A DNA stretch of 64,000 nt, from positions 186,001 to 250,000 of the forward strand of contig OZ287076.1 in the NCBI GenBank assembly GCA_965645245.1. The letters are read 5' to 3'. Each line of letters begins with the position of its first letter. The stretch's first letter is position 1. The notes below the pieces were generated by a model, which searched no databases, was not told where the DNA came from, and was given only the letters and a program-made list of their open reading frames with translations. The DNA comes from Massalongia carnosa. Taxonomy: Eukaryota. The translations under genes and the position numbers were made by a program. Below, in pieces: positions 1 through 64,000 of the stretch.

Positions 1-877
1 GACTTTAGTTCCCCAGAGCTTTTATTCTCCCAGGGCTCTCGTTTCCCTACTCTTTTGGTTTCCCGAGGGAATGAAAGCTCTGGGAGAATAAAAGCCCTGG
101 GAAAATAAAGTCCCTGAGGGGACAAAAGCCCTGGGGGAATAAAAGTCATAAGGAGACATAACTCGTGGGACCAACCTTCGTAGAATGAAATTCTTAAAAT
201 ACACACCAAAATTAAAGCAAAAATCTAGATTAATCTAATTGTACTCCACGCCTCTTTAATTACTGATTGCCTTTCCTTTTCACTCGCTTTTTCCAAGTCG
301 GTTCTTTTCTTCGCCAACCAGCCTACGGATGTCTTGGTCAGAAATGTCAACAGTGCTCTTGAAGCAGCTAAAGCGTCAAATCCCATCTATGAAGTATTCC
401 TGGGGACTTGTGTCGCGATCCGAATCTACGCCGACAAGACTGAATCCGCTTACATCACCAACCTGGCCGAACATCGATACCGCGAGACAACAGCGCGTGC
501 GAAAGGAGACGAAAAGAAGTATCTCGCTAAAGTCGTGGACGCACCTCATACTTCTTTCCATCATCGTCGATAAGGGATGCTCTTCCATTCCGAAAGTGAT
601 TTAGCACGATTAGGGTAATTATTAGTAGCAATAAATACGTCATACGATTTAAACCGAAAAGAGTTTAATGTGTTATTGGCAGTTGCATTACTAGCTTGTA
701 TGTCCCTAAGCATCTCGTTAAGCCTGGGCTTGACGTTTCAGCCTTATATGGATATCATTCAGCTGCGCAACAATAACAGCTTGACTGATGCTTTCTGTAC
801 CACTCATTTCCAAAGCCACCTCTGCACATTCCTACCAGGCTAGTTGTATAATTCGAAGAAAGCTAGGACCTTCTATC

Positions 878-3384
878 ATGCCAGATAAAGATTTATGCCT
901 ATTATCTCTTGATGGCGGTGGAGTGCGAGGGCTATCGTCACTCGCAATCCTCAAGCGACTGATGGAGATCATCAATCCGGATGCGCCGCTGAAGCCATGC
1001 GAGTATTTCGACATGATCGGAGGGACAAGTACCGGTGGATTGATTGCTATCATGCTAGGTCGTCTTGAGATGAATATCGATGAATGTATTGATGCGTATG
1101 TCGCATTGTTCGATCAAGTGTTTAAAAAAAAGCGGCATCGTGTCACAATAAACGGACACGTGCAGGGGAGATTCGACACGGAAGAGCTGGAACGGTCGAT
1201 TCGAGAAATCGTAAAGCGGAAGGAGAAGGCAGGGGAAAATGCTCTCCTCAAAGGATCAGAGAATCAGCAATGCAAGGTGTTAGTGCTTCGGAAGTTGCAT
1301 TTACACGTATAATTCTAGTGATACTAATGAAAGCTAGATTTGTATGCGCTCTGAGCAAAGAGACTGCCGACACAGTCCTTTTCACATCGTATCCTTCTCG
1401 AGGATCATCAGATATGTACCATAAGACACGAATTTGGGAGGCAGCTCGAGCCACATCTGCCGCATCATCCTTCTTTGATCCAGTTAAAATTGGCCAGTTT
1501 GAAGAAGAGTTTGTCGATGGGGCTGTGGGGGCTAACAATCCTGTCGCACATCTTTGGAACGAGGCCAAAAGTGTGTGGTCAGATGAAGCGCTTGAGGGAA
1601 ACATCAAATGCCTGATATCTATCGGTACCGGTGTTCCATCCTTGGATTCTTATGGCTCAAGCCTCTTCGAGATTGCAAAAACATTGAAAGACATTGCAAC
1701 AGAGACAGAAAAAACAGCGGAGTCTTTTCATCGAGCGCATTCCGATCTCGACAATGGGAATCGCTACTTTCGTTTCAATGTTTCTCATGGGCTTGAGAGT
1801 ATTGGACTCGAAGATGCAGCACAGAAGAACAAGATCATGGCCGCCACAACCCGCTATGTGGCTTTGGAAAGCGTGATGAAACAAATGAAGCTTTGTGGAA
1901 ATAATTTTTCAACACGAGAATGTGCGTCAATGTTTGCTTGATAATTTTTGAGTTACTAAATCCTTGAATAGACAGTGGTTCATATAAAGTGCCGTTCAGT
2001 TTGAAAGGCTTACCCCATGGACCCAAATTCATAGCTCGTGATCAGGAAATGAATGACCTTAAGAATACCCTTTTTCCCAAGCCAACTCGTGAGACTCGCC
2101 GGAAGGTGTTCGTTTTGCACGGACTGGGCGGCTCCGGCAAGACTCAGCTAGCAATCGAGTTCGCTCAAAGATCACAGAAGATTTTCAGTTCTATTTTTTG
2201 GCTAAACGGCGATAGTAAGGAAAGTGTACGTCAAAGTCTTGCACAGATTGCCCGGCAATTACCCCCAGATCAGATTCCGGATTCATGTAGAAAATTCTCT
2301 AAAACATCCCCTGAAGAGCTAGATGAAATCATTAGCAATATTCTTATTTGGTTCAGTCAACATGAAAACAATCAATGGCTTCTCATTTTCGATAATGTCG
2401 ATCGTGATAATTCCCCTGAGGTAAATGATCCTCAATCATATGATGTGGAAGATTTTTTCCGGAAGCCGATCATGGCGCTATTTTAATCACAAGCCGATTA
2501 CGACAGCTTCGACAACACGGGCAGGACCGGCAACTTGGAAGGATGAGCGATCTACAAGAAGCAGAAGTATTACGATGCAGGATAGGACGATCAGTTAAAG
2601 GTAATGAAATTCAAGCAACAGTCTTAATCCAATTTACTAAGCATTTTATAGGCCTTGATAGGATCGTCGAGAAAGTGGGTGGTCTCCCACTTGCACTTGC
2701 TCATGCAGGCTCCTATATCCACGGAACGACTACAAGTGTGAACGACTATATTCGATACTATGAAGAGACTTGGGAGAAGCTTCACAACAACAAAACGACC
2801 CGATTAAAAGATTATCCTCGTAGCATTTTATCTACGTACACCATTTGCTATGAATATGTGCAACGTAATGACGCGAGCGCTGCAAAATTGCTTAATCTGT
2901 TTGCATATCTCGATCATTCAGATTTATGGTTTTCTTTATTCACACCTGTACTTGACGAGAGCATTTTCTCAAAAGAGACATTACCACATCAACGGTCAAC
3001 ACAGTCAACAATCTAGGAATTTTGTATAAAAATCAAGGCAAGATGAACGAGGCCGAAGAGATGTATCTGCGGGCATTGACAGGATACGAAAAGGCCAGAG
3101 GTCCTAATCACACATCAACGCTCAACACAGTCAACAATCTAGGGCTTTTGTATGCAGATCAAGGCAAGATGAACGAGGCCGAAGAGATGTATCTGCGGGC
3201 ATTGACAGGATACGAAAAGGCCAGAGGTCCTGATCACACATCAACGCTCAACATAGTCAAAAAATCTAGGAAGTCTGTATGCAGATCAAGGCAAGATGAA
3301 CGAGGCCGAAGAGATGTATCTGCGGGGCTCAAGCGGCTTACCTGTGCCAGGTATGACAATTCTTGGCAGGACAAGGCTGGATGA
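878..3384 (+). pseudogene. Patatin-like phospholipase / NB-ARC / TPR NLR (fungal STAND immune receptor), frameshifted and internally deleted
   Basis: Patatin motifs LSLDGGGVRG, GTSTGG and FVDGA, then P-loop GLGGSGKT, Walker B LLIFDNVD and GGLPLAL, then 42-aa TPR repeats (QGKMNEAEEMYLRALTGYEKARGP.HTST). Introns at about 1278-1338, 1922-1971 and 2601-2651. A 1-nt frameshift near 2459 breaks DFF(P)EADHGAILITSR, there is an abrupt jump into the TPRs near 2985, and the third TPR is frameshifted. Confidence 0.9.
2985..3325 (+). repeat. About 2.7 near-identical 126-bp tandem units encoding TPR repeats
   Basis: ATCAAGGCAAGATGAACGAGGCCGAAGAGATGTATCTGCGGG recurs at about 126-nt spacing (near 3032, 3158, 3285). 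Confidence 0.9.
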
Positions 3385-4332
3385 CATATTCAAACGTTAA
3401 AATGAAATCAAATCAATACCGTCTGAAAGTTAGTTGAATCTTGCTAGCAGTGGTGGAATTAAAATTCTATCGTTCAGTTGAGAGGGAACTTGAAGGTAAG
3501 GGGCGCAGGGGCGCAAGGCGTACGGGGAAAGTTTCAAATTTCTTTGCATCTTGTCTCGCTGTGCCAAATCGGATCAAATAGGAATTGAAAGAGAGTAGGG
3601 ATCAAAAGGGAGTAGTGATTGAAAAGGGATAGGGACTAAAAAGCCCCAGTCATTTTAAAGCCTTGGGCATTTTTTCTGGCTGAAGATATCATGTTTCACA
3701 GGAGTTTAATATCGTTTTAATATTGCTACTATTGTACATAACGGTCTGGATAGTGGCCCCGAGGATAAAACCATTATCTCTGACTTCATGTGTGTTGCGC
3801 CGAGATGCTCTCCATCTATAACGCGGTACATGTATGATTTAGGCAGCCATGTTAGATGAATGTTAGATGGAGGCAGCTATCCTTCGTTAGAATACAGTAA
3901 TTGATAGGTAAGGTCAGCATACCCACGATTGCCCCCGAAGTGAGCGACCCAAGTCTGACCTGTCCATGCTGATGATCTGGTCCGTGATGATGAGTCTTTA
4001 GATAGAAGGGACATGGTACGTATACTCTAGGCTATTCCATTCGGTCGCTGTTGCAAATGGTACGGTAGCCATGATTTTGAAGACGGGATATTACGAGGGA
4101 GTAGAGGAGCCGAAATTAGGAGCTAGAGCGATACGAGAATTGATGCTGATGATGACGCAGCAGTCATAGGCTACAAGGAGCGAATAACCCATAAGAACCC
4201 GAGATGGTCATGAGACTTACCATTCGACGCATCGAAAACAGCAGAAGGGTATGGAATTAGTCAAGCTCGATGCCGAACCGAAACTTTTCTATGGGGAGGC
4301 AACCTATTATGGCCGCTCGTAAGGTGGTGACC

Positions 4333-5982
4333 TCAAAAGAAATTTATATAACCAATCTGCACGCAAAGGCCGAATGACAGTAAAGTGGGCGTCTTGTGAA
4401 CCAACTCCGCATAGTTCTGCAAGTGCATTGTGCTTGTCAAAACAACTTGACACCTTGGATGAGGGCATGCGATCGGATGACCGTCCTGATGATGACGAAG
4501 GTGTTTACAATGGAAGTGCTTTTTCAGATCGTAGCGGCTGGGGAAAGACTTCAGACGTGTCTCGGTGGGTAGCGCTACACAGCCGAGGCAAAAGATACAT
4601 TGAGTGGGTTCGCATTCAATCGGGATGGAGTCTGAAAGAGAGGCCGGATCGAGGACAGATGGTGGTGTCAGATGCCGTTCCTTGATGACCGACGCGGAAA
4701 GTTTTGAACGACCTGGACGCTTGCCTTCTTGCAAGCGACAAAGGGCTGTCAAAGCATTGATCGCTTCCACCCGCCGTTTGCACTCTTCCTCTGAGGATGA
4801 CGTCGCGAAGGTGAGGAGGGTATCGATGACCCGGACACGCTCCTCGAAGACGTAATTCTCTGTCTTCGCCGTCTCCAGTTCTTCCGACGGCAGTCCTTTC
4901 AGCTTTCGTTGAATGTCGATCACCGGCTGCTCCCTCTTATACCTCGCTTTGACCTCTTGTAAAAGAGCCTCCTCTACCGCCGTTATATGTTACGATGAGC
5001 TTGATACGCCTTTTGGTACTTATCGTATACTGATGTCCCCTTCATGCTCGCGATGGGTCCATGATAGTCTTTGATGAACTGGAACATTTTCTTTTGTCTC
5101 CGGCGAAGGAGTCTCATCTCTGGGTGACGATCGCCCTGGGCTTTTTGGGCGTCATTGAGCTTCCGAGGCCGTCGTCGATCAATCGTACGACTCATTCCAC
5201 TGGCGAGCCGTAGCAACGCATTTTGCGGCTTCAAACCACGATAGGCGGCCCCGGTATCACTTGTGATATACCTCGAGAGATAGATTTTTAAGAACACGGT
5301 GGAGTTGTGATGTTGCAAAATCAGATTCCGTTGCGATTCGCTAATGAAGCCTATGCAAGGGTCAGCGAAAAGCTCAAAAGAAGATTGACAGAGGTCGTGT
5401 TACACACTTGCTGTTGTCGAGAGCTTCGCTATTGCCGCGTTGAAAGATGTATGAACCGGTGGGAAGCTTCATGCCGGTGACGCTTCCAAGGGTTATCATC
5501 CGTGAGCGAAGAGTACTGTCAGGCAGAGCTTTGTCATCCGAAATTCGAACTCCGTTCACGGTGAATTCGGATCAGCGGAAGAGGACAACGTGTAGCATCG
5601 TTTCCTTAAGGGGACACGGCAGCTGTTTCTGTCCCGGGGGGATCCGGAGACGGAATAACTGTTCGGCAGAAATCAATTCGGCGGTGAAGGCCTGATCCAT
5701 AAAGATCAAAGTGAGTAGGTTCAGACGAGGACAAAGCAGCAGGCATGGTTCGTCAGGCTCGTCAGGAATCCTGAACTCATTTCTATGATACTTGTCAGTC
5801 GTTCAGCGAAACTGTCGTCTCGACGAAGAAAGCACAAAAGGGCAACATGGACGTTTCTTTATCGCCTAGATAGCCCTTCGTATTCTTGAATGCGATTTCA
5901 ATCAACCGTCGAAGCTCCCCTCCTTCGAGATCCGGAAGCAAGGTGATCTTAACATCTTTGTAGCACACATCCAAGAGGGTAG
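4333..5982 (-). pseudogene. DUF3435 tyrosine recombinase (Starship captain-like), 3' part
   Basis: Motifs LL.VCYKDVKITLLPD.EGG, EPCLLLCP, YIFQRGNSEALDNS (YxFRRG-like), ESQRNLILQHHNSTVFLKIYLSRYIT, GMSRTIDRRRPRKL, and a C-terminal QCIFCLG...KKHF...CPHPRC...HLQN finger. In-frame TGA near 5572 and frameshifts near 4980. Confidence 0.85.
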
Positions 5983-6389
5983 TGTTGAGAATTGAGCCGA
6001 GATGTCTGCTTATTAATAAGAGCACTAACCGAATGCGGATCAAGCACTAAGGGTTATTTCGGCCGTGGCAACACATCACTAATCATTCGAGATGTCATCC
6101 ATCTGCCAGCTAAGGGAGGCAAAACGGAATATATTGTTAGATGGTGAGGCTACCATTGGTTAGAGGGTCAGGCTACCATCAATATAGGCATCCATCGTGA
6201 GTCACACGGGTGTCTACCAGGCACCTATGGAGGTGCCTAACAGGCAGCTATGGGAAGCCTACAGCATTACTGCTGTGTGACTGCTATAAAAGCAGGTAGA
6301 TAGCCCACATAGATAATAACCCTCAATGACATGTATGCTTCTTATTTGCCCTACTTCCGTTTCATGATCAATAGCCTGGTGTTTCAACA
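5983..6389 (+). repeat. 5' LTR of Copia A (407 bp)
   Basis: Direct repeat of 10970-11399 with TG..CA ends. Confidence 0.95.
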
Positions 6390-6401
6390 GGTTATGAGCC
6401 C
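6390..6401 (+). promoter_or_regulatory. Primer-binding site GGTTATGAGCCC (Copia-type, internal iMet-tRNA fragment primer)
   Basis: Lies immediately after the 5' LTR and matches the copia-like GGTTATG(G/A)GCCC PBS. Confidence 0.85.
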
Positions 6402-6429
6402 GGTCAGCTATTAGAGAAATAAGAAGCCA

Positions 6430-9400
6430 TTGATATTCGACTCCACCCTAATTCGTTTCGTCCCAATGTCTTCATCAGCTGCGTCAACGTCGACCACCCC
6501 GCTGGGGTCCGGAAAAGGGCCGGAAGAAGAGTCGACGAGTGAGAATGTTGATGGCCAGTATAAGGCTGGTGTGGGATTAAAAGGTGAGATTAAGGTGACA
6601 AAACTGACACAGGATAACTTTCGTACCTGGATGAAGATCATGCGACTTAATCTAATCGGTAAGAAGTTGTGGGGTATCGTCGACGGTAAGACAGCACGCC
6701 CCAGCGATTCTAGACCGAATGATCAGACGTCTTGGGAGTTTGATAATGCAACGGTTATGACCTACATCATGACGTCTGTAGACGACGAGCAGTTGCAGCA
6801 CATCGTACTCTTGGACACCGCCAAGGAGCAGTGGGACACGTTGTATCGAATTCATCAGGACATAGGAAAAACACGGCTGGTTCCCCTACTGCGAAGACTG
6901 TCAGCGTATCGAGCTGGACCTTCACAGACGGTGGAACAGATCGCGTCGGAGCTTAGAAAGATAGCTTCAATCATAGGAGAAATCAGACTTGAGGAAAAGC
7001 CTTCGGATTTCTTTCTAGCTCGTACCCTTCTAGACTCGGTGGACGGCAGCGCGTATGCAATGGCCCGAGCCCTGTTGGAAGAGAAAGACGATTTGACCAT
7101 GTTGATGGTCATCGAAAAGTTCAAAGAAGTTGAACAGAAGAACAAGGACAATGAGGTAAACATTCACGAAGTTGCTAATAGGGCGTCATCCGATCGAAAG
7201 TTCAGTGGAAAATGCTACCATTGCGACAAAGTGGGGCATATAAAGACCAGCTGTTTCTTATGGTTGAAAACGGATGAGGGCCAGAAGCATCAAAAGGGGA
7301 GTGAGAATACTGATCATATGTCGAATAAAACCCGAGGTAAATCATCGAACGGGGGACGGGGCCGAAAGCCGAAGAAGTCGGAAGAGGCACGACTGACCCG
7401 AGAGGATGAAGATGACGCTCGATCCGAAGCCAGCGATGCTTCAGAGTACGCCAGGATGGCTGTTGAAGACGCTGAAGAATATATTCAGGCCGCCCAATTC
7501 GAAGCCCAGGAGGAATATGCCCTGGCCGCGACTGCACGAATGGGGGCTGGATCTGAAGCCCAGGCCGCTCGATTTGGCGCGATTGCGCAAACGGGGGCTG
7601 GCACTCCATCGAAGGAATGGATTATTGACTCCGGAGCGAGTCGGCACATGACTCCTGATAGGGGGTTATTCGTCAGCATGATGCTGATTAGGACGACAGT
7701 GAGGGTGGCCGATGGTACGGTCATTTTGTCAATTGGTAGAGGAGACGTCCTTGTACGGATGAGAAACGGGGAGAAGATACGACTGACTGAAGTGTTATTT
7801 GTCCCCGAACTCGATACCAACCTACTGTCGATACGAGCTCTTCAGGCGAAGGGAATTTCCGTCCGCTTCGGCCTGAATGGAGTCGAAATCACCCGCGGTG
7901 AGGCCTTATTGGCCACCGGAGTGTTGTCTGGATCGTCGTACCTATTGAGGCCAGCCAGAGAGGATGTGGCCCTGATTACTGAGGTAACGAAGGAGAAACA
8001 CTCACCGAACCCGGCTCGGGATGATTATTTGTTATGGCATGCGCGAATGGGGCATGTCAGTCTCAAAAGACTAGAGAAACTTCCATCATTGACCACCGGA
8101 ACGGGTGCGATCAAAGGAGTGGATGCAACCGCTCATTCTGATAAGTGCGTCACCTGCAAATATACCAAAATGACGAAGGTAATCAGTCGAATGCCGCCAT
8201 TGAAATCAGCGCGACGAGGAGAACGTACGTTTTCGGACTACTGGGGCCCGTACAAGGTAGCGAATCTTCAAGGATCGCAATATTTCCTGTCATTTGTCGA
8301 TGATTTTTCTCGTCGATCTGAGGTGTATTTTGGATCGAGGTTGACCCTGAAAGAAAACTTTCAACGATATAAAGCGAAGTTCGAAGTCGAGACTGGAGAG
8401 AAGCTAGGTCTAATTCGTACGGACAACGCAAAGGAATATCACGCTTTGGAAAAAGACCTTCTGAAAGAAGGCATTCAAATGGAGTTTACAGACCCGTACA
8501 CCCCTGAGCAAAACGGGGTCGCTGAGCGTCTGAATCGAACCCTAATGCAGATGGTTAGGGCTATGCAACTTTGGGCTGGATTGCCCAGGGAATTTTGGGG
8601 GGAGGCCTTGATGGTCGCGAATTATCTTCGGAATCGGCTCCCAACCAATACACACGGAGGGAAAATGACTCCATACGAGGCCTGGTACGGCCGAAGACCG
8701 GATCTGGGCCACTTACGAACCTATGGATGTTTGGTTCATGCCCGTATCCCCAGCGAAAGAAGAGACAAAATGGATGTCGTCTCATTTCAGGGAGTATTCG
8801 TCGGGTACCACTCATCAAAACAATATCGAATTTATAACCCCAAAACGAAGAAAATCGGATGGCATTCGAGCCTTGATTTTTTCGAGGACTGGCCTGGGGG
8901 ACCATTGTTAAACGTTCCTACCGAGTCAGGGACATGGGAAATTGACACAATTGACAGCGATTACGAGCCCGACAAGTATCTCGACAATCAACTCATAACC
9001 AACGAGGGGGGAGATGAGGTCATTGGTGATAACGGCCAAAACAAGAATTTATCAGTAGGGGCTGACCCCACATCTCAAATTGAAAATCCTGAAGAGATTA
9101 CATCGCCAGTGGGAGCTGATCCCGCCTCTTCAAATGAAGGAATACCCACGATTGAACTGAATGCTCAGTCAAACACAGGTATCCCTGCAACTATCGAAGG
9201 CAAATCGCCCAGAAAAAGGACTCCTACAACGACTGCATTCACCCAATCAAAGAGAGAGAGAAAGCCGTACGACAAATACGCATTCGACAATAATCAAGCT
9301 CTTCAAACAAATGACGATCATGATCCCACTTCGTACAGTGAGGCCGTCAACGGAAAAGACTGGCGAAAATGGAAAATAGCCATCAAAGAAGAACTCGATG

Positions 9401-10851
9401 CCCTACTGTCAAACGGAACATTTTTGGTGGTAAATCAGCCCTCGAATCGAGACCTGATCACGTCCAAATGGGTATTCAAGGTAAAACGTCATGCGAATGG
9501 AATGATTGATCGCTACAAAGCACGTCTGGTAGCCAGAGGATTTAGTCAGAAATACGGAATTGACTATAATGAAACGTTTGCCCCAACCCTGAGATGTGAG
9601 ACACTCAGAATTCTCTTTGGGATAGCCGCCGAACTGGATCTGGAAATTCAACAGGCCGATGTATCAAACGCGTACCTTATAGGTGAATTAACAGAGGAAA
9701 TATACATGGAGATACCTGAAGGACTTGAGGTCAAAGGACATGAGAAAGCAATTCTTCTAAAAAAGGGATTGTACGGCTTGAAGCAATCAGGGCGAATTTG
9801 GAATCAACGTTTCAAAAAATTCGTCATAAGCATCGGATTCAACGTTATTCCGGCCGACAATTGTGTCTTTTATCATCCTGTCAGCAAAGTTATTATAGCC
9901 ATCTATGTGGACGACATTTTGTATTTCGGACAACAAAACTCGGATATCAAAGCTGTAAAGATACTTATCAGCGAAGAGTTTAAGGTACGAAACATGGGGG
10001 AACCACGCTCAATTCTTGGTATACGCATCACCAGAGATAGAGCAAAAAGAACAATCGCCATGGATCAAACAGCCTACATTGAGAGGTTCCTTCGCAATTA
10101 TCAGATGGACCAGTGTCGGCCCGTTTCCACCCCTATTGAGGGACACTTGTCGTCTGCAAACGAAAAAGACGTTCGTACCAATCAGCTGGAATATCAACGA
10201 CGAATAGGAAGCTTAATGTATGCCATGACTGCAACCCGTCCTGACTTAGCCTACTGCGTGGGAAAAGTAAGTCAGCACAGTCATGATCCAACCGAATCAC
10301 ATCGCAGCGCTCTGGATCGAGTCTTTCGCTACCTGAAAGCCACGTCAAATTTGGGATTGATCTTTGACGGTAGCTCCGAAGTAATTGCATTTGCCGACTC
10401 CGATTATGCTAATGAAAAAGCTGACCGAAAGTCAACTCACGGAATGGTAATGAAAATTTTCGGGGGAGCGTGCATCTGGCGAAGTGCCAAACAGCGATCG
10501 ACGTCATCATCGAGTACCGAAGCCGAATACGTCTCCATGTGCGAAGCCGGAAAACAGCTCGTTTGGGCCAGCAGATTAATGAGTCAATTGCATCTGCGTC
10601 CCAACAAGGCCATTGACTTGAAGGGTGACAATCAGGGATGTTTAGCACTTATTAAAAATCCTAAACATCACTCTCGTACAAAACACATTGACGTTCAATA
10701 TCACTACATTCGGGAAATCGTCGACGATGGGTTAATTCGAATTTCCTACGTCCCCACGGCCGAAATGTTAGCTGACATATTCACCAAGCCTTTGCCACAG
10801 GCATCATTCGAACGGCTCCGGGCAAGCCTAGGGGTGAGGATAGTTAGCTAA
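6430..10851 (+). CDS. Copia Gag-Pol polyprotein (Gag, CCHC knuckle, protease, integrase, RT, RNase H), uninterrupted ORF
   Basis: CYHCDKVGHIKTSC; WIIDSGASRHM; LWHARMGH; PEQNGVAERLNR; YKARLVARGFSQ; IYVDDIL; FADSDYA; RTKHIDVQYH. The first ATG is probably at 6466. Confidence 0.95.
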   Translation: MIFDSTLIRFVPMSSSAASTSTTPLGSGKGPEEESTSENVDGQYKAGVGLKGEIKVTKLTQDNFRTWMKIMRLNLIGKKLWGIVDGKTARPSDSRPNDQTSWEFDNATVMTYIMTSVDDEQLQHIVLLDTAKEQWDTLYRIHQDIGKTRLVPLLRRLSAYRAGPSQTVEQIASELRKIASIIGEIRLEEKPSDFFLARTLLDSVDGSAYAMARALLEEKDDLTMLMVIEKFKEVEQKNKDNEVNIHEVANRASSDRKFSGKCYHCDKVGHIKTSCFLWLKTDEGQKHQKGSENTDHMSNKTRGKSSNGGRGRKPKKSEEARLTREDEDDARSEASDASEYARMAVEDAEEYIQAAQFEAQEEYALAATARMGAGSEAQAARFGAIAQTGAGTPSKEWIIDSGASRHMTPDRGLFVSMMLIRTTVRVADGTVILSIGRGDVLVRMRNGEKIRLTEVLFVPELDTNLLSIRALQAKGISVRFGLNGVEITRGEALLATGVLSGSSYLLRPAREDVALITEVTKEKHSPNPARDDYLLWHARMGHVSLKRLEKLPSLTTGTGAIKGVDATAHSDKCVTCKYTKMTKVISRMPPLKSARRGERTFSDYWGPYKVANLQGSQYFLSFVDDFSRRSEVYFGSRLTLKENFQRYKAKFEVETGEKLGLIRTDNAKEYHALEKDLLKEGIQMEFTDPYTPEQNGVAERLNRTLMQMVRAMQLWAGLPREFWGEALMVANYLRNRLPTNTHGGKMTPYEAWYGRRPDLGHLRTYGCLVHARIPSERRDKMDVVSFQGVFVGYHSSKQYRIYNPKTKKIGWHSSLDFFEDWPGGPLLNVPTESGTWEIDTIDSDYEPDKYLDNQLITNEGGDEVIGDNGQNKNLSVGADPTSQIENPEEITSPVGADPASSNEGIPTIELNAQSNTGIPATIEGKSPRKRTPTTTAFTQSKRERKPYDKYAFDNNQALQTNDDHDPTSYSEAVNGKDWRKWKIAIKEELDALLSNGTFLVVNQPSNRDLITSKWVFKVKRHANGMIDRYKARLVARGFSQKYGIDYNETFAPTLRCETLRILFGIAAELDLEIQQADVSNAYLIGELTEEIYMEIPEGLEVKGHEKAILLKKGLYGLKQSGRIWNQRFKKFVISIGFNVIPADNCVFYHPVSKVIIAIYVDDILYFGQQNSDIKAVKILISEEFKVRNMGEPRSILGIRITRDRAKRTIAMDQTAYIERFLRNYQMDQCRPVSTPIEGHLSSANEKDVRTNQLEYQRRIGSLMYAMTATRPDLAYCVGKVSQHSHDPTESHRSALDRVFRYLKATSNLGLIFDGSSEVIAFADSDYANEKADRKSTHGMVMKIFGGACIWRSAKQRSTSSSSTEAEYVSMCEAGKQLVWASRLMSQLHLRPNKAIDLKGDNQGCLALIKNPKHHSRTKHIDVQYHYIREIVDDGLIRISYVPTAEMLADIFTKPLPQASFERLRASLGVRIVS

Positions 10852-10969
10852 GGGGTTTGGACGTACATCGGCCGTTTGGCCCATGGCCCAGGGGACAGGC
10901 CCCGAGGGCGACACGCGATGGTTGGTACTGCGAGGGCATGAGGCCATCCAGACATTCTCGGAGTGGGAG

Positions 10970-11399
10970 TGTTGAGAATTGAGCCGAGATGTCTGCTTAT
11001 TAATAAGAGCACTAACCGAATGCGGATCAAGCACTAAGGGTTATTTCGGCCGTGGCAACACATCACTAATCATTCGAGATGTCATCCATCTGCCAGCTAA
11101 GGGAGGCAAAACGGAATATATTGTTAGATGGTGAGGCTACCATTGGTTAGAGGGTCAGGCTACCATCAATATAGGCATCCATCGTGAGTCACACGGGTGT
11201 CTACCAGGCACCTATGGAGGTGCCTAACAGGCAGCTATGGAGGTGCCTAACAGGCAGCTATGGGAAGCCTACAGCATTACTGCTGTGTGACTGCTATAAA
11301 AGCAGGTAGATAGCCCACATAGATAATAACCCTCAATGACATGTATGCTTCTTATTTGCCCTACTTCCGTTTCATGATCAATAGCCTGGTGTTTCAACA
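10970..11399 (+). repeat. 3' LTR of Copia A (430 bp)
   Basis: Follows the PPT and carries an extra copy of CTATGGAGGTGCCTAACAGGCAG. Confidence 0.95.
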
Positions 11400-12152
11400 G
11401 GTAGTAGGACGGTTGTCTGTGATTCCGGCTAGCTGCATGATCAAGGCTAGTTGTACACGGTACCGCTCGTGATCAAAGACGATCTCGACGGAGAGAAACA
11501 ATATCTTCAGGAGCTCGAACTCGTCCTCGGCCCGCATGATGAGCTTCTTCTTCTTCTTCTTCTCAGTCCTTAAACCATGCTTCAGAGCGAGCCGTTGTCT
11601 CGCCTAGTACTGGTTAATCAATAGAGGCGTAGAATGGGGCTCTCGTACCCCTTGCATCTGGCTTTTGATAAGCGGGTCGATCTCTAGACAGCCAGTCTCT
11701 TTCTTTCGTGTTTGCAGGATACTAGCCGCACTCAGCCGATTTTTTCTAATGGAGAGTAGCCAGTCGAAGAAGACGTAGAGGATGTTGATAGAGATCTCCC
11801 TGAGAGTCATGACGGGGTTCTTCCCAGTGAATTCGCAATATCTGTCAGCCTCGATCAGATTTCGCCAGTCCACGATAGTAGTAGTAGCATCTCCTTACCG
11901 ATACCAAAGGTTCTTAATCCAGCTCTGTAGATCCTCGCTGCTGTCCTTGTAAACTCGTTCAGGGAAACATAGAGTCGACGAGCGTGGACGATAGGTGATC
12001 GACGTGAAGGAGGGACGGCGAAAATGAAAGTGGGAGAATAAGAGGGTTGGAAAGGTGAAGATGAAGGGTAGAGGGACACGAAGAGAAAGGTCGTCAGAGA
12101 CGATGGGAACGGAGGGGAAGCTGAGCAGAACAGCCGATTCTGGAGGGAGCAC
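11400..12152 (-). pseudogene. DUF3435 tyrosine recombinase, 5' part (continuous with 4333-5982 once the Copia is removed)
   Basis: Spliced reading WIKNLWYR/YCEF..FFDWLL../FDHERYRVQLALIMQLAGITDNRPTT joins LLDVCYKD across the GGTAG target-site duplication. The start codon is uncertain. Confidence 0.8.
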
Positions 12153-13038
12153 GATGAAATAAATACCTAGTGTCGGACAAAGACCATGAGGACCAGCTAG
12201 GTGATGATGCTTGAGGCATGAAACGCTCGACGTGGTGAGGTGATGCGCAAGAGCGACCGGGGACGGGCAGGGCGGCGGGAAATATCCAGCAATATAGAAG
12301 CTGAAACAAATAATGTGAGGAGAGAAGCTGCAATTTATGATTTGAAAGTGGAGGACTGAGCGCCTTGAGGTCTACTTTCGCGTTAGCAAGTGCGTTCTAG
12401 ACGTGCGAACTAGCTAACTTATACTCGATATGCGTTTGAGAAGAGAATTTTGATATGTGGCTTTTAGATGGCAGACAGTCTTTAATTATATTATCTTATA
12501 AGTATTCCTCACAGTCATGAAGATGAGAGATGAACCACTGCATTTCATTTCAGGCTTGTTTTCTCTGCCCACAAAAAGGTCAGTAATTTTTTGATCTCGA
12601 AAATATAGGCACACATTAACTCACTTCTCAATGACTAATAGAGGCCATCTCTTCTATGTTTGCTTATAAATAACACACCAGGCTGTAACTAAATAACAAG
12701 GGTGTTTACATTGATATATGGCCTCGGTATAATCACACATGTTAAGATGAAAGGCAGCAGAAACGAGATAAAGAATCTAACAACCTGGCGAGAGATGGAA
12801 GTGCTTCTGAAGGAGAAAGAGGTTTAAATAGACTTTGCATATACGACGAAGAAAGCCTCTTTCTATATGCTTTCCGATTTCGTTCTCTAGACAAAGTCAT
12901 CATCCTGCGCCCCTAATCTCAACAGAGCAGAATAGATCAAAATTCATGGACTGGCTGATGTTATCGACCAACAGTATGTTCTTCGGATAAAGACCCCGGA
13001 GGTAACAATGCATACGAACTTCAAACACTACACCAATT

Positions 13039-14365
13039 GTGAATGCAATCAAACCGACTATTGAAATATGGCATCGAAGAATGGGCCACCTCGGCAACCG
13101 GAATGTTCTTAGACTTCCACAAATGGCTGAAGGAATTGACCTGAAAGGACGAGTCCCAGAAGAAATTTGTGGGTCATGCATGAAAGGACGACAGCAAAGA
13201 AAGCTGTCACGGACTCCTATGCCTCGTGCTACAAAGTTCCTGGAAGAGGTTCATAGTGATTTAGGAGGTCCATACCCGGCCTCCCGAAATGGATTGCAAT
13301 ATTACATATCCTTTAAAGATGACGCCACTGGGACATATCATGTTTATCCGATGCAACTGAAGAGTCAGGCCTTTGAGAAGACAAAGGAATATATCGAATG
13401 GACGTCTCAGGAGACTGGCATGCAGATGGGAGCACTTCATACCGATGGGGGAGGTGAATATAAAAGTGCAGCCTTCAAGATTATCTGAAGAAACATCACA
13501 TCAAATGGAGACCTAGTGCCCCATACACACTTGAGCAAAATGGAAAGGCGGAACGTCTGAATTATACTCTGATGAGTTCAGTACGGTCCATATTGTCTGC
13601 TATGAAATTATCGAAGGGCCTATGGCCTGAAATTATCAAAGCAGTGTGTTATCTGAAGAACAGAAGTCCTAACACAGACGAAGTGACTCCATACGAGAAA
13701 TTGAAAGACAGGAAGCTCAACCTCAGTCATCTGAGGGTGTTGGGTGCACGTGCTTGGTTTCATATTCCCAAAGAGAAGAGAAAGAAGCTGGATGAACGGT
13801 CCTGGCAGGGCATTCATGTTGGCTATGAAGGCATAAATTAGTACAGGATATATGACCCCTGTACCGGAAAGGTTCATGTTACAAGAGACGTAACTATTGA
13901 CGAAAAGAACCTCTTTGACCGAAAGGCTTTCAACCCGAAAGAGCTTGTTGACGACGAGTGGACCAGAAGGACGATGATCTATTTGGAAATCCAGACGACT
14001 ATGACGACGACGAGAAGGACGATGCATACACCCAATCTCGATTCAACAAACCTCAACTTCCTACACCGCCAAATAGTCCTTCAAACATGGGACATTCAGA
14101 CCAAATTCCTGTGGGAGCTTCCCAAAAAACATGGCCAGAAGGGGGAGGAAATTTCGAAGCCAATTATCATAGTTTTTATGATAGTCACGACGAAGTGACC
14201 CTTGACACCGACCATGACGCTCAGGAAGATCATAATTCGTCCACCATCTCATCTGACCATGTTCTATTGAGAAGATCCAAACGAGCACCCGTCAAACGTA
14301 CAAATTATCCTGATGAAATTATCTATGGTTTTGGTAAAATACCGAAGGGAATTGAAACCGGGAAC
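13039..14365 (+). mobile_element. Degenerate Copia fragment (GAG-pre-integrase and integrase)
   Basis: IWHRRMGHL, EVHSDLGGP, LHTDGGGEY, EQNGKAERLN, GIHVGYEG. Contains stops and frameshifts; no LTRs seen. Confidence 0.85.
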
Positions 14366-14369
14366 TATA

Positions 14370-17300
14370 GTATCATCGCTCGCCGCCAGGACAACAATCT
14401 GTATATCCTGAACATGTAGAACGTCTCTGAAGTCGCTCTCGCTCTCGCTGCAATTAATAGCGAGGCGATAAAAATATGGCACGCTCATTTAGGCCATCTT
14501 GGAAATCAAAACATTCTCAAGCTCGCTGGCATGTCAAAAGGAATGGAGCTCACCAAGCCCCCGCCACAAGACGTCTGTCCTCCGTGCGCCATCGCTTAGT
14601 TCCAAATACTCGCTTAGCCCCATTACGGGATTTCCCGGTGAAACGCCGAACCCGGTGACAACGCCGAATTTTAGAAAATTACTCCGCACTACCTTACCCT
14701 CTTCAACTATGAATAACACTACTATTACCGCCCCAATTGACCAAGCAATTGCTAATTTAGAATCGCAAGAACGACCAAATATACTTGCAACTGCTAAGAA
14801 ATTTGGCCTAGTCGAAAGTACTCTTCGGCGGCGATGGAAAGGCCAATCGATCTCCCGACGGGAGGCTTCATCCACACATAAGCAACGCCTCACAACGGTC
14901 CAAGAAGAGGCTCTAATCTCACAAATCAATCGATTAACCGACAGAGGAATACCTCCTACCCCTACAATTGTGCGCAATTTGGCAGAAGAAATGATCCAGT
15001 CGTCAGTAGGTAGGAACTGGGCGGGAGAATTCACTAAGCGAAATCAAGATAGACTTAAAAGTCTATATTTACGCAACATGGACAGTCTATGCATAAAGTC
15101 TGAGTATGCACCTAAATTCAAGCAATTCTATGATCAGGTCCGTAGTTTTGACAATATAACTGCCCCTATTTGCGTCGCATTTGTGCCTAATAGTCATCAT
15201 TTCTTCTAGTTGATCGCGGGGATCGAAAAATATAACATCACAGCAGATAACGTCTATAATTGGGACGAAAAGGGCTTTTTAATTGGCATGGCCTCTGCCG
15301 TAAAGCGATTAATGACTCTTGAAGCTCTAGAATCCGGGCGCATAACCCATGCGAGTCAAGATGGAAGTCGTGAATTCATCAGTCTACTGGCTTGCATATG
15401 CGCAAACGGTACCGCTTTACCACCCGCGCTGATCTATAGAGGCGATTCAAAGACACTTCAGGATATATGGTTAGAAGATTGGAGTGTAGATCAGCAAGCT
15501 TTCTTCGCGGTCTCCTCCAATGGATGGAGTTGTGACCTGCTTGGTCTAAACTAGCTTGAGCGTGTTTTTAAACGATGTACGAAGCATATGGGGCATAGAA
15601 GGCGGTTGCTGGTGGTGGATGGTCATTCTAGCCACGTCAATATGAAATTCATCAATAAATGCGATGAACTACGAATTCTATTGATGATTCTACCATCGCA
15701 TACTACGCACCGGTTGCAACCCCTAGATGTTTCATTGTTTGCCCCCCTGGCCCGGTATTACACGAATGGCCTCAATGATATGATGTTTAACTCATTGGGC
15801 ACAGTGAACATATCAAAAAGAGTCTTCTGGGGTGTTTTTTGGCCTGGCTGGCAGAAGGCCTTCAATGAAAAGAACATAATCTCTGGGTTTGAGAAGACAG
15901 GCATATGACCGTACAATCCAAACATCCTACTAATAAAATCACCAAATCGCCTTCACCAGAGGAGAAACCTAACGTCACACAAGCACCCAAGACACCTTTG
16001 ACGGGACGGGCGGTTCGTCGCATACAAAAAGCCTACGTAAAAGAGCCAAATAGAGTTTTGTTGTCCAAGATATTTGCTGCAAATAAGCGTCTCGCAGCTA
16101 ATCGTTCTATTGATCAACACGTAATTAGAGGTCTATGCGAGGCACTTAAAGAGGAAAAGAAACGACGAAAACGTGGTAAACGCCTGAATTTGCTAGGTGA
16201 AGAAGATTCTGGGCCTCACTTTTTCAGTCCGGGTAGGGTGGCAGCGGCCAGAGCCTATCAGGCTTCAAAAGATGACGAAAAGCCACGACGGCAACAGGAT
16301 CTCGCTGAAAAATGGGCACAGTTAGTTTTTAAAAAGTCGCTGAAGGAAAAAGAATGCAAGAACGGGCCCTAGTTGCTATAGAAAAAAACGATTGATCGAG
16401 GAGGCGAGGCAGGCTAAAGCGGTCGAAAAGCAGGCCCAAAACGAATTGAAAAACGCAGGTACTAAGCCTTCTGAATTATCGATGAGGTTGGAATCGACAT
16501 CTACAGGGCCAAAGCAAATGCCAAAGTGTCGAAGGCAGTCCCAGGAGCAAAGTGATGATGTCGAGGTGGTTGGTGGAGTGGAAATAATAATTTCTCGTAC
16601 ATCTAGGGGGAGAGAGGTACGAAAGTCAAATCATTTTGGCGAATAGAATTTTATTCTATACATCAAATTGGACACCTTCTATGTACATTTTACCAAAGCT
16701 TCAGTAAATTTAGAAATTTCGGCGTTCTCAGGGTTCGGCGTTTCACCGGGAAATCCCGTAGTTCTAGCTCAGCCCTGCAGGCTGCCATGACTGCTATAAG
16801 CAGTCACCTCCGTAGTAATTTCAACATTATGCCGTCAACTGTTTATTTAACACCATGTAGAACCACACTGGGCCCCCATCCAACCAGGCAAGCACCCGCT
16901 GGACTTAAGTCACAGCGATGTTCAAGGACCTTTCCCAGAAGCCTTGAATGGCGCCAAATATATGGTGACCTTTCTTTGCGATTTCGATAAACGGTCCTAC
17001 GTCACCTTACTGCGCGTCAAAAGCGGAGTCCTTCAAGCCTTTAAAAACTACAAGAAGCAAAATGAATATGGGGACAAACGAATTAAGCGCTTGCGATCGG
17101 ACTGTGGGGTGGGAACCTACCGTATCGGGAAATCCACCCATGAACTGGACAGCCGAGCGCCTAGGTCAAACGCTTCACAAGTTAGCCAGCACCATGCGAG
17201 AAGGCGCTAAACTCGACATCAAATATTGGGCTGAAATGGTTCTCACTGCCAACTACCTAAGAAATCGACAACCAACTGCGGGACGCTCCATCACCCCCTA

Positions 17301-18760
17301 CGAATCTCACACCGGCAGCCCACCAGAACTAGGACATCTAAGGATAATAGGACAGACTAGCTATACGCAAAATCGCAAGCCCTCCACCGGATGGAAGAAA
17401 TTATAGGAACGAGCCACCAAATGTACTTTAGTAGGATACGAAGGCGATCACATCTATCGAATGATAAATCCACGGGGCGCGGTCATGCGTTATTCCAATG
17501 TTCAGTGGATAGATAACAATCCCCAACTCCTCCTTCCTTATCATTCTCTCAAACTAAAAGAGCCCTACATGTTGGACAGTCAGGACCGCTCACAAGAAAG
17601 CAAAAAATTACCCATCATACGCACGCCCCTCATACGGACTTGGTCGACGCTCATGAATCCATAGAATCAATTCTCACTGGACCTCTCCCATCAAACGTTG
17701 GACAAGAGGCATTGGCAAACCCACGGCCCATTGAGCCTCGATCTCAGGCAGATATTCTCTCTAAGCACCCAAAACTTCGTGCCCCCTCGCCTGACCCACT
17801 AGCTCTTTTGGATCTTCTTGCTCGAGCCAATGACCCGGAGCCATACGAGCCTAAAACCTATAAACAGGCAGTAGACAGTCGGGAAGAAAAGGATTGGCGA
17901 AGGGCAATGCAGGAAGAAATTTACTCTATCAACGAAAATGATACCTGGATCCTCACCTCCCTGCCCCCGGACCGCAAAGCCCTGCGAGGCAAATGGGTTT
18001 ATAAAATCAAACGAGGCCCGGCTAACGAGATTCTTCGTTACAAGGCTCGATGGGTAGTCAGAGGCTTTGAGCAACGTGAAGGCATTGACTACAATGAGAC
18101 TTTTGCTTCAGTAGTGAAGCCAATGAGCTATAAAGCCATCTTCGCTATCGCTGCAGCCAATGACTGGGAAATTCACCAAATGGACGTAAAAACAGCCTTC
18201 TTGTACGGAAGGGTGGACGAGGAAATCTACGTGGAGCAACCAACCGGTCTGGGTGACGGGCCAACGAGAGTTTGCAAGTTGAAGAAAGCTCTTTATGGCC
18301 TGAAACAGTCGTCTAGAATCTGGTATGAAACGATCACTACTTTTTTCAAGTCTCATGACTTCGTTCCAGTCAACGCCGACCTTAGTGTTTTTGTTAAAGA
18401 AGGGGTTATCGTAGTCATTGATGTCGATGATTTAATCATCACTGGCGCTTCTTCTTCCGAGATACAACGTGTCAAGAAACTGCTGAGCGACGAGTTCTCG
18501 ATGGTTGATTTAGGCCCTATCAATTACTACCTGGGCATGACGATAACTCGGGATCGGGCTAACAGGATTCTTCGCCTTGGTCAGCAGGCCTATCTGGAAA
18601 AAGTACTACGCGACCATGGCATGTGGGACACTAACCCCGTGGCTACCCGATGGATGGGCGACTGGAGGCTGCACCAGAGGGCCATCAGGCCACAGATGAC
18701 TCTCGCCTCCGCTACCAATCAGCGGTGGGCTCTCTCATGTATGCTATGCTAGGCACCAGG
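14370..18760 (+). mobile_element. Second degenerate Copia relic (pre-integrase, integrase, RT), interrupted by a Fot1/pogo element and truncated before RNase H
   Basis: IWHAHLGHLGNQN..C..C at 14473-14595 resumes as HSDVQGPF..RLRSDCG at 16860-17400. The RT ORF 17640-18752 has YKARWVVRGFEQ, LYGLKQS and DVDD. Confidence 0.85.
14626..16758 (+). mobile_element. Fot1/pogo (Tc1-mariner superfamily) DNA transposon with inactivated DDE transposase
   Basis: TIRs CGGGATTTCCCGGTGAAACGCCGAACCC / GGGTTCGGCGTTTCACCGGGAAATCCCG with TA at 14624-14625 and 16759-16760. HTH, NWDEKGF, DGHSSH and LQPLDV motifs; intron 15138-15209; TGG-derived stops at 15552 and 15906. Confidence 0.95.
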
Positions 18761-19354
18761 CCTGCGAGTAGATTCGGGACAGACCTCTGGCAGACCCCTC
18801 ATAAATTTCTACTGCTTATTAGGACTAGCTTAAGCCTCCCTCACACTAAATTAACAGTCCATCTACTAATGCAACGTCTCCCCGCAAGCTTCATATACCT
18901 ACCTAGTTGATTATAACCCAGTCACTTGCAACATTACTTATTGCTGTAGCCAATTCAAACATCAAACGTAGCTAGCCTCTGATTATTTGATGAGGGGCAA
19001 TCATCTCATATACCCAACGTTTATCATCTTTTTGATTATATTCTTTTTCTCAGTCATGGCCTCCGCCTAACTTTCCCTAGATCAGAAAATTGGAAAGGCC
19101 AAGGCCCTTCTCCCTTCAGCCCATTGTCTCCCCCCTCAAGAGGGAGAAGGTTTCGCTAGCTGAGAGGAGGGAAAGGCTCGCCTTCAGGACTATGCTTTTA
19201 CCCAGGGGTTCGCGGTAGTCATAGAATCTTTTCAGAAAACACGGGGAGTCATGTTATTAGAATGCACACGTCACCATCGAAAAGAGAGAAACACCAGAAA
19301 ATTGGCTGAGACAGACCGCCAACGAAAGAGTACGAAAGTTTCGTTCAATAACTG

Positions 19355-19479
19355 CATCTCCATAACTGCCTATTAGGCACCTCCTATAGATGCCTGGCAG
19401 GCACCCGTGGGACTCACGATGGATGCCTATACTAGTGGTAGTCTGACCATCTAACCGATGGTAGCCTTATCATTTAACA
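19355..19479 (-). repeat. LTR fragment related to the internal portion of LTR A
   Basis: The reverse complement resembles 6136-6255 and terminates at ...CATTTAACA (TGTTARATG end). Confidence 0.75.
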
Positions 19480-19919
19480 AGCAACACGCATCTATGCAGG
19501 TTTTCCTCACCGACCGAGCCTAGTAACATCCGTAGTTCTTTATGGCAGAGCCAGTCGTGCGTGACTCATTGATGGGATGAATTTATATGATGTCAGATAG
19601 AAAAGCAGTTTTGTCGCGAGCGAATCGGGTGTATGTCGATTATCCAGATCACGATGCTTCTGGAATATCTATGTTGAAGATTTCTCTGTTTGATCTCCGT
19701 TACAATCCTCCTTATCCCATCATCCTCTCATCGACAACATGCGTTTCGATCCTTCATTCCTGTAACTAGTTAATCATACTGTACTCGCTCTGATGAAAGC
19801 TATCTTGTGTATTTCCTTTGTCTTCAGCTACAATTGCGTTATCATCAGGTCACCCCTGGACATCATGTTCTTACCACTGTCCGCATCTGCCAACGCTTTC
19901 CGTTCCACCGAGTCAGCTG

Positions 19920-20370
19920 TGTTAGATGTTAGATGATGAGGCCACCATCAATATGGGCATCCATCATGAGCCCCGGGAGGTGCCTGGCAAAGTGCCTAAA
20001 CAAGCAGATATGGGAGCCAAGGTCTGACCGTCAGGGTGCCTAAACAAGCAGATATGGGGGGACAAGGTCTGACCGTTTAGGCTCCTAGATGTGACTGTTT
20101 TGTGACTGCTATATAAAGCAGACAAATAGCCCACATAGATAATTACCTTCAATGACAATCATGCTATTTCACCTAAACTTGAATTTATCATTCATCAAGC
20201 TGAAACCGGTCAAACACCCGAGTTAACAGGCAGCTATGGGAGGCCTAAAGCATCACTGTTATGTGACTGCTTTTTGTAACTGCTATAAAAGCAGGTAGAT
20301 AGCCCACATAGATAATTACCTTCAATGACAATCATGCTATTATACCTACAAAGTGAATCATCATATTCAT
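19920..20370 (+). repeat. Nested solo-LTR cluster (TGTTAGATG family)
   Basis: TGTTAGATG..GTTAACA at 19927-20228 with internal duplicated ~37-bp units, followed by a second copy of the TGACTGCTATA..AGCCCACATAGATAAT block shared with LTR A. Confidence 0.75.
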
Positions 20371-20372
20371 CA

Positions 20373-21045
20373 TTGCTTACCACGAAACGGGCATTGGAGC
20401 ATCCGCGCATTATCTGGCTAGGGAGAGGGAGCTAACTACAAATGTCAATTACTGGAATAATCTTCTGACGGCGGGGGTGACAATGAAGCGGTTCGGAGAT
20501 AGTCGTCGGTCGGCGTTGGATATCATTGAAATACTGACCCAGAGTGAAAAGTTCATTTCACAGCTTACAAGGGAATATGTCATTGAAGGCAAGATATTAC
20601 ATCGGACAAGAGCCGGCCATGTTATTGATCAGGATATTGGGGAAGCACGCGAACGCTATGAAAAAGATCTCCGCGCTATCAAAGTAGAACACAATAGAGC
20701 TCTCGAGGCTCACATCGCAAATACAGTGGCGCAGCTGAGAAGTCTGTCGTTACAGACACAAAGCTGAAGATCATTATAGCTGAGATTGAGGAATTGCGTA
20801 TCAAAGGGAATGATGCGCAGCGGTAAGTGGACAGATTGGCAATGATGATTTCTCGGCCTAGATTCTTGGACATCATGACTGATAATATGGAGAAGGGCAA
20901 AATGAAGCAGGAAAGAGCGCTCCGTAGGTTCGCGAGATTTGCTGACATTGGTGTTGTGGTGATAGCGAGTGTTTTGACTGGTGGCGTTATGACGCCGGCG
21001 GCACTGGCTGCGCTTGCTGCTGTATGTCAGGCGCAGACAAATTGA
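20373..21045 (+). pseudogene. C-terminal remnant of a P-loop GTPase (AIG1/MMR_HSR1-like) with coiled coil and hydrophobic tail
   Basis: LLTTK..LARERELTTNVNYWNNLLTAGVTMKRFGDSRRSALDII..QLTREYVIEGK.L..T.AG parallels the C-terminal half of the 21300-22379 protein. It ends in IGVVVIASVLTGGVMTPAALAALAAV; the N-terminus is replaced by LTRs. Confidence 0.65.
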
Positions 21046-21299
21046 AATATAGCGCAATAGCTGAAGATCGATGAACGGGTTTAAACAAATAATGATCTTT
21101 GCAATGCTGTTAATGATCGACAAATAGAAACAACGGCGTTCATGTCTTATTCCATTGAATAAACTTGCACCTTGAGCAGGTATATTTATCCATCCTTCGA
21201 GTTTTGTGCCGACATATTAGGCACCTCCAATACGATCGCCAGAATCATCTCCTGTTGACTGGAATGTGATCGTTTTGTTTCCTGACCTTTGCTTCTAAA

Positions 21300-22379
21300 C
21301 TCGATATCTTCTTCTCCAACGCTTCCTGTGCGGTCAGATGGAGGGTTCGATAGCTTTCCTCTTTCTCTGCAATGGCCGATTCGAGACGGTTGCGCTCAAT
21401 CCTGAGAGCTTTGTGCATTGTTCGGTTGTCTGTGTCAACATTAGCACAACGAGGAAGCCGTAAAGACTTGAAACGGTTTTTTCACGTTGTCTTTGCGCAC
21501 GCTTCATCTCATCCCTTAGGATTTCCTTCTCTTCTTGATGCTTCCTCCCTAGCGCAAGCAGAGTCTCGTTGATAAAAGCTCCGGCATCAGTGTCTACCAG
21601 CTTTTTGCCTTGCTTGACAACCTCGTCTTGTATCCTCGGAACAAATCGTTCCTGCCCCGTATTAAGGATCTCCTCGACCAAAGCCCGTGCACTTGCCTTT
21701 GTGTTATCGAACCTTCTAATCATCGACCCACCGGCAATCATAGGGCCCCAGTACCCACTCTCAGAGCAGAGTTCTTATTCCCGAGATACAGCGTCCTTTT
21801 CAGGCGTGATACCCCATTTAGTTGTGGCTAGAGTGACGTTATGTAAGTTGTCGTCTCCGCATAGTTTCCTGAACATGTGGAGATTTTTCAGACTAGAATT
21901 AGTCATTCGGGCATCCGATATACAGTGGAGATAGATTATGCCTGAGAGCAGCATATTATCGTCGTATGAGTCTTTCATCCACTCTGCAAGCATAGCCAGG
22001 ATTTCTGTATCGCTTCGTTCGGTGTCATTAAAGCCGGGTATGTCGACGAGGAGAACAGACTGTTCGCCGAGTTTGCAGAGGACTTCTTCAATATCGATCG
22101 TATCTTCGAGTAAGTCTACGTCAGTGTAAGCTTTCTAGACCTGTGGGACCGATTACATACAGGACTTCAGATTGTGACCCTATGTTCACTGACCGATCAG
22201 ACAGTTTGCTGATCAAAGTCGACTTGCCGCTTCCCGTCGATCCCATTACAGCTATGAGTCGACATGGGTTTCGCGGCACTTTCGATTGACACTCTCCAGA
22301 GGTTGACCAAGAATCTAGCGACTCAGCATATGGGGGGGGGAGGCTTGCTTGAGGCATACGCATCATCTTCGAGAGACAT
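21300..22379 (-). pseudogene. P-loop GTPase (AIG1/MMR_HSR1-like G domain plus coiled coil)
   Basis: G1 IAVMGSTGSGKST, G2 GHNLKSCT, G3 LVDIPGFND, GIIYLH.ISD.RM, G4 TTKW. In-frame TAA at 21775 and 1-nt frameshifts in G/C runs near 22335 and 22180. Confidence 0.85.
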
Positions 22380-23396
22380 TTCCGCGAGCCAAGAACTTAC
22401 TTTGAAAGTAAAGTGCACTGGAGTGATACTCGAAATATTTTTCAAGTTGAGGGATTGACTGACATTGGGACCCATTAGCTCAGTAATCTAACACCTTTAA
22501 GTAAAGGCTGAATTCAAGGCTTGACTCGCGACGAACTATTATCACTCAGTCAGCGTCGTTGTGCAGACCAAGGACTGATAAACACGAGACTTGAACCTAC
22601 AGCCTCACCCCTCATCTCTTTGATACATTGCAGTAGGCTTGTCATAATACCGCTTAGCCTTACAGCATCAGTGCTATCACCAATCATCTTGTATATGTTA
22701 CTCTGCGCCAACAAGCCACTAGCAAGCCACTTTTGAAAACGACCTCACTTTGAATTAGAGAAGATATCTCGATAGCAATTAACTATTAAGCTTCGCTGAC
22801 GTTGAAATCCTTTCGATGTTAAATATTTTTCTTCGATCATAAAGAGAAGTAAGAAACAATACAGACACATCGCGATATCACGCCGCTCTACCTGACAGTA
22901 TCAGAACTTATTCAATTATGAAAGTAGAGATCTATAGTAAGTTACCGCGTTCGCTGAAGTTATGTCATGATGTGAACTGAACATCATTGAACTTGCATCG
23001 ACGGTTGCCGTAGGTGGACCATTAAGGTTTAGCTCGTGTATTGCCTCTTCCGCGCTGCTGCGGTCTAACCGCATCGGTTACTTAATTCTTTTAGTGAAGG
23101 ATTAAGTAACCAATGTAGTTAGGCTGCGAGCTTACCGCATTGGGCTTAGGATGCTATTCAGGAGGCATATAGGAAATCTCTGCAAGAGTTAAAAGGAGAC
23201 TCTGGTTGCAGGTAATCGCATTGACTATATAGCTATCTGAAAGGAAAAGAGCAGACTTTTCACCAAAGGGCAAAGCACGCTAAACCTAAAACCTTCCTAG
23301 AGAAGATTAGACTACCCGCTATCCACGCAGTGAGCCCAACAAGCCATTATAACCATAATCGCAACCGCCATTCAACAGTCCCCCTGCGGTGCGATA

Positions 23397-26300
23397 CTAC
23401 CTTACTCTTTCCATTTTTTGCAGTCCCAATTGACTAATGAACCGATTGAAGATGGGCTTATTTAGAGGCTTGGTTAGGCCGTCGGCAATCATCTCTCCGC
23501 TGGGTATGTACTCGACCTGAATTCGATTTCGCTTGTGCAGGTCCCGAATGTGATGATAGGCAACGTCGATATGCTTAGATCTATCATGAATGTGAGCATC
23601 TTTTGCCAGTTGGATAGCGGCTTGATTATCTCCTTTTAACCGCATCGGGGAGTCAGCTTGATGCGTCAAGTTCTCACGAATATTGACGTTATGACTGAAA
23701 TATTTCTCGAAGCCTATGTCTTTCATCAGCTGAACGAGCCATAAACCCTCCTTAGCACAAGTTGATAAGGCCATGTATTCTGCCTCCGTTGTAGACGTAG
23801 CAACCGACTTTTGCTTTCTGCTCATCCACGATATAGGCCCTCCCCCTAGCATGTACACGTATCCCAAGATCGATTTTCTTTCGAGCCTATCAGCTGCGTA
23901 GTCTGAGTCGGAATACCCAATGAGGCCTTGGCCATGATTCCCCCCAGCCCCATACAGTATACCGATGTCAATGGTGGACCGAACGTATCTAAGCAGCGTC
24001 TTTAGTGCATGACCGTGATGAGCAGCTGGATCACTGAGATATTGGCTTAGCCTTCCAAGAGCAAAAGCTATATCTGGCCGCGTATGAATTGCCGCGTACA
24101 TCAGGCTTCCAACAATTTGCTGATATTCTCTTTGATCTATGCGCTTATCATCTTTTCCAGCCGGTCGCAATGAATCATAGCCGTTCATTGGAATTTCGGT
24201 AGGCCTGTGTTTGTCAGCGCTCATATGTGTTCTCTCCATCACATCTTTGAGATAATGCGTCTGGTCCATTCGAAGAGTTCGATTTTTCCGATCTCTGGTT
24301 ACTCGTATGCCCAGAACCTTCGACACTTCTCCTAGGTCCTTGATGCTAACGGCAGCATTGAACTCTTTCTTGAACCAATCGATCTCTTTCATCATTTTGG
24401 AGGCGATCACCAGGTCATCTACGTGCATGAATATGATGATTCCCTTTTTAGGATGAGTAAATAGGCATGGGTCAGATGAGCATTGAATGAAGCCTAGTTT
24501 GGTCAGCTCATTTGTACAGCGGCTATTCCATTCTCTGGCGGACTGCTTTAAACCGTATAGACTTTGCAGAATCTGAAGAACTCTACCAGGGGCAACGTTT
24601 ACTCCTTCCGGTGCGGTCATGTAAATGACATCTTTCAAGGTTGATTGGGTAAATGCGTTATTCACGTCCACTTGATGACATTCCAGGTTTTCCATCGCTA
24701 CTATGGCAAGCACTGCACGTAGGGTATCTGATCTTACCGTGGGGGCGAAAGTGTCCTCATAGTCGATGCCGTATTTTTGAGTAAACCCACGGGCGACTAA
24801 TCTTGCTTTAAACTTCTCCAATGAGCCATCGAGGTTGGTTTTTACTTTAAACACCCATTTGCAGGTGACGATGTTCGTTTTGGGAGGTGGAACAACTTCT
24901 TTCCAAGTCTTATTACCGATGAGCGCCTTGATCTCGGTGTTCACTGCTTCTTTCCATAGTTCCCCCCACACCGGATCATTTACTGCTTCCTTGTAAGACT
25001 TAGGCTCGGGTATGTTTCTTTCAAATGAAGAAGCATCAGCCGATAGGGCAGATTCGAATTTGAGATAGCCATCTTCATCCTCGTTATTATCGTCGGCGAA
25101 CAGCGCTAGAAAAGCGCGCGGTATTTTGAAAGCCGGTTCTTCGGGAACTGAGTCTTCATCAGATCGCTTTCGCTTCGGGATTGCAACATGAGAGAATATG
25201 CTAGTGCTAGCCTTAGGCACAGCTGCGGCTGGGATTGAATCATTCGCTATGGGCGACTCTTCGGAAGTTGGGATTGGTGGTACGTTTTGAGTGACATCAT
25301 CTTTCGGGTTTGGTTGGTCATGAGTTTGATTCTGTTGACTAGAAACCTCCACATGCGAAAATCTTTCTACTAATTTGGCGGGTTCGCTGATTTTCGTTTC
25401 TTTTGTCTTTTGTGGTCTTCCTACTGGCCGTCTTTCTGGTAGCACGTTGGGTGTCTGCTTCCGCAAGTTTAAATCAACGCTGCCACCTTTTAAATTTTCA
25501 TCAAATTTTACGACATGGCTTCTGATGATTTTTCCCATGTCGGGTGCCCAGAGACGATACTGTTTAGTGGTCTCTTCTACATATCCCATAAAGACTCCGA
25601 TTCTGCCTCTGTCCATGAACTTGTCTCTTCTGTCCCCCGCGGGTAGCGATTTGGGATCGACGTACGAATAGCATTTGCATCCCCATACCCTAATGTGATC
25701 AATGGATGGCTTGACGCCCGTGAAGGCTTCTTCCGGTGTGCTAGCATAGCCGTCGATGATCGGTCCGCATCCCGTGCGATTCCGAAGATATGCATCAGTT
25801 TCCATGGCTTCCTTCCAGAATTCGATTGGGAGTTCTGCGTCCTTTATCATGGCTCGCACCGAGTTCTCGGTGGTACGAATTGCTCGCTCGGCGACTCCGT
25901 TCTGAATAGACATATGAGGAACGGTGTATTGCGGAATAATACCGATTGAGGAGCACCATTCATCAAGAGTAGCCTTCAGCTCGGTGGCATTGTCACTCCG
26001 TACAGCCAATAGTCTTTGTGCACTTTGTAATTCGACTTTTATTCTCCATTTTCGCAATTCACCTGGTGCTTCGTCTCGCCTTTTGAGTGGAATGGACCAT
26101 ATCTTTCTAGAATAGTTGTCCACAATTTCCAAAAAGTATGTGTATCCTTCTCGAGAGGCAGGCAAAGGACCGCAAATATCGATGGAGACCAGAGCCAGAA
26201 GAGAGGTTTTTCGCTCGGTCGCTTTGCCTCTTTTATTGGTGAGCTTAGTGAGCGCGCATACCTCGCAAATGTGATCCTCTTCTTTGCTGACCGGAATAGG

Positions 26301-28070
26301 CTTTTCTAGGGTGGTGACCTTATGCAGGTTACGAAGCTTTTCTCGGCCTAGGTGAGCGAATCTTCGATGCCATAGCCTGTACGTTTCGGAGTGTTTGTCC
26401 GTCTTGGTTGGGTTAAGTGCGGGTGTTGACTCAATCTCGATTTCCATATTGTTATGTGTTGTTGGACATGTTAAACCCGCGCCGCGCGGCTTTAACGCCT
26501 CTGATGAAGACGAGAGTGATGCAATATCAACTTTGCTTGGAAAGGCAATGTCATGATGCATGGACGCGGTTAATGCGAATTCATCGAGATCCTTTGCTAT
26601 TTTCTCGACGATATATACTCCCCCTCGCTGCCGTGCCTCCATGATCTCCTTGCCTTGCTTGTCATGCATCTTCAGCCCGTGCTGATCGAAACTTCCGATG
26701 AGGCCCTTCTCGCACATCCGCCTTCCAGACAAGAGATTAACCCCTAGCTTGGGGACATAAAGGACAGAAGAAAGAAATCCCTGATTTCCGTGCCCATCCT
26801 TGATCACGCACGTACCGCGATGACATGCTCTCAATTCTCCCCCGCCGACCTTTATTCTTCTTTCTCTAATCTTTGTCAGAGGTCCGCTAAAGAGCTGAAG
26901 CTTGTCAGTCATGTGGGATGATGCGCCAGAGTCAGCTACCCATTTTGATCTGGGAATCTTACAGACTGCTTCTCTGGAGAGGGCCGCAGTTTCCTCGAGA
27001 TCATCTAGATCATCGTCATTGTCGCCTGATGAGAAGCTATCGTTCTCGTCCTCTTCTTCTGACTCGCCAGCGAGATAGCTCCGATGGCGCTTGACGGATG
27101 ATTTGCCTTTATTAACCTCTTTCTTCTTCTTCGCGAGGCTCCTGACGTGGCTGCGAGTGCTTTCCAAGAATTCGCACTCTTTGGTCCAGTGGCCGACTTC
27201 TCCACAGATTAAGCATCCCTTTTGCGAGTTGTCCTTGATTTTCGTTTCTCTCTTTGCACTTGAGGACCTTTCGTGCCGTCTGGATCGCTCCTGCCTGGAG
27301 TTGTTGAATGTGCTTTGACTTCTGGATGGGTTGAGAGGCCGTCGCTGCTCTCTTCGCTGTTCTTTCTGCTTTGCGAGCAAGGCTAAATCTGCTTTCGCCT
27401 GTGTTAGCTGAATTTCTTTGTCTTCCAACCTTTTTATGCCAATTTCGGCATCTACTCCCCCAATTGCATCAATTCCGTCCCTAATGACCGCGTACTCGGC
27501 TGGGAGAGATTGTAAGATTAATTGGAATAGTTGCCGAGTGGGAAATGCGTCTCGAAGTGTGGGTGTGGCCATGACGACCTTGTCTCTCAACAACAAAAGT
27601 TCCCCCCATGCTTCCTGAACGGTGGTGTTCTCTTTCATTTTATATGACACCAGCTCTTGAAGGTAATGTCTTCCTGAGGTGGGAAGGATGCTGTTGTACT
27701 TGCTTAACAGCGAGGTCCACTTTTCCGCCGCTGTCTTCATCACTCTTACGCGTTCTTGATCGAATTGGCTTAAGCAGATGGTTATAAGATAGCATGCTTT
27801 AGCGTTGTCCTTTCTCCATCTTTCCGAATCGATAATTGGGGTTTCCGGGGTGAGGGGTGTGTCTGATTTATCTATTCCTTTTCCATCAAGGCTTAATTTG
27901 TCCATTCGCTGCTGAAGGTACGAGGAATTGGGCTGTGGCTCGCTTATTGTATGAAAGATGCCTTCCGCTTCGAAATGCATTTCGGCCAGCTCGAACCATC
28001 TTTGATAGTTCTCCCTTGTCAGAACGGGCAAGGGTCTTCTTTTCGCTAGATCGTCTGCGATTGTTGTCAT
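23397..28070 (-). CDS. Copia Gag-Pol polyprotein, uninterrupted 1557-aa ORF
   Basis: CLICGEVGHWTKEC; WVADSGASSHM; LWHRRFAH; QNGVAER; FKARLVARGFTQ; HVDD; YSDSDYA; RSKHIDVAYH. Confidence 0.95.
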   Translation of the reverse strand: MTTIADDLAKRRPLPVLTRENYQRWFELAEMHFEAEGIFHTISEPQPNSSYLQQRMDKLSLDGKGIDKSDTPLTPETPIIDSERWRKDNAKACYLITICLSQFDQERVRVMKTAAEKWTSLLSKYNSILPTSGRHYLQELVSYKMKENTTVQEAWGELLLLRDKVVMATPTLRDAFPTRQLFQLILQSLPAEYAVIRDGIDAIGGVDAEIGIKRLEDKEIQLTQAKADLALLAKQKEQRREQRRPLNPSRSQSTFNNSRQERSRRHERSSSAKRETKIKDNSQKGCLICGEVGHWTKECEFLESTRSHVRSLAKKKKEVNKGKSSVKRHRSYLAGESEEEDENDSFSSGDNDDDLDDLEETAALSREAVCKIPRSKWVADSGASSHMTDKLQLFSGPLTKIRERRIKVGGGELRACHRGTCVIKDGHGNQGFLSSVLYVPKLGVNLLSGRRMCEKGLIGSFDQHGLKMHDKQGKEIMEARQRGGVYIVEKIAKDLDEFALTASMHHDIAFPSKVDIASLSSSSEALKPRGAGLTCPTTHNNMEIEIESTPALNPTKTDKHSETYRLWHRRFAHLGREKLRNLHKVTTLEKPIPVSKEEDHICEVCALTKLTNKRGKATERKTSLLALVSIDICGPLPASREGYTYFLEIVDNYSRKIWSIPLKRRDEAPGELRKWRIKVELQSAQRLLAVRSDNATELKATLDEWCSSIGIIPQYTVPHMSIQNGVAERAIRTTENSVRAMIKDAELPIEFWKEAMETDAYLRNRTGCGPIIDGYASTPEEAFTGVKPSIDHIRVWGCKCYSYVDPKSLPAGDRRDKFMDRGRIGVFMGYVEETTKQYRLWAPDMGKIIRSHVVKFDENLKGGSVDLNLRKQTPNVLPERRPVGRPQKTKETKISEPAKLVERFSHVEVSSQQNQTHDQPNPKDDVTQNVPPIPTSEESPIANDSIPAAAVPKASTSIFSHVAIPKRKRSDEDSVPEEPAFKIPRAFLALFADDNNEDEDGYLKFESALSADASSFERNIPEPKSYKEAVNDPVWGELWKEAVNTEIKALIGNKTWKEVVPPPKTNIVTCKWVFKVKTNLDGSLEKFKARLVARGFTQKYGIDYEDTFAPTVRSDTLRAVLAIVAMENLECHQVDVNNAFTQSTLKDVIYMTAPEGVNVAPGRVLQILQSLYGLKQSAREWNSRCTNELTKLGFIQCSSDPCLFTHPKKGIIIFMHVDDLVIASKMMKEIDWFKKEFNAAVSIKDLGEVSKVLGIRVTRDRKNRTLRMDQTHYLKDVMERTHMSADKHRPTEIPMNGYDSLRPAGKDDKRIDQREYQQIVGSLMYAAIHTRPDIAFALGRLSQYLSDPAAHHGHALKTLLRYVRSTIDIGILYGAGGNHGQGLIGYSDSDYAADRLERKSILGYVYMLGGGPISWMSRKQKSVATSTTEAEYMALSTCAKEGLWLVQLMKDIGFEKYFSHNVNIRENLTHQADSPMRLKGDNQAAIQLAKDAHIHDRSKHIDVAYHHIRDLHKRNRIQVEYIPSGEMIADGLTKPLNKPIFNRFISQLGLQKMERVR

Positions 28071-28108
28071 TTTTGATATTTGATTGTGCTTGTTGGATCC
28101 GTCGTATC

Positions 28109-28295
28109 AAGCTGCCGGGAGTGCTGGTTTATCCTGCCACAGGAATCGTAAGGAGCTGCCGAGGTGCTGGTTTATCCTACCATAGGAATCGTAAGGAGCT
28201 GCCGAGGTGCTGGTTTATCCTACCATAGGAATCGTAAGGAGCTGCCGAGGTGCTGATTCTTCCTACCTAAAGGAATCGTAGTCGAGCTGCCGAGA
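28109..28295. repeat. About 4 tandem copies of a 43-bp unit in the Copia B 5' leader
   Basis: GAGCTGCCGAGGTGCTGGTTTATCCTACCATAGGAATCGTAAG; AGGAATCGTA recurs at 28141, 28184, 28227 and 28271. Confidence 0.9.
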
Positions 28296-28367
28296 TAGCG
28301 ATTTGCGAAGAGCTATATCCTTTTCTGATGTTCGGAAGCTTGTTGCTGACCGTGCTCATAACCAGTT

Positions 28368-28774
28368 TGTTGAAACACCAGGCTATTGATCATGAAACGG
28401 AAGTAGGGCAAATAAGAAGCATACATTTCATTGAGGGTTATTATCTATGTGGGCTATCTACCTGCTTTTATAGCAGTCACACAGCAGTAATGCTGTAGGC
28501 TTCCTATAGCTGCCTGTTAGGCACCTCCATAGGTGCCTGGTAGACACCCGTGTGACTCACGATGGATGCCTATATTGATGGTAGCCTGACCATCTAACCA
28601 ATGGTAGCCTCACCATCTAACAATATATTCCGTTTTGCCTCCCTTAGCTGGCAGATGGATGACATCTCGAATGATTAGTGATGTGTTGCCACGGCCGAAA
28701 TAACCCTTAGTGCTTGATCCGCATTCGGTTAGTGCTCTTATTAATAAGCAGACATCTCGGCTCAATTCTCAACA
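28368..28774 (-). mobile_element. Solo LTR of Copia family A (407 bp)
   Basis: Reverse complement of 5983-6389 with about 3 substitutions by eye; TSD CAGTT at 28363-28367 and 28775-28779. Confidence 0.95.
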
Positions 28775-29199
28775 CAGTTAAAAGGAGACTCTGGTTGCAG
28801 GTAATCGCATTGACTATATAGCTATCTGAAAGGAAAAGAGCAGACTTTTCACCAAAGGGCAAAGCACGCTAAACCTAAAACCTTCCTAGAGAAGATTAGA
28901 CTACCCGCTATCCACGCAGTGAGCCCAACAAGCCATTATAACCATAATCGCAACCGCCATTCAACAGCAAGCAAGCAATGCTTTTCTCTTCGTGTTCGTC
29001 TTGTCTAGCTATCATGTACCACATGGATAGGACCTCTGCCTACAGACCGTAACAGATAATTCGTCGTTTATCATCTGATGACGCTCGTTTCGTGGAATTT
29101 AGTGATTGTGGCTCGAGAACTCTAGGCGGATCCGTCATTTGAATTGTCGATTGCCGGATCTCTTCGAAAATTAAAAACCCCGTCTTGAAAATCTCACGG

Positions 29200-30910
29200 C
29201 GATCGCCATAGAATGTGTTTCTGTGATCATTGATGACATACTGAGGCTTGATTGACGTTTGAAAGTTCTGAAAAACGACTGCTTGAGCCGTCGGATCAGT
29301 TAATCGCCTCAGACATAGGACGCTCTCCGAATATCCTCGAACGCATTCCGGATCGTACTCGATCCTTCACAAGAGCGCCGTATTTTGAGACATCGTCCGA
29401 CGAGTTTATGAGTATTCGAAACCTGCGGCGATTGCCGCGTGAGCCGCTTTCGATATGCCGCGACCTTCGACATTCCTTTACCTGCCCGAGATGACGTTTA
29501 GGCAAAAACAAAAAAAGTGCCTCCATCTAATTACGCCGCGCAACGGGTTGTGTTTTCGCCACAAAATTGCTTTTTCGCCACCGGGTTTTTCTTTCAAAAC
29601 TCAACCCGGACACCAAAAATCTTAGGGTTCGCCACAAACGGGTTGGGTTTTCAGTAGAGAAACCTAACCCGTTGCGCGGTGTACATCTAATACCGCTGCG
29701 TAGGAACCCTTATCAACTATCGTCGAAGTTTTCGGCGGATTGATGAGACTTAAAAGATTCTCGTCGATGATGAGGAACAGATCGTGCGTGAAATCAGAAG
29801 AAAATGAAAATCTCGTAGAAATTGAATAGAAATCGTAGGTTGTGATAATGATATCGATTTATATTGAGTTAATGTAGATACTTTTTCAAACAGTATTACA
29901 CCTATAGTCAATTATCTTGCGATCGATTCCTGCAAGCCAGACTATCGTCTTCAAAGAATTATTGACCCCACGTTGTCGCGATTCTCCGATTGCAGGCGCA
30001 CCGAAATTGTTTCGAATAGGGCTGAAACTAGCTAGAGCAGAGCGAACAGATAAGTACCACTCTGAAACGCGCAACTTCATGGCCGAAGAGCTGGAGACAC
30101 ATTTCACAAACGCATGTGTTGTCGTCGTGATGACTTCTTGGCCATTTGGCATCCGCAGCCGCAACCCGAGGCATCCGTGGTTGGTCAGAAATTCGTCTGG
30201 CGATTCGCCACGGCATAGAATATCCCGAAGCAATCCGATCCGAAGTCATGTCATATTGCGCTATGAGATATCCGACTCGCTGCCCACCCACCGAATCAAC
30301 AGCACCAAGTTCAACACGCTTTCATTGCCCCTCTGTCATCGAAAAGAATCATGACAAATCCGCAGATTAGTAACCGCACTCCAACCGAGCCGGGGAAAAA
30401 CTCCCTGAGTGTACGCAGGTCATCGGATCTCAACAGACGTCGGCAGTTGATCCGCCTCACTAGAGGATCTTCACGAAAGAGATGGAGACTTGGCGGAGGA
30501 AGTTCATGACCTGGTAGTGCTGCAGGGAAATCAGATTAGATTGTGTCAGCCTCAGTCTCAGGAGTACGGTAGGGTTAACCTGCAACTGGCCTGATTCGGC
30601 TGAGCAGACGATATTCATTGATGTCGATTGATGTATCAAGTGCGTCTTCTGTAAGGGTGTCTGAAGCAGCCTGTGTTCGAATTCGCTTGGCGGATCTTTT
30701 GATATCATCCTAATGTCGAAAAATGAGTCACCGAAATCTTCAAGATGGACCGTCGGTGGCATACCATGATAAAGTTCTCGCTTGGTCTTGGTGTTGATTG
30801 GTTAAATCTTATCGAAGAGAAACACTTGCCGTTAATGCAGGATGCAGGTTGCAGGAACGGAGGTTTTTCGTGCGTACTCGGTAAAGTGCGAGCATTAGCG
30901 AGCCACACTT
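29200..30910 (-). pseudogene. Degenerate fungal gene, possibly a trypsin-like serine peptidase fold
   Basis: Fragments GCLGLRLRMPNGQEVITTTTHAFV and ALL*RIE..GYSESVLCL..AVVFQNFQ resemble T..H and G.SGS protease motifs. Many stops and frameshifts, plus a MITE insertion. Confidence 0.45.
29532..29683. mobile_element. 152-bp MITE, hAT-like
   Basis: 18-bp TIRs TACGCCGCGCAACGGGTT / AACCCGTTGCGCGGTGTA (17/18 match); 8-bp TSD CATCTAAT at 29524-29531 and 29684-29691. Confidence 0.9.
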
Positions 30911-31456
30911 GACAGGACGCCTCTAGTCGAAACGAAGTAGGTACTACTTTTGCTCTCCAGAGAGTGTTTTATCTTTCTCTGATGCTCTACTTCATCTACG
31001 GTTCATATCGTACTTCATCGACATCTAATTGTCACAGCATTTGCGGTTCACAAAGTACTCCACTGCGGCGTCTAACTTGTCAGTCTAGTCTCTTGTGATT
31101 GAATTGCCTTGATTATCTGTTCAGCCTCACCTCAGGTATGAAGAAAAGCGCGTTTATCGTCTGTTTTTTCAATTTCATCTTGATGATAAAGTATTTCGCT
31201 TTCATCAATCATTACAAGAGCTTCTCTCCATTGGCCCTGCTCCAAGGTTGGCCGGCGGCGCCTTATCTCAAGGAGGAGCTGAGTCAATCTCTTGCATCAT
31301 GTTCGTATGATAACGCTACGATCAAGCCGTGTTCTTTGCGTCGTAATTGACGAAGAAGAGACGTCAAATTCTTGCTGCAGTAAAACTCTCACTACTCTGC
31401 AACAGCAATCGTACTTTCGTTTCAGGCCCGAGGTCTCTGTCAGATTTGTGTCGCCA

Positions 31457-33820
31457 TCACATGATGGAATCATCATGTGCATCATTCTCCAGCAGCAGTT
31501 GAACTATCGCTTCATGTCCACCTGACGAAGCCTCTGTCAGAGCCGTTTGACCAGTCCATGCTTTAGCGTGAACATGTGCCCCTTTTTCTAGCAGTAGTCT
31601 TACTATCGCTTCATGTCCATGAGACGAAGCTTCTTTTAGAGCCGTCTTATCAGATCCACCCCCGACGTTGACACCCGCTCCGTTTTCCAGAAGCAATCCT
31701 ACTATCGCTTCATCTCCATTTCTCGAAGCTGTCAGCAGCAATGGATCAGTTACAGCCATTTCGTGAATATTCGCCCCTTTATCTAGAAGTAACTTCGTTA
31801 TCATGACATTACCTTTTTCGACAGCGTAGAATAAAGGTACTCGTTTCATATTATCTCTCTTAGATACTCGAAAGCGAACCTGAAGAATATTTCTTGCTCC
31901 TTTCAAAAATTTCTTAGCAAGGTTGACAAAGCCGAAATATGCAGCTAAGTGTAGCAAAGTAAAAGATTTCCCAGAGCGTAACATGTCATAAAAATTTCAT
32001 CTGAAAATATATGTCCTTAATCAAGCATTAGGCACAATAGATATATTCTTGAAGAAAGTATGCGAATAATCAAAGCTAGAAGAGCGTCGGGCGTGCTTCG
32101 ATCCAAAAAACGTTGCGTATAACAGAAACTGGTATTGGTTCAAGCGATCGTTATCAGAATACTTAGAAATCCCGCCGATTAAATGAAATGGCCCTTTTGC
32201 AAAGGCTCTGGCTTCGAGATAATCGAGACAAGTCTTTAAAACTGTCAAGTTCTTTCCGCCTCTCTAAAATATCTAGCCGCGCATCGAAATAATTCTTTTT
32301 GCGTAACAGGTAATCCTTGACCGATTGATGAACCAGGTTAATCCTGTTATCAGGCGTTGTGACATGTATTAAAGCTCCACAGAATCCAACATGATCTCTG
32401 ATGACTTCGTCATAGTTCAGAGTTCCATCGCCTCGGATATCTGTCGCAGCCGCCAATTCTGTCAAGGTCAGAGAATAGATCGCATCAAGCCCTGATGGAA
32501 TACTGTTGAGAACATTTCGCACTTCAGCAGCGCTCGTTCTCCACAGTTCTTCAATGACAAAAGAAACCCATAGGAATGTTCCGTTGGCACGTTGCAGCAA
32601 TATATCCATCACGAACTTTTTAAGCGTTTCAGAATAATCTTTCTTCCTAGCTAGCTCTTCGACTCGGACAGAAACAAATAGTAGAAGATCGCAATTCACC
32701 TCGTGGTCTGAATCTGGATCAAGTCTTATCCGGTTCCACTCGAAAAACTGTCGTGAAATGCAAGCTGGTAGATCTCGGCTGAGGAATATAAACTTGCATA
32801 TTTAACCTGAAGGCTTTCGATCCGTCGAAGAAAAGAATCTGTTGCACTCTTTTAACCAAGTTTCTAAAGACGACTGCTGACATTCATCAAGATCATCGAT
32901 GACGCAGTAATTCATGGCTTGAACACTTGAGTTATTTATCATGTTTCGGAAAATTCTCCAAAGTGCTTCCGGAGCTGTTGGAGAGTAGAGAAAATTTTTG
33001 TTCTGCTGCTGGAATTCGGGTAGAATATATCGAAACAAGGCTCGACGTTGCTTAAGCATTTGCGAGATTAACGACTTGAGAATTGCTACACTGGTGTTGC
33101 GATCTGAGTCTTTGTTGTCACAGAAAAAGTATAACAGTATAGCGTTTTCCGATTTCTTTCTCATATTCTCGAGCACTTATGTGCGGAAAATCGAGATCAT
33201 TGTTTTGCCCTTTCCAGGACCACCAGATATCCAAAGGGCAAGCGTTTTGACATCTTCTAGCCATTATAAACAAAGCTCATGACTTGTTATCCACTCGCAG
33301 GTGTTATCAACCCGTTTTCCTTTAGCGTTGATCAGTCTTTGTCTGTCGTCTTCGGGATTCGTCACAGATAAAGCTTGGAGGCAGTTCTCCTCTGGGAAAT
33401 CTCAACTACATCAGCCAGATAAAACATAAGATCCGTTTACTGAAGCAAGAACAGACCTTTATTATTTTGACTCATCTTATAGAATATTCTTATGAGTATG
33501 ACATTGCAAGATACCTAACGATAAGATACCACATACCATTGCGTTATGAAATTGATTCGTGATATCTTACAAAAATCAATTGCGTTTCCACAGCTTTCCT
33601 TTCTAAGATAACTCACTAGAATTGATTGCGACATTCTCGCCGCCCTGGGCGCCAGTATATAAGCCAAAATTGTCTCGAGCGGAGTTGTTGGTGATATCCG
33701 AAGTCTGTCGAGAATGATTTGCCTTGATCGAGTTAATTGAATGAAACCGATCAACGATTTGGTTGGACTCGACGTTACCATTCGGGAATCTTCACCTAGA
33801 GCAGGAAAGACCGAACTCAT
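31457..33820 (-). pseudogene. NACHT-ankyrin NLR with a short N-terminal extension encoded on micro-exons
   Basis: CLQALSVTNPEDDR..GKRVDNTCEWI, LWISGGPGKGKT, LYFFCD, CVIDDLDEC, ANGTFLWV, LVHQSVKDYL and ankyrin repeats (TAL.EASS.GHEAIV.LLLE). Four frame-preserving introns at 33778-33723, 33616-33566, 33536-33476 and 33456-33392; stops and frameshifts in the NACHT region. Confidence 0.88.
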
Positions 33821-34037
33821 CTTTTAAGACTGCGAACGGCGTCGTTGACAAGGATGAGACTCGTGAGATCCTTCTGTATGAGATAATCATTGATGTTGGA
33901 AAACGGGGATGAAGATAATCCTTATCCTTGGTGAGGAGTTAACTAAGTCTGAACAGCATTTTGGCGTCTCGCAATGGAATGACAAATCATCAGATAAGAA
34001 TGATTGGCTAATAGACTGAGAGATCAACGAAACCACT

Positions 34038-34404
34038 ATGTCATTCTTGAGAAAGCTTCAACAAGTGTAAAGAAATGGCAGGGCTTTCAGATCCGCTCAA
34101 CAGTATAATCGATGCTATCGCGGAGTGAGAAGTCATGATCTGATTTTCCAACAGCGCTCATTGATGTATGAGCATCGTCTTTGTCCACGGTCTGCACGGC
34201 GATCGGGAGAAAACGTGGACCCGATTCAATGTTTTCTAACCCCAACAACTCCTTCCAGTCGATGTGAAACGAGCCCGCATCCTATCCTGGGGATATGATG
34301 CGCTCATCGCCCACCTCTGGTCTAAGATCTCGCAGAACGAACTCAATGATCACTCATCCAATCTCTGTGGCGACTTGATCGGGTTACGAGACTCCACCGA
34401 AGCG
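34038..34404 (+). pseudogene. SesB-like / DUF676-type alpha/beta hydrolase, 5' fragment
   Basis: Spliced DAIAD|IVFVHGLHGDREKTWT..F*PQQLLP.DV..ARILSWGYDA..SQNELNDHSSNL..DL. Stop at the conserved Trp; the remainder is lost at the downstream TE cluster. Confidence 0.8.
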
Positions 34405-34535
34405 GTGAGTGGTGGTTTCTACATGTACCTTTGGAAGACGGGAACGAGATGCCTAGGGACAGTCCCCTCCCGACCGTCCCCTGTGTAAATCTTTGCTAGT
34501 AAACACTGCTCATCCAGGGTGCGTACAAGCTATTA

Positions 34536-34613
34536 CAGTCGAACCTCGCTATAGGGAAGTTCCGTATAACGAAAACCTCGGCATAACGAAATTATTTTTC
34601 GGATTTTTGTAGT
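34536..34613. mobile_element. Orphan pogo/Tigger-like terminal sequence
   Basis: TA|CAGTCGAACCTCGCTATA..CCGTATAACGAA..CCTCGGCATAACGAA; no partner TIR found in the window. Confidence 0.55.
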
Positions 34614-34615
34614 TA

Positions 34616-36835
34616 ATCGTCGGCCTCGCTTAGCTGCCTCCATACGAGGTGTACCACCTCTAGTCGGGGAAAGCGGTCTGCGTAGGCAAGCGATCTGCGT
34701 AGTTTCAATTTCAGTTTACCACCTAGAGAATTTTGCAGCTTTTTGCGACACTTCTCGACCGGAACCTACGACCATTAGCTATTATTATTCATACCAACTG
34801 CACATCCTAACTGCTCATTTATCAACCGGGAATGCATTATATTTTTTCCAATTTCACCAGTTTTATCACCTATTTACAACTCATTTGCGACGCCGTCTCA
34901 TCCTGATTTGCAACCTCCATTTGCTTTATTTTCAACCTCATTTGCAAACATTATTAATAAGTAGATATATATCAATTTCGCGTTCTAATAGTAACTCCTA
35001 GTCTGACGATAGCCCCCTTGATAAAAGTTAAACTGCTCATCCTCATCACCCTCATCACCTTCATCATTCTCATCCTCATCACCATCATCACCCTCATCAT
35101 TCTCATTATTCTCATCAAAAGCTATGAAGTTCGTCTGCTCGCGAATAGAGTCATCTTCTATAACTCGTAGACTATCATCACCTATAGTATCCGTGATGAA
35201 TTCGATCTCATCCCTATCTTCATCTGTCTCATCTGCAGTCTGCCCTTTCTTCTTTCTTGCCGCCTCCTTCCTCGCCACCTCCATCTTCCAAATAGAGTTT
35301 GTCTTCTTCCATTCTGCTTCGGGATCTTCAATGGGAGTCAGCTTATCAATAGGAATGATGACGCCTTGCCTGTCGAGCTCCTTGACTTGCTTTTGCCGAA
35401 CTCTTTCATCTTTTCGCGCAGCAACTCCCTTGATGTGTATAGCATTACGTTCCATTCGCCATATTCTCATGTAATTGTTGTGCTCCTTTCTTCTTTCCTC
35501 TCGTTCTTCTTTTTCTTGCTTTTCGGCAATGACTCGTTCTGCGTCCTCCTTTGTGAGTCCTGACGCCTCCGAATAGGTAGATTTTATCCTCTTGCGAGAG
35601 GTTGCTTTGTGTAGCAATTCATCATTTCTCCTTTTGCGGATAATTTCAGTTCGAAGTCGGTGAGATTTGATTTTGCAACAATCTGCTTCGCACTAGCAAC
35701 AAACTGTTCAAACTCGTTTGGCCGATTATCATCACTCCACTGCGTACATTCTGAATTTTTGGCAACCAATCAATCAGCCCCCTTTCAACATCATCGAAGG
35801 TTTGAGGTTGAATTCGTGCGGGCAACACTGGAAGGGGGGGATCCTCATTCGCGCGCTTCTGACCCGGCAGGTGGCCCCGCATCACCTGGTCACCCCGCAG
35901 CATTCGAACGGGCCTTTCAACCCCTAGGGCGGCGAATTTTTAAAGCTGTTTAATGCATAACCCCCTATTGATAGGCCACATTCCGGCCTTTCTAAAAGCA
36001 GATCGAATGGTGGAGCTTGTGAAAGTGTTGTCTCGTATTTTGGTGAGGTCTTGACAAAACCGAGTCAATGAATACTCGGTGTTGAACTCTGCAAGGACAT
36101 CTTGGATAACCTTATCATGCCAATGCTTATAGGGTTGAAATACACCCACATCAAGGGTTTGCATACAATGAGTCAGATATGGTATCAGGGGGAGAGGGCG
36201 AATGTGATTTTCATTGGCAAGCTTTATAAACTCAGGGGTGCAATGAGTCCCATGATTATCCATAAGCATCAATTTCCACTGCTTTGTAGGCCCCGAGTTT
36301 GTATTCGCAATGAAATGCTTCAAAAATTCAATGGCTATTTCATCGGTGATGAACCCACTTTCTGATACTTGAATCAGAGTCCCCGTGGGCAGCCCTTCTT
36401 CGAACTAGTTCTGCATTATTCTACGACCTTGCATGATTAAAGGGGGGGTGATTGATTACCGGCGGCGTTGATGCTTTCGATTATGGTGAGAGATTTGCGA
36501 TTTTCTGGACTGATCGAATAGAACTCCTTAATATCTGATGGAACTAGAATTTCATGACCCTTCATACACTCAACTCGAAATCCTGCTTCATCAAAGTTCC
36601 AGATATCTTGTGAACGAATTATTCCCAACTCTGGAAGAACCCGCTGATATCGATCAAACCATGATCTCACATCTGACTCCTGAGCCGCAGTATATCGAAT
36701 AACTGCCAGCGGCTTGGTCTTTATCTTGTGCAGGCCATTGTCTTTCCACCATTGCCTAAACCACCGCGGACTTGGACGATTGAATTCCTAGAGGTGGTAC
36801 ACCTCGTATGGAGGCAGCTAAGCGAGGCCGACGAT
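34616..36835 (-). mobile_element. Fot1/pogo transposon, internally deleted (no N-terminal HTH)
   Basis: Perfect ~48-bp TIRs ATCGTCGGCCTCGCTTAGCTGCCTCCATACGAGGTGTACCACCTCTAG with flanking TA. Transposase fragments WNFDEAGF, MDNHGTH, QTLDVGVF; the coding sequence abuts the TIR near 36787. Confidence 0.92.
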
Positions 36836-39800
36836 TATCTCGGTTTAGACTCAAAGCTGAGTCCGGCTCACTCTCCCACAACTCTCACCGTGGCTTCTCA
36901 ACCCCCATCTCTTGATTCCTCTCATCCTACACCAATCTTGCATCGTAGCACAATCCTGGTGGCCTTCCAGCTTCTAGAATTCATCAAAACCGGTCACAGA
37001 TACGCCGATCTCATCAGTAAAGAGATCAGGCAGGTAGCCTCCGCCGTAGTTGCAACCAACACTAGACCAACTGAAGGTCAACTTATCACTATCCAAACAT
37101 CATTAAGGCAAGGTCCATCCACAAGATCCTCTGCAGAACCCGTAGCGTTTGACTATAGATGGGCCACAGACAAAGGCGATCTTAGAGTAGCTCTACAGGT
37201 TTTCTATAAGGACACGGCAGAATTTCGAGGTTCATCTTACTACTATAGCTTCTTAATATTCAGGGAACCATCAAATTCCTCCGGAACTCCCACTCCCGAA
37301 AGACCAAGTGTTGACCTTTTGCAGAACACCTCGATACCTGCCTGATCAAAATCCGGCTTCTGCTACTAGAGCTACAACAAGGGAGACATCGGCCGACGAA
37401 GTAATATTCAACAGTCCAATCGGGCCGCAGGACCAACCACACCCGGTCCCTCCCAAATTTGCCCCAGGTACTCTTAGGCTTAAGCCATCCTCTTTACATC
37501 CAAGATGGTCTCATCGTCAGCCCAACCTACTATTGATCCGACAATTCAAGCCATGATCGACGCCGCGATAACATCCGCATTCAGACGTCTTGAAAAAAAT
37601 CAGTCCGCAGCATCGGGACCCCCAGGACCACCCGGGCCGCCAGGACCCCCAGGCGATCGAGGGGAACCAGGCCTAGGATCTAATAGCACATCAGGCGGTC
37701 GTTGGAATGCAGGTGAGATAGGTTTCTTTGATCCCCACTTCGAGGGCAAGAGCTTGTCCACCGGTCCCTCAATCGAACATTCGGGCAAAGACACATATTA
37801 CAGGGACGTACACGTCTTTTGTGACAGGATAAAAGATATGGCAATCATACTAGGAGGAGAGCAGGTACGAAACCACCTTGCCACTTGCCTTAGAGGGACA
37901 GCCCTTAGCTGGTACACATCGGAGCTTGTGGATGGAGAGAAACGACTATTGAAATATGGTAAGGACGTTGACGAATGGATCACAGCATTGACATCCCGGT
38001 TTAAAGAAAGCCCTGGGATCGCTATGAAGACCATCATGAGAGAAAAGTACACAATGGAAGATGCTCGAAGGCATAAGGAACCCAGAGAATATGCCAAATC
38101 ATCCTGCGTGCGGCCAAATCAGCCAGTATGACAGAAGTTTATAATCAGCTCTTTTTGATTTACAATGGCCTCGATGTGGAATTTCAGATAGATATGATGA
38201 CTCCAACACCCACCACCAACCTTAGTGGATTCCTACAGGAATTAGACTCTCATAAGGAGATCTGGTGGGCCTTGGGTGCCAGGTCTGGATATGGCAACAG
38301 CTCTAAGCAGCCGTCACGAAACTATCGCTCCACAGGTCAGTATAGATCCAACTACAATTCCAATTCCAATTCTGGACCCTTCAACAGACAGGAATATTTC
38401 CGGACCGGGGCTTCAACCTGTCATCGGCAAACCTCAGTTCAATGCTTATTCTGAACAGTATTCCAACAACATGGCCACTGGCTACAATCAAGTCTCAAAC
38501 GACGCGCGTGCCCTGAATGCTCCACCCTCTCAGAAGATGATCACGCAAGGCCAATCCAATTCAGGAAACGGGTCCGCTTCTCGCGCAAATCAGCAATTCA
38601 GACAACCTCTCCGCAACATCTTTCCTGATAACAAAGGCAGCTTCAAACCACAAAAAGCCTATCACACAACCACGGACGACAACTCGAAAGACGTGAATTT
38701 CAGTACTGAGGAAAGATACTGGGAAGACGATCGATACTACGATGAACAGCAGGAGAATACATCAGACCACCCAGATGAGCCGGATTCGGCCGACGTAAAT
38801 TTCGTAGAACCTGAAATAACTTACACATGTAAAAGATGCACATCGTCATTCTATTCTAACAACAAGCTTCATAGACACCTTCGAGGATGCCGAGCGGTTC
38901 AGAAGACATCGGTTATCGTCAACTTTGTTGACTGCAGTAAACACGATGATGTATCAGCGAAAGTACTTCGCTCCAAAGCAAATCAGGTACAAACGACGGA
39001 TTTAGCTTCAGGTCCTGGCACTATGCTAAGATTCTCGCCTCACTCATTTAAAGGAAAACCAGAGGAGATTTGTCTAGATACAGGAACTAGCATGTCTGCA
39101 ATTGATCATGGATTCTTGCTGGAAAGAGTTCCAGAGGCGAAGATAATGAAAACAGCCGTTCCATTCACCCTTCGAGGCATTGGTAAAGAGTTACATGATA
39201 GCTCGGAGTATGTATTACAAGACATATATCTACCAGGTCGGACCAAGGATGGGCCAGCCATCGCACACATTACTCGAGAAATCCATATAGTTGACAGTCT
39301 AAAAGCCAAAGCATTTATAGGAATGGACATCATCTTCCCAGAAGAAATGGTGATCAACACTCGAAAGAACGTCGTAGAGTTCGGAAGTTGTGAGGTAGAG
39401 ATCCAATTGTTCACTACATCAAAGGGTCAAAGGATCAATCGATCGGTTCTGGCACAGACATTGACCACCATTCCTCCGAACACGACCATGGCGCTGCCCA
39501 TAAAAATGCGCGGAAAAACCATACCGAGTGACAGAGACTACTCATTCCATCCAAGCTCTAACAGAACCCTCGGCCCAGAAGGAGGCCTCTTCTCTCACAT
39601 AACTAACTCTCAGTTCGCCGCTATTCAGGTACGGAATACCTCGAATAAACCGGTAATACTACCAAAAAATATGAAGGTAGGTACGTTAGTAGATTACGAA
39701 GAAGAAGGCTGCTACAACGTAGAGGAAGAAAACCGCCATTTAGCTATCAAATCAGCGCCAAACTGGTACGATAGCTTCACCAAATTGGCTAAATTTGGGC

Positions 39801-42800
39801 CGGCGGCCTTCAGCGGCACATCTCATGTTCTATCCCAACCACACGAAACTGCGCAGGAAAGGGTAACAGACAACGGAATAACCATATACGGCGATTCTTC
39901 GACATAAAACAGGCTTTCTGCAGTGGCAAAGGCCTATCACGATATATGGAGGGACAAAGGAGGTGTTGTGAATATCCTAGAAAAGGACTGGATGGAAATA
40001 AAAACAATAAATGACGCAAAGCCCATGCCAGCCAGAGTCTTTCGCTTGGGACCGGAGGATAGAGCGGTAGTTGACAAAGAATTCGATGCGATGCACAAGA
40101 GTGGCAAGATGGAATGGACAACCAAACCCACACCATTTGCATACCCAGTATTCGTGGCATGGCGAACAATTCATCTCCCAGGGAAGATTCCAGAAAGGAA
40201 GGGCTGCGTCGTCATAGATATTCGAGGGCTCAATAAGTTATCCGAATTCGATGCTTACCCAATGCCTTTACAGGCGGATGTTACCTCCGCTATTCAGGGC
40301 TGCACCTACATCAGCGTCATGGACGGGGCAGGTTTCTTCCATCAGTGGCCAGTAAAAAAATTGGACCGCCACAAACTCACAGTAGTATCTCATAGAGGAT
40401 CAGAACAATGGAACGTGGCAGTAATGGGATACAGAAACAGCCCGGCCTATGCGCAACGTCAAATCGACGGGATTCTCAGGCCATATCGAGCTTTTGCCAG
40501 GGCATACGTAGATGATATAGTCATATTCAGCCACTCTTTGGAAGAGCATATTCGCCATCTCAATCGGATTTTCGAACTATTCAGCAAAATCAATCTGGCA
40601 ATCAAGCCTTCTAAGACGTACCTCGGATACCCTACCATCACACTTCTAGGACAGAAGGTGGATAGTCTTGGCCTCACAACCGCAGCGGAAAAGCTATCCG
40701 CAATAGCAGGCATGAGTTTCCCAGAAAGGCTCAAAGATCTCGAGCGATATCTTGGATTCACCGGATGGCTTCGCGATCATGTACCATACTACGCACAAAA
40801 GGCGGAACCGTTGCAAATTCGGAAGACCATGCTTCTTAGAGACTCTCCTTCCAACAAGGGTAAATCTAGGAAGAACTATAGCCTTCGAACCCTTATCGCA
40901 ACCCATCCGATGCAGAGCTGGACGCCTACTCTCAATTACAAGAAGCATTCAGCAAGCCTAGCATGCTCACTCATTTTTCCACAACACGAAGACTGTACGC
41001 CGACGTAGATACCTCCAAGCAAGGAGTAGGAGTTATGGTATATCATTTAAAAAGCGATAGAGGTAATGACGGAGTATCAATACCCGCACTACCTCTGAAA
41101 AGACAAGACGTAGACCCCATCCTGTTTCTCAGCAAAACTCTTTCGGCCGCCGAATCAAGATACTGGCCCACTGAGTTAGAGATGAATGGGCTAGTATGGA
41201 TGGTAAAGAGAATTCATCATATGATTCAAGGATCGAGACATTCAACTACTATTTATACCAATCATGCGGCAAATACAGCAATTGCTAAACAGACTAAGTT
41301 GTCTACAAGTAGCATCGACAAGCTCAACCTCAATCTCGTCAAAGCATCTACATATCTATCTCAGTTCAGGTTAGACATACGGTACAAACCCGGCAAAGCT
41401 CATATAGTCCTAGATGCACTGAGCCGATTGCCCGTCGCTAACCGAAGTACACCAAAGACAATTAATCTGGAATCCTATAAAACCTCCGTAGAATCCCTAG
41501 AATCCGATCGAGTGTACGCCCACAGTCAAGCCTTGATAACACTATCCACAGATTTCAAGAAAAAACTCGCAACGGGTTATATCAAGGACAAATCGTGGTG
41601 CAAAATATTGGGAATGTCAGAGGGTCTGGAGAAGCGTAAGATGAAAGAAGTAACTACACAAAGTAGCAATTCCAATGCTGATAATGCGGTGAAAACGGGC
41701 GTGGACTTCGTGCTCGCACACGGTCTCATATATCACAAACACGAGGGCAGTAACGCCACCAGCAACAGCAGCAGGCTGTGCATTCCTCAAAATTGCGAAA
41801 AGGAAGTATTTCAACTGGCCCACGATCAGAACTTTCACGCCGGCCATCATAGAGCTTATCGCCGTTTGGTTGAGAGCATCTACATGCCAAGACTATCTCG
41901 CAAACTTCATCTCTACATTAAACACTGCCCTGCATGTCAGCTAAATCAGACCAAAAGACATCCCCCATACGGCGAATTGATGCCAATTTCTAATTCAACA
42001 ATACCATTCCGAACAATTGCTATGGATTTCATACTCGCAATCCCCGGTGACCTAGATGTAGTTCTCACAATCTCAGACAAAGCGACCAGGAAAAAATCGC
42101 TTATCGCTGGTAAATCAACGCATTCCGCGGACGAATGGGCCGAATTAGTATTGGAGCGCCTGTTGATAGCCGATTGGGGGATACCAGAGGGTATAATCTC
42201 GGATAGAGACCCCAAATTTCTTTCAGAATTCTGGAAGGGCCTATTCAAAAGATTGGGTATCAGTCTATTGACAAGTACAGCATATCATCCACAGAGGACG
42301 GTTTATCCGAAAGAACAAGTCAAACCGTGGAGATAGCGCTTCGATACCTGATCACCGAGAATCCCGATATAAGTGTAGTGAAAGCGCTTCCAGCTTTACA
42401 AGCAAGTCTAAACAATTCTCCCACGTCATCCACAGGACTATCTCCTAATGAAATAATGTACGGATTCAAAGTGAAAGAAATATTGTCAACACTGGCCCCC
42501 GAGAAAGAGCCAAACATAGCCGAAAAAAGACTCGAGTATGCACAAGAGGCCGCAGACGCCACATCTTTTGCCAATGCAAAAGCCAAGATCTATTACGATG
42601 CAAGACACAAGCCTTTGTTATTGAAGGAAGGGGACTATGCGTATTTACGCCTTCACAATGAGTATCAATTACCGTGCAAACCTAATAAGAAGCTGAGCAA
42701 TCAGCGAACTGGACCCTTTCTCATTAAGAAAAGGGTAGGGCGCCTGGCGTACGAACTAGAGCTACCTCCTAAATGGAGGGTACATCCCGTCGTATCCATT

Positions 42801-43320
42801 GCCCAGCTTGAGCCTGCAGACACTACAAAGGACCCGTATGATTGTTATAGACCCACGCATCCAGAATCAGTGGAGATGCTAGGCGACACAATTGACAGTA
42901 AATCCTACGAAGTGGAGAAGATGGTAGCCAAACGGCTCCGAAAATATGGGAAGACCACAGTAACTCAATACCTCGTACGATGGCTGGGGTACGGACCAGA
43001 GTACGATGAATGGAGAAGCATCGCAGCCTTAGGAGACTGCTTAACACTGGTAGAAGAATATGAATCAACTCATCCGGAGGTAAAGCAATCAAAGACACAA
43101 CGAAAGCAGCGGGTTGTAGCAACTAAAGGGCTTCTAATAAAGCCCAAACATCACACATGGCACGCACAGGTACACCTACAACAGCGGCCGAACTGACCGC
43201 AGTAAGCAAAAATCCGCCATCAGCTCAAACCACAACGCCTCCGACAACATCCCTAGCAAAACATGCATCTATTCCAACATTCAAAGCAATAAACAATAAT
43301 TCACCCGATGATATCGACTA

Positions 43321-45516
43321 ACGTAACTCACTGGGCAACGGGACAAACTGGGCAACGGGACTAAGTAATTCCGAAATCATCACTTTTTGACCACTCTAGA
43401 TGATGAAGCCTTCATTACATACATTTTACATACAAATTCAGCTTCAGACATCACAGTAGATTATATTTATCGTTTTGAAACTTTATAATCATGGGTGTAG
43501 GTAAAAAACCACCTCCCACAAGACCTCCATTCTTCATGTTTTCACCCCACCTCCACCTATCAACAACGATTACAGTCAGCCTTTTTGGCCTGGAAACAGG
43601 CCGATGGAGCTCTTTCCATTACGAAGGCAGCTTTTCTATATGATGTTTCAAAGTCTACCCTTCATGCCCGCATTCAAGGTCGTCAACCACGATTTACGTC
43701 TGATCAAACTAAACAACTGCTGACCCCCGAGGAGGAAGACGCTTTGACGAACTGGGTTTTACAACTGTACGCCTGGGGCTGGCCTGCTAAAATAGCTCAG
43801 CTACGTCAGATGGCCATAGAATTACTACGAGCAAGGGGGAATCATACTGTGCTAGGAGTCAATTGGCAACAGTATTTTTTACATCGTCATCCCGATCTGC
43901 AGGCTAAATACAGTCGCACACTAGATCAAGAACGATTATTCGCTGAGAATGAAGAGATATTTCAGCACTGGTTTGACCTTTTCCTCTCCATGAAAGAAAA
44001 GCACGGAATTCTTGATGAAGACATCTATAACATGGACGAAAAGGGATTCATGATGGGGGTAGCTGCTAGTGCTAAAGTAGTAATTTCTAAGCACGAAAAG
44101 CAAGCCTTTTCAGCACAGTCAGGTAATCGAGAATGGGTGTCATTGATCGAGTCCATTTGTACTACCGGTCGAAGTTTACCTCTTTTCGTCATCTTCAAAG
44201 GAGTCAACAAGCAAAAGGCCGGGTACGATGCACTGGAGGACATTGATACTGAAATAGCTACTAGCGAAAACGGATAGACAGACAATGAACTAGGTCTTGA
44301 TTGGTTGAAAAAGTGTTTTGAACCTGCTACTGCAAAATATCTACACGGTGAATATCGACTTCTTATAGTAGATGGTCATGCTTCCCATATTTCTACCGAA
44401 TTCATCAAGTTTTGCAACGAAAAGAAAATCATTCTTTTGTGTCTACCTCCACATACTACCCATATGTTGCAACCTCTGGACGTGAGTGTTTTTGGGCCCT
44501 TGTCACGGGAGTACAAAAAACAATTGGAGGTCGTCACCCGATTCAACGTCTGTTCAGTGGACAAGGTGGATTTTCTGAATCACCACCACTACCACCACCA
44601 CCACCACCACCACCACCACCACCACCACTACTACTACCACCACCACCACGAATATCACCTCCTCTTATCCTAACACTCCGACAACCCTTCAAAACTCTCA
44701 CGAAATTGAAAAGACACCTGCAAATATCGATCAAATAAATCAACTGGTTCGTCGAATTCGAAATGATGAAAAATCAGACTCGACTCCCGTTCGAGCGCTA
44801 AATAAATTGATAAAAGGCGCTAAATATGCCTTCGCAGACTCTACCTTGCTACGTATCACCAACAACGAGCTTCTTCAGGCCAATGTACGGCGCCATCATC
44901 GAGCCAATCGTAGCGGGGCTCACTATGGAGGAAAGGCTCGAGTTCTAAGCCTTGAAGACGTTCAACAAAGACAGCAATGGGCCAAAGATAAACAAAAGGT
45001 GAAAGACAGAAAAAAGAAGGCCGGTCAGCTAAAACGAGCTGAGCAGGACCTTATCAAAACTTTCAGGGAAATGTGTCGATTTGGACCTGATTTACTAGGA
45101 CAAACGTCTACTGCATCTTCGACGAAAAGTCCTCAGAAAAGTCCTCAGAAAGCACCTGATAGTTCACAAAGTAAGCCTATTTGTTCTTTTCAAAGACGAT
45201 TACTACCTCCTCCCGTGCTTCAACCAATGACAGAAGAGGTAGAGGGGGTGGAGGAGGTGAAGGTGAGTGGGGGGGTAGAGGTGGAGGTGGAGGTGGTAGA
45301 GGAGGTGAAGAAGGTTCAAACTACCAGACGGGGTCGTATTGTACGTCAACCACGTAAAATGTGATTAAGTTGCATGCAGACAAAATATCAATTTCACGTC
45401 TAATAGACATTGAAGCCGACTTTGTATGTAAAACGGGTGAGAGGGAGGCTGTAGAAATTAAGCGAAATTTAGTTAGTCCCGTTGCCCAGTTTGTCCCGTT
45501 GCCCAGTGAGTTACGT
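43321..45516 (+). mobile_element. Fot1/pogo transposon with inactivated transposase
   Basis: 44-bp TIRs ACGTAACTCACTGGGCAACGGGACAAACTGGGCAACGGGACTAA with TA at 43319-43320 and 45517-45518. Motifs NMDEKGF, DGHASH, LQPLDV; TAG at 44275. Confidence 0.95.
44581..44649. repeat. (CAC/CCA)n microsatellite
   Basis: About 23 imperfect triplets within the transposase C-terminal region. Confidence 0.9.
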
Positions 45517-47506
45517 TAGGCCAACGAGGGCGCTGGCGATCTTTTCAAAGGGGGGCACTTGTTGAGGTACACACGGAGATAAAGCGATTAGGAGATATCG
45601 CAGTTAGCATTAACTTAGTAGCTTATCAAGCAAATGAAGCATTGCGCTTTTCGTCACCGGTCGTCATGACTCGTTTAGGACTAGCGTAGCAGTATATAGA
45701 CGAGCTCAGCTCAGTTCAAATCAAACATCCTTTTTACACCCAACATAATCAGAACCCAACTTGTTGCGCAGCGTAATTCTAATAAACACATATGTGAGGT
45801 TTTCATCGAAAGTCATTAAACGGGCTTAAATTAGGTGTGCATTCTCTCCCAGGTTTGTTTCTTCCGTGCCGGAGGATGGAAAAGAGACTCATAAAAGGGG
45901 TTCCGACATTATAGTTGTCAGGCATCATTCATGTATTCGGTCATACCAGCAGTCTGTCAATCGAGCAGTAGTTTTTCATTGTGTTCACTGTAAGCCTCCA
46001 GAGCCTAGTGCTGAGTTGCTCTTCTCACTTCTCTGCTACCTCTACCTGCCCCAGTTTATCTGATTCGCATTCCCACCTACTACCCCTCTTTATCAGACGT
46101 GTAAAATAAACTAAACGGGTGTTCGGATTCATGTCTACCACCGCGACACTTGAATCATAAGCTACGTATTTCTTGTCAAACCCGGATGGCATCCGGCGAC
46201 CTAGTTGCGATGTCGGTATTATTTCGAGAAGATTCGGGGCTGTTCGCGGGAGAGTTATTGGGCGAGGTTTTAGGCGAGACAACAACAAGTTCGGAAAACG
46301 ATTTGGGAGAGAAGACCCGTGCCCAGTAGACGAAACTTGGGATATGAATAGAGGCGAAGTATGATTCATCGATTCTCAAGTCGGCCTCCACCTCCGTGGA
46401 GCTTTGTCCCTCTGAGCGCTTATTTTCTGGCGGCATTATATCACTTGTCGATAAATTCATGCGCACTGCGCCCTTGGGTATTGGAATTGAGCAAAAAACA
46501 CAATCATCTGGTTCGTTATTAACACGAAATCTACCTCATCAGAGACCACGGGGGATTGACTTACCAGACGAGGACGGTAGAGCGCGTCTGCTCACTCGAT
46601 TTTCTCCCACGTTATAGACCAGAGCCTTCTTGGAGATCCTAAAACGTCGTCCCATAATTACAAGTACAGGTATGAAACCAAGGATTCAATCTCCGATATA
46701 AATTCGATTAATAGTATGTTCAATAAAACATCACAAGCGCAAGCGCGTAAGATTTGGGACATGAAAACACACGGCGATCAAGCAGAGTAATAAGGACTTC
46801 GGGGGTGAAGGGCAAGGCTGAATTGAACAACATGAGGTGTCATCGGGGCTACTGTACGGGGTTATTAAGTAGGATAACAGAGTCACCAGCGATCGAATGG
46901 TCAATGTTAGGTGCCGCATGAGACAGGAGGTGGGAAATACACTGCCTCCACTAGGGCTGGGACGAGGCTGCGAAGTAAAGCAACTATCACACCCCTACAA
47001 ACGCACAAGATGACTAGTAATCGAATAATGATGCCGAATCAATCACCAGGATATGTATGTTAGTTACTTATTTGGTAGTAAAGGTTTTTTGATTGGTTTA
47101 GAACAGTAGAGTCTAGCTCTCCTAATTATGACTAATTATCACTCGCCCGGTGATCGCATGATCTCGTAGGGGTCAGATAAACGAGGGCTGTCATTTATCC
47201 ACCCACTACACAGTAAACTTCGTATGATGACCCAGCCTGCCTTGTGGGCAATTTCTAAGCGAGAGGAGAATCGTTCAACTTACCGAGCCAATTATGCGGC
47301 GCTAACGCCACCAATGTTTTTAGGCCATGTCCCGACAGTAATAGCCTCAGCAAGGATACAAATCTTCACGTAGAAATTGAACTGTACCTCCATTCTCTGA
47401 GCTAAAGGGACAGAGCCTCGATAGGGATGGCACTCTCCGCCTCTGGGTTCTACCTTCTCTTCCTTCGCACCGAGTATCGGTATCGTACATTCGTTTATCT
47501 TCGTCC

Positions 47507-49160
47507 ATGGACCCAAGCCGCAATTCCGAAGCGATCGAACCCGAAGTCGAAAGGATTAAGGACGAGGGCAAGCAATGGGCCGGGAATGTCACCGACGATA
47601 ACGCGTGGGACAGTCTACTGTTGACTCTAGGTAGATTGAAACATCATCATCCATTTCCTAGGATGTCTGCTGATACTAGTCGTAGATGGTGGTGGTATCA
47701 GAGGTTACTCGAGTCTGTTGATCCTGTTGGAGCTGATGAAGCGCATTCAACGCTGGGAGAAGAAAATCAATACCACGGATATCGATTTGAATGAGCTACT
47801 GCCATGCCATTATTTTGATTATATATGGGGCACGAGTACAGGCGGGTGGGTTCTTCTAATGTATTCATGCTGTGTCTGCGCTTCCTAACTTTTAGATCAG
47901 CCTAATTGCGATAATGCTGGGACGACTCCGCATGAGTGTTCCACAAGCCCTATCTGTGTATCGGGAAGTCGGAGAGAAAATATTTGGACGAAAGCAAAAA
48001 CGCGCCTTGGGTGGACTCAATGTTTTCGCGGCAAGGTACAATCATCAGGATGTCCAGAGTGTTGTAAACACAATTGTCCTTAAACACTGCAAAGAACATG
48101 CCACCGGGACCTGCAGCGCCGATAGATTACTATGGACTGATATGAAACACCACAACGTAGATAATCATTGGCATCTTTGTCAAGCGTATGTGTCGCTGTG
48201 ATAAAGGGAGCGTTGGGATAGAAGCTAACTTTAGCCAGTGCTTGTGTAACCGCTCGAGTAGACGGTAAAAACCATCAAGCATTGCCTCTGAGAACGTATC
48301 CATATGTTCATCATGAATCGCTCACGAGTCCGGATCCATATGGAGGAGTGGAAGACGCTGATATTCTCATCTGGGAGGCTGGGCGAGCGACGAGCGCTGC
48401 CCCGGTCTACTTCAAGCATTTTGAAAAACGAGACGGGAGCGGAAAGTTGCGCCGGTACCGAGATGGAGGGATCCTGTTGAACAATCCTAGTCACCGGGTG
48501 CTGAACGAGGTGCGAAATCGACACGGTTTGATGGCCAACGGCGTTAGGAAGGACCCAGCTCTCCTCTTCAGCGTCGGCACAGGTATCCAAGACAAGATTC
48601 CGTTTGCTGAGATTCCGGATGCGCAGCACAGGACCGGCAAATTGGACATCCCATTCAGGCAGTCGATCAAGCAAAAGGTGGCGTTAGGAAAACACCTGTT
48701 GATGCGATATACCGAGGGCGAGTCCATACATCGAAGGCTCAGGGAGGATGTGGCCGCTGAACATAAATGGTATAAGCGGCTGAATGTTGATCGAGGCCTC
48801 GGGAACATGGACCTTGGTGATTGGAGAAAAGGTGAATGGACCGATGAAAATGGTGTCAGGGCGACGCGCAAGGGAGGGGCAACATTGACGGACATGGAGC
48901 AGGCGGTCGGGGCCTACGTTGAACGACAGACCTTGAACAGAAAAAATCAGATCGAATGGCATCTCTTACCGAGCACGCTGATTGATCACACTGCCGAGAG
49001 ACTGGTTCGACATAAGGCCAAGAGAGCATCCTTGGCGGCGCTCCATGAAACTTACCGCGAGAGATGGTACTGCTACCGCGGTAGATGTATCACTGGGGAA
49101 CTCGCCGAAGATTGGAACGACGAGTCATTCGATGGGCCGTATGAACGATCACCGGAATAA
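47507..49160 (+). CDS. Stand-alone patatin-like phospholipase (PNPLA/iPLA2-like), apparently intact, 4 exons
   Basis: Exons 47507-47630, 47686-47845, 47901-48185 and 48239-49160 splice in frame: LLTLDGGGIRG, WGTSTGG, WEAGRATSAAP.YF, RDGGILLNNP, SVGTG. Confidence 0.88.
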
Positions 49161-50019
49161 TCCGATGATCCGTGATTTCTGCATGAAGCTATACTCTGGC
49201 GATGCAACTCGAAGGTCCAACTGCTCACACTTTAAGACGTTGGATCAAAATCACGGTTTCAACTCCCTTATTCCCCGCCTCCCTCATCTCCCTTGAGTGT
49301 AGAAAATGTTAAACTTTATAACTTCCATGTCATGAGTCTCAAGAGTTAATCAATTACCGTGAGGCGCTCCGTGTCTAGGGCCTCAACGCTCAAACTATGT
49401 TATCTTCAGATATGTCTCTTATTTTCCGGAGTTGAATCATATGTTTCCTAAATTTTATTACATTCCTTAATTATAATGAAAACAAAAATTGAAAGAGGGG
49501 TTTAAAAGTCGTTTTGAGTAAATTGTGAATCTTTATAGTAATCATATTTGATGAAACACAATAAAAGAAGAATTCGTGTTGAATTCGGATTGGGATAGGT
49601 TTTTTCAAGGTGTCCTGAGCGGCAACTAGATTTGACGCATTTTATATAATAAAGAGGAAGAAATGAGAAGAAAAGAAAGCGTGGAATTATAAATGTACGT
49701 TGTTGTTTCGTCGCAATGTCGAGATTCGAAACTCAAGAATTTCGTTATGGCGGTTTGATATTTACCGTCCGCCGTAGATAACCTCTTAATCTTGAGCAAA
49801 AGCGATGTCAGCCACAAGTACAGGATTAAACAACCCTCAAGATTTGATATTCGAGAAAGAGCATATGTTATCGGTTACATCTTGCAGAGTAGCCACATGA
49901 ATTTGCATCTCGCTAGATGAAACACACGCCTTAAAACCACTTCCGACATGAGGGACAATGGCTTTTACTTGGCAGCTAACGCCAATAATCTATAGCCAGT
50001 CAGTTTCTTTTGTGCCTGT

Positions 50020-51171
50020 ATGCGTCTTGCTACTCGACTTCTGATCATGACCGGCGAGGTCGCCGCAACTCTGGCGGCAGGTCATCGGCTCAGAGGCAAA
50101 GTAGGCTCGTACAAGGTTTTGGAGCAATTTACGAAGAAGCGAGATGTTTGGAAAGCTATGTGAGTTATCATGTTATTTATCTATGCATTAAGTGCGCAAT
50201 GCTTTTCTTGACTGACTAGGATGCAGTGATGAGAACACTCGCCAGGTGGTTATCAAAACAGCGCCGCCACACCTCTTGAGCACTGAGCGCGAAGTTCTCA
50301 ACATCGTAAAGAACCACACATGCATTCGTCAGATGATCAATGATATCGAAAGTCCTTCCTCATTAGTGTTAGAGTACCTAGACGACAACCTCTTGGACGT
50401 ATGCAGTCGGAAAAGACTGAAAGGCTTAGACGTGAAAGTTGTGGCTCGCACTGTACTTGAAGCACTCGCAGTGCTCCATGAGAATGGCTTCGTCCATACT
50501 GGTCAGTTGACACGTTTTACCACACACCCAACTGCCGTTCTAATGTAATATTTGACATAGATGTTAAGCCTGACAACGTTCTCGTTAACTATGTCAGTGG
50601 AACGACCCGCTTTAGTAGAGTTACGCTAGGAGATTGTGGCGACGTGTATCAATTTAATCCGAACGCGGATCCACTCGAAGAATGTCACGTGATCGGCGCA
50701 GCAATCTTCAGGAGTCCTGAGGCACAGTTAAACCTCCGCTGGGGGCCGCCGACGGACATATGGTCCCTCGGGGCCACCGTACGTAGTTCACCACTCCTTT
50801 TGTCAGATATTTCATACTGATCTGCGCGGCTGATCAGTCTGATATTCGGCAGAAACTGACATATCTTTAGGCCAGCAAATGTTCCCTTTGACGATGAACA
50901 TTACGGGTTTCGGGTGCTTGTTGAGCAAGTCAGGCGCTTCGGGCCTTTCAATGACAGTTTCGAGGAAATCGCGGAAGCGGAACGCCTCGCAATCTGCACG
51001 GGTGCGATTGTCTACACCCAGCCGAACCAAAATTGGCTCCCGTTCTGTATGTCCGAAGACGAAGAACTGGCACGGCCGGACAGGGAATTCATCGCGAGAA
51101 TGATGAAACTGGACCCAAGGGACAGACCAACGGCAAGGGATCTTTTGCAAGATGCGTGGTTTAGCACATAA
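50020..51171 (+). pseudogene. Ser/Thr protein kinase (fungal SRPK/CMGC-like) with one premature stop
   Basis: VVIK, HT|DVKPDNVL, LGDCG, FRSPE, TDIWSLG, DRPTARDLL; three introns; TGA at 50857 in place of Trp. Confidence 0.8.
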
Positions 51172-52299
51172 AGCTTGTCGCTTGAAGGACGCTTGTCGGC
51201 AGGGAAGATATGGCTGTTCTGCTAAGATAGATGGAAGTACAAAGGTGAGCAAGGCGCTACCATTCCTCGACTTCCTCCTATGCTTGGCCTCGTTGACACA
51301 GAGGCTGCCGGGGAAGTGGTCAAGTGGTAGCGCTGAGAGGGCTTGCAACCGCTGATACTCCGTGATCGTCTCTGCGGCCAAGTCTTTCGCGTCGGTGCTG
51401 GGGTAAAGTGATGCTAGAGGTCTAGGACTCAGGAGGATCGATGATAGGTCCGGCAGTGGCCTAGGCATCCAAGCAACAGAGCCTCTTGGCTACTCCCTCG
51501 AACAGGATATGAGGAGATGCGCAGTACCAATCTCGGACTAGATGCTGGTGGTCTCGATTGGAGCACCAGTTTTGCTTTAGTCCCATTGGGGCTTATGACT
51601 AAGATGATTAGATAGTTACGCCTGTTGTGCCTCATCTTCCTTGCATACCACCAAGCCATATGCTACCGTTCGCCCCCGGAATTTTTCTCTGTTTTTCCCA
51701 GGCTCCGTAGTAGTATGAGCTAAAAGAGATCTTCATGGTAATGATGTTTGCCTTTTCACATCTATCGAGTCTCCACTATTCGTTCTCGAAGCTTGCGGTG
51801 GCATTAGGCATCATAATCTACCGTCTTTGCAGAGTGCGCTAGCATCCACTGATTGCCAAACGCCGGTCCCAATCCTCCTTATAGAATCCATCCACTCACC
51901 CTCTTCGTCAGCTTTGCAAGCGACCCAAAGAGTATCAATACCCTTTCTGGACGAAAGATCAGAACAGCGAGATCGCTATCCGAAACTTGATACTAGACGA
52001 TTACTCTTAACTTTGGAGCAGCAGATTGTTGCTCCCAGACTTAACATCGCTGAAACAGGTGCTATTTAACACTTTATATCCTTCCTGGAGTTGGCAAAGA
52101 TCGGAAATTATTTTCGGAAAGATGCAGCGATTATGTTCGAGCTAATTGGGATATTTTCAACAGAGTTAATCTGAGGATAGTGTGCTTGAATATCACTTGC
52201 TTCTTTCATATTGACGGCAGATCTCACACTATATTTGTGTCATTTAAAAAACCCCAAATCTTAACAATCGAAATCTCGATTAAAGACAATTCATTCTAT

Positions 52300-52710
52300 G
52301 AAAATATAGATTCACTTTGGAGGATTATATGTGAGCTATCTACTCATTATATAGCAGTCACATTGAAGACTTTCCGGCGACCCCCTTTCATAGGGAGTAG
52401 CTGGTCCACTGATTTTCGGTCCTCGGAGGTCACTTCGGCCCCCGTGGTAGGGTTACCGAAGACAGGCACTAGATGGATGCCCATGATGGTAGTCTAACAG
52501 TCCTTACCATCTAACACTTACCATCTAACAGTCCTTACCATCTAACACTTACCATCTAACAGTCCTTACCATCTAACACTTACCATCTAACAGTCCTTAC
52601 CATCTAACACTTACCATCTAACAGTCCTTACCATCTAACACTTACCATCTAACAGTCCTTACCATCTAACAACTAGATGGATGTTAGTTTTTAGTTCTTA
52701 CCATCTAACA
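52300..52710 (-). repeat. Solo-LTR-like sequence whose 5' end is a tandem array of the TGTTAGATGG terminal motif
   Basis: 5.5 copies of the 31-bp unit GTCCTTACCATCTAACACTTACCATCTAACA at 52500-52671. Adjacent sequence shares CTACCATC.TGGGCATCCATC and TGTGACTGCTATA..GTAGATAGC with LTR A and the 19927 LTR. Confidence 0.75.
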
Positions 52711-53904
52711 CATTCATATACGACTGATCTCGATGATAACTGCCTAATCATTAATCTGAGCATTCCCTTCCCAGTCCCGATATAAAGCGCATGCACCACA
52801 ATCATTGAGTCCAAAGAAACGAACAGTGAACGACAAGTCTTCGAAGATAGTATTTTATACATGAATGCCTAACATCATCTGCATATCACGCAATTGATCT
52901 CAACTCAAAGATAACTATCGTTCTCTTTGCCTGTCAGCGTAGCCTCCCCAAGCAAAAAACACTGACGAGCTGTTTTCTAAATTTTGACCCCTTCGGCCCA
53001 AAAACCCCAAAGCTGTCCCTGAATTCCTGAAAGATGATAAGTACTCGGCTAGATGAAGAGTTCAACTTTCAGTTATACCTAGATCTCCTCCAACGTGTAA
53101 AATATTAATTAAAAGTGCTGTTTGCACAACTCACGTAACCTGAAAGAAAAAGAGCGGTTGAGAAGAATCTGCTAAAAAGACGTTGCACTTCACGTCACTA
53201 CTCCCGACTGTAGAGATTACGATTTACAACTCCGTTCTTCTCTAGCTCCTTGGTCTTTTATAAAAGATCGACCACTTAAACTCTTGTCCAATCGTTCTAA
53301 CTGCTGCTGATCGCACCCGGAGGCTTCGTCTCCCATTTCCACCGGCCTCAGCGCTCCCCCCATTTTTTAATTGGCTTCCAGGCGAGGCGAATCGACGACA
53401 TGGTGACGTCCCCATCGGGGTATGCGGGGCCTTCAGTTTCAGATCCCGAATATCAGAAACAATACCATATCGTCGCTTTCTTTTTAATATTCATGGGATT
53501 GGCCTGGGACGTGCTCGAGCGTGAAGGGAAATGGGAGATGGGGCCATCAATGATCGTTTGGCCTGGTCACATGTGAATCGTGGCTATTTGTGGCGTTTCA
53601 AAGCTGTCACTATGGGCGAGCTAGCCCGTGCCTCCTTGCGATGTTGTTATCTACGCTGTCGTTTGAGATCGGCAGAGACGAAGACACAGCCACGCTTCGA
53701 CTTTCACATTCTGATCAATACACATGATTCTTTGGAACTAGAGAAAGACGAGAGATGGAAAGTAGAAGAAGCTTTGGTGTAAAGTATTTCGTATGAAGTA
53801 GATACATGACAAGCATACTCCTATCGCAAATTTGACCATGCCATGTCCTCTCCCAGCTAGCCTGCCTCGCGCATCGCCCCCAAGTCGCAGCCTCTACGGT
53901 GAGC

Positions 53905-54400
53905 TCACGGCACATTGCCTGTCAAAAAGTCCGTGATGATATTGTACGCCCCCATCGCGTTACGGTGGAAGTTGATGTTGTGCCTCGTGCCCGGGTGGAG
54001 CGTCTGCTGCAGCTTGGCGTTACTATAAATCCTCCGTGCTGGCTCGTTAAAGAAGCCCAGGCAGTAGCCATCACAAAATATCTAATCGTTGTCGCCCGAG
54101 TTGTGCAGCGCAGGACCCTTGTACGTGTCAACGTTCGGCGGACCACTGAGGAAAGCCAAGAACTCGGCGATAGTGAGGACTCCTTAAACACCTTGGCAAA
54201 ATACGCCGTGAGCGCTGGGCTTCTTGGATTAGGTCAAGATTTGCTCGTCCTTGTCCATCCATGTCAAGTACCCATTGTCCGGATCGCCGTAGAGCGCCGC
54301 ATTCGCCTGATTAGCGATGCGCGGGACAAAGGAACGGACGTTGAGGTCCATCCCGTTAAACTGATGACCGTATGACAGTAGGCGTTCAGAGGATAATAAG
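53905..54400 (-). pseudogene. Alpha/beta hydrolase C-terminal fragment
   Basis: Hand translation gives YKGPALHNSGDND*IFCDGYC..HPGTRHNINFHRNAMGAYNIITDFL with several stops. Confidence 0.55.
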
Positions 54401-55729
54401 GTTGAGCCAGGTTGCCAAAGTACCCTCTATACGGGGGAGGCCGATGATGCAGTACTTGTGGCAATTTGCGTTAGCATGCACTACTAACGCCAAACCCCTG
54501 GGCAAGGGACGTTCATGAATGGACATTGTTTCCTTTGATAGAAATAAAATTTACAAGTAATCATGTCTTGCTGCCGAGTATCAAGTGAAATTTATGAAGC
54601 ATAAGAAAAGAGAAAGTTGCAAGTGATAAAACAAAGCTGTTTGAGCAGATAATCCAATGCTCGGATGATGAACAGAGATAATTTGTACTGGAGTCTCGAG
54701 AAAAAGCACCAATGTATGACTATTTCTTGTACTTTGTACTTTTATTCCCTTCATGCGACCGACTTAAAGAAGCGCAATATTCAACTCAGATCAATGAGTC
54801 TCAAAAATGCTGAACATTCACGAACAAATTTATCACTGACTAGTGAAACGCAGTACATATAGCACAAAGATCGCGGAGATAGTTTCCACAGGAATCATGT
54901 GCAGAGATCAAAATGTGGACGAAAGATGACATAATAAGCCGAGTCTATCTAGTTAATCAGCCTTACGATGATGCATGCACGATTTTAGATTCCGAGTGCC
55001 GTAATACGCATAAATCTCATCCTTCGGCAAAACAGCATCGTGCGATTCTGATGCAGTGCGTCAACCTGGGACCTTGAAGGGCCAGCAAAATTGGTGTCTC
55101 CCAAAGATGAGTTGGTGACTTACATAGTCAAGTAAAATGAGTACCTAATGTCTTGTATCGTCCGACCAGACCGCTAATGCCTGTTTCACCAGCTGACGAA
55201 CTGAGCAGCGGTTGAGCAAACACAATCATCTAACCCATCATTCACGTTTCTTGTAAGATTTGAAGAACTCGTCAGCTTTGAAATACCCTCATACATGTCT
55301 AGAGTTGATGTAAAAAACTCGATACCTAAAGAAGAAACACTCATAAGTATTTATGAGACGATGTATTATGTGTACTGTAATTACTTGGGCAACGAGTATG
55401 ATATACACATTACGTTGCCTTTTCAACGAGTTTGAACGATGAGATTTTTTTAAGGTCATCCTGCCATAATTCTTTTGTTTGGTTTGTGTATTTGCATCTC
55501 TGAGCAAGTGTCCTGCCATCTCATAATATGAACGTCTGAAACTCCAAAGTTTGATGGGATTGGAAGGGAAAGAGAGGAAGCTCCCTCGTTCCGCTGCGTC
55601 AGAGTAAACCTTGATGATACATGGAGAGGAAGTTGTGACTGGAATGAGCTATGGCTATGGATCAAAACCCCTTTCAGTACCTTCTCATTTTCTCCCGCTA
55701 CTTGCAATTATGTCCATGACGTTTGATCA

Positions 55730-56500
55730 AGCTCATTCTGAAACACCATTGAAGCTTGAATGGCCAAACCGGAATTTAACAAAATCCTCTTCTGGTCAAA
55801 GCCAGACAACTTCTCGAAGCCCGCACCCAGTCGAGGATCTTCAGACAGGCTCTCGCCTAGCTGATTTAGTCATACCGTTCGCCTCGGACTAGGCGAAAGT
55901 ATTTCATCCATCCAGGCTGTGGTCTTGCTACCGCTCATTTTATGAATTGCGCCAAGCATCAGGGTTCGGCCGGTAAAATCGAAGCTGTTCGCTTTCACAG
56001 AGACACACTCCGTCTGAAGCCAACGGCGGGCGATCAGGTTTTCCTGGAAGTGCCAGAGTCCTGCCGATTTGGCAGCATGAGTACCAACATTACCAATCCA
56101 TCCCAGCCTTTCTGAGCCGTAACGAAAGTCATTGGCAGCAGCTGGAGGTAATGAGCTGTTTTGAACAAGTGAGAAAATAACTTACCAGAAACAGGTATAC
56201 TGATCATTGTCTTATTCAAGATAGAGTCGACCACGCCTCTATCTCCATTGTAGAGATACCAAGTTGAAGAGTTCTTGTGAATACTAAGTAGCATGCAGGC
56301 TCTATGATTTTCATTGTTCTTAAGGAGCCTAGAAGGCCTATGTATCTTCAAAGACTGACATATCATCTGAGGTATTAGACCACTAAGTAAGATTGCAGCG
56401 GTGCCAAAGTTGCCAAAGGCAGAGCTCAATGAAAATGCCAAGAAACAGAAAGAACCTCATGGCTTGAATGATAGAAGTTTCAACAATTCATTCTAGCACT
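55730..56500 (-). pseudogene. Fungal hypothetical membrane protein, degenerate
   Basis: Hydrophobic segments and WYLYNGDRGVVDSILNKTM, QLLPMTFVTAQKGWDG, FTGRTLMLGAI, WMDEIL; frameshifts. Limits are approximate. Confidence 0.5.
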
Positions 56501-57528
56501 CGATACGAGGCGTATGCCCTTGCCCTCTACTGACGCCTGAATTCAACCACATGAAGAGTTTAGTAACGGAGAAATCTCAATGCTTTTTCTGGGCTCTTAA
56601 AAGCGAATCCTAACTTTTCGTTTGCCTAAACTTCTGCCCGGCTCATCATTTGCGTCTAGTACGTGTTAACTCAATATATGGCCAACTATGCAAGTTGAGA
56701 GCTGCAAAAAATTTCGCATGTAGAGCGTTTACCTGGGTGAATTTTGCTGGCTGGGTACTTGTTGCGAACGGGTTTTCGGCTCCGAATTGCGTGCGCCGCG
56801 CTACCTGGCTGACGAAGCGCATTCTTGATGATCTTACTCGCTGCGCCATTCGCGCACGGAAAATTGGAGGCCCACTTCACATACCATACATGATGACTTA
56901 CTGCGCCCATTGTGCTTACTCGATCTAAAAAACCGGGCCCTCTCTCCAGCAGTCTTGACGTTCCCTCCAGCACCCCAGGCCTTGGAAAAATATTGATACT
57001 GAGGCGATTGGTTAAGGCAGCTTCGCCCGCTAGCTGATGGCCAAAACGGTAGCTGGCGAGATGGCACGCATGATAAATCAAAGGAGTCCAACATGTCCAA
57101 AAAGTAAACGACAAAAAAATAAGACGAATACAATATATATATTATATCTATCTATCATATTTTCCGCCTCTTGCAAGAATGCAGAATACAAAATATATAT
57201 ACGAGGTATCTTCTCAAAGTAGCGGCAATGGTGCCAAGCCACTTTCAGTATTCGGCTTTGCCGCTCGAGGCTTCCTAACTAAGGTCTTGGTTCATGCATT
57301 AGTGGGACGCCTTTTCCAAGGATTATCACGATGCTCTGGGGTACAGAGCGCTCTGTTCCAACCGTCGAGGGGAGGTCCGTTGGCCTGGGGCTTCTCACTC
57401 TTAATCCAACGGGCATATTGATTTAGTGGAAGGCCACCATCTTTGCGAATACCTAGCTCTCTATTGATTCTCCATATGGGCTTCGACGTCAGACTTGCTA
57501 ACCTTTACAAAACAAGTTTAGAGGCATC

Positions 57529-60145
57529 ATGTCTATAAATCACGGCCCACGTCTCATGTATGCCCTCGAAGTGGTCTATAGCTGCATCAATGATCTGCAG
57601 CGTTTGGACAGCCATAACCCCTTTAGTGGCCTCGATAACCACGAAAGACGTTGGCAACTCAAGGAGTTCTGCACTCCACTAATCCATGCAATCCAGCGGG
57701 AAACAGATCATTCCCAACAGATCGATCTGCAGCTTTCTAAGCTACTGCCAGCAGCTCTCCACAAGCATCCAAGTCTGCCCCATTCAGGTTCTCCTCTTCT
57801 CGATAACGCTCAATGTGCCCAAGCAAACGGTTTGCTAACTCGTTTCCCGTGTACCTCAGCGCCTATTTCGTCTGCCGCCGAGCGGCTCAGTCCTAACTGC
57901 CAACCGGGGCACTATCTTGCACGGAGTTCGGGATGAAAGTTGGGTGGTGAAGTATCTCTTGCCAGAGGCACGCTTTTGGCTTGAGGATCACTCGCCGGCC
58001 CATGCAAGCCCGGTCCGTGAGCTTATTACAAATCTCCATAATACCATATGGAACCATATGTACGTCACGACTTATATCGACACCAATAGTCTAGTCTTTC
58101 TTTTCAAAGTGGCGTCGTTAGGCCATCAACCTGATCTAGCTTTCGCGACCGACTTCCTGCGCTATATCAACCTCCTCTCCGAGCTCTTGGATGAGTACGA
58201 TTGTTTAGTCAGCGTGGTGGAATTTGGGCTCCGTGAACCTTTAAATCATCCTGCCCCATCAGTACAAGCGCTGAAAGACGCCCTCTTCCCTGTGGATAAC
58301 AACAATCAAGAGCAAAGTCTCCACGTGTTGGAGGCGTTTCTATGGTCAGCATAGCAACGTTCAATCATGTTGTACTTCTATTATATTGTTGGCGTGCAGC
58401 TATGGGAAGGATCCTCCTCAACGTGGACGACACTCTTGGCAGTGCGAGGTGTAAATCGACTTACCGAATTTGAAGCGGATGATTACCGTGGCAATAGTAC
58501 CCAATACCTGTGCAATTGGGCATTTGAGCTTCTCCGAACTAGCAGGTTCTCCCTCGCACTAGATTTTCGTTGATTAATTTCTACTTTCGATGCTCATTTT
58601 CGGGACTCGAAAGGTCGCTGCATGATAAACTCGGAACTGACTTGTGAAGGCGATTTGCCCGAGTCATGTCAACGATTTACAGGTGCAGAAACAGAGGCGC
58701 AGTCTTTGCATGCTTCAACATGCAATAGCAGGTGTTCAAGGATAAGATGGAATGAGAAGTCTTATAGGGATTCCCTAAACCCCCGAGCGGTAGTCGTGGA
58801 GAGAGATAATACTGAACTGCACTACTGCAGAGCGTCCCCGACTACCATGGCTATCTCTCACGTCTGGAGCCACGGACAGGGGGGAAGGCCTCAAGACGGC
58901 TTCAATGTCTGTCTTCACGAGGGATATTGTAGGCTGGCCAGAAGCTTTGGCTGTGAATCATATTGGATCGATTCAACTTGCATACCATATAATTCTCAGC
59001 TGCGAAAGGAGGCCATCATGTCAATTGAAGACATCTTTTGCTATAGCCAAATCACACTGATTAGCGACCAAGATCTAGAATCAGTAGCAGCGCACGGCCC
59101 ATCTACAGAAGAACTCGAGACGTTACTATTGATACTCCTAGTATGTGACTGGAGGGTTAGAGCGTGGACTATGTTGGAAGCTATACGCGGAAGTAAATCC
59201 ATTTACATACTTTGCCGAAGCGATCGCACTGTGTCTTTACTTAACCTAATGCAAAATATTCATCAGTACGGCGCCGTTGATCTTGCAGTTCTTTCAGGAA
59301 GCGCGCAGCACCTTTTACCGTCTTCCGATCCAAGTTCTTCAAAGGCGATTGAAGAGGTTGGCTATCTTCTCAGTCAACGGCATGCATCCCGACCAAATGA
59401 CGAAGTAATTATTTGGGGCCTTTGAGCAATTTGGCGGCTCCTAGAGATATTATAGAGCTCTGGAGAAATTCTAAGAAGCGTAATGAAGTGAATACCGCCT
59501 TCCTTATGTCAAGCGCACCGCGTGTCCAGGGCCACCCAGGCCACGGATGGGCTCCACAAAGCCCGTATATTCGACCTCAGCAACTATTTACGGAATTGGA
59601 CGATGGTTTAAAACAATACTATAGCGTACGTTATCCATCTTACGATGGCCGAGGAAGCCAGGTTGCCAAGATCAGTTCAGAGGGCTTGCTAGGCAAATGG
59701 CTTGTTCAGGATATGGATTTAGAAGCTGCCTCCGTACTTTACGAAGAATGTCATTAAGAGAACTTCCATATTATGGCTAGACCGAGATCGCGAAGCCATC
59801 TTAGGCACCCCCAACTTCGACGTAGATGTGAAACTCTTCCCGCGGCCAGATTACGCGAATGCTTGCGGTACACTGATGGCTCTCTGTTCGATTCCCCATG
59901 CCAGAGTCAAAATACTAAGACCTCTTGCGACAGATGGCATCAACCCATATACTGGGAGTAGCAGCAGAGGAGAGAACTTTAGTGTACTTGTTTCGATTTG
60001 CGTCTGTATTCGATCGAACGGTAGAGAAAGCTCCACTCAGGCCGGTGCCCATAACGTTGGCTCTGCGTGGCAGTGGAAAGGCGTTTTTGATTGGGCTAAC
60101 CAATCTCATAAAGGTTGGAAGCCGGAGGAACTACTCATTGTTTGA
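57529..60145 (+). pseudogene. HET-domain (heterokaryon incompatibility, PF06985-like) protein
   Basis: TMAISHVWSHGQGG..YWIDSTCIP....RKEAIMSI..IF, W..RAWTMLE, RHASRPNDE..IW. Collinear ORF pieces are split by stops at 58352, 58571, 59423 and 59755 and by frameshifts. Confidence 0.82.
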
Positions 60146-61576
60146 CACCATGTCAGAAACCCCTGACCTATGAGGTTTCTCTGTGGGTCTCTGTGGGTCT
60201 CAATTACTTCGGAATAGGTGCAGAGACCGTTGCCGACCACCAAGATCACTCTCAATTTATACTCTCTGTTTACTCCACAGGCTTTTTTCCTGAATCGAGA
60301 TTTCTCCGATAAACATGGTCACTTCGCTCTCAAATCTGCACACATATTTAAAGAAAGAAACTTATATTTTGACGGGAGAAAGCCTTCACAGATAGAACGT
60401 TCTGACCCACCTGGTTTTCACAAATCTTCCAATTTCTACTAATCGCGTGGCAATATAAGCTGGATCTTAGTCTTGACATTATATATCAAAACTTATATGA
60501 TGTCCAGAAATACTCGTAGCTTTTACGACGGACCGACTTAGGGACTCGGGTATATGGTAAAAATCTGATTAACTGTTTTTAGCAGGGCAGTTCTCGTTCC
60601 ATGAGCTTTAATCGACTAATCACCTACCGGGCCGAAATCGTAGTCTTCACTACTTCGTTAAGCTTCTATGAGTTTTGCAATTGGACAAACATGAAACTGC
60701 GCTTCAAGGCTTCCTAGAGAAATCGGAAAATTCAAGTGTATTCACATCAGCTACAATGGACAGGCCGACGACAGAACCGAAAGAGTATAAAAATATGAAA
60801 TAGAGCAGATTTATGAAATGGCAGCGCAGACCAAATATGGGGCGAATTTGCGAAAGGCAATGACGGAAGGCAGAGGCTAAAGCACTATTGCCTGCAGAAC
60901 AGGACTGGATTGGATTGAACAGAGGGATAATTATAGTTATATATGTCGAGAGTATTTATGTTTCTGAAAAGGCTGTTATAATCAGGCAACAAAAAAAGTC
61001 AGAGAACGAAAGGAAAATAATTTTCTGCGCCGATGAATAGCTGCCATTCTATTTGCTTTTTGATTTCTTATTGAAATTCAATGAGGCTTAACTTGTTCTT
61101 GATCGCCTCACCTCGCCTCCCTCTCACCAAATCATGGTTTACATACAAGCAGAATATAGAGAGGCATGAGATTAAAGATTCGCATCCATGATAATCACAG
61201 AGGAGATAATCACAGGCTTCAGAGCTAATGAGTTGGGTGCTTGCCAAAAGATTTTGAAAGATGAAGTCAGGAATTAGGAGGTCAACGCTGAGTTGAAGAT
61301 ACTTAATTAGGTAAACATGTACGGAGTATGTACGGAATAATTATCTATTTTCGGAATAGCTAACGCGGCATAAAATCGGTTCTCGTAAGGCTGAGACGCG
61401 GATGTTAAACAATGCGGTGCACACAATAATTACTTCGGTACAGAACCAAAGCCAATACACCAGCTTCAGCCAGCTTAACCCTTTCCTTTCCTTCTTCGTC
61501 TTCACTTCTTCAGCCAACCAACCATTCCCATTCCCATTCCCATTCCTGAAGCCAGCAAAGCTACCCCATCAGAACC

Positions 61577-62460
61577 ATGAGTGACGAGGTAAGGAAGTAT
61601 TTTCCCTATATATCAAAATCCGTAATTTGCAACGTTTTGGTGGATTTTTAACAAAAGATCCTCCAGGGCGCCTCCCCGCGCGAACTGCTTCTCGAAGCAT
61701 CCCGGCGCAACAATACTAGCCTGCTCTCGGAGCTCCTAGACGCGCAGGCGTCGGCCACGAAAATCTCCCAGCTGCTCAACACCGCCACCGACGGCGTCGG
61801 GGCTTACTGCCTGCATCTCGCCGCGGCGTATGGAAGCTGTACGTAGGATCCCGTGAGGAAATCCCTCTACGTTCCCTCCTCCCCTCCCGCGCTGCTCTGA
61901 GGAGGGGGCGAAGCCAAGAAATTGGATTGGAGATGGGGAGGGCGGGGGCTACAGCTAACGGAAAATTTTTCCCGTCACACAGACGAAGTGCTTGATCTTC
62001 TGCTTGACCAGGAAGGGCTCGAGGTCGATCCCGTCGACCGGTTGGAGAAAGACACGCCGTTGCACAAGGCCGTGCGGTTCGTCAACGGGCTCTCAAAATC
62101 GGAGTGGGAGGCCGGGTCCTCGCTCGTCGAGTTGCTGCTAGATGCTGGTGCGGATCCGAGGTCTGTGTTTTTACCCCCCCCCCCCCCTTCCACCAAAAAC
62201 AACCAAAAAAAAAAGACCCAGAAGGATTATTTGCTTGCGCAAAACAATGGGTAGAGCGGGAGCTAACAAAGCGCGCGACTTGGGGTGGCAGGATACGCAA
62301 CAAGGCGAAGCTGAAGGCTGCGGAGTTGGTGGATCCCAAGAATACGGCGCTGCGGGGGGTGTTGCAGAAAGCGGAGTTTGCCATCATGGCCGGCGACGAG
62401 GTCGTGATGGATGAGGATGACGAGACGGGGCCCACAGGGAGCGCGAGCGATAGCGAATGA
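61577..62460 (+). CDS. Conserved fungal ankyrin-repeat protein, 4 exons
   Basis: Exons 61577-61588, 61667-61838, 61983-62160 and 62292-62460 give MSDEGASPRELLLEASRRNN..LHLAAAYGSYEVLDLLLDQEGLEVDP..TPLHKAV..LLDAGADPRIRN. Confidence 0.9.
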
Positions 62461-62745
62461 GGGTTGGGTAGAAAAGGTATGGCAGAGATTCTGGCTGGGG
62501 TGCATATACAATAGCGGGTTTTGGGGGCGGGGAGAGAAAGGGGGAAAACGATGCTTTGCATAGCTATGGTGTTTGGGGATAGAGCGGCCTGCGGGGGGCG
62601 ATGGCCTGCGGGTTCGGTTAGGGGCTGCGAACCAACGGGGCTTCGGGGTTGAGAGGTTTGTTTTTGTATGATACTTTCTTTACGCTTGCTTGGTGGGGGT
62701 GGAAGATAGAGGTTCTGAAGAGTAGGATAGCTGGGTTCTGGGAGC

Positions 62746-64000
62746 CTAATCATCGTCACTCGCTTCTTCGTCCTCCTCTGCGTCCTCGCCTTCTTCATCC
62801 TCTTGGTCGTCATCAACCGGATGACCCCCCGATCTTGTGTTTCTTGCCGTGCTCCTTGATCTCGCATTCCCTCTTCTTCTCGCACCAGTCTCCGTTCCCT
62901 CGTCCTCCCCGCCCTCTTCGTTCACAGCCCTGCGAACTTTCTTCTCTATTGCTGCCTCCCCTAAACTCCTCACCAGCTTCTTCTCCAACTCATCCGCTTC
63001 CAAATCCTTCTTCCCATATACCTTCCTAATCACCCCGGCCACACCTCTCTCCCCGACTTCCGCCTTCCCCCGAGGCCCGATGATATAATCGACCGACTCT
63101 TCTCCGCCGCCATCACGCTCGCGCACTTTGACGATATATCCCTCGCGTTCCATGCGTTTCAGGACTTTTTCGGTTTTCTCCCCGTTCAAAACATAATTAT
63201 CTGCGTTGACCCGCTTAAGGTGACGCTCAAGCCTTGATTCTGGGATGGACCCGCGCGGGGACAGTAAGATGATGCTAATGATGAAGGTGTATAGTCCCGT
63301 GTAAGCAGCTTCAATCCCATTAGACGGAATACGTGAAGGCGTCAGGATCTCTGGCACTCGGTAGGAAGCGGGGAGTATGGATGTTAGAACGTAAGACTTG
63401 GAGGCCGAGGATGATGAGGCTTGGGACCGTTGCGCCGCTTTCAAACGTTTGTCAACAGCTTTCAGCTAAAAGCAGCAGCGAAAGATGAGAATACCTCGTT
63501 TTTGGCTTATGGTAGTCTTTTCCTTTTGTGGTAGTTCTGTCATTTCCATGCCGAATACAGTCCGAAGCTGATTTTGGGCTTCCCCGAAGATATTTTTGTA
63601 CTGGCGCCCAGTGTTCGGGGCCATGACTATGCTTCCATCGACAATTCAGCCTGCGCGCAAGATGGCACTAATATTCATCACACGTCTCGGGTGTACCGCG
63701 TTTTACCCACCCTTGAAGGTAATGTCTCCTCGCCGAATTGGCTGCCGTGAGTACTCGCATGCAAGGGCCAGTCGAACCAACTTCTTCACCATTTGCCCCT
63801 GACTACTACCGCCTCCTTGGGTGTCCCCATCGAGTCCAGCTCCGCCGTCATTATCTTCATCGACAGAGGAGGCCTGGGAGACCGAAGGCGACCGCCGACG
63901 ACGCGTAGGTGCCGGAGAGGGTGAGGCTTCTGCTTGCTTTTGCGGATCTGTTCAGCTAAAGACCTGTTCACTTGGAACGCATGCTTACTGCGCGACGTTT
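62746..64000 (-). CDS. nse3: MAGE-domain Smc5/6 complex subunit (Nse3-like); 5' end lies beyond the window
   Basis: QMVKKLVRLALACEYSRQPIRRGDI, FGEAQNQLRTVFGMEMTELP, SYVLTSILP, YIIGPRGKAEVG; introns near 63718-63630 and 63495-63442. Confidence 0.85.

Follow-up and report, generated by a model that had tools for sequence, protein, structure and literature searches.

The movement of entire gene blocks within and between fungal genomes is, so far as is known, chiefly the work of Starships. The window analysed here, 64,000 nt from the lichen-type ascomycete Massalongia carnosa, contains a broken tyrosine-recombinase gene next to a decayed patatin-NLR gene, and raises the question of whether the two mark a copy of such an element, and of which kind.

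A captain-type recombinase gene

The preliminary description had seen a DUF3435-type recombinase at this place, and a search with the PF11917 profile bore this out. Six of the seven minus-strand pieces of the gene, hereafter the captain, matched collinearly over profile 2-418 (2-44, 44-98, 85-156, 161-215, 213-331 and 339-418 of 418), with E-values from 7e-6 to 2.5e-31; Pfam gave no match for the seventh, the 96-aa piece at the N-terminus. The full-length homolog P0017 matched PF11917 with an E-value of 9e-137, and the captain read-through aligned with residues 31-679 of P0017 in one blastp alignment (62% identity, 657 aa). The gene is laid out as follows.

4333-5977, minus strand: captain (DUF3435 recombinase) pseudogene, 3' part (PF11917 pieces; tblastn with P0017 residues 192-679; read-through alignment)
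5351-5405, minus strand: intron 4, 55 nt, GTGTAA..CATAG, conserved position (homolog residue about 364)
5783-5852, minus strand: intron 3, 70 nt, atypical GTCCAT donor, CATAG acceptor, conserved position (residue about 236)
11400-11972, minus strand: captain pseudogene, 5' coding part, from the N-terminal domain to the first catalytic Arg (tblastn; nhmmer alignment of the relatives' start region)
11604-11648, minus strand: intron 2, 45 nt, GTACGA..ACTAG, conserved position (residue about 128)
11842-11898, minus strand: intron 1, 57 nt, GTAAGG..CTGACAG, conserved position (residue about 55)
11973-12145, minus strand: pyrimidine-rich leader, homologous to the captain leader of relatives (nhmmer E 5.5e-10; blastn to loci L035, L036 and L039 at 75%)

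All four introns have GT..AG ends and lie at sites where intact relatives likewise shift frame; their positions are kept in L023, L035, L009 and L014. The gene start, first placed at about 12152, had to be moved, the ATG remnant being at 11970-11968.

In live relatives the recombinase is about 680 aa long, with an N-terminal domain, a DUF3435 catalytic domain carrying Arg, Lys, YxxR and Tyr, and a tail rich in Cys and His. The 3' part of the window gene contains most of the catalytic domain, a helical tail and two CxxC..HxxxH motifs. A putative C-terminal zinc finger, as first proposed, agrees with this CxxC...HxxxH pattern and with the names that homologs bear in their sources; Pfam zf-C2H2 was not significant (best E 0.59). 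A sequence profile search of the PDB with 12 homologs found no recombinase, giving nothing beyond weak zinc-finger-like matches (E 0.17 and 7.5) and some chance matches. The first catalytic Arg (Arg I) is retained in the window copy (NRP). The second box, first described as YxFxRG, is present, its exact form being YxFRRG in relatives and YIFQRG in this copy. We took the assignment of YxxR as a catalytic box from PMC11162782, which reports a YXXR motif in clades 1 and 3 of the Starship recombinases, and the YxFRRG box of the relatives agrees with it. Together with the position of the relatives' captains as first gene behind a sharp 5' end, this box supports, at the level of sequence, a DUF3435 recombinase of Starship superfamily type.

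Decay of the captain and insertion of a young Copia

Once the introns were spliced out, two in-frame stops (TGA 5574-5572, TAA 4985-4983) and one frameshift (4976-4975) were left. Of the independent stops and frameshifts noted earlier, these three are real, whereas at four other places the frame changes at an intron that intact relatives also have. The gene is thus evidence that conserved short introns account for most of what looks broken in such captain genes, so that a raw reading of ORFs exaggerates decay.

4975-4985, minus strand: TAA stop at 4985-4983 (Lys in relatives), then 1-nt deletion frameshift at 4976-4975 (alignments)
5440-5442, minus strand: CAA (Gln) replacing the Arg of the YxxR catalytic box (Arg in P0216 and in each of the 12 homologs aligned)
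5572-5574, minus strand: in-frame TGA stop, Arg in homologs (read-through against homologs)

The catalytic residues are thus not intact, YIFQ standing in the window copy against YxFR in all 12 aligned homologs. Furthermore, the ATG remnant no longer lies in frame, some 30 codons following it being lost; a gap of 8 codons relative to homologs lies between 11709 and 11708; one His of the second Cys/His motif is changed to Tyr; and the natural stop is gone, the homologs' stop position being TTA at 4383-4381, with the frame extending to a TGA at 4335-4333.

The gene is also split by a retrotransposon.

5978-5982, no strand: target-site duplication GGTAG, left copy (sequence)
5983-11399, plus strand: young, apparently intact Ty1/Copia retrotransposon, with LTRs at 5983-6389 and 10970-11399 and a polyprotein ORF at 6415-10851
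11400-11404, no strand: target-site duplication GGTAG, right copy (sequence)

In the 1,478-aa product of the ORF, Pfam recognised gag, pre-integrase, rve and RVT_2 domains. As in other Ty1/Copia elements, the LTRs begin with TG and end with CA, the target duplication is of 5 bp, and the domains run from gag through integrase to reverse transcriptase (RVT_2). The element is ordinary except for a 23-bp tandem duplication in its 3' LTR, the sole difference between the two LTRs, which have 0 substitutions over 407 aligned nt. It interrupts the minus-strand recombinase gene 2 codons past the first catalytic Arg; here the insertion reported at 5983-11399, its target duplication and the junction ...LAGITDNRPTT / LLDVCYKD..., which reads on the minus strand, were found again.

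Frameshift 4976-4975 is common to P0216 and P0249, 91%-identical proteins from other assemblies, and the TAA at 4985-4983 is private to the window copy. Because this frameshift is shared across assemblies, decay predates the insertion, as had been supposed, and the Copia, with its identical LTRs, is much younger than the decay of the captain. Judged from its sequence, this captain copy is dead: the lesions listed above, then a 5.4-kb insertion two codons beyond the first catalytic Arg, would have left it unable to function.

Repeat-induced point mutation (RIP) was ruled out as the cause of captain decay: RIP indices showed no sign of it in the captain, in the NLR or in the Copia elements, and a borderline value was obtained for a single stretch of 573 nt.

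A repeated unit with a candidate 5' end

The 5' region of the captain is part of a repeated unit that ends at about 12,934.

12146-12934, minus strand: upstream part of the repeated unit, ending at 12934/12935, where the element may have its 5' end (contig ends, X1 contig, composition)
12936-18763, plus strand: older Copia without its first ~2 kb (5' LTR, gag, protease), outside the putative element (tblastn with Copia polyproteins; Pfam)
about 14606-16856: pogo/Tc5 transposon nested in the older Copia (Pfam; contigs joining 14605 to 16857)

Contigs from runs X10, X1 and X12 end at about 12935. An X1 contig of 1,000 nt matches 12279-12934 and continues with 343 nt dissimilar to the window; the 5'-truncated older Copia starts where the captain repeat ends. 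The boundary lies ~964 bp upstream of the captain ATG, no gene intervening, and the stretch 12401-12934 is AT-rich. From every compared contig of four runs the window copy differs at 16 listed sites between 11652 and 12970, a divergence that also speaks for decay older than the young Copia. Relative to a single-copy stretch, summed contig depth over 11917-13050 was 25-43x in X9, 9-12x in X12 and 7-9x in X1, values that are not copy numbers; runs X2-X8 and X13, which held small shares of query words, are left out of this contig evidence.

An element start at 12.2-12.9 kb, with the element running leftward, had been proposed, and the repeat boundary at ~12,934 falls in this range, with the gene pointing left. 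That 12,934 is the true end of an element is our reading of this boundary, and may be correct. Of the relatives' 5' terminus, the outermost ~360 nt had no match in the window by nhmmer, which found only the leader adjacent to the ATG, so that 12146-12934, itself with no counterpart among the metagenome relatives, may be unrelated sequence joined to the unit later. By blastn against 77 metagenome loci, the window flanks had no DNA homology beyond coding sequence, save an 84-bp leader match and two TPR matches. Rfam gave 0 matches over the whole window, and hence no 5S rDNA or tRNA target nearby.

The missing ~360 nt would also be expected if a captain-bearing piece had been displaced by rearrangement or segmental duplication within a transposon nest, 12,934 then being a breakpoint and no unit having been inserted. 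The window is indeed a nest of Copia, Gypsy and pogo elements, the captain has lost its first ~30 codons, composition shifts at about 12,400, and one X10 contig ends at 12,422. However, the X1 contig, at ~7x single-copy depth, is unbroken over 12279-12934, and an X12 contig spans 12057-12483, which indicates that the sequence up to 12,934 belongs to a repeated family rather than to a private rearrangement. We therefore hold displacement to be improbable.

Captain-led relatives in lichen metagenomes

The architecture of the captain family was compared over the 77 metagenome loci. The relatives' captains lie 200-500 bp from a sharp 5' end, and the cargo downstream of them varies. Between unrelated copies, similarity begins sharply some 470-490 bp ahead of the ATG and reaches downstream for differing lengths. 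Loci L023 and L049 share a single block of 12,140 bp (98.3% identity) whose flanking sequences are unrelated at either end, and this relative is a complete 12.1-kb element in two contexts. Common blocks of 12.5 kb were found for L031/L034 and L035/L059, starting 306 and 192 bp before the ATG. Many pairs of relatives have only about 3.1 kb in common.

This last observation is what a captain-only, or 'solo', repeat would give, namely a unit of ~3-4 kb made up of the recombinase gene and short flanks, multiplied as a small DNA transposon, the patatin-NLR being a mere neighbour in a compartment rich in NLR genes and transposons. Solo captains are an acknowledged open category in PMC11162782. The captain 5' region is repeated, and many pairs of relatives are alike only from about -475 to +367/+476 around the gene. 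But a compact element would share one 3' end, and the downstream end-points of the relatives vary (+3, +367, +476, +741, >+1,500); moreover, the 12.1-12.5-kb blocks begin at the same 5' boundary, one of them with unrelated flanks on both sides. We consider a solo repeat possible but doubtful.

A domesticated host gene, encoding a DUF3435 and zinc-finger protein that died in place, would be consistent with the names of the full-length homologs in their sources, only 'C2H2-type domain-containing' or hypothetical. Against it, the captain recurs within its genome, lichen metagenomes contain dozens of diverged copies whose flanks are unrelated, and several family copies (P0216, P0217 and P0249) are independently broken; such an origin is highly implausible.

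Genes downstream of the relatives' captains are typical of Starships: TPR-NLRs, HET, HeLo, kinases, PNP_UDP and ankyrin. A convergent TPR-NLR followed the captain in 5 of the 18 loci scanned. In four of these five the NLR is one homologous module (87-93% DNA identity), so that the captain-NLR association does not amount to four independent cases.

The patatin-NLR neighbour

878-3340, plus strand: decayed patatin-NB-ARC-TPR NLR gene (Pfam Patatin, NB-ARC, TPR; tblastn with the 1,175-aa homolog P0097)

This gene, with two likely introns (1286-1338 and 1921-1976), has a frameshift at ~2455, a loss of ~100 residues at ~2989 and a further frameshift at ~3260; its TPR array is reduced to fewer than three repeats. 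It is convergent with the captain, which lies about 1 kb away, and nothing but this decayed NLR follows the captain up to the window edge.

The preliminary description made the patatin-NLR the cargo of the element; it is at most candidate cargo. The NLR is a pseudogene, and it is a different gene from the NLR module of the captain relatives (46% aa identity in NB-ARC, DNA matches only in the TPR region), a point that would also suit a solo captain. Furthermore, NACHT-Ank, a second patatin and a kinase (Pfam) lie to the right of the ~12,934 boundary; NLR and patatin genes being present on both sides, the adjacency could reflect the compartment, as a solo captain would again predict. The NLR may nevertheless have travelled with the captain.

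As defined in PMC9156397, a 'Starship-like region' is one in which DUF3435 is colocalised with DUF3723, FRE, PLP and/or NLR and target duplications are not identified. With its DUF3435 gene beside a patatin-NB-ARC-TPR gene, the region is a Starship-like region in the terms given there. Neither DUF3723 nor ferric reductase was found among 104 scanned window ORFs.

Discussion

We think it rather probable that we are dealing with the fossil copy of a Starship-superfamily transposon that had a tyrosine-recombinase captain at its head and cargo behind it. Its 5' end would be at ~12,934; from 11,970 the captain reads to the left as far as about 4,381, and the element would continue beyond the decayed patatin-NLR and out of the window. 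From established Starship biology, an intact enzyme would cut and rejoin the element ends, moving itself together with the downstream sequence. Of the Starship reading first put forward, the captain, the leftward orientation and the 5' repeat boundary stand; NLR cargo and giant size are conjectural. Neither direct nor inverted repeats were found, nor was a 3' end or an empty site, and the element, which would exit the window at position 1, was presumably large.

The locus resembles the Starships and Starship-like regions of Pezizomycotina (Gluck-Thaler et al. 2022, PMC9156397; Gluck-Thaler and Vogan 2024, PMC11162782) in its DUF3435 recombinase with a YxxR box and, as those elements are described there, in a captain that would be placed first behind a candidate 5' end and point inward, with PLP/NLR genes adjoining. 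Captains are often pseudogenes in these accounts, and the relatives of the window captain insert into AT-rich or transposon sequence, with variable downstream cargo. The locus differs in that no target duplications, empty site or 3' end was identified, the 3' end lying outside the window. Against a classical Starship, the genome has many repeats of the captain 5' region: PMC11162782 describes Starships as low-copy, whereas the depth here, a rough guide, was 7-43x in X9, X12 and X1. The one complete relative, at 12.1 kb, is also smaller than the smallest element of the 2024 survey, 15,020 bp (PMC11162782).

Closer comparisons are Tangerine of Xanthoria parietina (PMC13486527) and the Peltigera Starship-like elements (bioRxiv 10.64898/2026.06.16.732702), which, as reported, share a lichen-fungus host, are rich in other transposons, and have a captain accompanied by PLP, NLR or hardly any further genes. 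For many captains of these fungi no element can be defined. The Tangerine captain is 1,390 bp from the 5' end (PMC13486527), compared with about 964 bp between the window captain and its candidate 5' end. Tangerine-family captains are described as lacking a core-binding domain (truncated or absent; PMC13486527), whereas the window family keeps ~185 conserved residues before Arg I, a region that may be this domain. Reported counts are 1-14 captain-like genes per Peltigera genome (bioRxiv 10.64898/2026.06.16.732702) and, Tangerine captains not included, 16 tyrR genes in four Xanthoria genomes taken together (PMC13486527); in the window genome, one captain family alone appears many-fold repeated.

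Crypton DNA transposons, the outgroup of Starship recombinases in PMC11162782, likewise depend on a tyrosine recombinase alone for mobility, and about 3 kb is all that some pairs of relatives have in common. Unlike Cryptons, the window gene belongs to the Pfam family DUF3435, and in its relatives the captain is followed by additional genes, over as much as about 10 kb.

A more specific proposal, to which we lend little weight as a whole, is that the window holds a copy from a lichen-fungus lineage of ~12-kb captain-first cargo elements, unlike classical low-copy giant Starships and present in tens of copies per genome. Multiplication would have continued after the captain frameshift, dead copies then being moved in trans by a live one, and convergent TPR-type NLRs would have been picked up repeatedly, the module being exchanged between elements with far more diverged captains.

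Starships of lichen fungi, first described in 2026, are already published, and the window copy adds a member; most lichen captains are still without a defined element. Taken alone, the locus is a fairly ordinary finding that leaves existing knowledge unchanged, and it supplies a well-dissected example of a dead captain. The leads that it offers are the repeated captain family, the complete 12.1-kb relative, and the NLR module common to elements with diverged captains.

The captain gene and its Copia insertion

On the minus strand, the captain reading frame ...LAGITDNRPTT stops at 11400 and LLDVCYKD... picks up at 5977. Six of its seven pieces matched the Pfam profile PF11917 (DUF3435), collinearly over profile positions 2-418, so that the family assignment made in the preliminary description holds. 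Of 383 candidates from a public-protein search with a 138-aa captain piece, 95 matched at E<=1e-3. Lichen fungi (Teloschistes, Heterodermia, Lobaria, Gallowayella) supplied the top matches, with Dothideomycetes next; full-length homologs have about 600-715 aa. In tblastn, residues 31-679 of P0017, a Teloschistes protein of 679 aa, align to 11972-11400 and 5983-4384, and no second captain copy was found in the window with this query.

Two pairs of direct repeats (5978-6253 / 10965-11240 and 6209-6392 / 11219-11402) delimit the two LTRs of the intervening element. These align with 0 substitutions over 407 nt, and differ solely by 23 bp that are duplicated in tandem in the 3' LTR. The element is an apparently intact Ty1/Copia, inserted very recently. 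The protein junction, the target duplication and the LTR pair bear out the earlier claim that a Copia splits the recombinase.

Copia insertion in the captain gene
5978-5982 and 11400-11404: target duplication GGTAG, on both sides of the Copia
5983-6389 and 10970-11399: LTRs of the Copia (5983-11399)
6415-10851: Copia ORF, 1,478 aa, with Retrotran_gag_2, gag_pre-integrs, rve and RVT_2 domains

Introns, lesions and order of decay

The captain had also been described as carrying independent stops and frameshifts. The TGA, the TAA and a 1-nt deletion are real, but four other breaks in the frame are short introns bounded by GT..AG, with branch sites of the CTGAC type. In intact relatives at two captain-bearing loci, L023 and L035, the frame changes at all four positions (residues 55, 128, 236 and ~364); in L009 this is seen at residues 55 and 236, and in L014 close to 128 and 364. 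Once the introns, the Copia and one GGTAG are taken out, a continuous frame of 1,347 nt is obtained, and the read-through protein (X at breaks) aligns with P0017 residues 31-679 as a single blastp segment of 62% identity.

Introns and lesions of the captain gene (all minus strand)
11898-11842: intron, 57 nt
11648-11604: intron, 45 nt
5852-5783: intron, 70 nt, poor GTCCAT donor
5405-5351: intron, 55 nt
11970-11968: ATG, aligned with the relatives' ATG, then TTT CCC TGA; start region lesion, ~30 codons gone
Between 11709 and 11708: 8-codon gap
5574-5572: in-frame stop TGA
5442-5440: CAA (Gln), Arg in 12/12 aligned homologs
4985-4983: in-frame stop TAA
4976-4975: 1-nt deletion
4413-4411: Tyr in place of the final His in Cys/His motif 2
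4383-4381: natural stop lost (TTA)

Judged from sequence, the Arg replaced at 5442-5440 would be a member of the YxxR box; YXXR is reported to replace the canonical HXXR in Starship recombinases of clades 1 and 3 (PMC11162782).

In other public assemblies, the proteins P0216 and P0249 are 91% identical to the window captain and share its frameshifted tail (...HRNIKRRQRRLFYKRSKRG...; HRNI*RR*RRLFYKRSKRG in the window), and the frameshift at 4976-4975 therefore predates the split of the three copies. Only the window copy has the TAA stop and the Arg-to-Gln change; at the latter site P0216 reads YIFRRG. We also compared window 11350-28350 with contigs of 4 of 13 public sequencing runs (X1, X9, X10 and X12), and between 11652 and 12970, 16 listed sites set the window copy apart from every compared contig. 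Since the frameshift is old and shared, the 16 differences are private and the Copia LTRs are identical, the captain was dead long before the Copia arrived, as had been proposed. RIP indices gave no signature. P0216, P0249 and a third close relative, P0217, are each broken in their own way: P0217 is intact at 4976 and shifts further on, and P0249 has two shifts near the TGA site. The whole sub-family of the window copy looks dead.

A repeated unit ending at 12,934

For window 1-5982, 5 of the 13 listed runs contained roughly half of its sequence words. On the other side of the captain, a 2,700-nt contig over 20331-23030, with 0 differences from the window in X9 and X12, traces the window to the organism of these runs or to a near-identical one, and gave a single-copy yardstick. 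Summed contig depth at 11917-13050 was 7-43 times this yardstick, a ratio that is not a copy number and is read only as "repeated": the captain 5' region is repeated.

Depth of the single-copy yardstick (20331-23030), and summed contig depth at 11917-12483 and 12484-13050
X9: 868; 37,001; 21,438
X12: 463; 5,398; 4,302
X1: 27; 252; 201

At ~12935, contigs from three runs (X10, X1 and X12) stop, and a 1,000-nt X1 contig matches 12279-12934, then continues with 343 nt unlike the window. The repeated unit thus ends at 12,934, ~964 bp upstream of the captain ATG. On its right, this position adjoins a Copia without its first ~2 kb (polyprotein homology from residue ~540, at 13027-13066). An element start had been placed at 12.2-12.9 kb; the end of the repeated unit agrees with this, but as an insertion end 12,934 is a fit rather than proof. 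It is a candidate element end, and the captain element possibly inserted there into the older, truncated Copia. A pogo/Tc5 (DDE_1) transposon (14606-16856) is nested in this old Copia; pogo-free copies exist, since X10 and X1 contigs join 14605 directly to 16857.

Captain-first elements among relatives

A profile of 12 full-length homologs yielded 77 loci, mostly from lichen metagenomes; in locus selection, 302 pattern matches gave 99 confirmed and 80 kept. DNA similarity between the window and these loci covers the coding region only (<=76%), plus a leader of ~180 bp (nhmmer E 5.5e-10). Among the pairs listed, non-orthologous copies have a common sharp 5' boundary ~470-490 bp before the ATG, with conserved terminal sequence and unrelated, mostly AT-rich flanks beyond; downstream, similarity stops at varied points. 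L023 and L049 (also L050) share a single block of 12,140 bp (L023:9523-21662 and L049:9523-21662), 98.3% identical, and the sequence outside it is unrelated at either end. The block represents a complete captain-first element, seen in two contexts and including a DUF7924 gene. Blocks of 12.5 kb are common to L031/L034 (99.98%, from 306 bp before the ATG) and L035/L059 (90%, from 192 bp before the ATG). On a small scale, the relatives follow the Starship pattern, in which the 5' end is fixed and the cargo varies.

The NLR neighbour and candidate cargo

878-3340, plus strand: patatin-NB-ARC-TPR NLR, convergent with the captain

Compared with its 1,175-aa homolog P0097, this NLR has two intron-sized gaps, a frameshift at ~2455, ~100 residues missing at ~2989 and fewer than 3 TPR repeats versus ~10. 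Frameshift, residue loss and shortened array make it a pseudogene as well. Its patatin part (878-1920) has counterparts in distant lichen fungi (Pseudocyphellaria, Vezdaea) with 83-87% protein identity, and is closer to its homologs than the captain is to any named one.

We scanned 120 ORFs downstream of captains at 18 loci (from 168 listed ORFs of at least 140 aa, captain-upstream ones dropped). A convergent TPR-NLR occurs in 5 of the 18, within 3 kb in L005, L009, L019 and L046 and at ~7 kb in L024; at other loci the genes include kinases, HET, HeLo, OTT_1508 deaminase, ankyrin, SIR2, PNP_UDP and DUF7924. One homologous NB-ARC-TPR module accounts for four of the five NLRs (L009:5084-8508, L019:4217-5847, L046:13072-15814, L005:13192-13986). 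Its 87-93% DNA identity, despite far more diverged captains, suggests that the module may have been exchanged between elements. N-terminal domains differ (DUF676 in L009).

The window NLR is a separate gene, with 46% aa identity across NB-ARC, and NACHT-Ank, patatin and kinase genes (one each) lie beyond the boundary too, to the right of 12,934; the window NLR is therefore only candidate cargo. ORFs of 100 aa or more number 118 in the window, and the scan covered 104 of them; the other 14 were captain and first-Copia pieces scanned earlier, and overlapping ORFs of the two intact Copias.

Other features of the window
23187-28967, minus: second, different Copia, 1,569-aa open frame 23400-28106
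28368-28774, minus: solo LTR of the young Copia family, 3 substitutions over 407 nt
31460-33176, minus: NACHT-ankyrin NLR
38246-43193: Gypsy element
43501-45361: another pogo
47667-48821, plus: second patatin-like gene
50216-50817, plus: protein-kinase fragment
52462-52702: tandem array, alternating 14- and 17-nt units, 31-nt period
62749-63465, minus: MAGE-domain gene

The window is an NLR- and transposon-rich compartment. The second Copia is highly repeated in the compared runs, and its 192-nt terminal repeats are 100% identical; the solo LTR, with its own 5-bp duplication CAGTT, directly adjoins one of them (28776-28967).

Comparison with known Starships

DUF3435 genes colocalised with PLP/NLR, without target duplications, have been termed "Starship-like regions" (PMC9156397). 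Lichen-fungus Starships are already published: in Tangerine of Xanthoria (85-102 kb), which carries PLP and NLR, 1,390 bp separate the captain from the 5' end, a transfer of NLRs among lichen fungi has been proposed for this element, and sixteen further Xanthoria recombinase genes are given without boundaries (PMC13486527). Peltigera genomes are described with 1-14 captain-like genes, and with TE-dominated elements of 29-45 kb holding a captain and one other gene (bioRxiv 10.64898/2026.06.16.732702). The 2024 survey (PMC11162782) presents Starships as low-copy, from which the window captain differs by its repeated 5' region, and many captains as pseudogenes or possibly "solo"; its smallest element, 15,020 bp, exceeds the L023/L049 element.

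The preliminary observation is confirmed with the corrections made here, and its Starship interpretation is partly supported. The captain region is a dead, previously undescribed example of an already-known Starship kind, and the significance of the finding is modest.

What the first reader, a model, noticed from the sequence alone, without database searches (positions are those of the whole stretch)
33300..34404. Candidate amyloid-signalling pair: micro-exon N/G/Q motif on a NACHT-ANK NLR, head-to-head with a SesB-like hydrolase
Seen in sequence: the ORF track misses this, but four GT-AG introns (56, 51, 61 and 65 nt) all preserve frame. They splice to MSSVFPALGEDSRMANHSRQTSDITNNSARDNFGLYTGAQGGENVAINSNITNQFHNAMMSQNNKEENCLQALSVTNPEDDR, directly before the NACHT domain. 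The receptor therefore has no globular effector domain, only a ~35-aa N/G/Q/aromatic segment. About 220 bp away, divergently transcribed, is an alpha/beta-hydrolase gene. Established: fungal NLRs lacking effector domains activate adjacent HeLo, HeLo-like or SesB effectors through short amyloid motifs (NWD2/HET-S HRAM, sigma, PP). Inference: NNSARDNFGLYTGAQGGENVAINSNITNQF is such a motif. I cannot match it by eye to HRAM, sigma or PP, so it may be a new class. The effector C-terminus, where the matching motif should be, is deleted here, and both genes are decayed.
Basis: partly seen in the sequence, partly recalled or inferred. Interest (0 to 1): 0.85.

Follow-up and report, generated by a model that had tools for sequence, protein, structure and literature searches.

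The report
Dead fungal NLR–lipase signalling gene pair
This is the decayed remnant of a fungal immune-receptor gene and a neighbouring lipase-like gene that probably once communicated through a short shared amyloid-type peptide, a design already known in fungi.

Summary
254 bp away, on the other strand, lies exon 1 of a SesB-like (DUF676) hydrolase.

Both genes are dead. The NLR has at least 7 in-frame stops, a frameshift and a short ANK array. The hydrolase has 4 stops, and only exon 1 survives before a nest of repeats.

In-frame GT-AG splicing alone is not beyond chance: 269 of 300 shuffles allow such a model. The support comes from homology. The closest full-length relative of the hydrolase (P0129, 338 aa, stand-alone) carries a C-terminal tail that aligns with the NLR N-terminus. 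Only 10-12 of 5000 shuffles reach that score, and only 1 of 1548 cross-comparisons of other N-termini with other tails does. The alignment runs across the exon 2/exon 3 junction.

Eleven of 73 related NLR loci have a divergent effector gene upstream.

The motif fits no published PP, sigma or PUASM consensus and no Pfam model. Whether it is a new class or an HRAM-like variant stays open. Splicing and amyloid formation are untested.

Verdict: a decayed member of a known kind of system. Interest is modest.

The parts
33779..33820 (-). NLR exon 1: ATG at 33820 plus 13 more codons
   Evidence: It is needed to give the exon-2 frame a start codon. Its donor GTAACG is the weakest splice site.
33723..33778 (-). 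Intron 1, 56 nt, GTAACG..AAG, with TTAAC near its 3' end
   Evidence: It is not supported by the strict GTNNGT donor filter.
33617..33722 (-). NLR exon 2 (106 nt): main part of the N/G/Q/aromatic motif
   Evidence: Of the 25 stop-free peptides of 20 aa or more in six frames of 33392-34074, this frame scores highest against the tail of hydrolase P0129 (47; next best 31). It has no Pfam hit, no word-sharing homologue and no atlas hit.
33566..33616 (-). Intron 2, 51 nt, GTGAGT..AAG
   Evidence: (boundary corrected by 1 nt).
33537..33565 (-). NLR micro-exon 3 (29 nt): end of the motif (..ITNQF..)
   Evidence: Adding it to exon 2 raises the score against the P0129 tail from 41 to 53. Of 104 stop-free 10-mers in the 225 nt downstream of exon 2, only 1 reaches that score, and it is this exon read from its first whole codon.
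33476..33536 (-). Intron 3, 61 nt, GTATGT..AAG
33457..33475 (-). NLR micro-exon 4 (19 nt). It begins with an ATG that could be an alternative start (MSQNNK..).
33392..33456 (-). Intron 4, 65 nt, GTCTGT..CAG, with a CTGAT branch-like site
   Evidence: The NACHT frame is closed by TGA 6 codons upstream of CL. In relatives, 36 of 74 loci have the NACHT frame closed within 30 codons upstream of CL, and 34 of those have no in-frame ATG, so an intron there is common in this clade.
32802..33391 (-). NACHT (NPHP3_N) nucleotide-binding domain, with Walker A GGPGKGKT near 33209; decayed
   Evidence: Pfam NPHP3_N 1.7e-17. TAA stops. 572 homologues, the best at 50% identity. Homology to P0002 starts at 33392.
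32163..32801 (-). Winged-helix/linker region of the NLR; frame change near 32268/32269
   Evidence: Weak GPIID_WHD and AAA_lid hits. tblastn pieces change frame at 32268/32269.
31394..31996 (-). Ankyrin repeat region. It is short compared with relatives of about 1000 aa.
   Evidence: Pfam Ank 2.9e-26. Homology ends near 31394, whereas P0002 and P0003 continue to residues 1041 and 1004.
33821..34074 (.). 254-bp shared upstream region between the two divergent start codons
34075..34404 (+). Exon 1 of a SesB-like (DUF676) alpha/beta hydrolase. It has 4 in-frame stops (codons 18, 23, 30, 55) and ends just before the catalytic GHSLGG of relatives.
   Evidence: P0122. (homology 34081-34404, up to 54% identity to P0129). 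(1880 relatives at E<=0.001).
34405..34511 (+). GTGAGT donor and start of the hydrolase intron, which runs into high-copy repeats. The rest of the gene is not in the window.
   Evidence: Sequence. Relatives read through into 'VS' at this point (P0127). A unique contig ends at 34511 and summed contig depth rises more than 100-fold in the 34414-34647 bin. No second exon was found by tblastn or motif scan.

Best explanation
The locus is the dead remnant of a two-gene fungal NLR/effector module of the amyloid-signalling type. A NACHT-ANK receptor carried a short N-terminal motif in place of an effector domain. It sat head-to-head with a stand-alone SesB-like lipase/esterase whose C-terminal tail carried the matching motif.

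In the intact ancestor, ligand binding by the ankyrin repeats would have oligomerised the NACHT domains and brought the N-terminal motifs together. Those motifs would have nucleated a cross-beta fold that templated the tail of the hydrolase and switched it on.

Shown here: the gene architecture, the decay of both genes, the stand-alone-with-tail nature of the hydrolase's closest relatives, and the resemblance of the closest relative's tail to the NLR N-terminus.

Inferred: splicing, the amyloid fold, templating and the biological output.

Today neither gene can work. The NLR has stops, a frameshift and a shortened ANK array. The hydrolase keeps only a stop-ridden first exon before a transposon nest.
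For: 1. Architecture. The NLR domains are confirmed. No domain is found in the N-terminus. A divergent DUF676 hydrolase exon lies 254 bp away.

2. Hydrolase relatives. The best full-length relative is P0129: 338 aa, 54-57% identity, and a complete GHSLGG hydrolase domain that ends near W289 of the A2 alignment, followed by a 49-aa tail. Of the 34 hits of 240 aa or more, 12 are 306-502 aa proteins with G/N/Q-rich tails and 5 are longer than 600 aa.

3. Motif match. The NLR N-terminus against the P0129 tail gives a local score of 53.
- 10 of 5000 shuffles of the N-terminus reach it, and 12 of 5000 shuffles of the tail.
- P0129 is the best of 36 hydrolase C-termini.
- The window is the best of 44 NLR N-termini against P0129.
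- Only 1 of 1548 cross-comparisons between other NLR N-termini and hydrolase tails reaches 53.

4. Reading frame and micro-exon. The exon-2 frame is the best of 25 six-frame peptides. Exon 3 is the best of 104 possible continuations.

5. Clade habit. Of 73 metagenomic loci of related NLRs with at least 600 nt upstream, 11 have a divergent effector gene: 9 HeLo-like, 1 PNP_UDP and 1 SesA. The HeLo-like genes inspected carry HRAM-like repeats at the C-terminus.

6. Published precedent. NACHT-ANK het-eN with sesA/sesB, PNT1 with HELLP and the lipase SBP, and a het-eN 5' intron that hid the motif (PMC3321046 passages; PMC5485727 passages).
Against: - There is no RNA evidence for any of the four introns.
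- The intron 1 donor is weak (GTAACG). A rival in-frame model from the same ATG exists, and a short start at 33475 is also possible.
- The motif family so far has one outside member, P0129, which is an unnamed sequence from 1.2-1.9 kb contigs whose genomic neighbour is unknown.
- If P0129 is treated as merely the best of 36 comparisons, the shuffle p-value is no longer compelling (7 of 1000).
- None of the 73 related loci shows a divergent hydrolase. The 3 hydrolase cases are fused on the same strand.
- The hydrolase fragment also hits NLR-fused forms (P0124, DUF676 + NB-ARC).
- The motif has no Pfam ASM hit and scores at chance on a sigma-like profile built from relatives (2.7 bits; 219 of 2000 shuffles reach it).
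- The cognate C-terminus itself is absent, so the key within-locus comparison cannot be made.
Confidence: 0.6

Rival explanations
1. The hydrolase exon is the N-terminal effector domain of a second, now destroyed NLR (SesB-like-NB-ARC/NACHT). [quoted passage not shown]
For: P0124 from Lecanora helva (1466 aa, DUF676 + NB-ARC) is one of only two word-based hits. Five of the 34 relatives of 240 aa or more exceed 600 aa. Three of 73 related loci have the hydrolase fused upstream of NACHT. Another NLR (patatin-AAA_16-TPR) lies in the same window.
Against: The closest full-length relatives are stand-alone proteins of 306-502 aa with tails. The closest of all carries a tail that matches this NLR's N-terminus.
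Confidence: 0.15
2. The N/G/Q peptide is not part of the protein. Translation started at the ATG of exon 4 (33475, MSQNNKEEN..) or used the 101-codon ORF from 33820 in the other frame. On this reading the likeness to the P0129 tail is a chance match between two low-complexity, N/G-rich stretches.
For: In-frame GT-AG models arise in 269 of 300 shuffles. With GTNNGT donors, the 8 models found do not include intron 1. Many annotated relatives start 6-30 residues before CLxAL. No homologue of exon 2 turned up in a 5.8-billion-protein word search.
Against: Shuffles that keep composition reach the observed score only 10-12 times in 5000. Only 1 of 1548 real N-terminus/tail cross-comparisons reaches it. 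The match continues across the predicted exon 2/3 junction. The other-frame ORF scores 17 against P0129. The short annotated starts of relatives mostly come from intron-blind gene calls, and 34 of 74 loci need an upstream exon.
Confidence: 0.15
3. The pair is real, but the shared peptide is not an amyloid-forming motif. It could be a different kind of short interaction or targeting tag shared by receptor and hydrolase.
For: No known ASM profile or consensus is met (patterns taken).
Against: The composition (G, N, Q, aromatic residues, almost no charge, no proline in the core) and the position (NLR N-terminus and effector C-terminus) are those of all described fungal ASMs (PMC9815663 sections 19 and 24). 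Related NLRs in the same clade use HRAM-like and sigma-like motifs.
Confidence: 0.1

Closest known systems
s locus of Nectria haematococca: het-eN (NACHT-ANK NLR) with sesA and sesB (alpha/beta hydrolase), sigma motif (Daskalov et al. 2012, PMC3321046, passages read)
   Same: A NACHT-ANK receptor without an effector domain. An adjacent SesB-type lipase/esterase. A G/N/Q/aromatic-rich peptide at the receptor N-terminus and the effector C-terminus. A 5' intron that hides the receptor motif from naive annotation.
   Different: The sigma signature (three repeats of GxGxQFNxx / GGTQNINT) is not present. No sesA gene lies next to this pair. Both genes here are pseudogenes and the effector tail is missing.
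PNT1 / HELLP / SBP of Chaetomium globosum, PP motif (PMC5485727 and PMC3321046, passages read)
   Same: An NLR that controls a putative lipase (SBP, a SesB homologue) through a short motif centred on a G-x-Q core.
   Different: The PP consensus FxGx(x)NxGLQLxGxNxGxL is not met: there are no hydrophobic residues flanking Q, and the G/N spacing is off by one. No HeLo-like partner is present here.
NWD2 / HET-S of Podospora anserina and HRAM pairs (PMC3321046)
   Same: Divergently transcribed adjacent genes, and a receptor with only a short N-terminal motif. Relatives of this NLR in metagenomes show exactly this layout with HeLo-like genes. The start of the window motif (I-T-x-x-S-A-R-D ... G-A-Q) resembles the N-termini of related NLRs P0070 and L066 by eye.
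   Different: The effector is an enzyme, not a pore-former. The 21-residue HET-s register (N1, G10, G17, N18) is not met. The similarity to HRAM-like N-termini was not tested statistically.

Membership tests
Fungal NACHT-ANK NLR (STAND NTPase) | NACHT/NPHP3_N P-loop domain with Walker A | tested here: met
   PF24883 at 1.7e-17. GGPGKGKT is present. 572 homologues, the best at 50% identity.
Fungal NACHT-ANK NLR (STAND NTPase) | C-terminal superstructure-forming repeats (ANK) | tested here: met
   Ank 2.9e-26 and Ank_2 3e-25 on 31457-31996. The array is short: homology ends near 31394.
Fungal NACHT-ANK NLR (STAND NTPase) | Intact open reading frame | tested here: not met
   4 TAA stops in 32163-33401. 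A frame change at 32268/32269 and 3 more stops.
NLR/effector amyloid-signalling gene pair | The receptor lacks a globular N-terminal effector domain and has a short extension instead | tested here: met
   68 residues precede CLxAL in the spliced model. No Pfam family at E<=10 on either reading. Only 254 bp separate it from the divergent gene.
NLR/effector amyloid-signalling gene pair | An effector gene of a known NLR-associated class lies adjacent | tested here: met
   A DUF676/SesB-like hydrolase exon at 34075-34404 on the opposite strand.
NLR/effector amyloid-signalling gene pair | The same motif at the receptor N-terminus and the effector C-terminus within the locus | not testable with these tools
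   The effector C-terminus is absent from the window. As a surrogate, the tail of the closest relative P0129 matches.
NLR/effector amyloid-signalling gene pair | The motif forms amyloid and templates its partner | not testable with these tools
   No aggregation predictor (ArchCandy, ASMscan, PCFG) or experiment was available.
sigma motif | Threefold repeat of motif A GxGxQFNxx and/or motif B GGTQNINT (PMC3321046) | tested here: not met
   By inspection of the peptide, neither motif occurs. There is no Pfam NACHT_sigma hit on exon 2 or on the 62-aa ORF. A profile of the sigma-like motif of 10 SesA/NACHT relatives gives 2.7 bits, reached by 219 of 2000 shuffles.
PP motif | FxGx(x)NxGLQLxGxNxGxL, pseudo-palindromic around Q | tested here: not met
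   By inspection, only G-A-Q with nearby G and N is present, the flanks are not hydrophobic and the spacing is off. There is no PF17046 hit, nor one on P0129.
PUASM | FxGxGxQxxGxGxF, associated with PNP_UDP (PMC9815663 section 24) | tested here: not met
   By inspection, the pattern is absent from the window peptide and from the P0129 tail. The effector here is a hydrolase, not PNP_UDP.
HRAM / HET-s motif | [quoted passage not shown] | tested here: inconclusive
   By eye, no register satisfies the pattern. The start of the motif does resemble the HRAM-like N-termini of related NLRs (P0070, L066). There is no PF11558 hit. A profile test was begun but stopped (see Tried and rejected).
SesB-like / DUF676 serine hydrolase | N-terminal (I/V)VF(V/I)HGL..(x)..TW..FWP..LLP..ARI..(W/F)GYD block | tested here: met
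   tblastn and phmmer alignments. Relatives score DUF676/PGAP1/Abhydrolase_6.
SesB-like / DUF676 serine hydrolase | Catalytic GxSxG (HSLGG) nucleophile elbow | tested here: not met
   Homology stops at 34404, just before it. No HSLGG is found between 28000 and 50000, and tblastn with hydrolase relatives finds no further hydrolase segment anywhere in the window.

The most novel reading that the evidence does not exclude
The window peptide and the tail of P0129 (with P0274 possibly a third member) define a further, so far undescribed family of fungal amyloid signalling motifs. Its approximate form is D-x-x-N-N-[AS] .. D-[SN]-F-G-[LV]-[YF]-x-G-(x)-Q-G .. N-x-[IF]-T-N-[QH]-F. It would be dedicated to SesB-like lipases in lichen-associated or related ascomycetes and encoded on the receptor side by micro-exons that standard gene callers miss.
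Probability: 0.25. Interest if true: 0.5.

Novelty: new member of a known kind. Interest (0 to 1): 0.33.

Why it matters
If the reading is right, it adds a lipase-coupled receptor/effector pair from a poorly sampled group of fungi to the catalogue of amyloid-based immune signalling. The nearest named relatives are lichen-forming and earth-tongue ascomycetes.

It also points to a practical problem. Receptor-side motifs split over 19-106 nt exons, and effector genes cut at a conserved first intron, are invisible to intron-blind gene calling. Of the 150 best hydrolase relatives, 116 are fragments shorter than 240 aa. Surveys of such motifs therefore probably undercount them.

The locus itself is dead and has no present function. 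A live relative of the effector (P0129) exists and would be the object to study.

Tried and rejected
- **Whole genome:** none is held for this window.
- **RNA evidence:** no RNA holder is listed. All four runs laid were contigs and showed no splice joints in 33392-33778. Splicing is therefore untested.
- **Lichen-metagenome run X5:** it covered only 29532-31755 of the unique island. Nothing is concluded from the uncovered part.
- **RIP as the cause of decay:** rejected. TA/AT is 0.31-0.67 and (CA+TG)/(AC+GT) is 1.20-1.44 across the locus, so the composite index is negative.
- **Exon-2 peptide searches:** no Pfam family. 6 word-sharing candidates and none at E<=10 among proteins of 78-2000 aa. 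No usable ESM Atlas hit.
- **Sigma-like profile from 10 relatives:** no better than shuffles.
- **Pairwise comparison with 92 pre-NACHT regions:** nothing convincing. Some top hits were ankyrin repeats picked up through a loose Walker-A pattern, including an ANK-like resemblance of NNSARDNFG..LY..A..G that 10 of 200 shuffles reach. I rejected this as chance.
- **Rest of the hydrolase in the window:** not found by motif scan or tblastn.
- **Supplement search of PMC9815663** for five short strings of the motif: 0 occurrences. Files 9 and 10 were not searched, and the HMM/FASTA files were not readable. Those profiles could still classify the motif.
- **Earlier findings of this scan:** nothing relevant.
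- **HRAM-like profile test:** I stopped that step, so membership in HRAM is left open.
- **Not attempted:** structure and complex prediction, because a stand-in partner and an amyloid fold are unlikely to be informative.
Full report
**What is there**

The window is fungal and rich in transposons. It holds copia, gypsy and pogo/Tc5-like elements and a second NLR.

The finding sits in a 4.9-kb unique island, 29641-34511. One public contig covers the island without a single difference. High-copy repeats flank it on both sides, and summed contig depth rises more than 100-fold at both edges.

The minus strand carries a NACHT-ANK NLR:
- Pfam NPHP3_N scores 1.7e-17 on 32802-33176, and ankyrin repeats score about 1e-26 on 31457-31996.
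- The search found 572 homologues. The best are unnamed proteins at 49-50% identity. Next come proteins from Glutinoglossum, Candelina, Lobaria and Geoglossum.

**The gene model**

| Feature | Coordinates (minus strand) | Length | Splice sites |
|---|---|---|---|
| Exon 1 (ATG at 33820) | 33820-33779 | 42 nt | |
| Intron 1 | 33778-33723 | 56 nt | GTAACG..AAG |
| Exon 2 | 33722-33617 | 106 nt | |
| Intron 2 | 33616-33566 | 51 nt | GTGAGT..AAG |
| Exon 3 | 33565-33537 | 29 nt | |
| Intron 3 | 33536-33476 | 61 nt | GTATGT..AAG |
| Exon 4 | 33475-33457 | 19 nt | |
| Intron 4 | 33456-33392 | 65 nt | GTCTGT..CAG |
| Exon 5 | from 33391 | | |

Homology to the best relatives begins exactly at 33392/33391. 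The NACHT frame is closed by a TGA six codons upstream of CL and has no ATG, so an upstream exon is required. This is usual in the clade. In 36 of 74 related loci the NACHT frame closes within 30 codons upstream of CL, and 34 of those have no in-frame ATG.

**Is the splice model more than chance?**

Not by arithmetic.
- With any GT..AG intron of 45-90 nt, the real sequence allows 1385 in-frame models. 269 of 300 shuffles allow at least one.
- With GTNNGT donors, only 9 of 300 shuffles allow a model. The 8 real models under that filter leave out intron 1, whose donor is GTAACG.
- Those 8 models include a rival that reads the 101-codon ORF from the same ATG in another frame, and a minimal start at 33475.

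The choice between models therefore has to come from homology.

**The neighbour**

An ATG at 34075 on the + strand opens 110 codons with four in-frame stops. These codons align with the N-terminal block of SesB-like/DUF676 hydrolases.

Homology ends at 34404, one residue stretch before the catalytic HSLGG of relatives. The next bases are GTGAGT. Several relatives' gene calls read on into 'VS' at this same point, so 34404 is a conserved exon boundary.

Repeats begin within about 100-160 nt of that boundary. No further hydrolase sequence is present in the window.

An exhaustive HMMER search of 1.84 billion representatives found 1880 relatives at E<=0.001.
- Of the 150 best, 116 are fragments shorter than 240 aa.
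- Of the 34 longer ones, 12 are stand-alone hydrolases of 306-502 aa that end in G/N/Q-rich tails. Five exceed 600 aa.
- The twelve with tails were scanned against Pfam. Eleven gave only hydrolase families, one (P0146) gave no family at all, and none hit a Pfam amyloid-motif model.
- In an alignment, the conserved hydrolase domain stops near W289 of P0129 and the tails are unalignable.

**The key result**

P0129 is the closest full-length relative of the hydrolase fragment: 338 aa, 54-57% identity, unnamed, from 1.2-1.9 kb contigs. It ends in a 49-residue tail that aligns with the NLR's spliced N-terminus.

Shared features are D-x-x-N-N-[AS], D-[SN]-F-G-[VL]-[FY]-x-G, Q-G, and N-x-[FI]-T-N-[HQ]-F.

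Statistics for the match:
- The local score is 53. It is reached by 10 of 5000 shuffles of the N-terminus and by 12 of 5000 shuffles of the tail.
- P0129 is the best of 36 hydrolase C-termini for this N-terminus.
- This N-terminus is the best of 44 NLR N-termini for P0129.
- Among 1548 cross-comparisons between the other NLR N-termini and hydrolase tails, only one reaches 53. That pair, P0005 with P0185, looks like a true shared motif itself.

The match also discriminates between gene models:
- Of the 25 stop-free peptides in six frames of 33392-34074, the exon-2 frame scores 47. The next scores 31, and the rival 102-residue ORF scores 17.
- Appending exon 3 raises exon 2's score from 41 to 53. 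Of 104 possible 10-residue continuations from the following 225 nt, only exon 3 itself reaches that value.

The caveat is that it rests on a single outside sequence.

**Context in relatives**

I fetched 80 metagenomic loci of related NLRs at 34-45% identity over the NACHT region. The 73 loci with at least 600 nt upstream break down as follows.

| Upstream arrangement | Loci |
|---|---|
| Fused SesA | 11 |
| Fused PNP_UDP | 3 |
| Fused hydrolase | 3 |
| Fused helical domain | 2 |
| Divergent HeLo-like gene | 9 |
| Divergent PNP_UDP gene | 1 |
| Divergent SesA gene | 1 |
| None of the tested domains | 43 |

Five of the six divergent HeLo-like genes I inspected end in paired HRAM-like repeats. 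No such repeat was seen for L066, but the NLR of L066 starts with an HRAM-like motif followed by an intron.

The head-to-head two-gene layout is therefore a habit of this NLR clade. No divergent hydrolase was seen among these distant relatives.

**Which motif family?**

Published definitions come from passages of PMC3321046, sections 19 and 24 of PMC9815663 and passages of PMC12261475:
- PP: FxGx(x)NxGLQLxGxNxGxL.
- Sigma: three repeats of GxGxQFNxx and/or GGTQNINT.
- PUASM: FxGxGxQxxGxGxF.
- HET-s/HRAM: a 21-residue register with N at 1 and 18 and G at 10 and 17.

By inspection, neither the window peptide nor the P0129 tail meets PP, sigma or PUASM. No Pfam model hits. A profile of the sigma-like motif found in SesA-NACHT relatives scores at chance.

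By eye, the start of the motif (I-T-x-x-S-A-R-D ... G-A-Q ... I-N) recalls the HRAM-like N-termini of P0070 and L066. I could not complete a profile test of that resemblance. Whether this is a new family or a divergent HRAM-type motif is open. The profiles that would settle it are supplementary files that could not be read here.

**State of the locus**

Both genes are pseudogenes.
- The NLR has four TAA stops in the NACHT part, a frame change near 32268/32269, three more stops, and an ANK array that ends near 31394, whereas relatives continue for several hundred residues.
- The hydrolase has four stops in its only surviving exon.
- The decay is not RIP-like.
- Contigs from a second coded organism label are identical over 31291-33460, stops included.

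**Verdict**

The interpretation as a relic of an NLR/SesB-like amyloid-signalling pair is the best explanation (about 0.6). It rests on architecture, on the nature of the hydrolase's relatives and on one specific motif match.

Splicing, amyloid formation and the 'new class' claim remain untested. The kind of system is well known (het-eN/sesB, PNT1/SBP, NWD2/HET-S). This is a dead member of it, with a possibly undescribed motif variant.

Noticed in passing
window 785-3381 (+): A second NLR-like gene: patatin-like phospholipase, AAA_16/NB-type NTPase and TPR repeats. It is split over several ORFs, either by introns or by decay.
   Followed up: no
window 6415-10848 (+), 23400-28106 (-), 13006-18749 (+), 37484-43193 (+), 35943-36787 (-), 43501-44670 (+): A transposon nest. 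Two copia elements have long open polyproteins (1478 and 1569 aa). There is also a decayed copia with a DDE_1 insertion, a gypsy/chromovirus element, and two pogo/Tc5-like DDE transposon copies. The gypsy element sits inside the pogo-like element that follows the hydrolase exon.
   Followed up: partly
window 29532-29683 and 34565-34730: Both edges of the unique island are high-copy repeats. Contigs in public runs join 29558 to 34614 and 29679 to 36219, as if the same repeat family flanks the island.
   Followed up: no
L025, L037, L042, L047, L072 (metagenome loci); L066: Related NLRs have a divergent HeLo-like gene 0.6-1.1 kb upstream. In the five loci named first, that gene's C-terminus carries two HRAM-like repeats. 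The L066 NLR begins with an HRAM-like motif followed by an intron. These look like live NWD2/HET-S-type pairs.
   Followed up: partly
P0005 (Glutinoglossum americanum NLR N-terminus) and P0185 (hydrolase tail): This was the highest-scoring N-terminus/tail pair among 1548 cross-comparisons (score 60). Both carry a G-x-[IL]-[FL]-Q-G-N-like core, which suggests another NLR/SesB-like motif family shared across unlinked records.
   Followed up: no
L002, L006, L016, L017 and P0020, P0025, P0029, P0042, P0045: All-in-one SesA-motif-NACHT proteins keep a sigma-like G/Q/N-rich stretch between the SesA domain and the NACHT domain. An intron separates the motif from the NACHT exon.
   Followed up: partly
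window 50216-50817 (+) and 62749-63465 (-): Protein-kinase fragments in two adjacent ORFs, and a MAGE-homology (Nse3-like) gene in the only GC-richer part of the window.
   Followed up: no
window 33515-33823 (-): A 102-codon open frame starts at the same ATG as the NLR and overlaps exons 1-3 in another frame. It has no Pfam hit and no likeness to hydrolase tails. It is probably fortuitous, but it is the basis of the rival gene model.
   Followed up: yes
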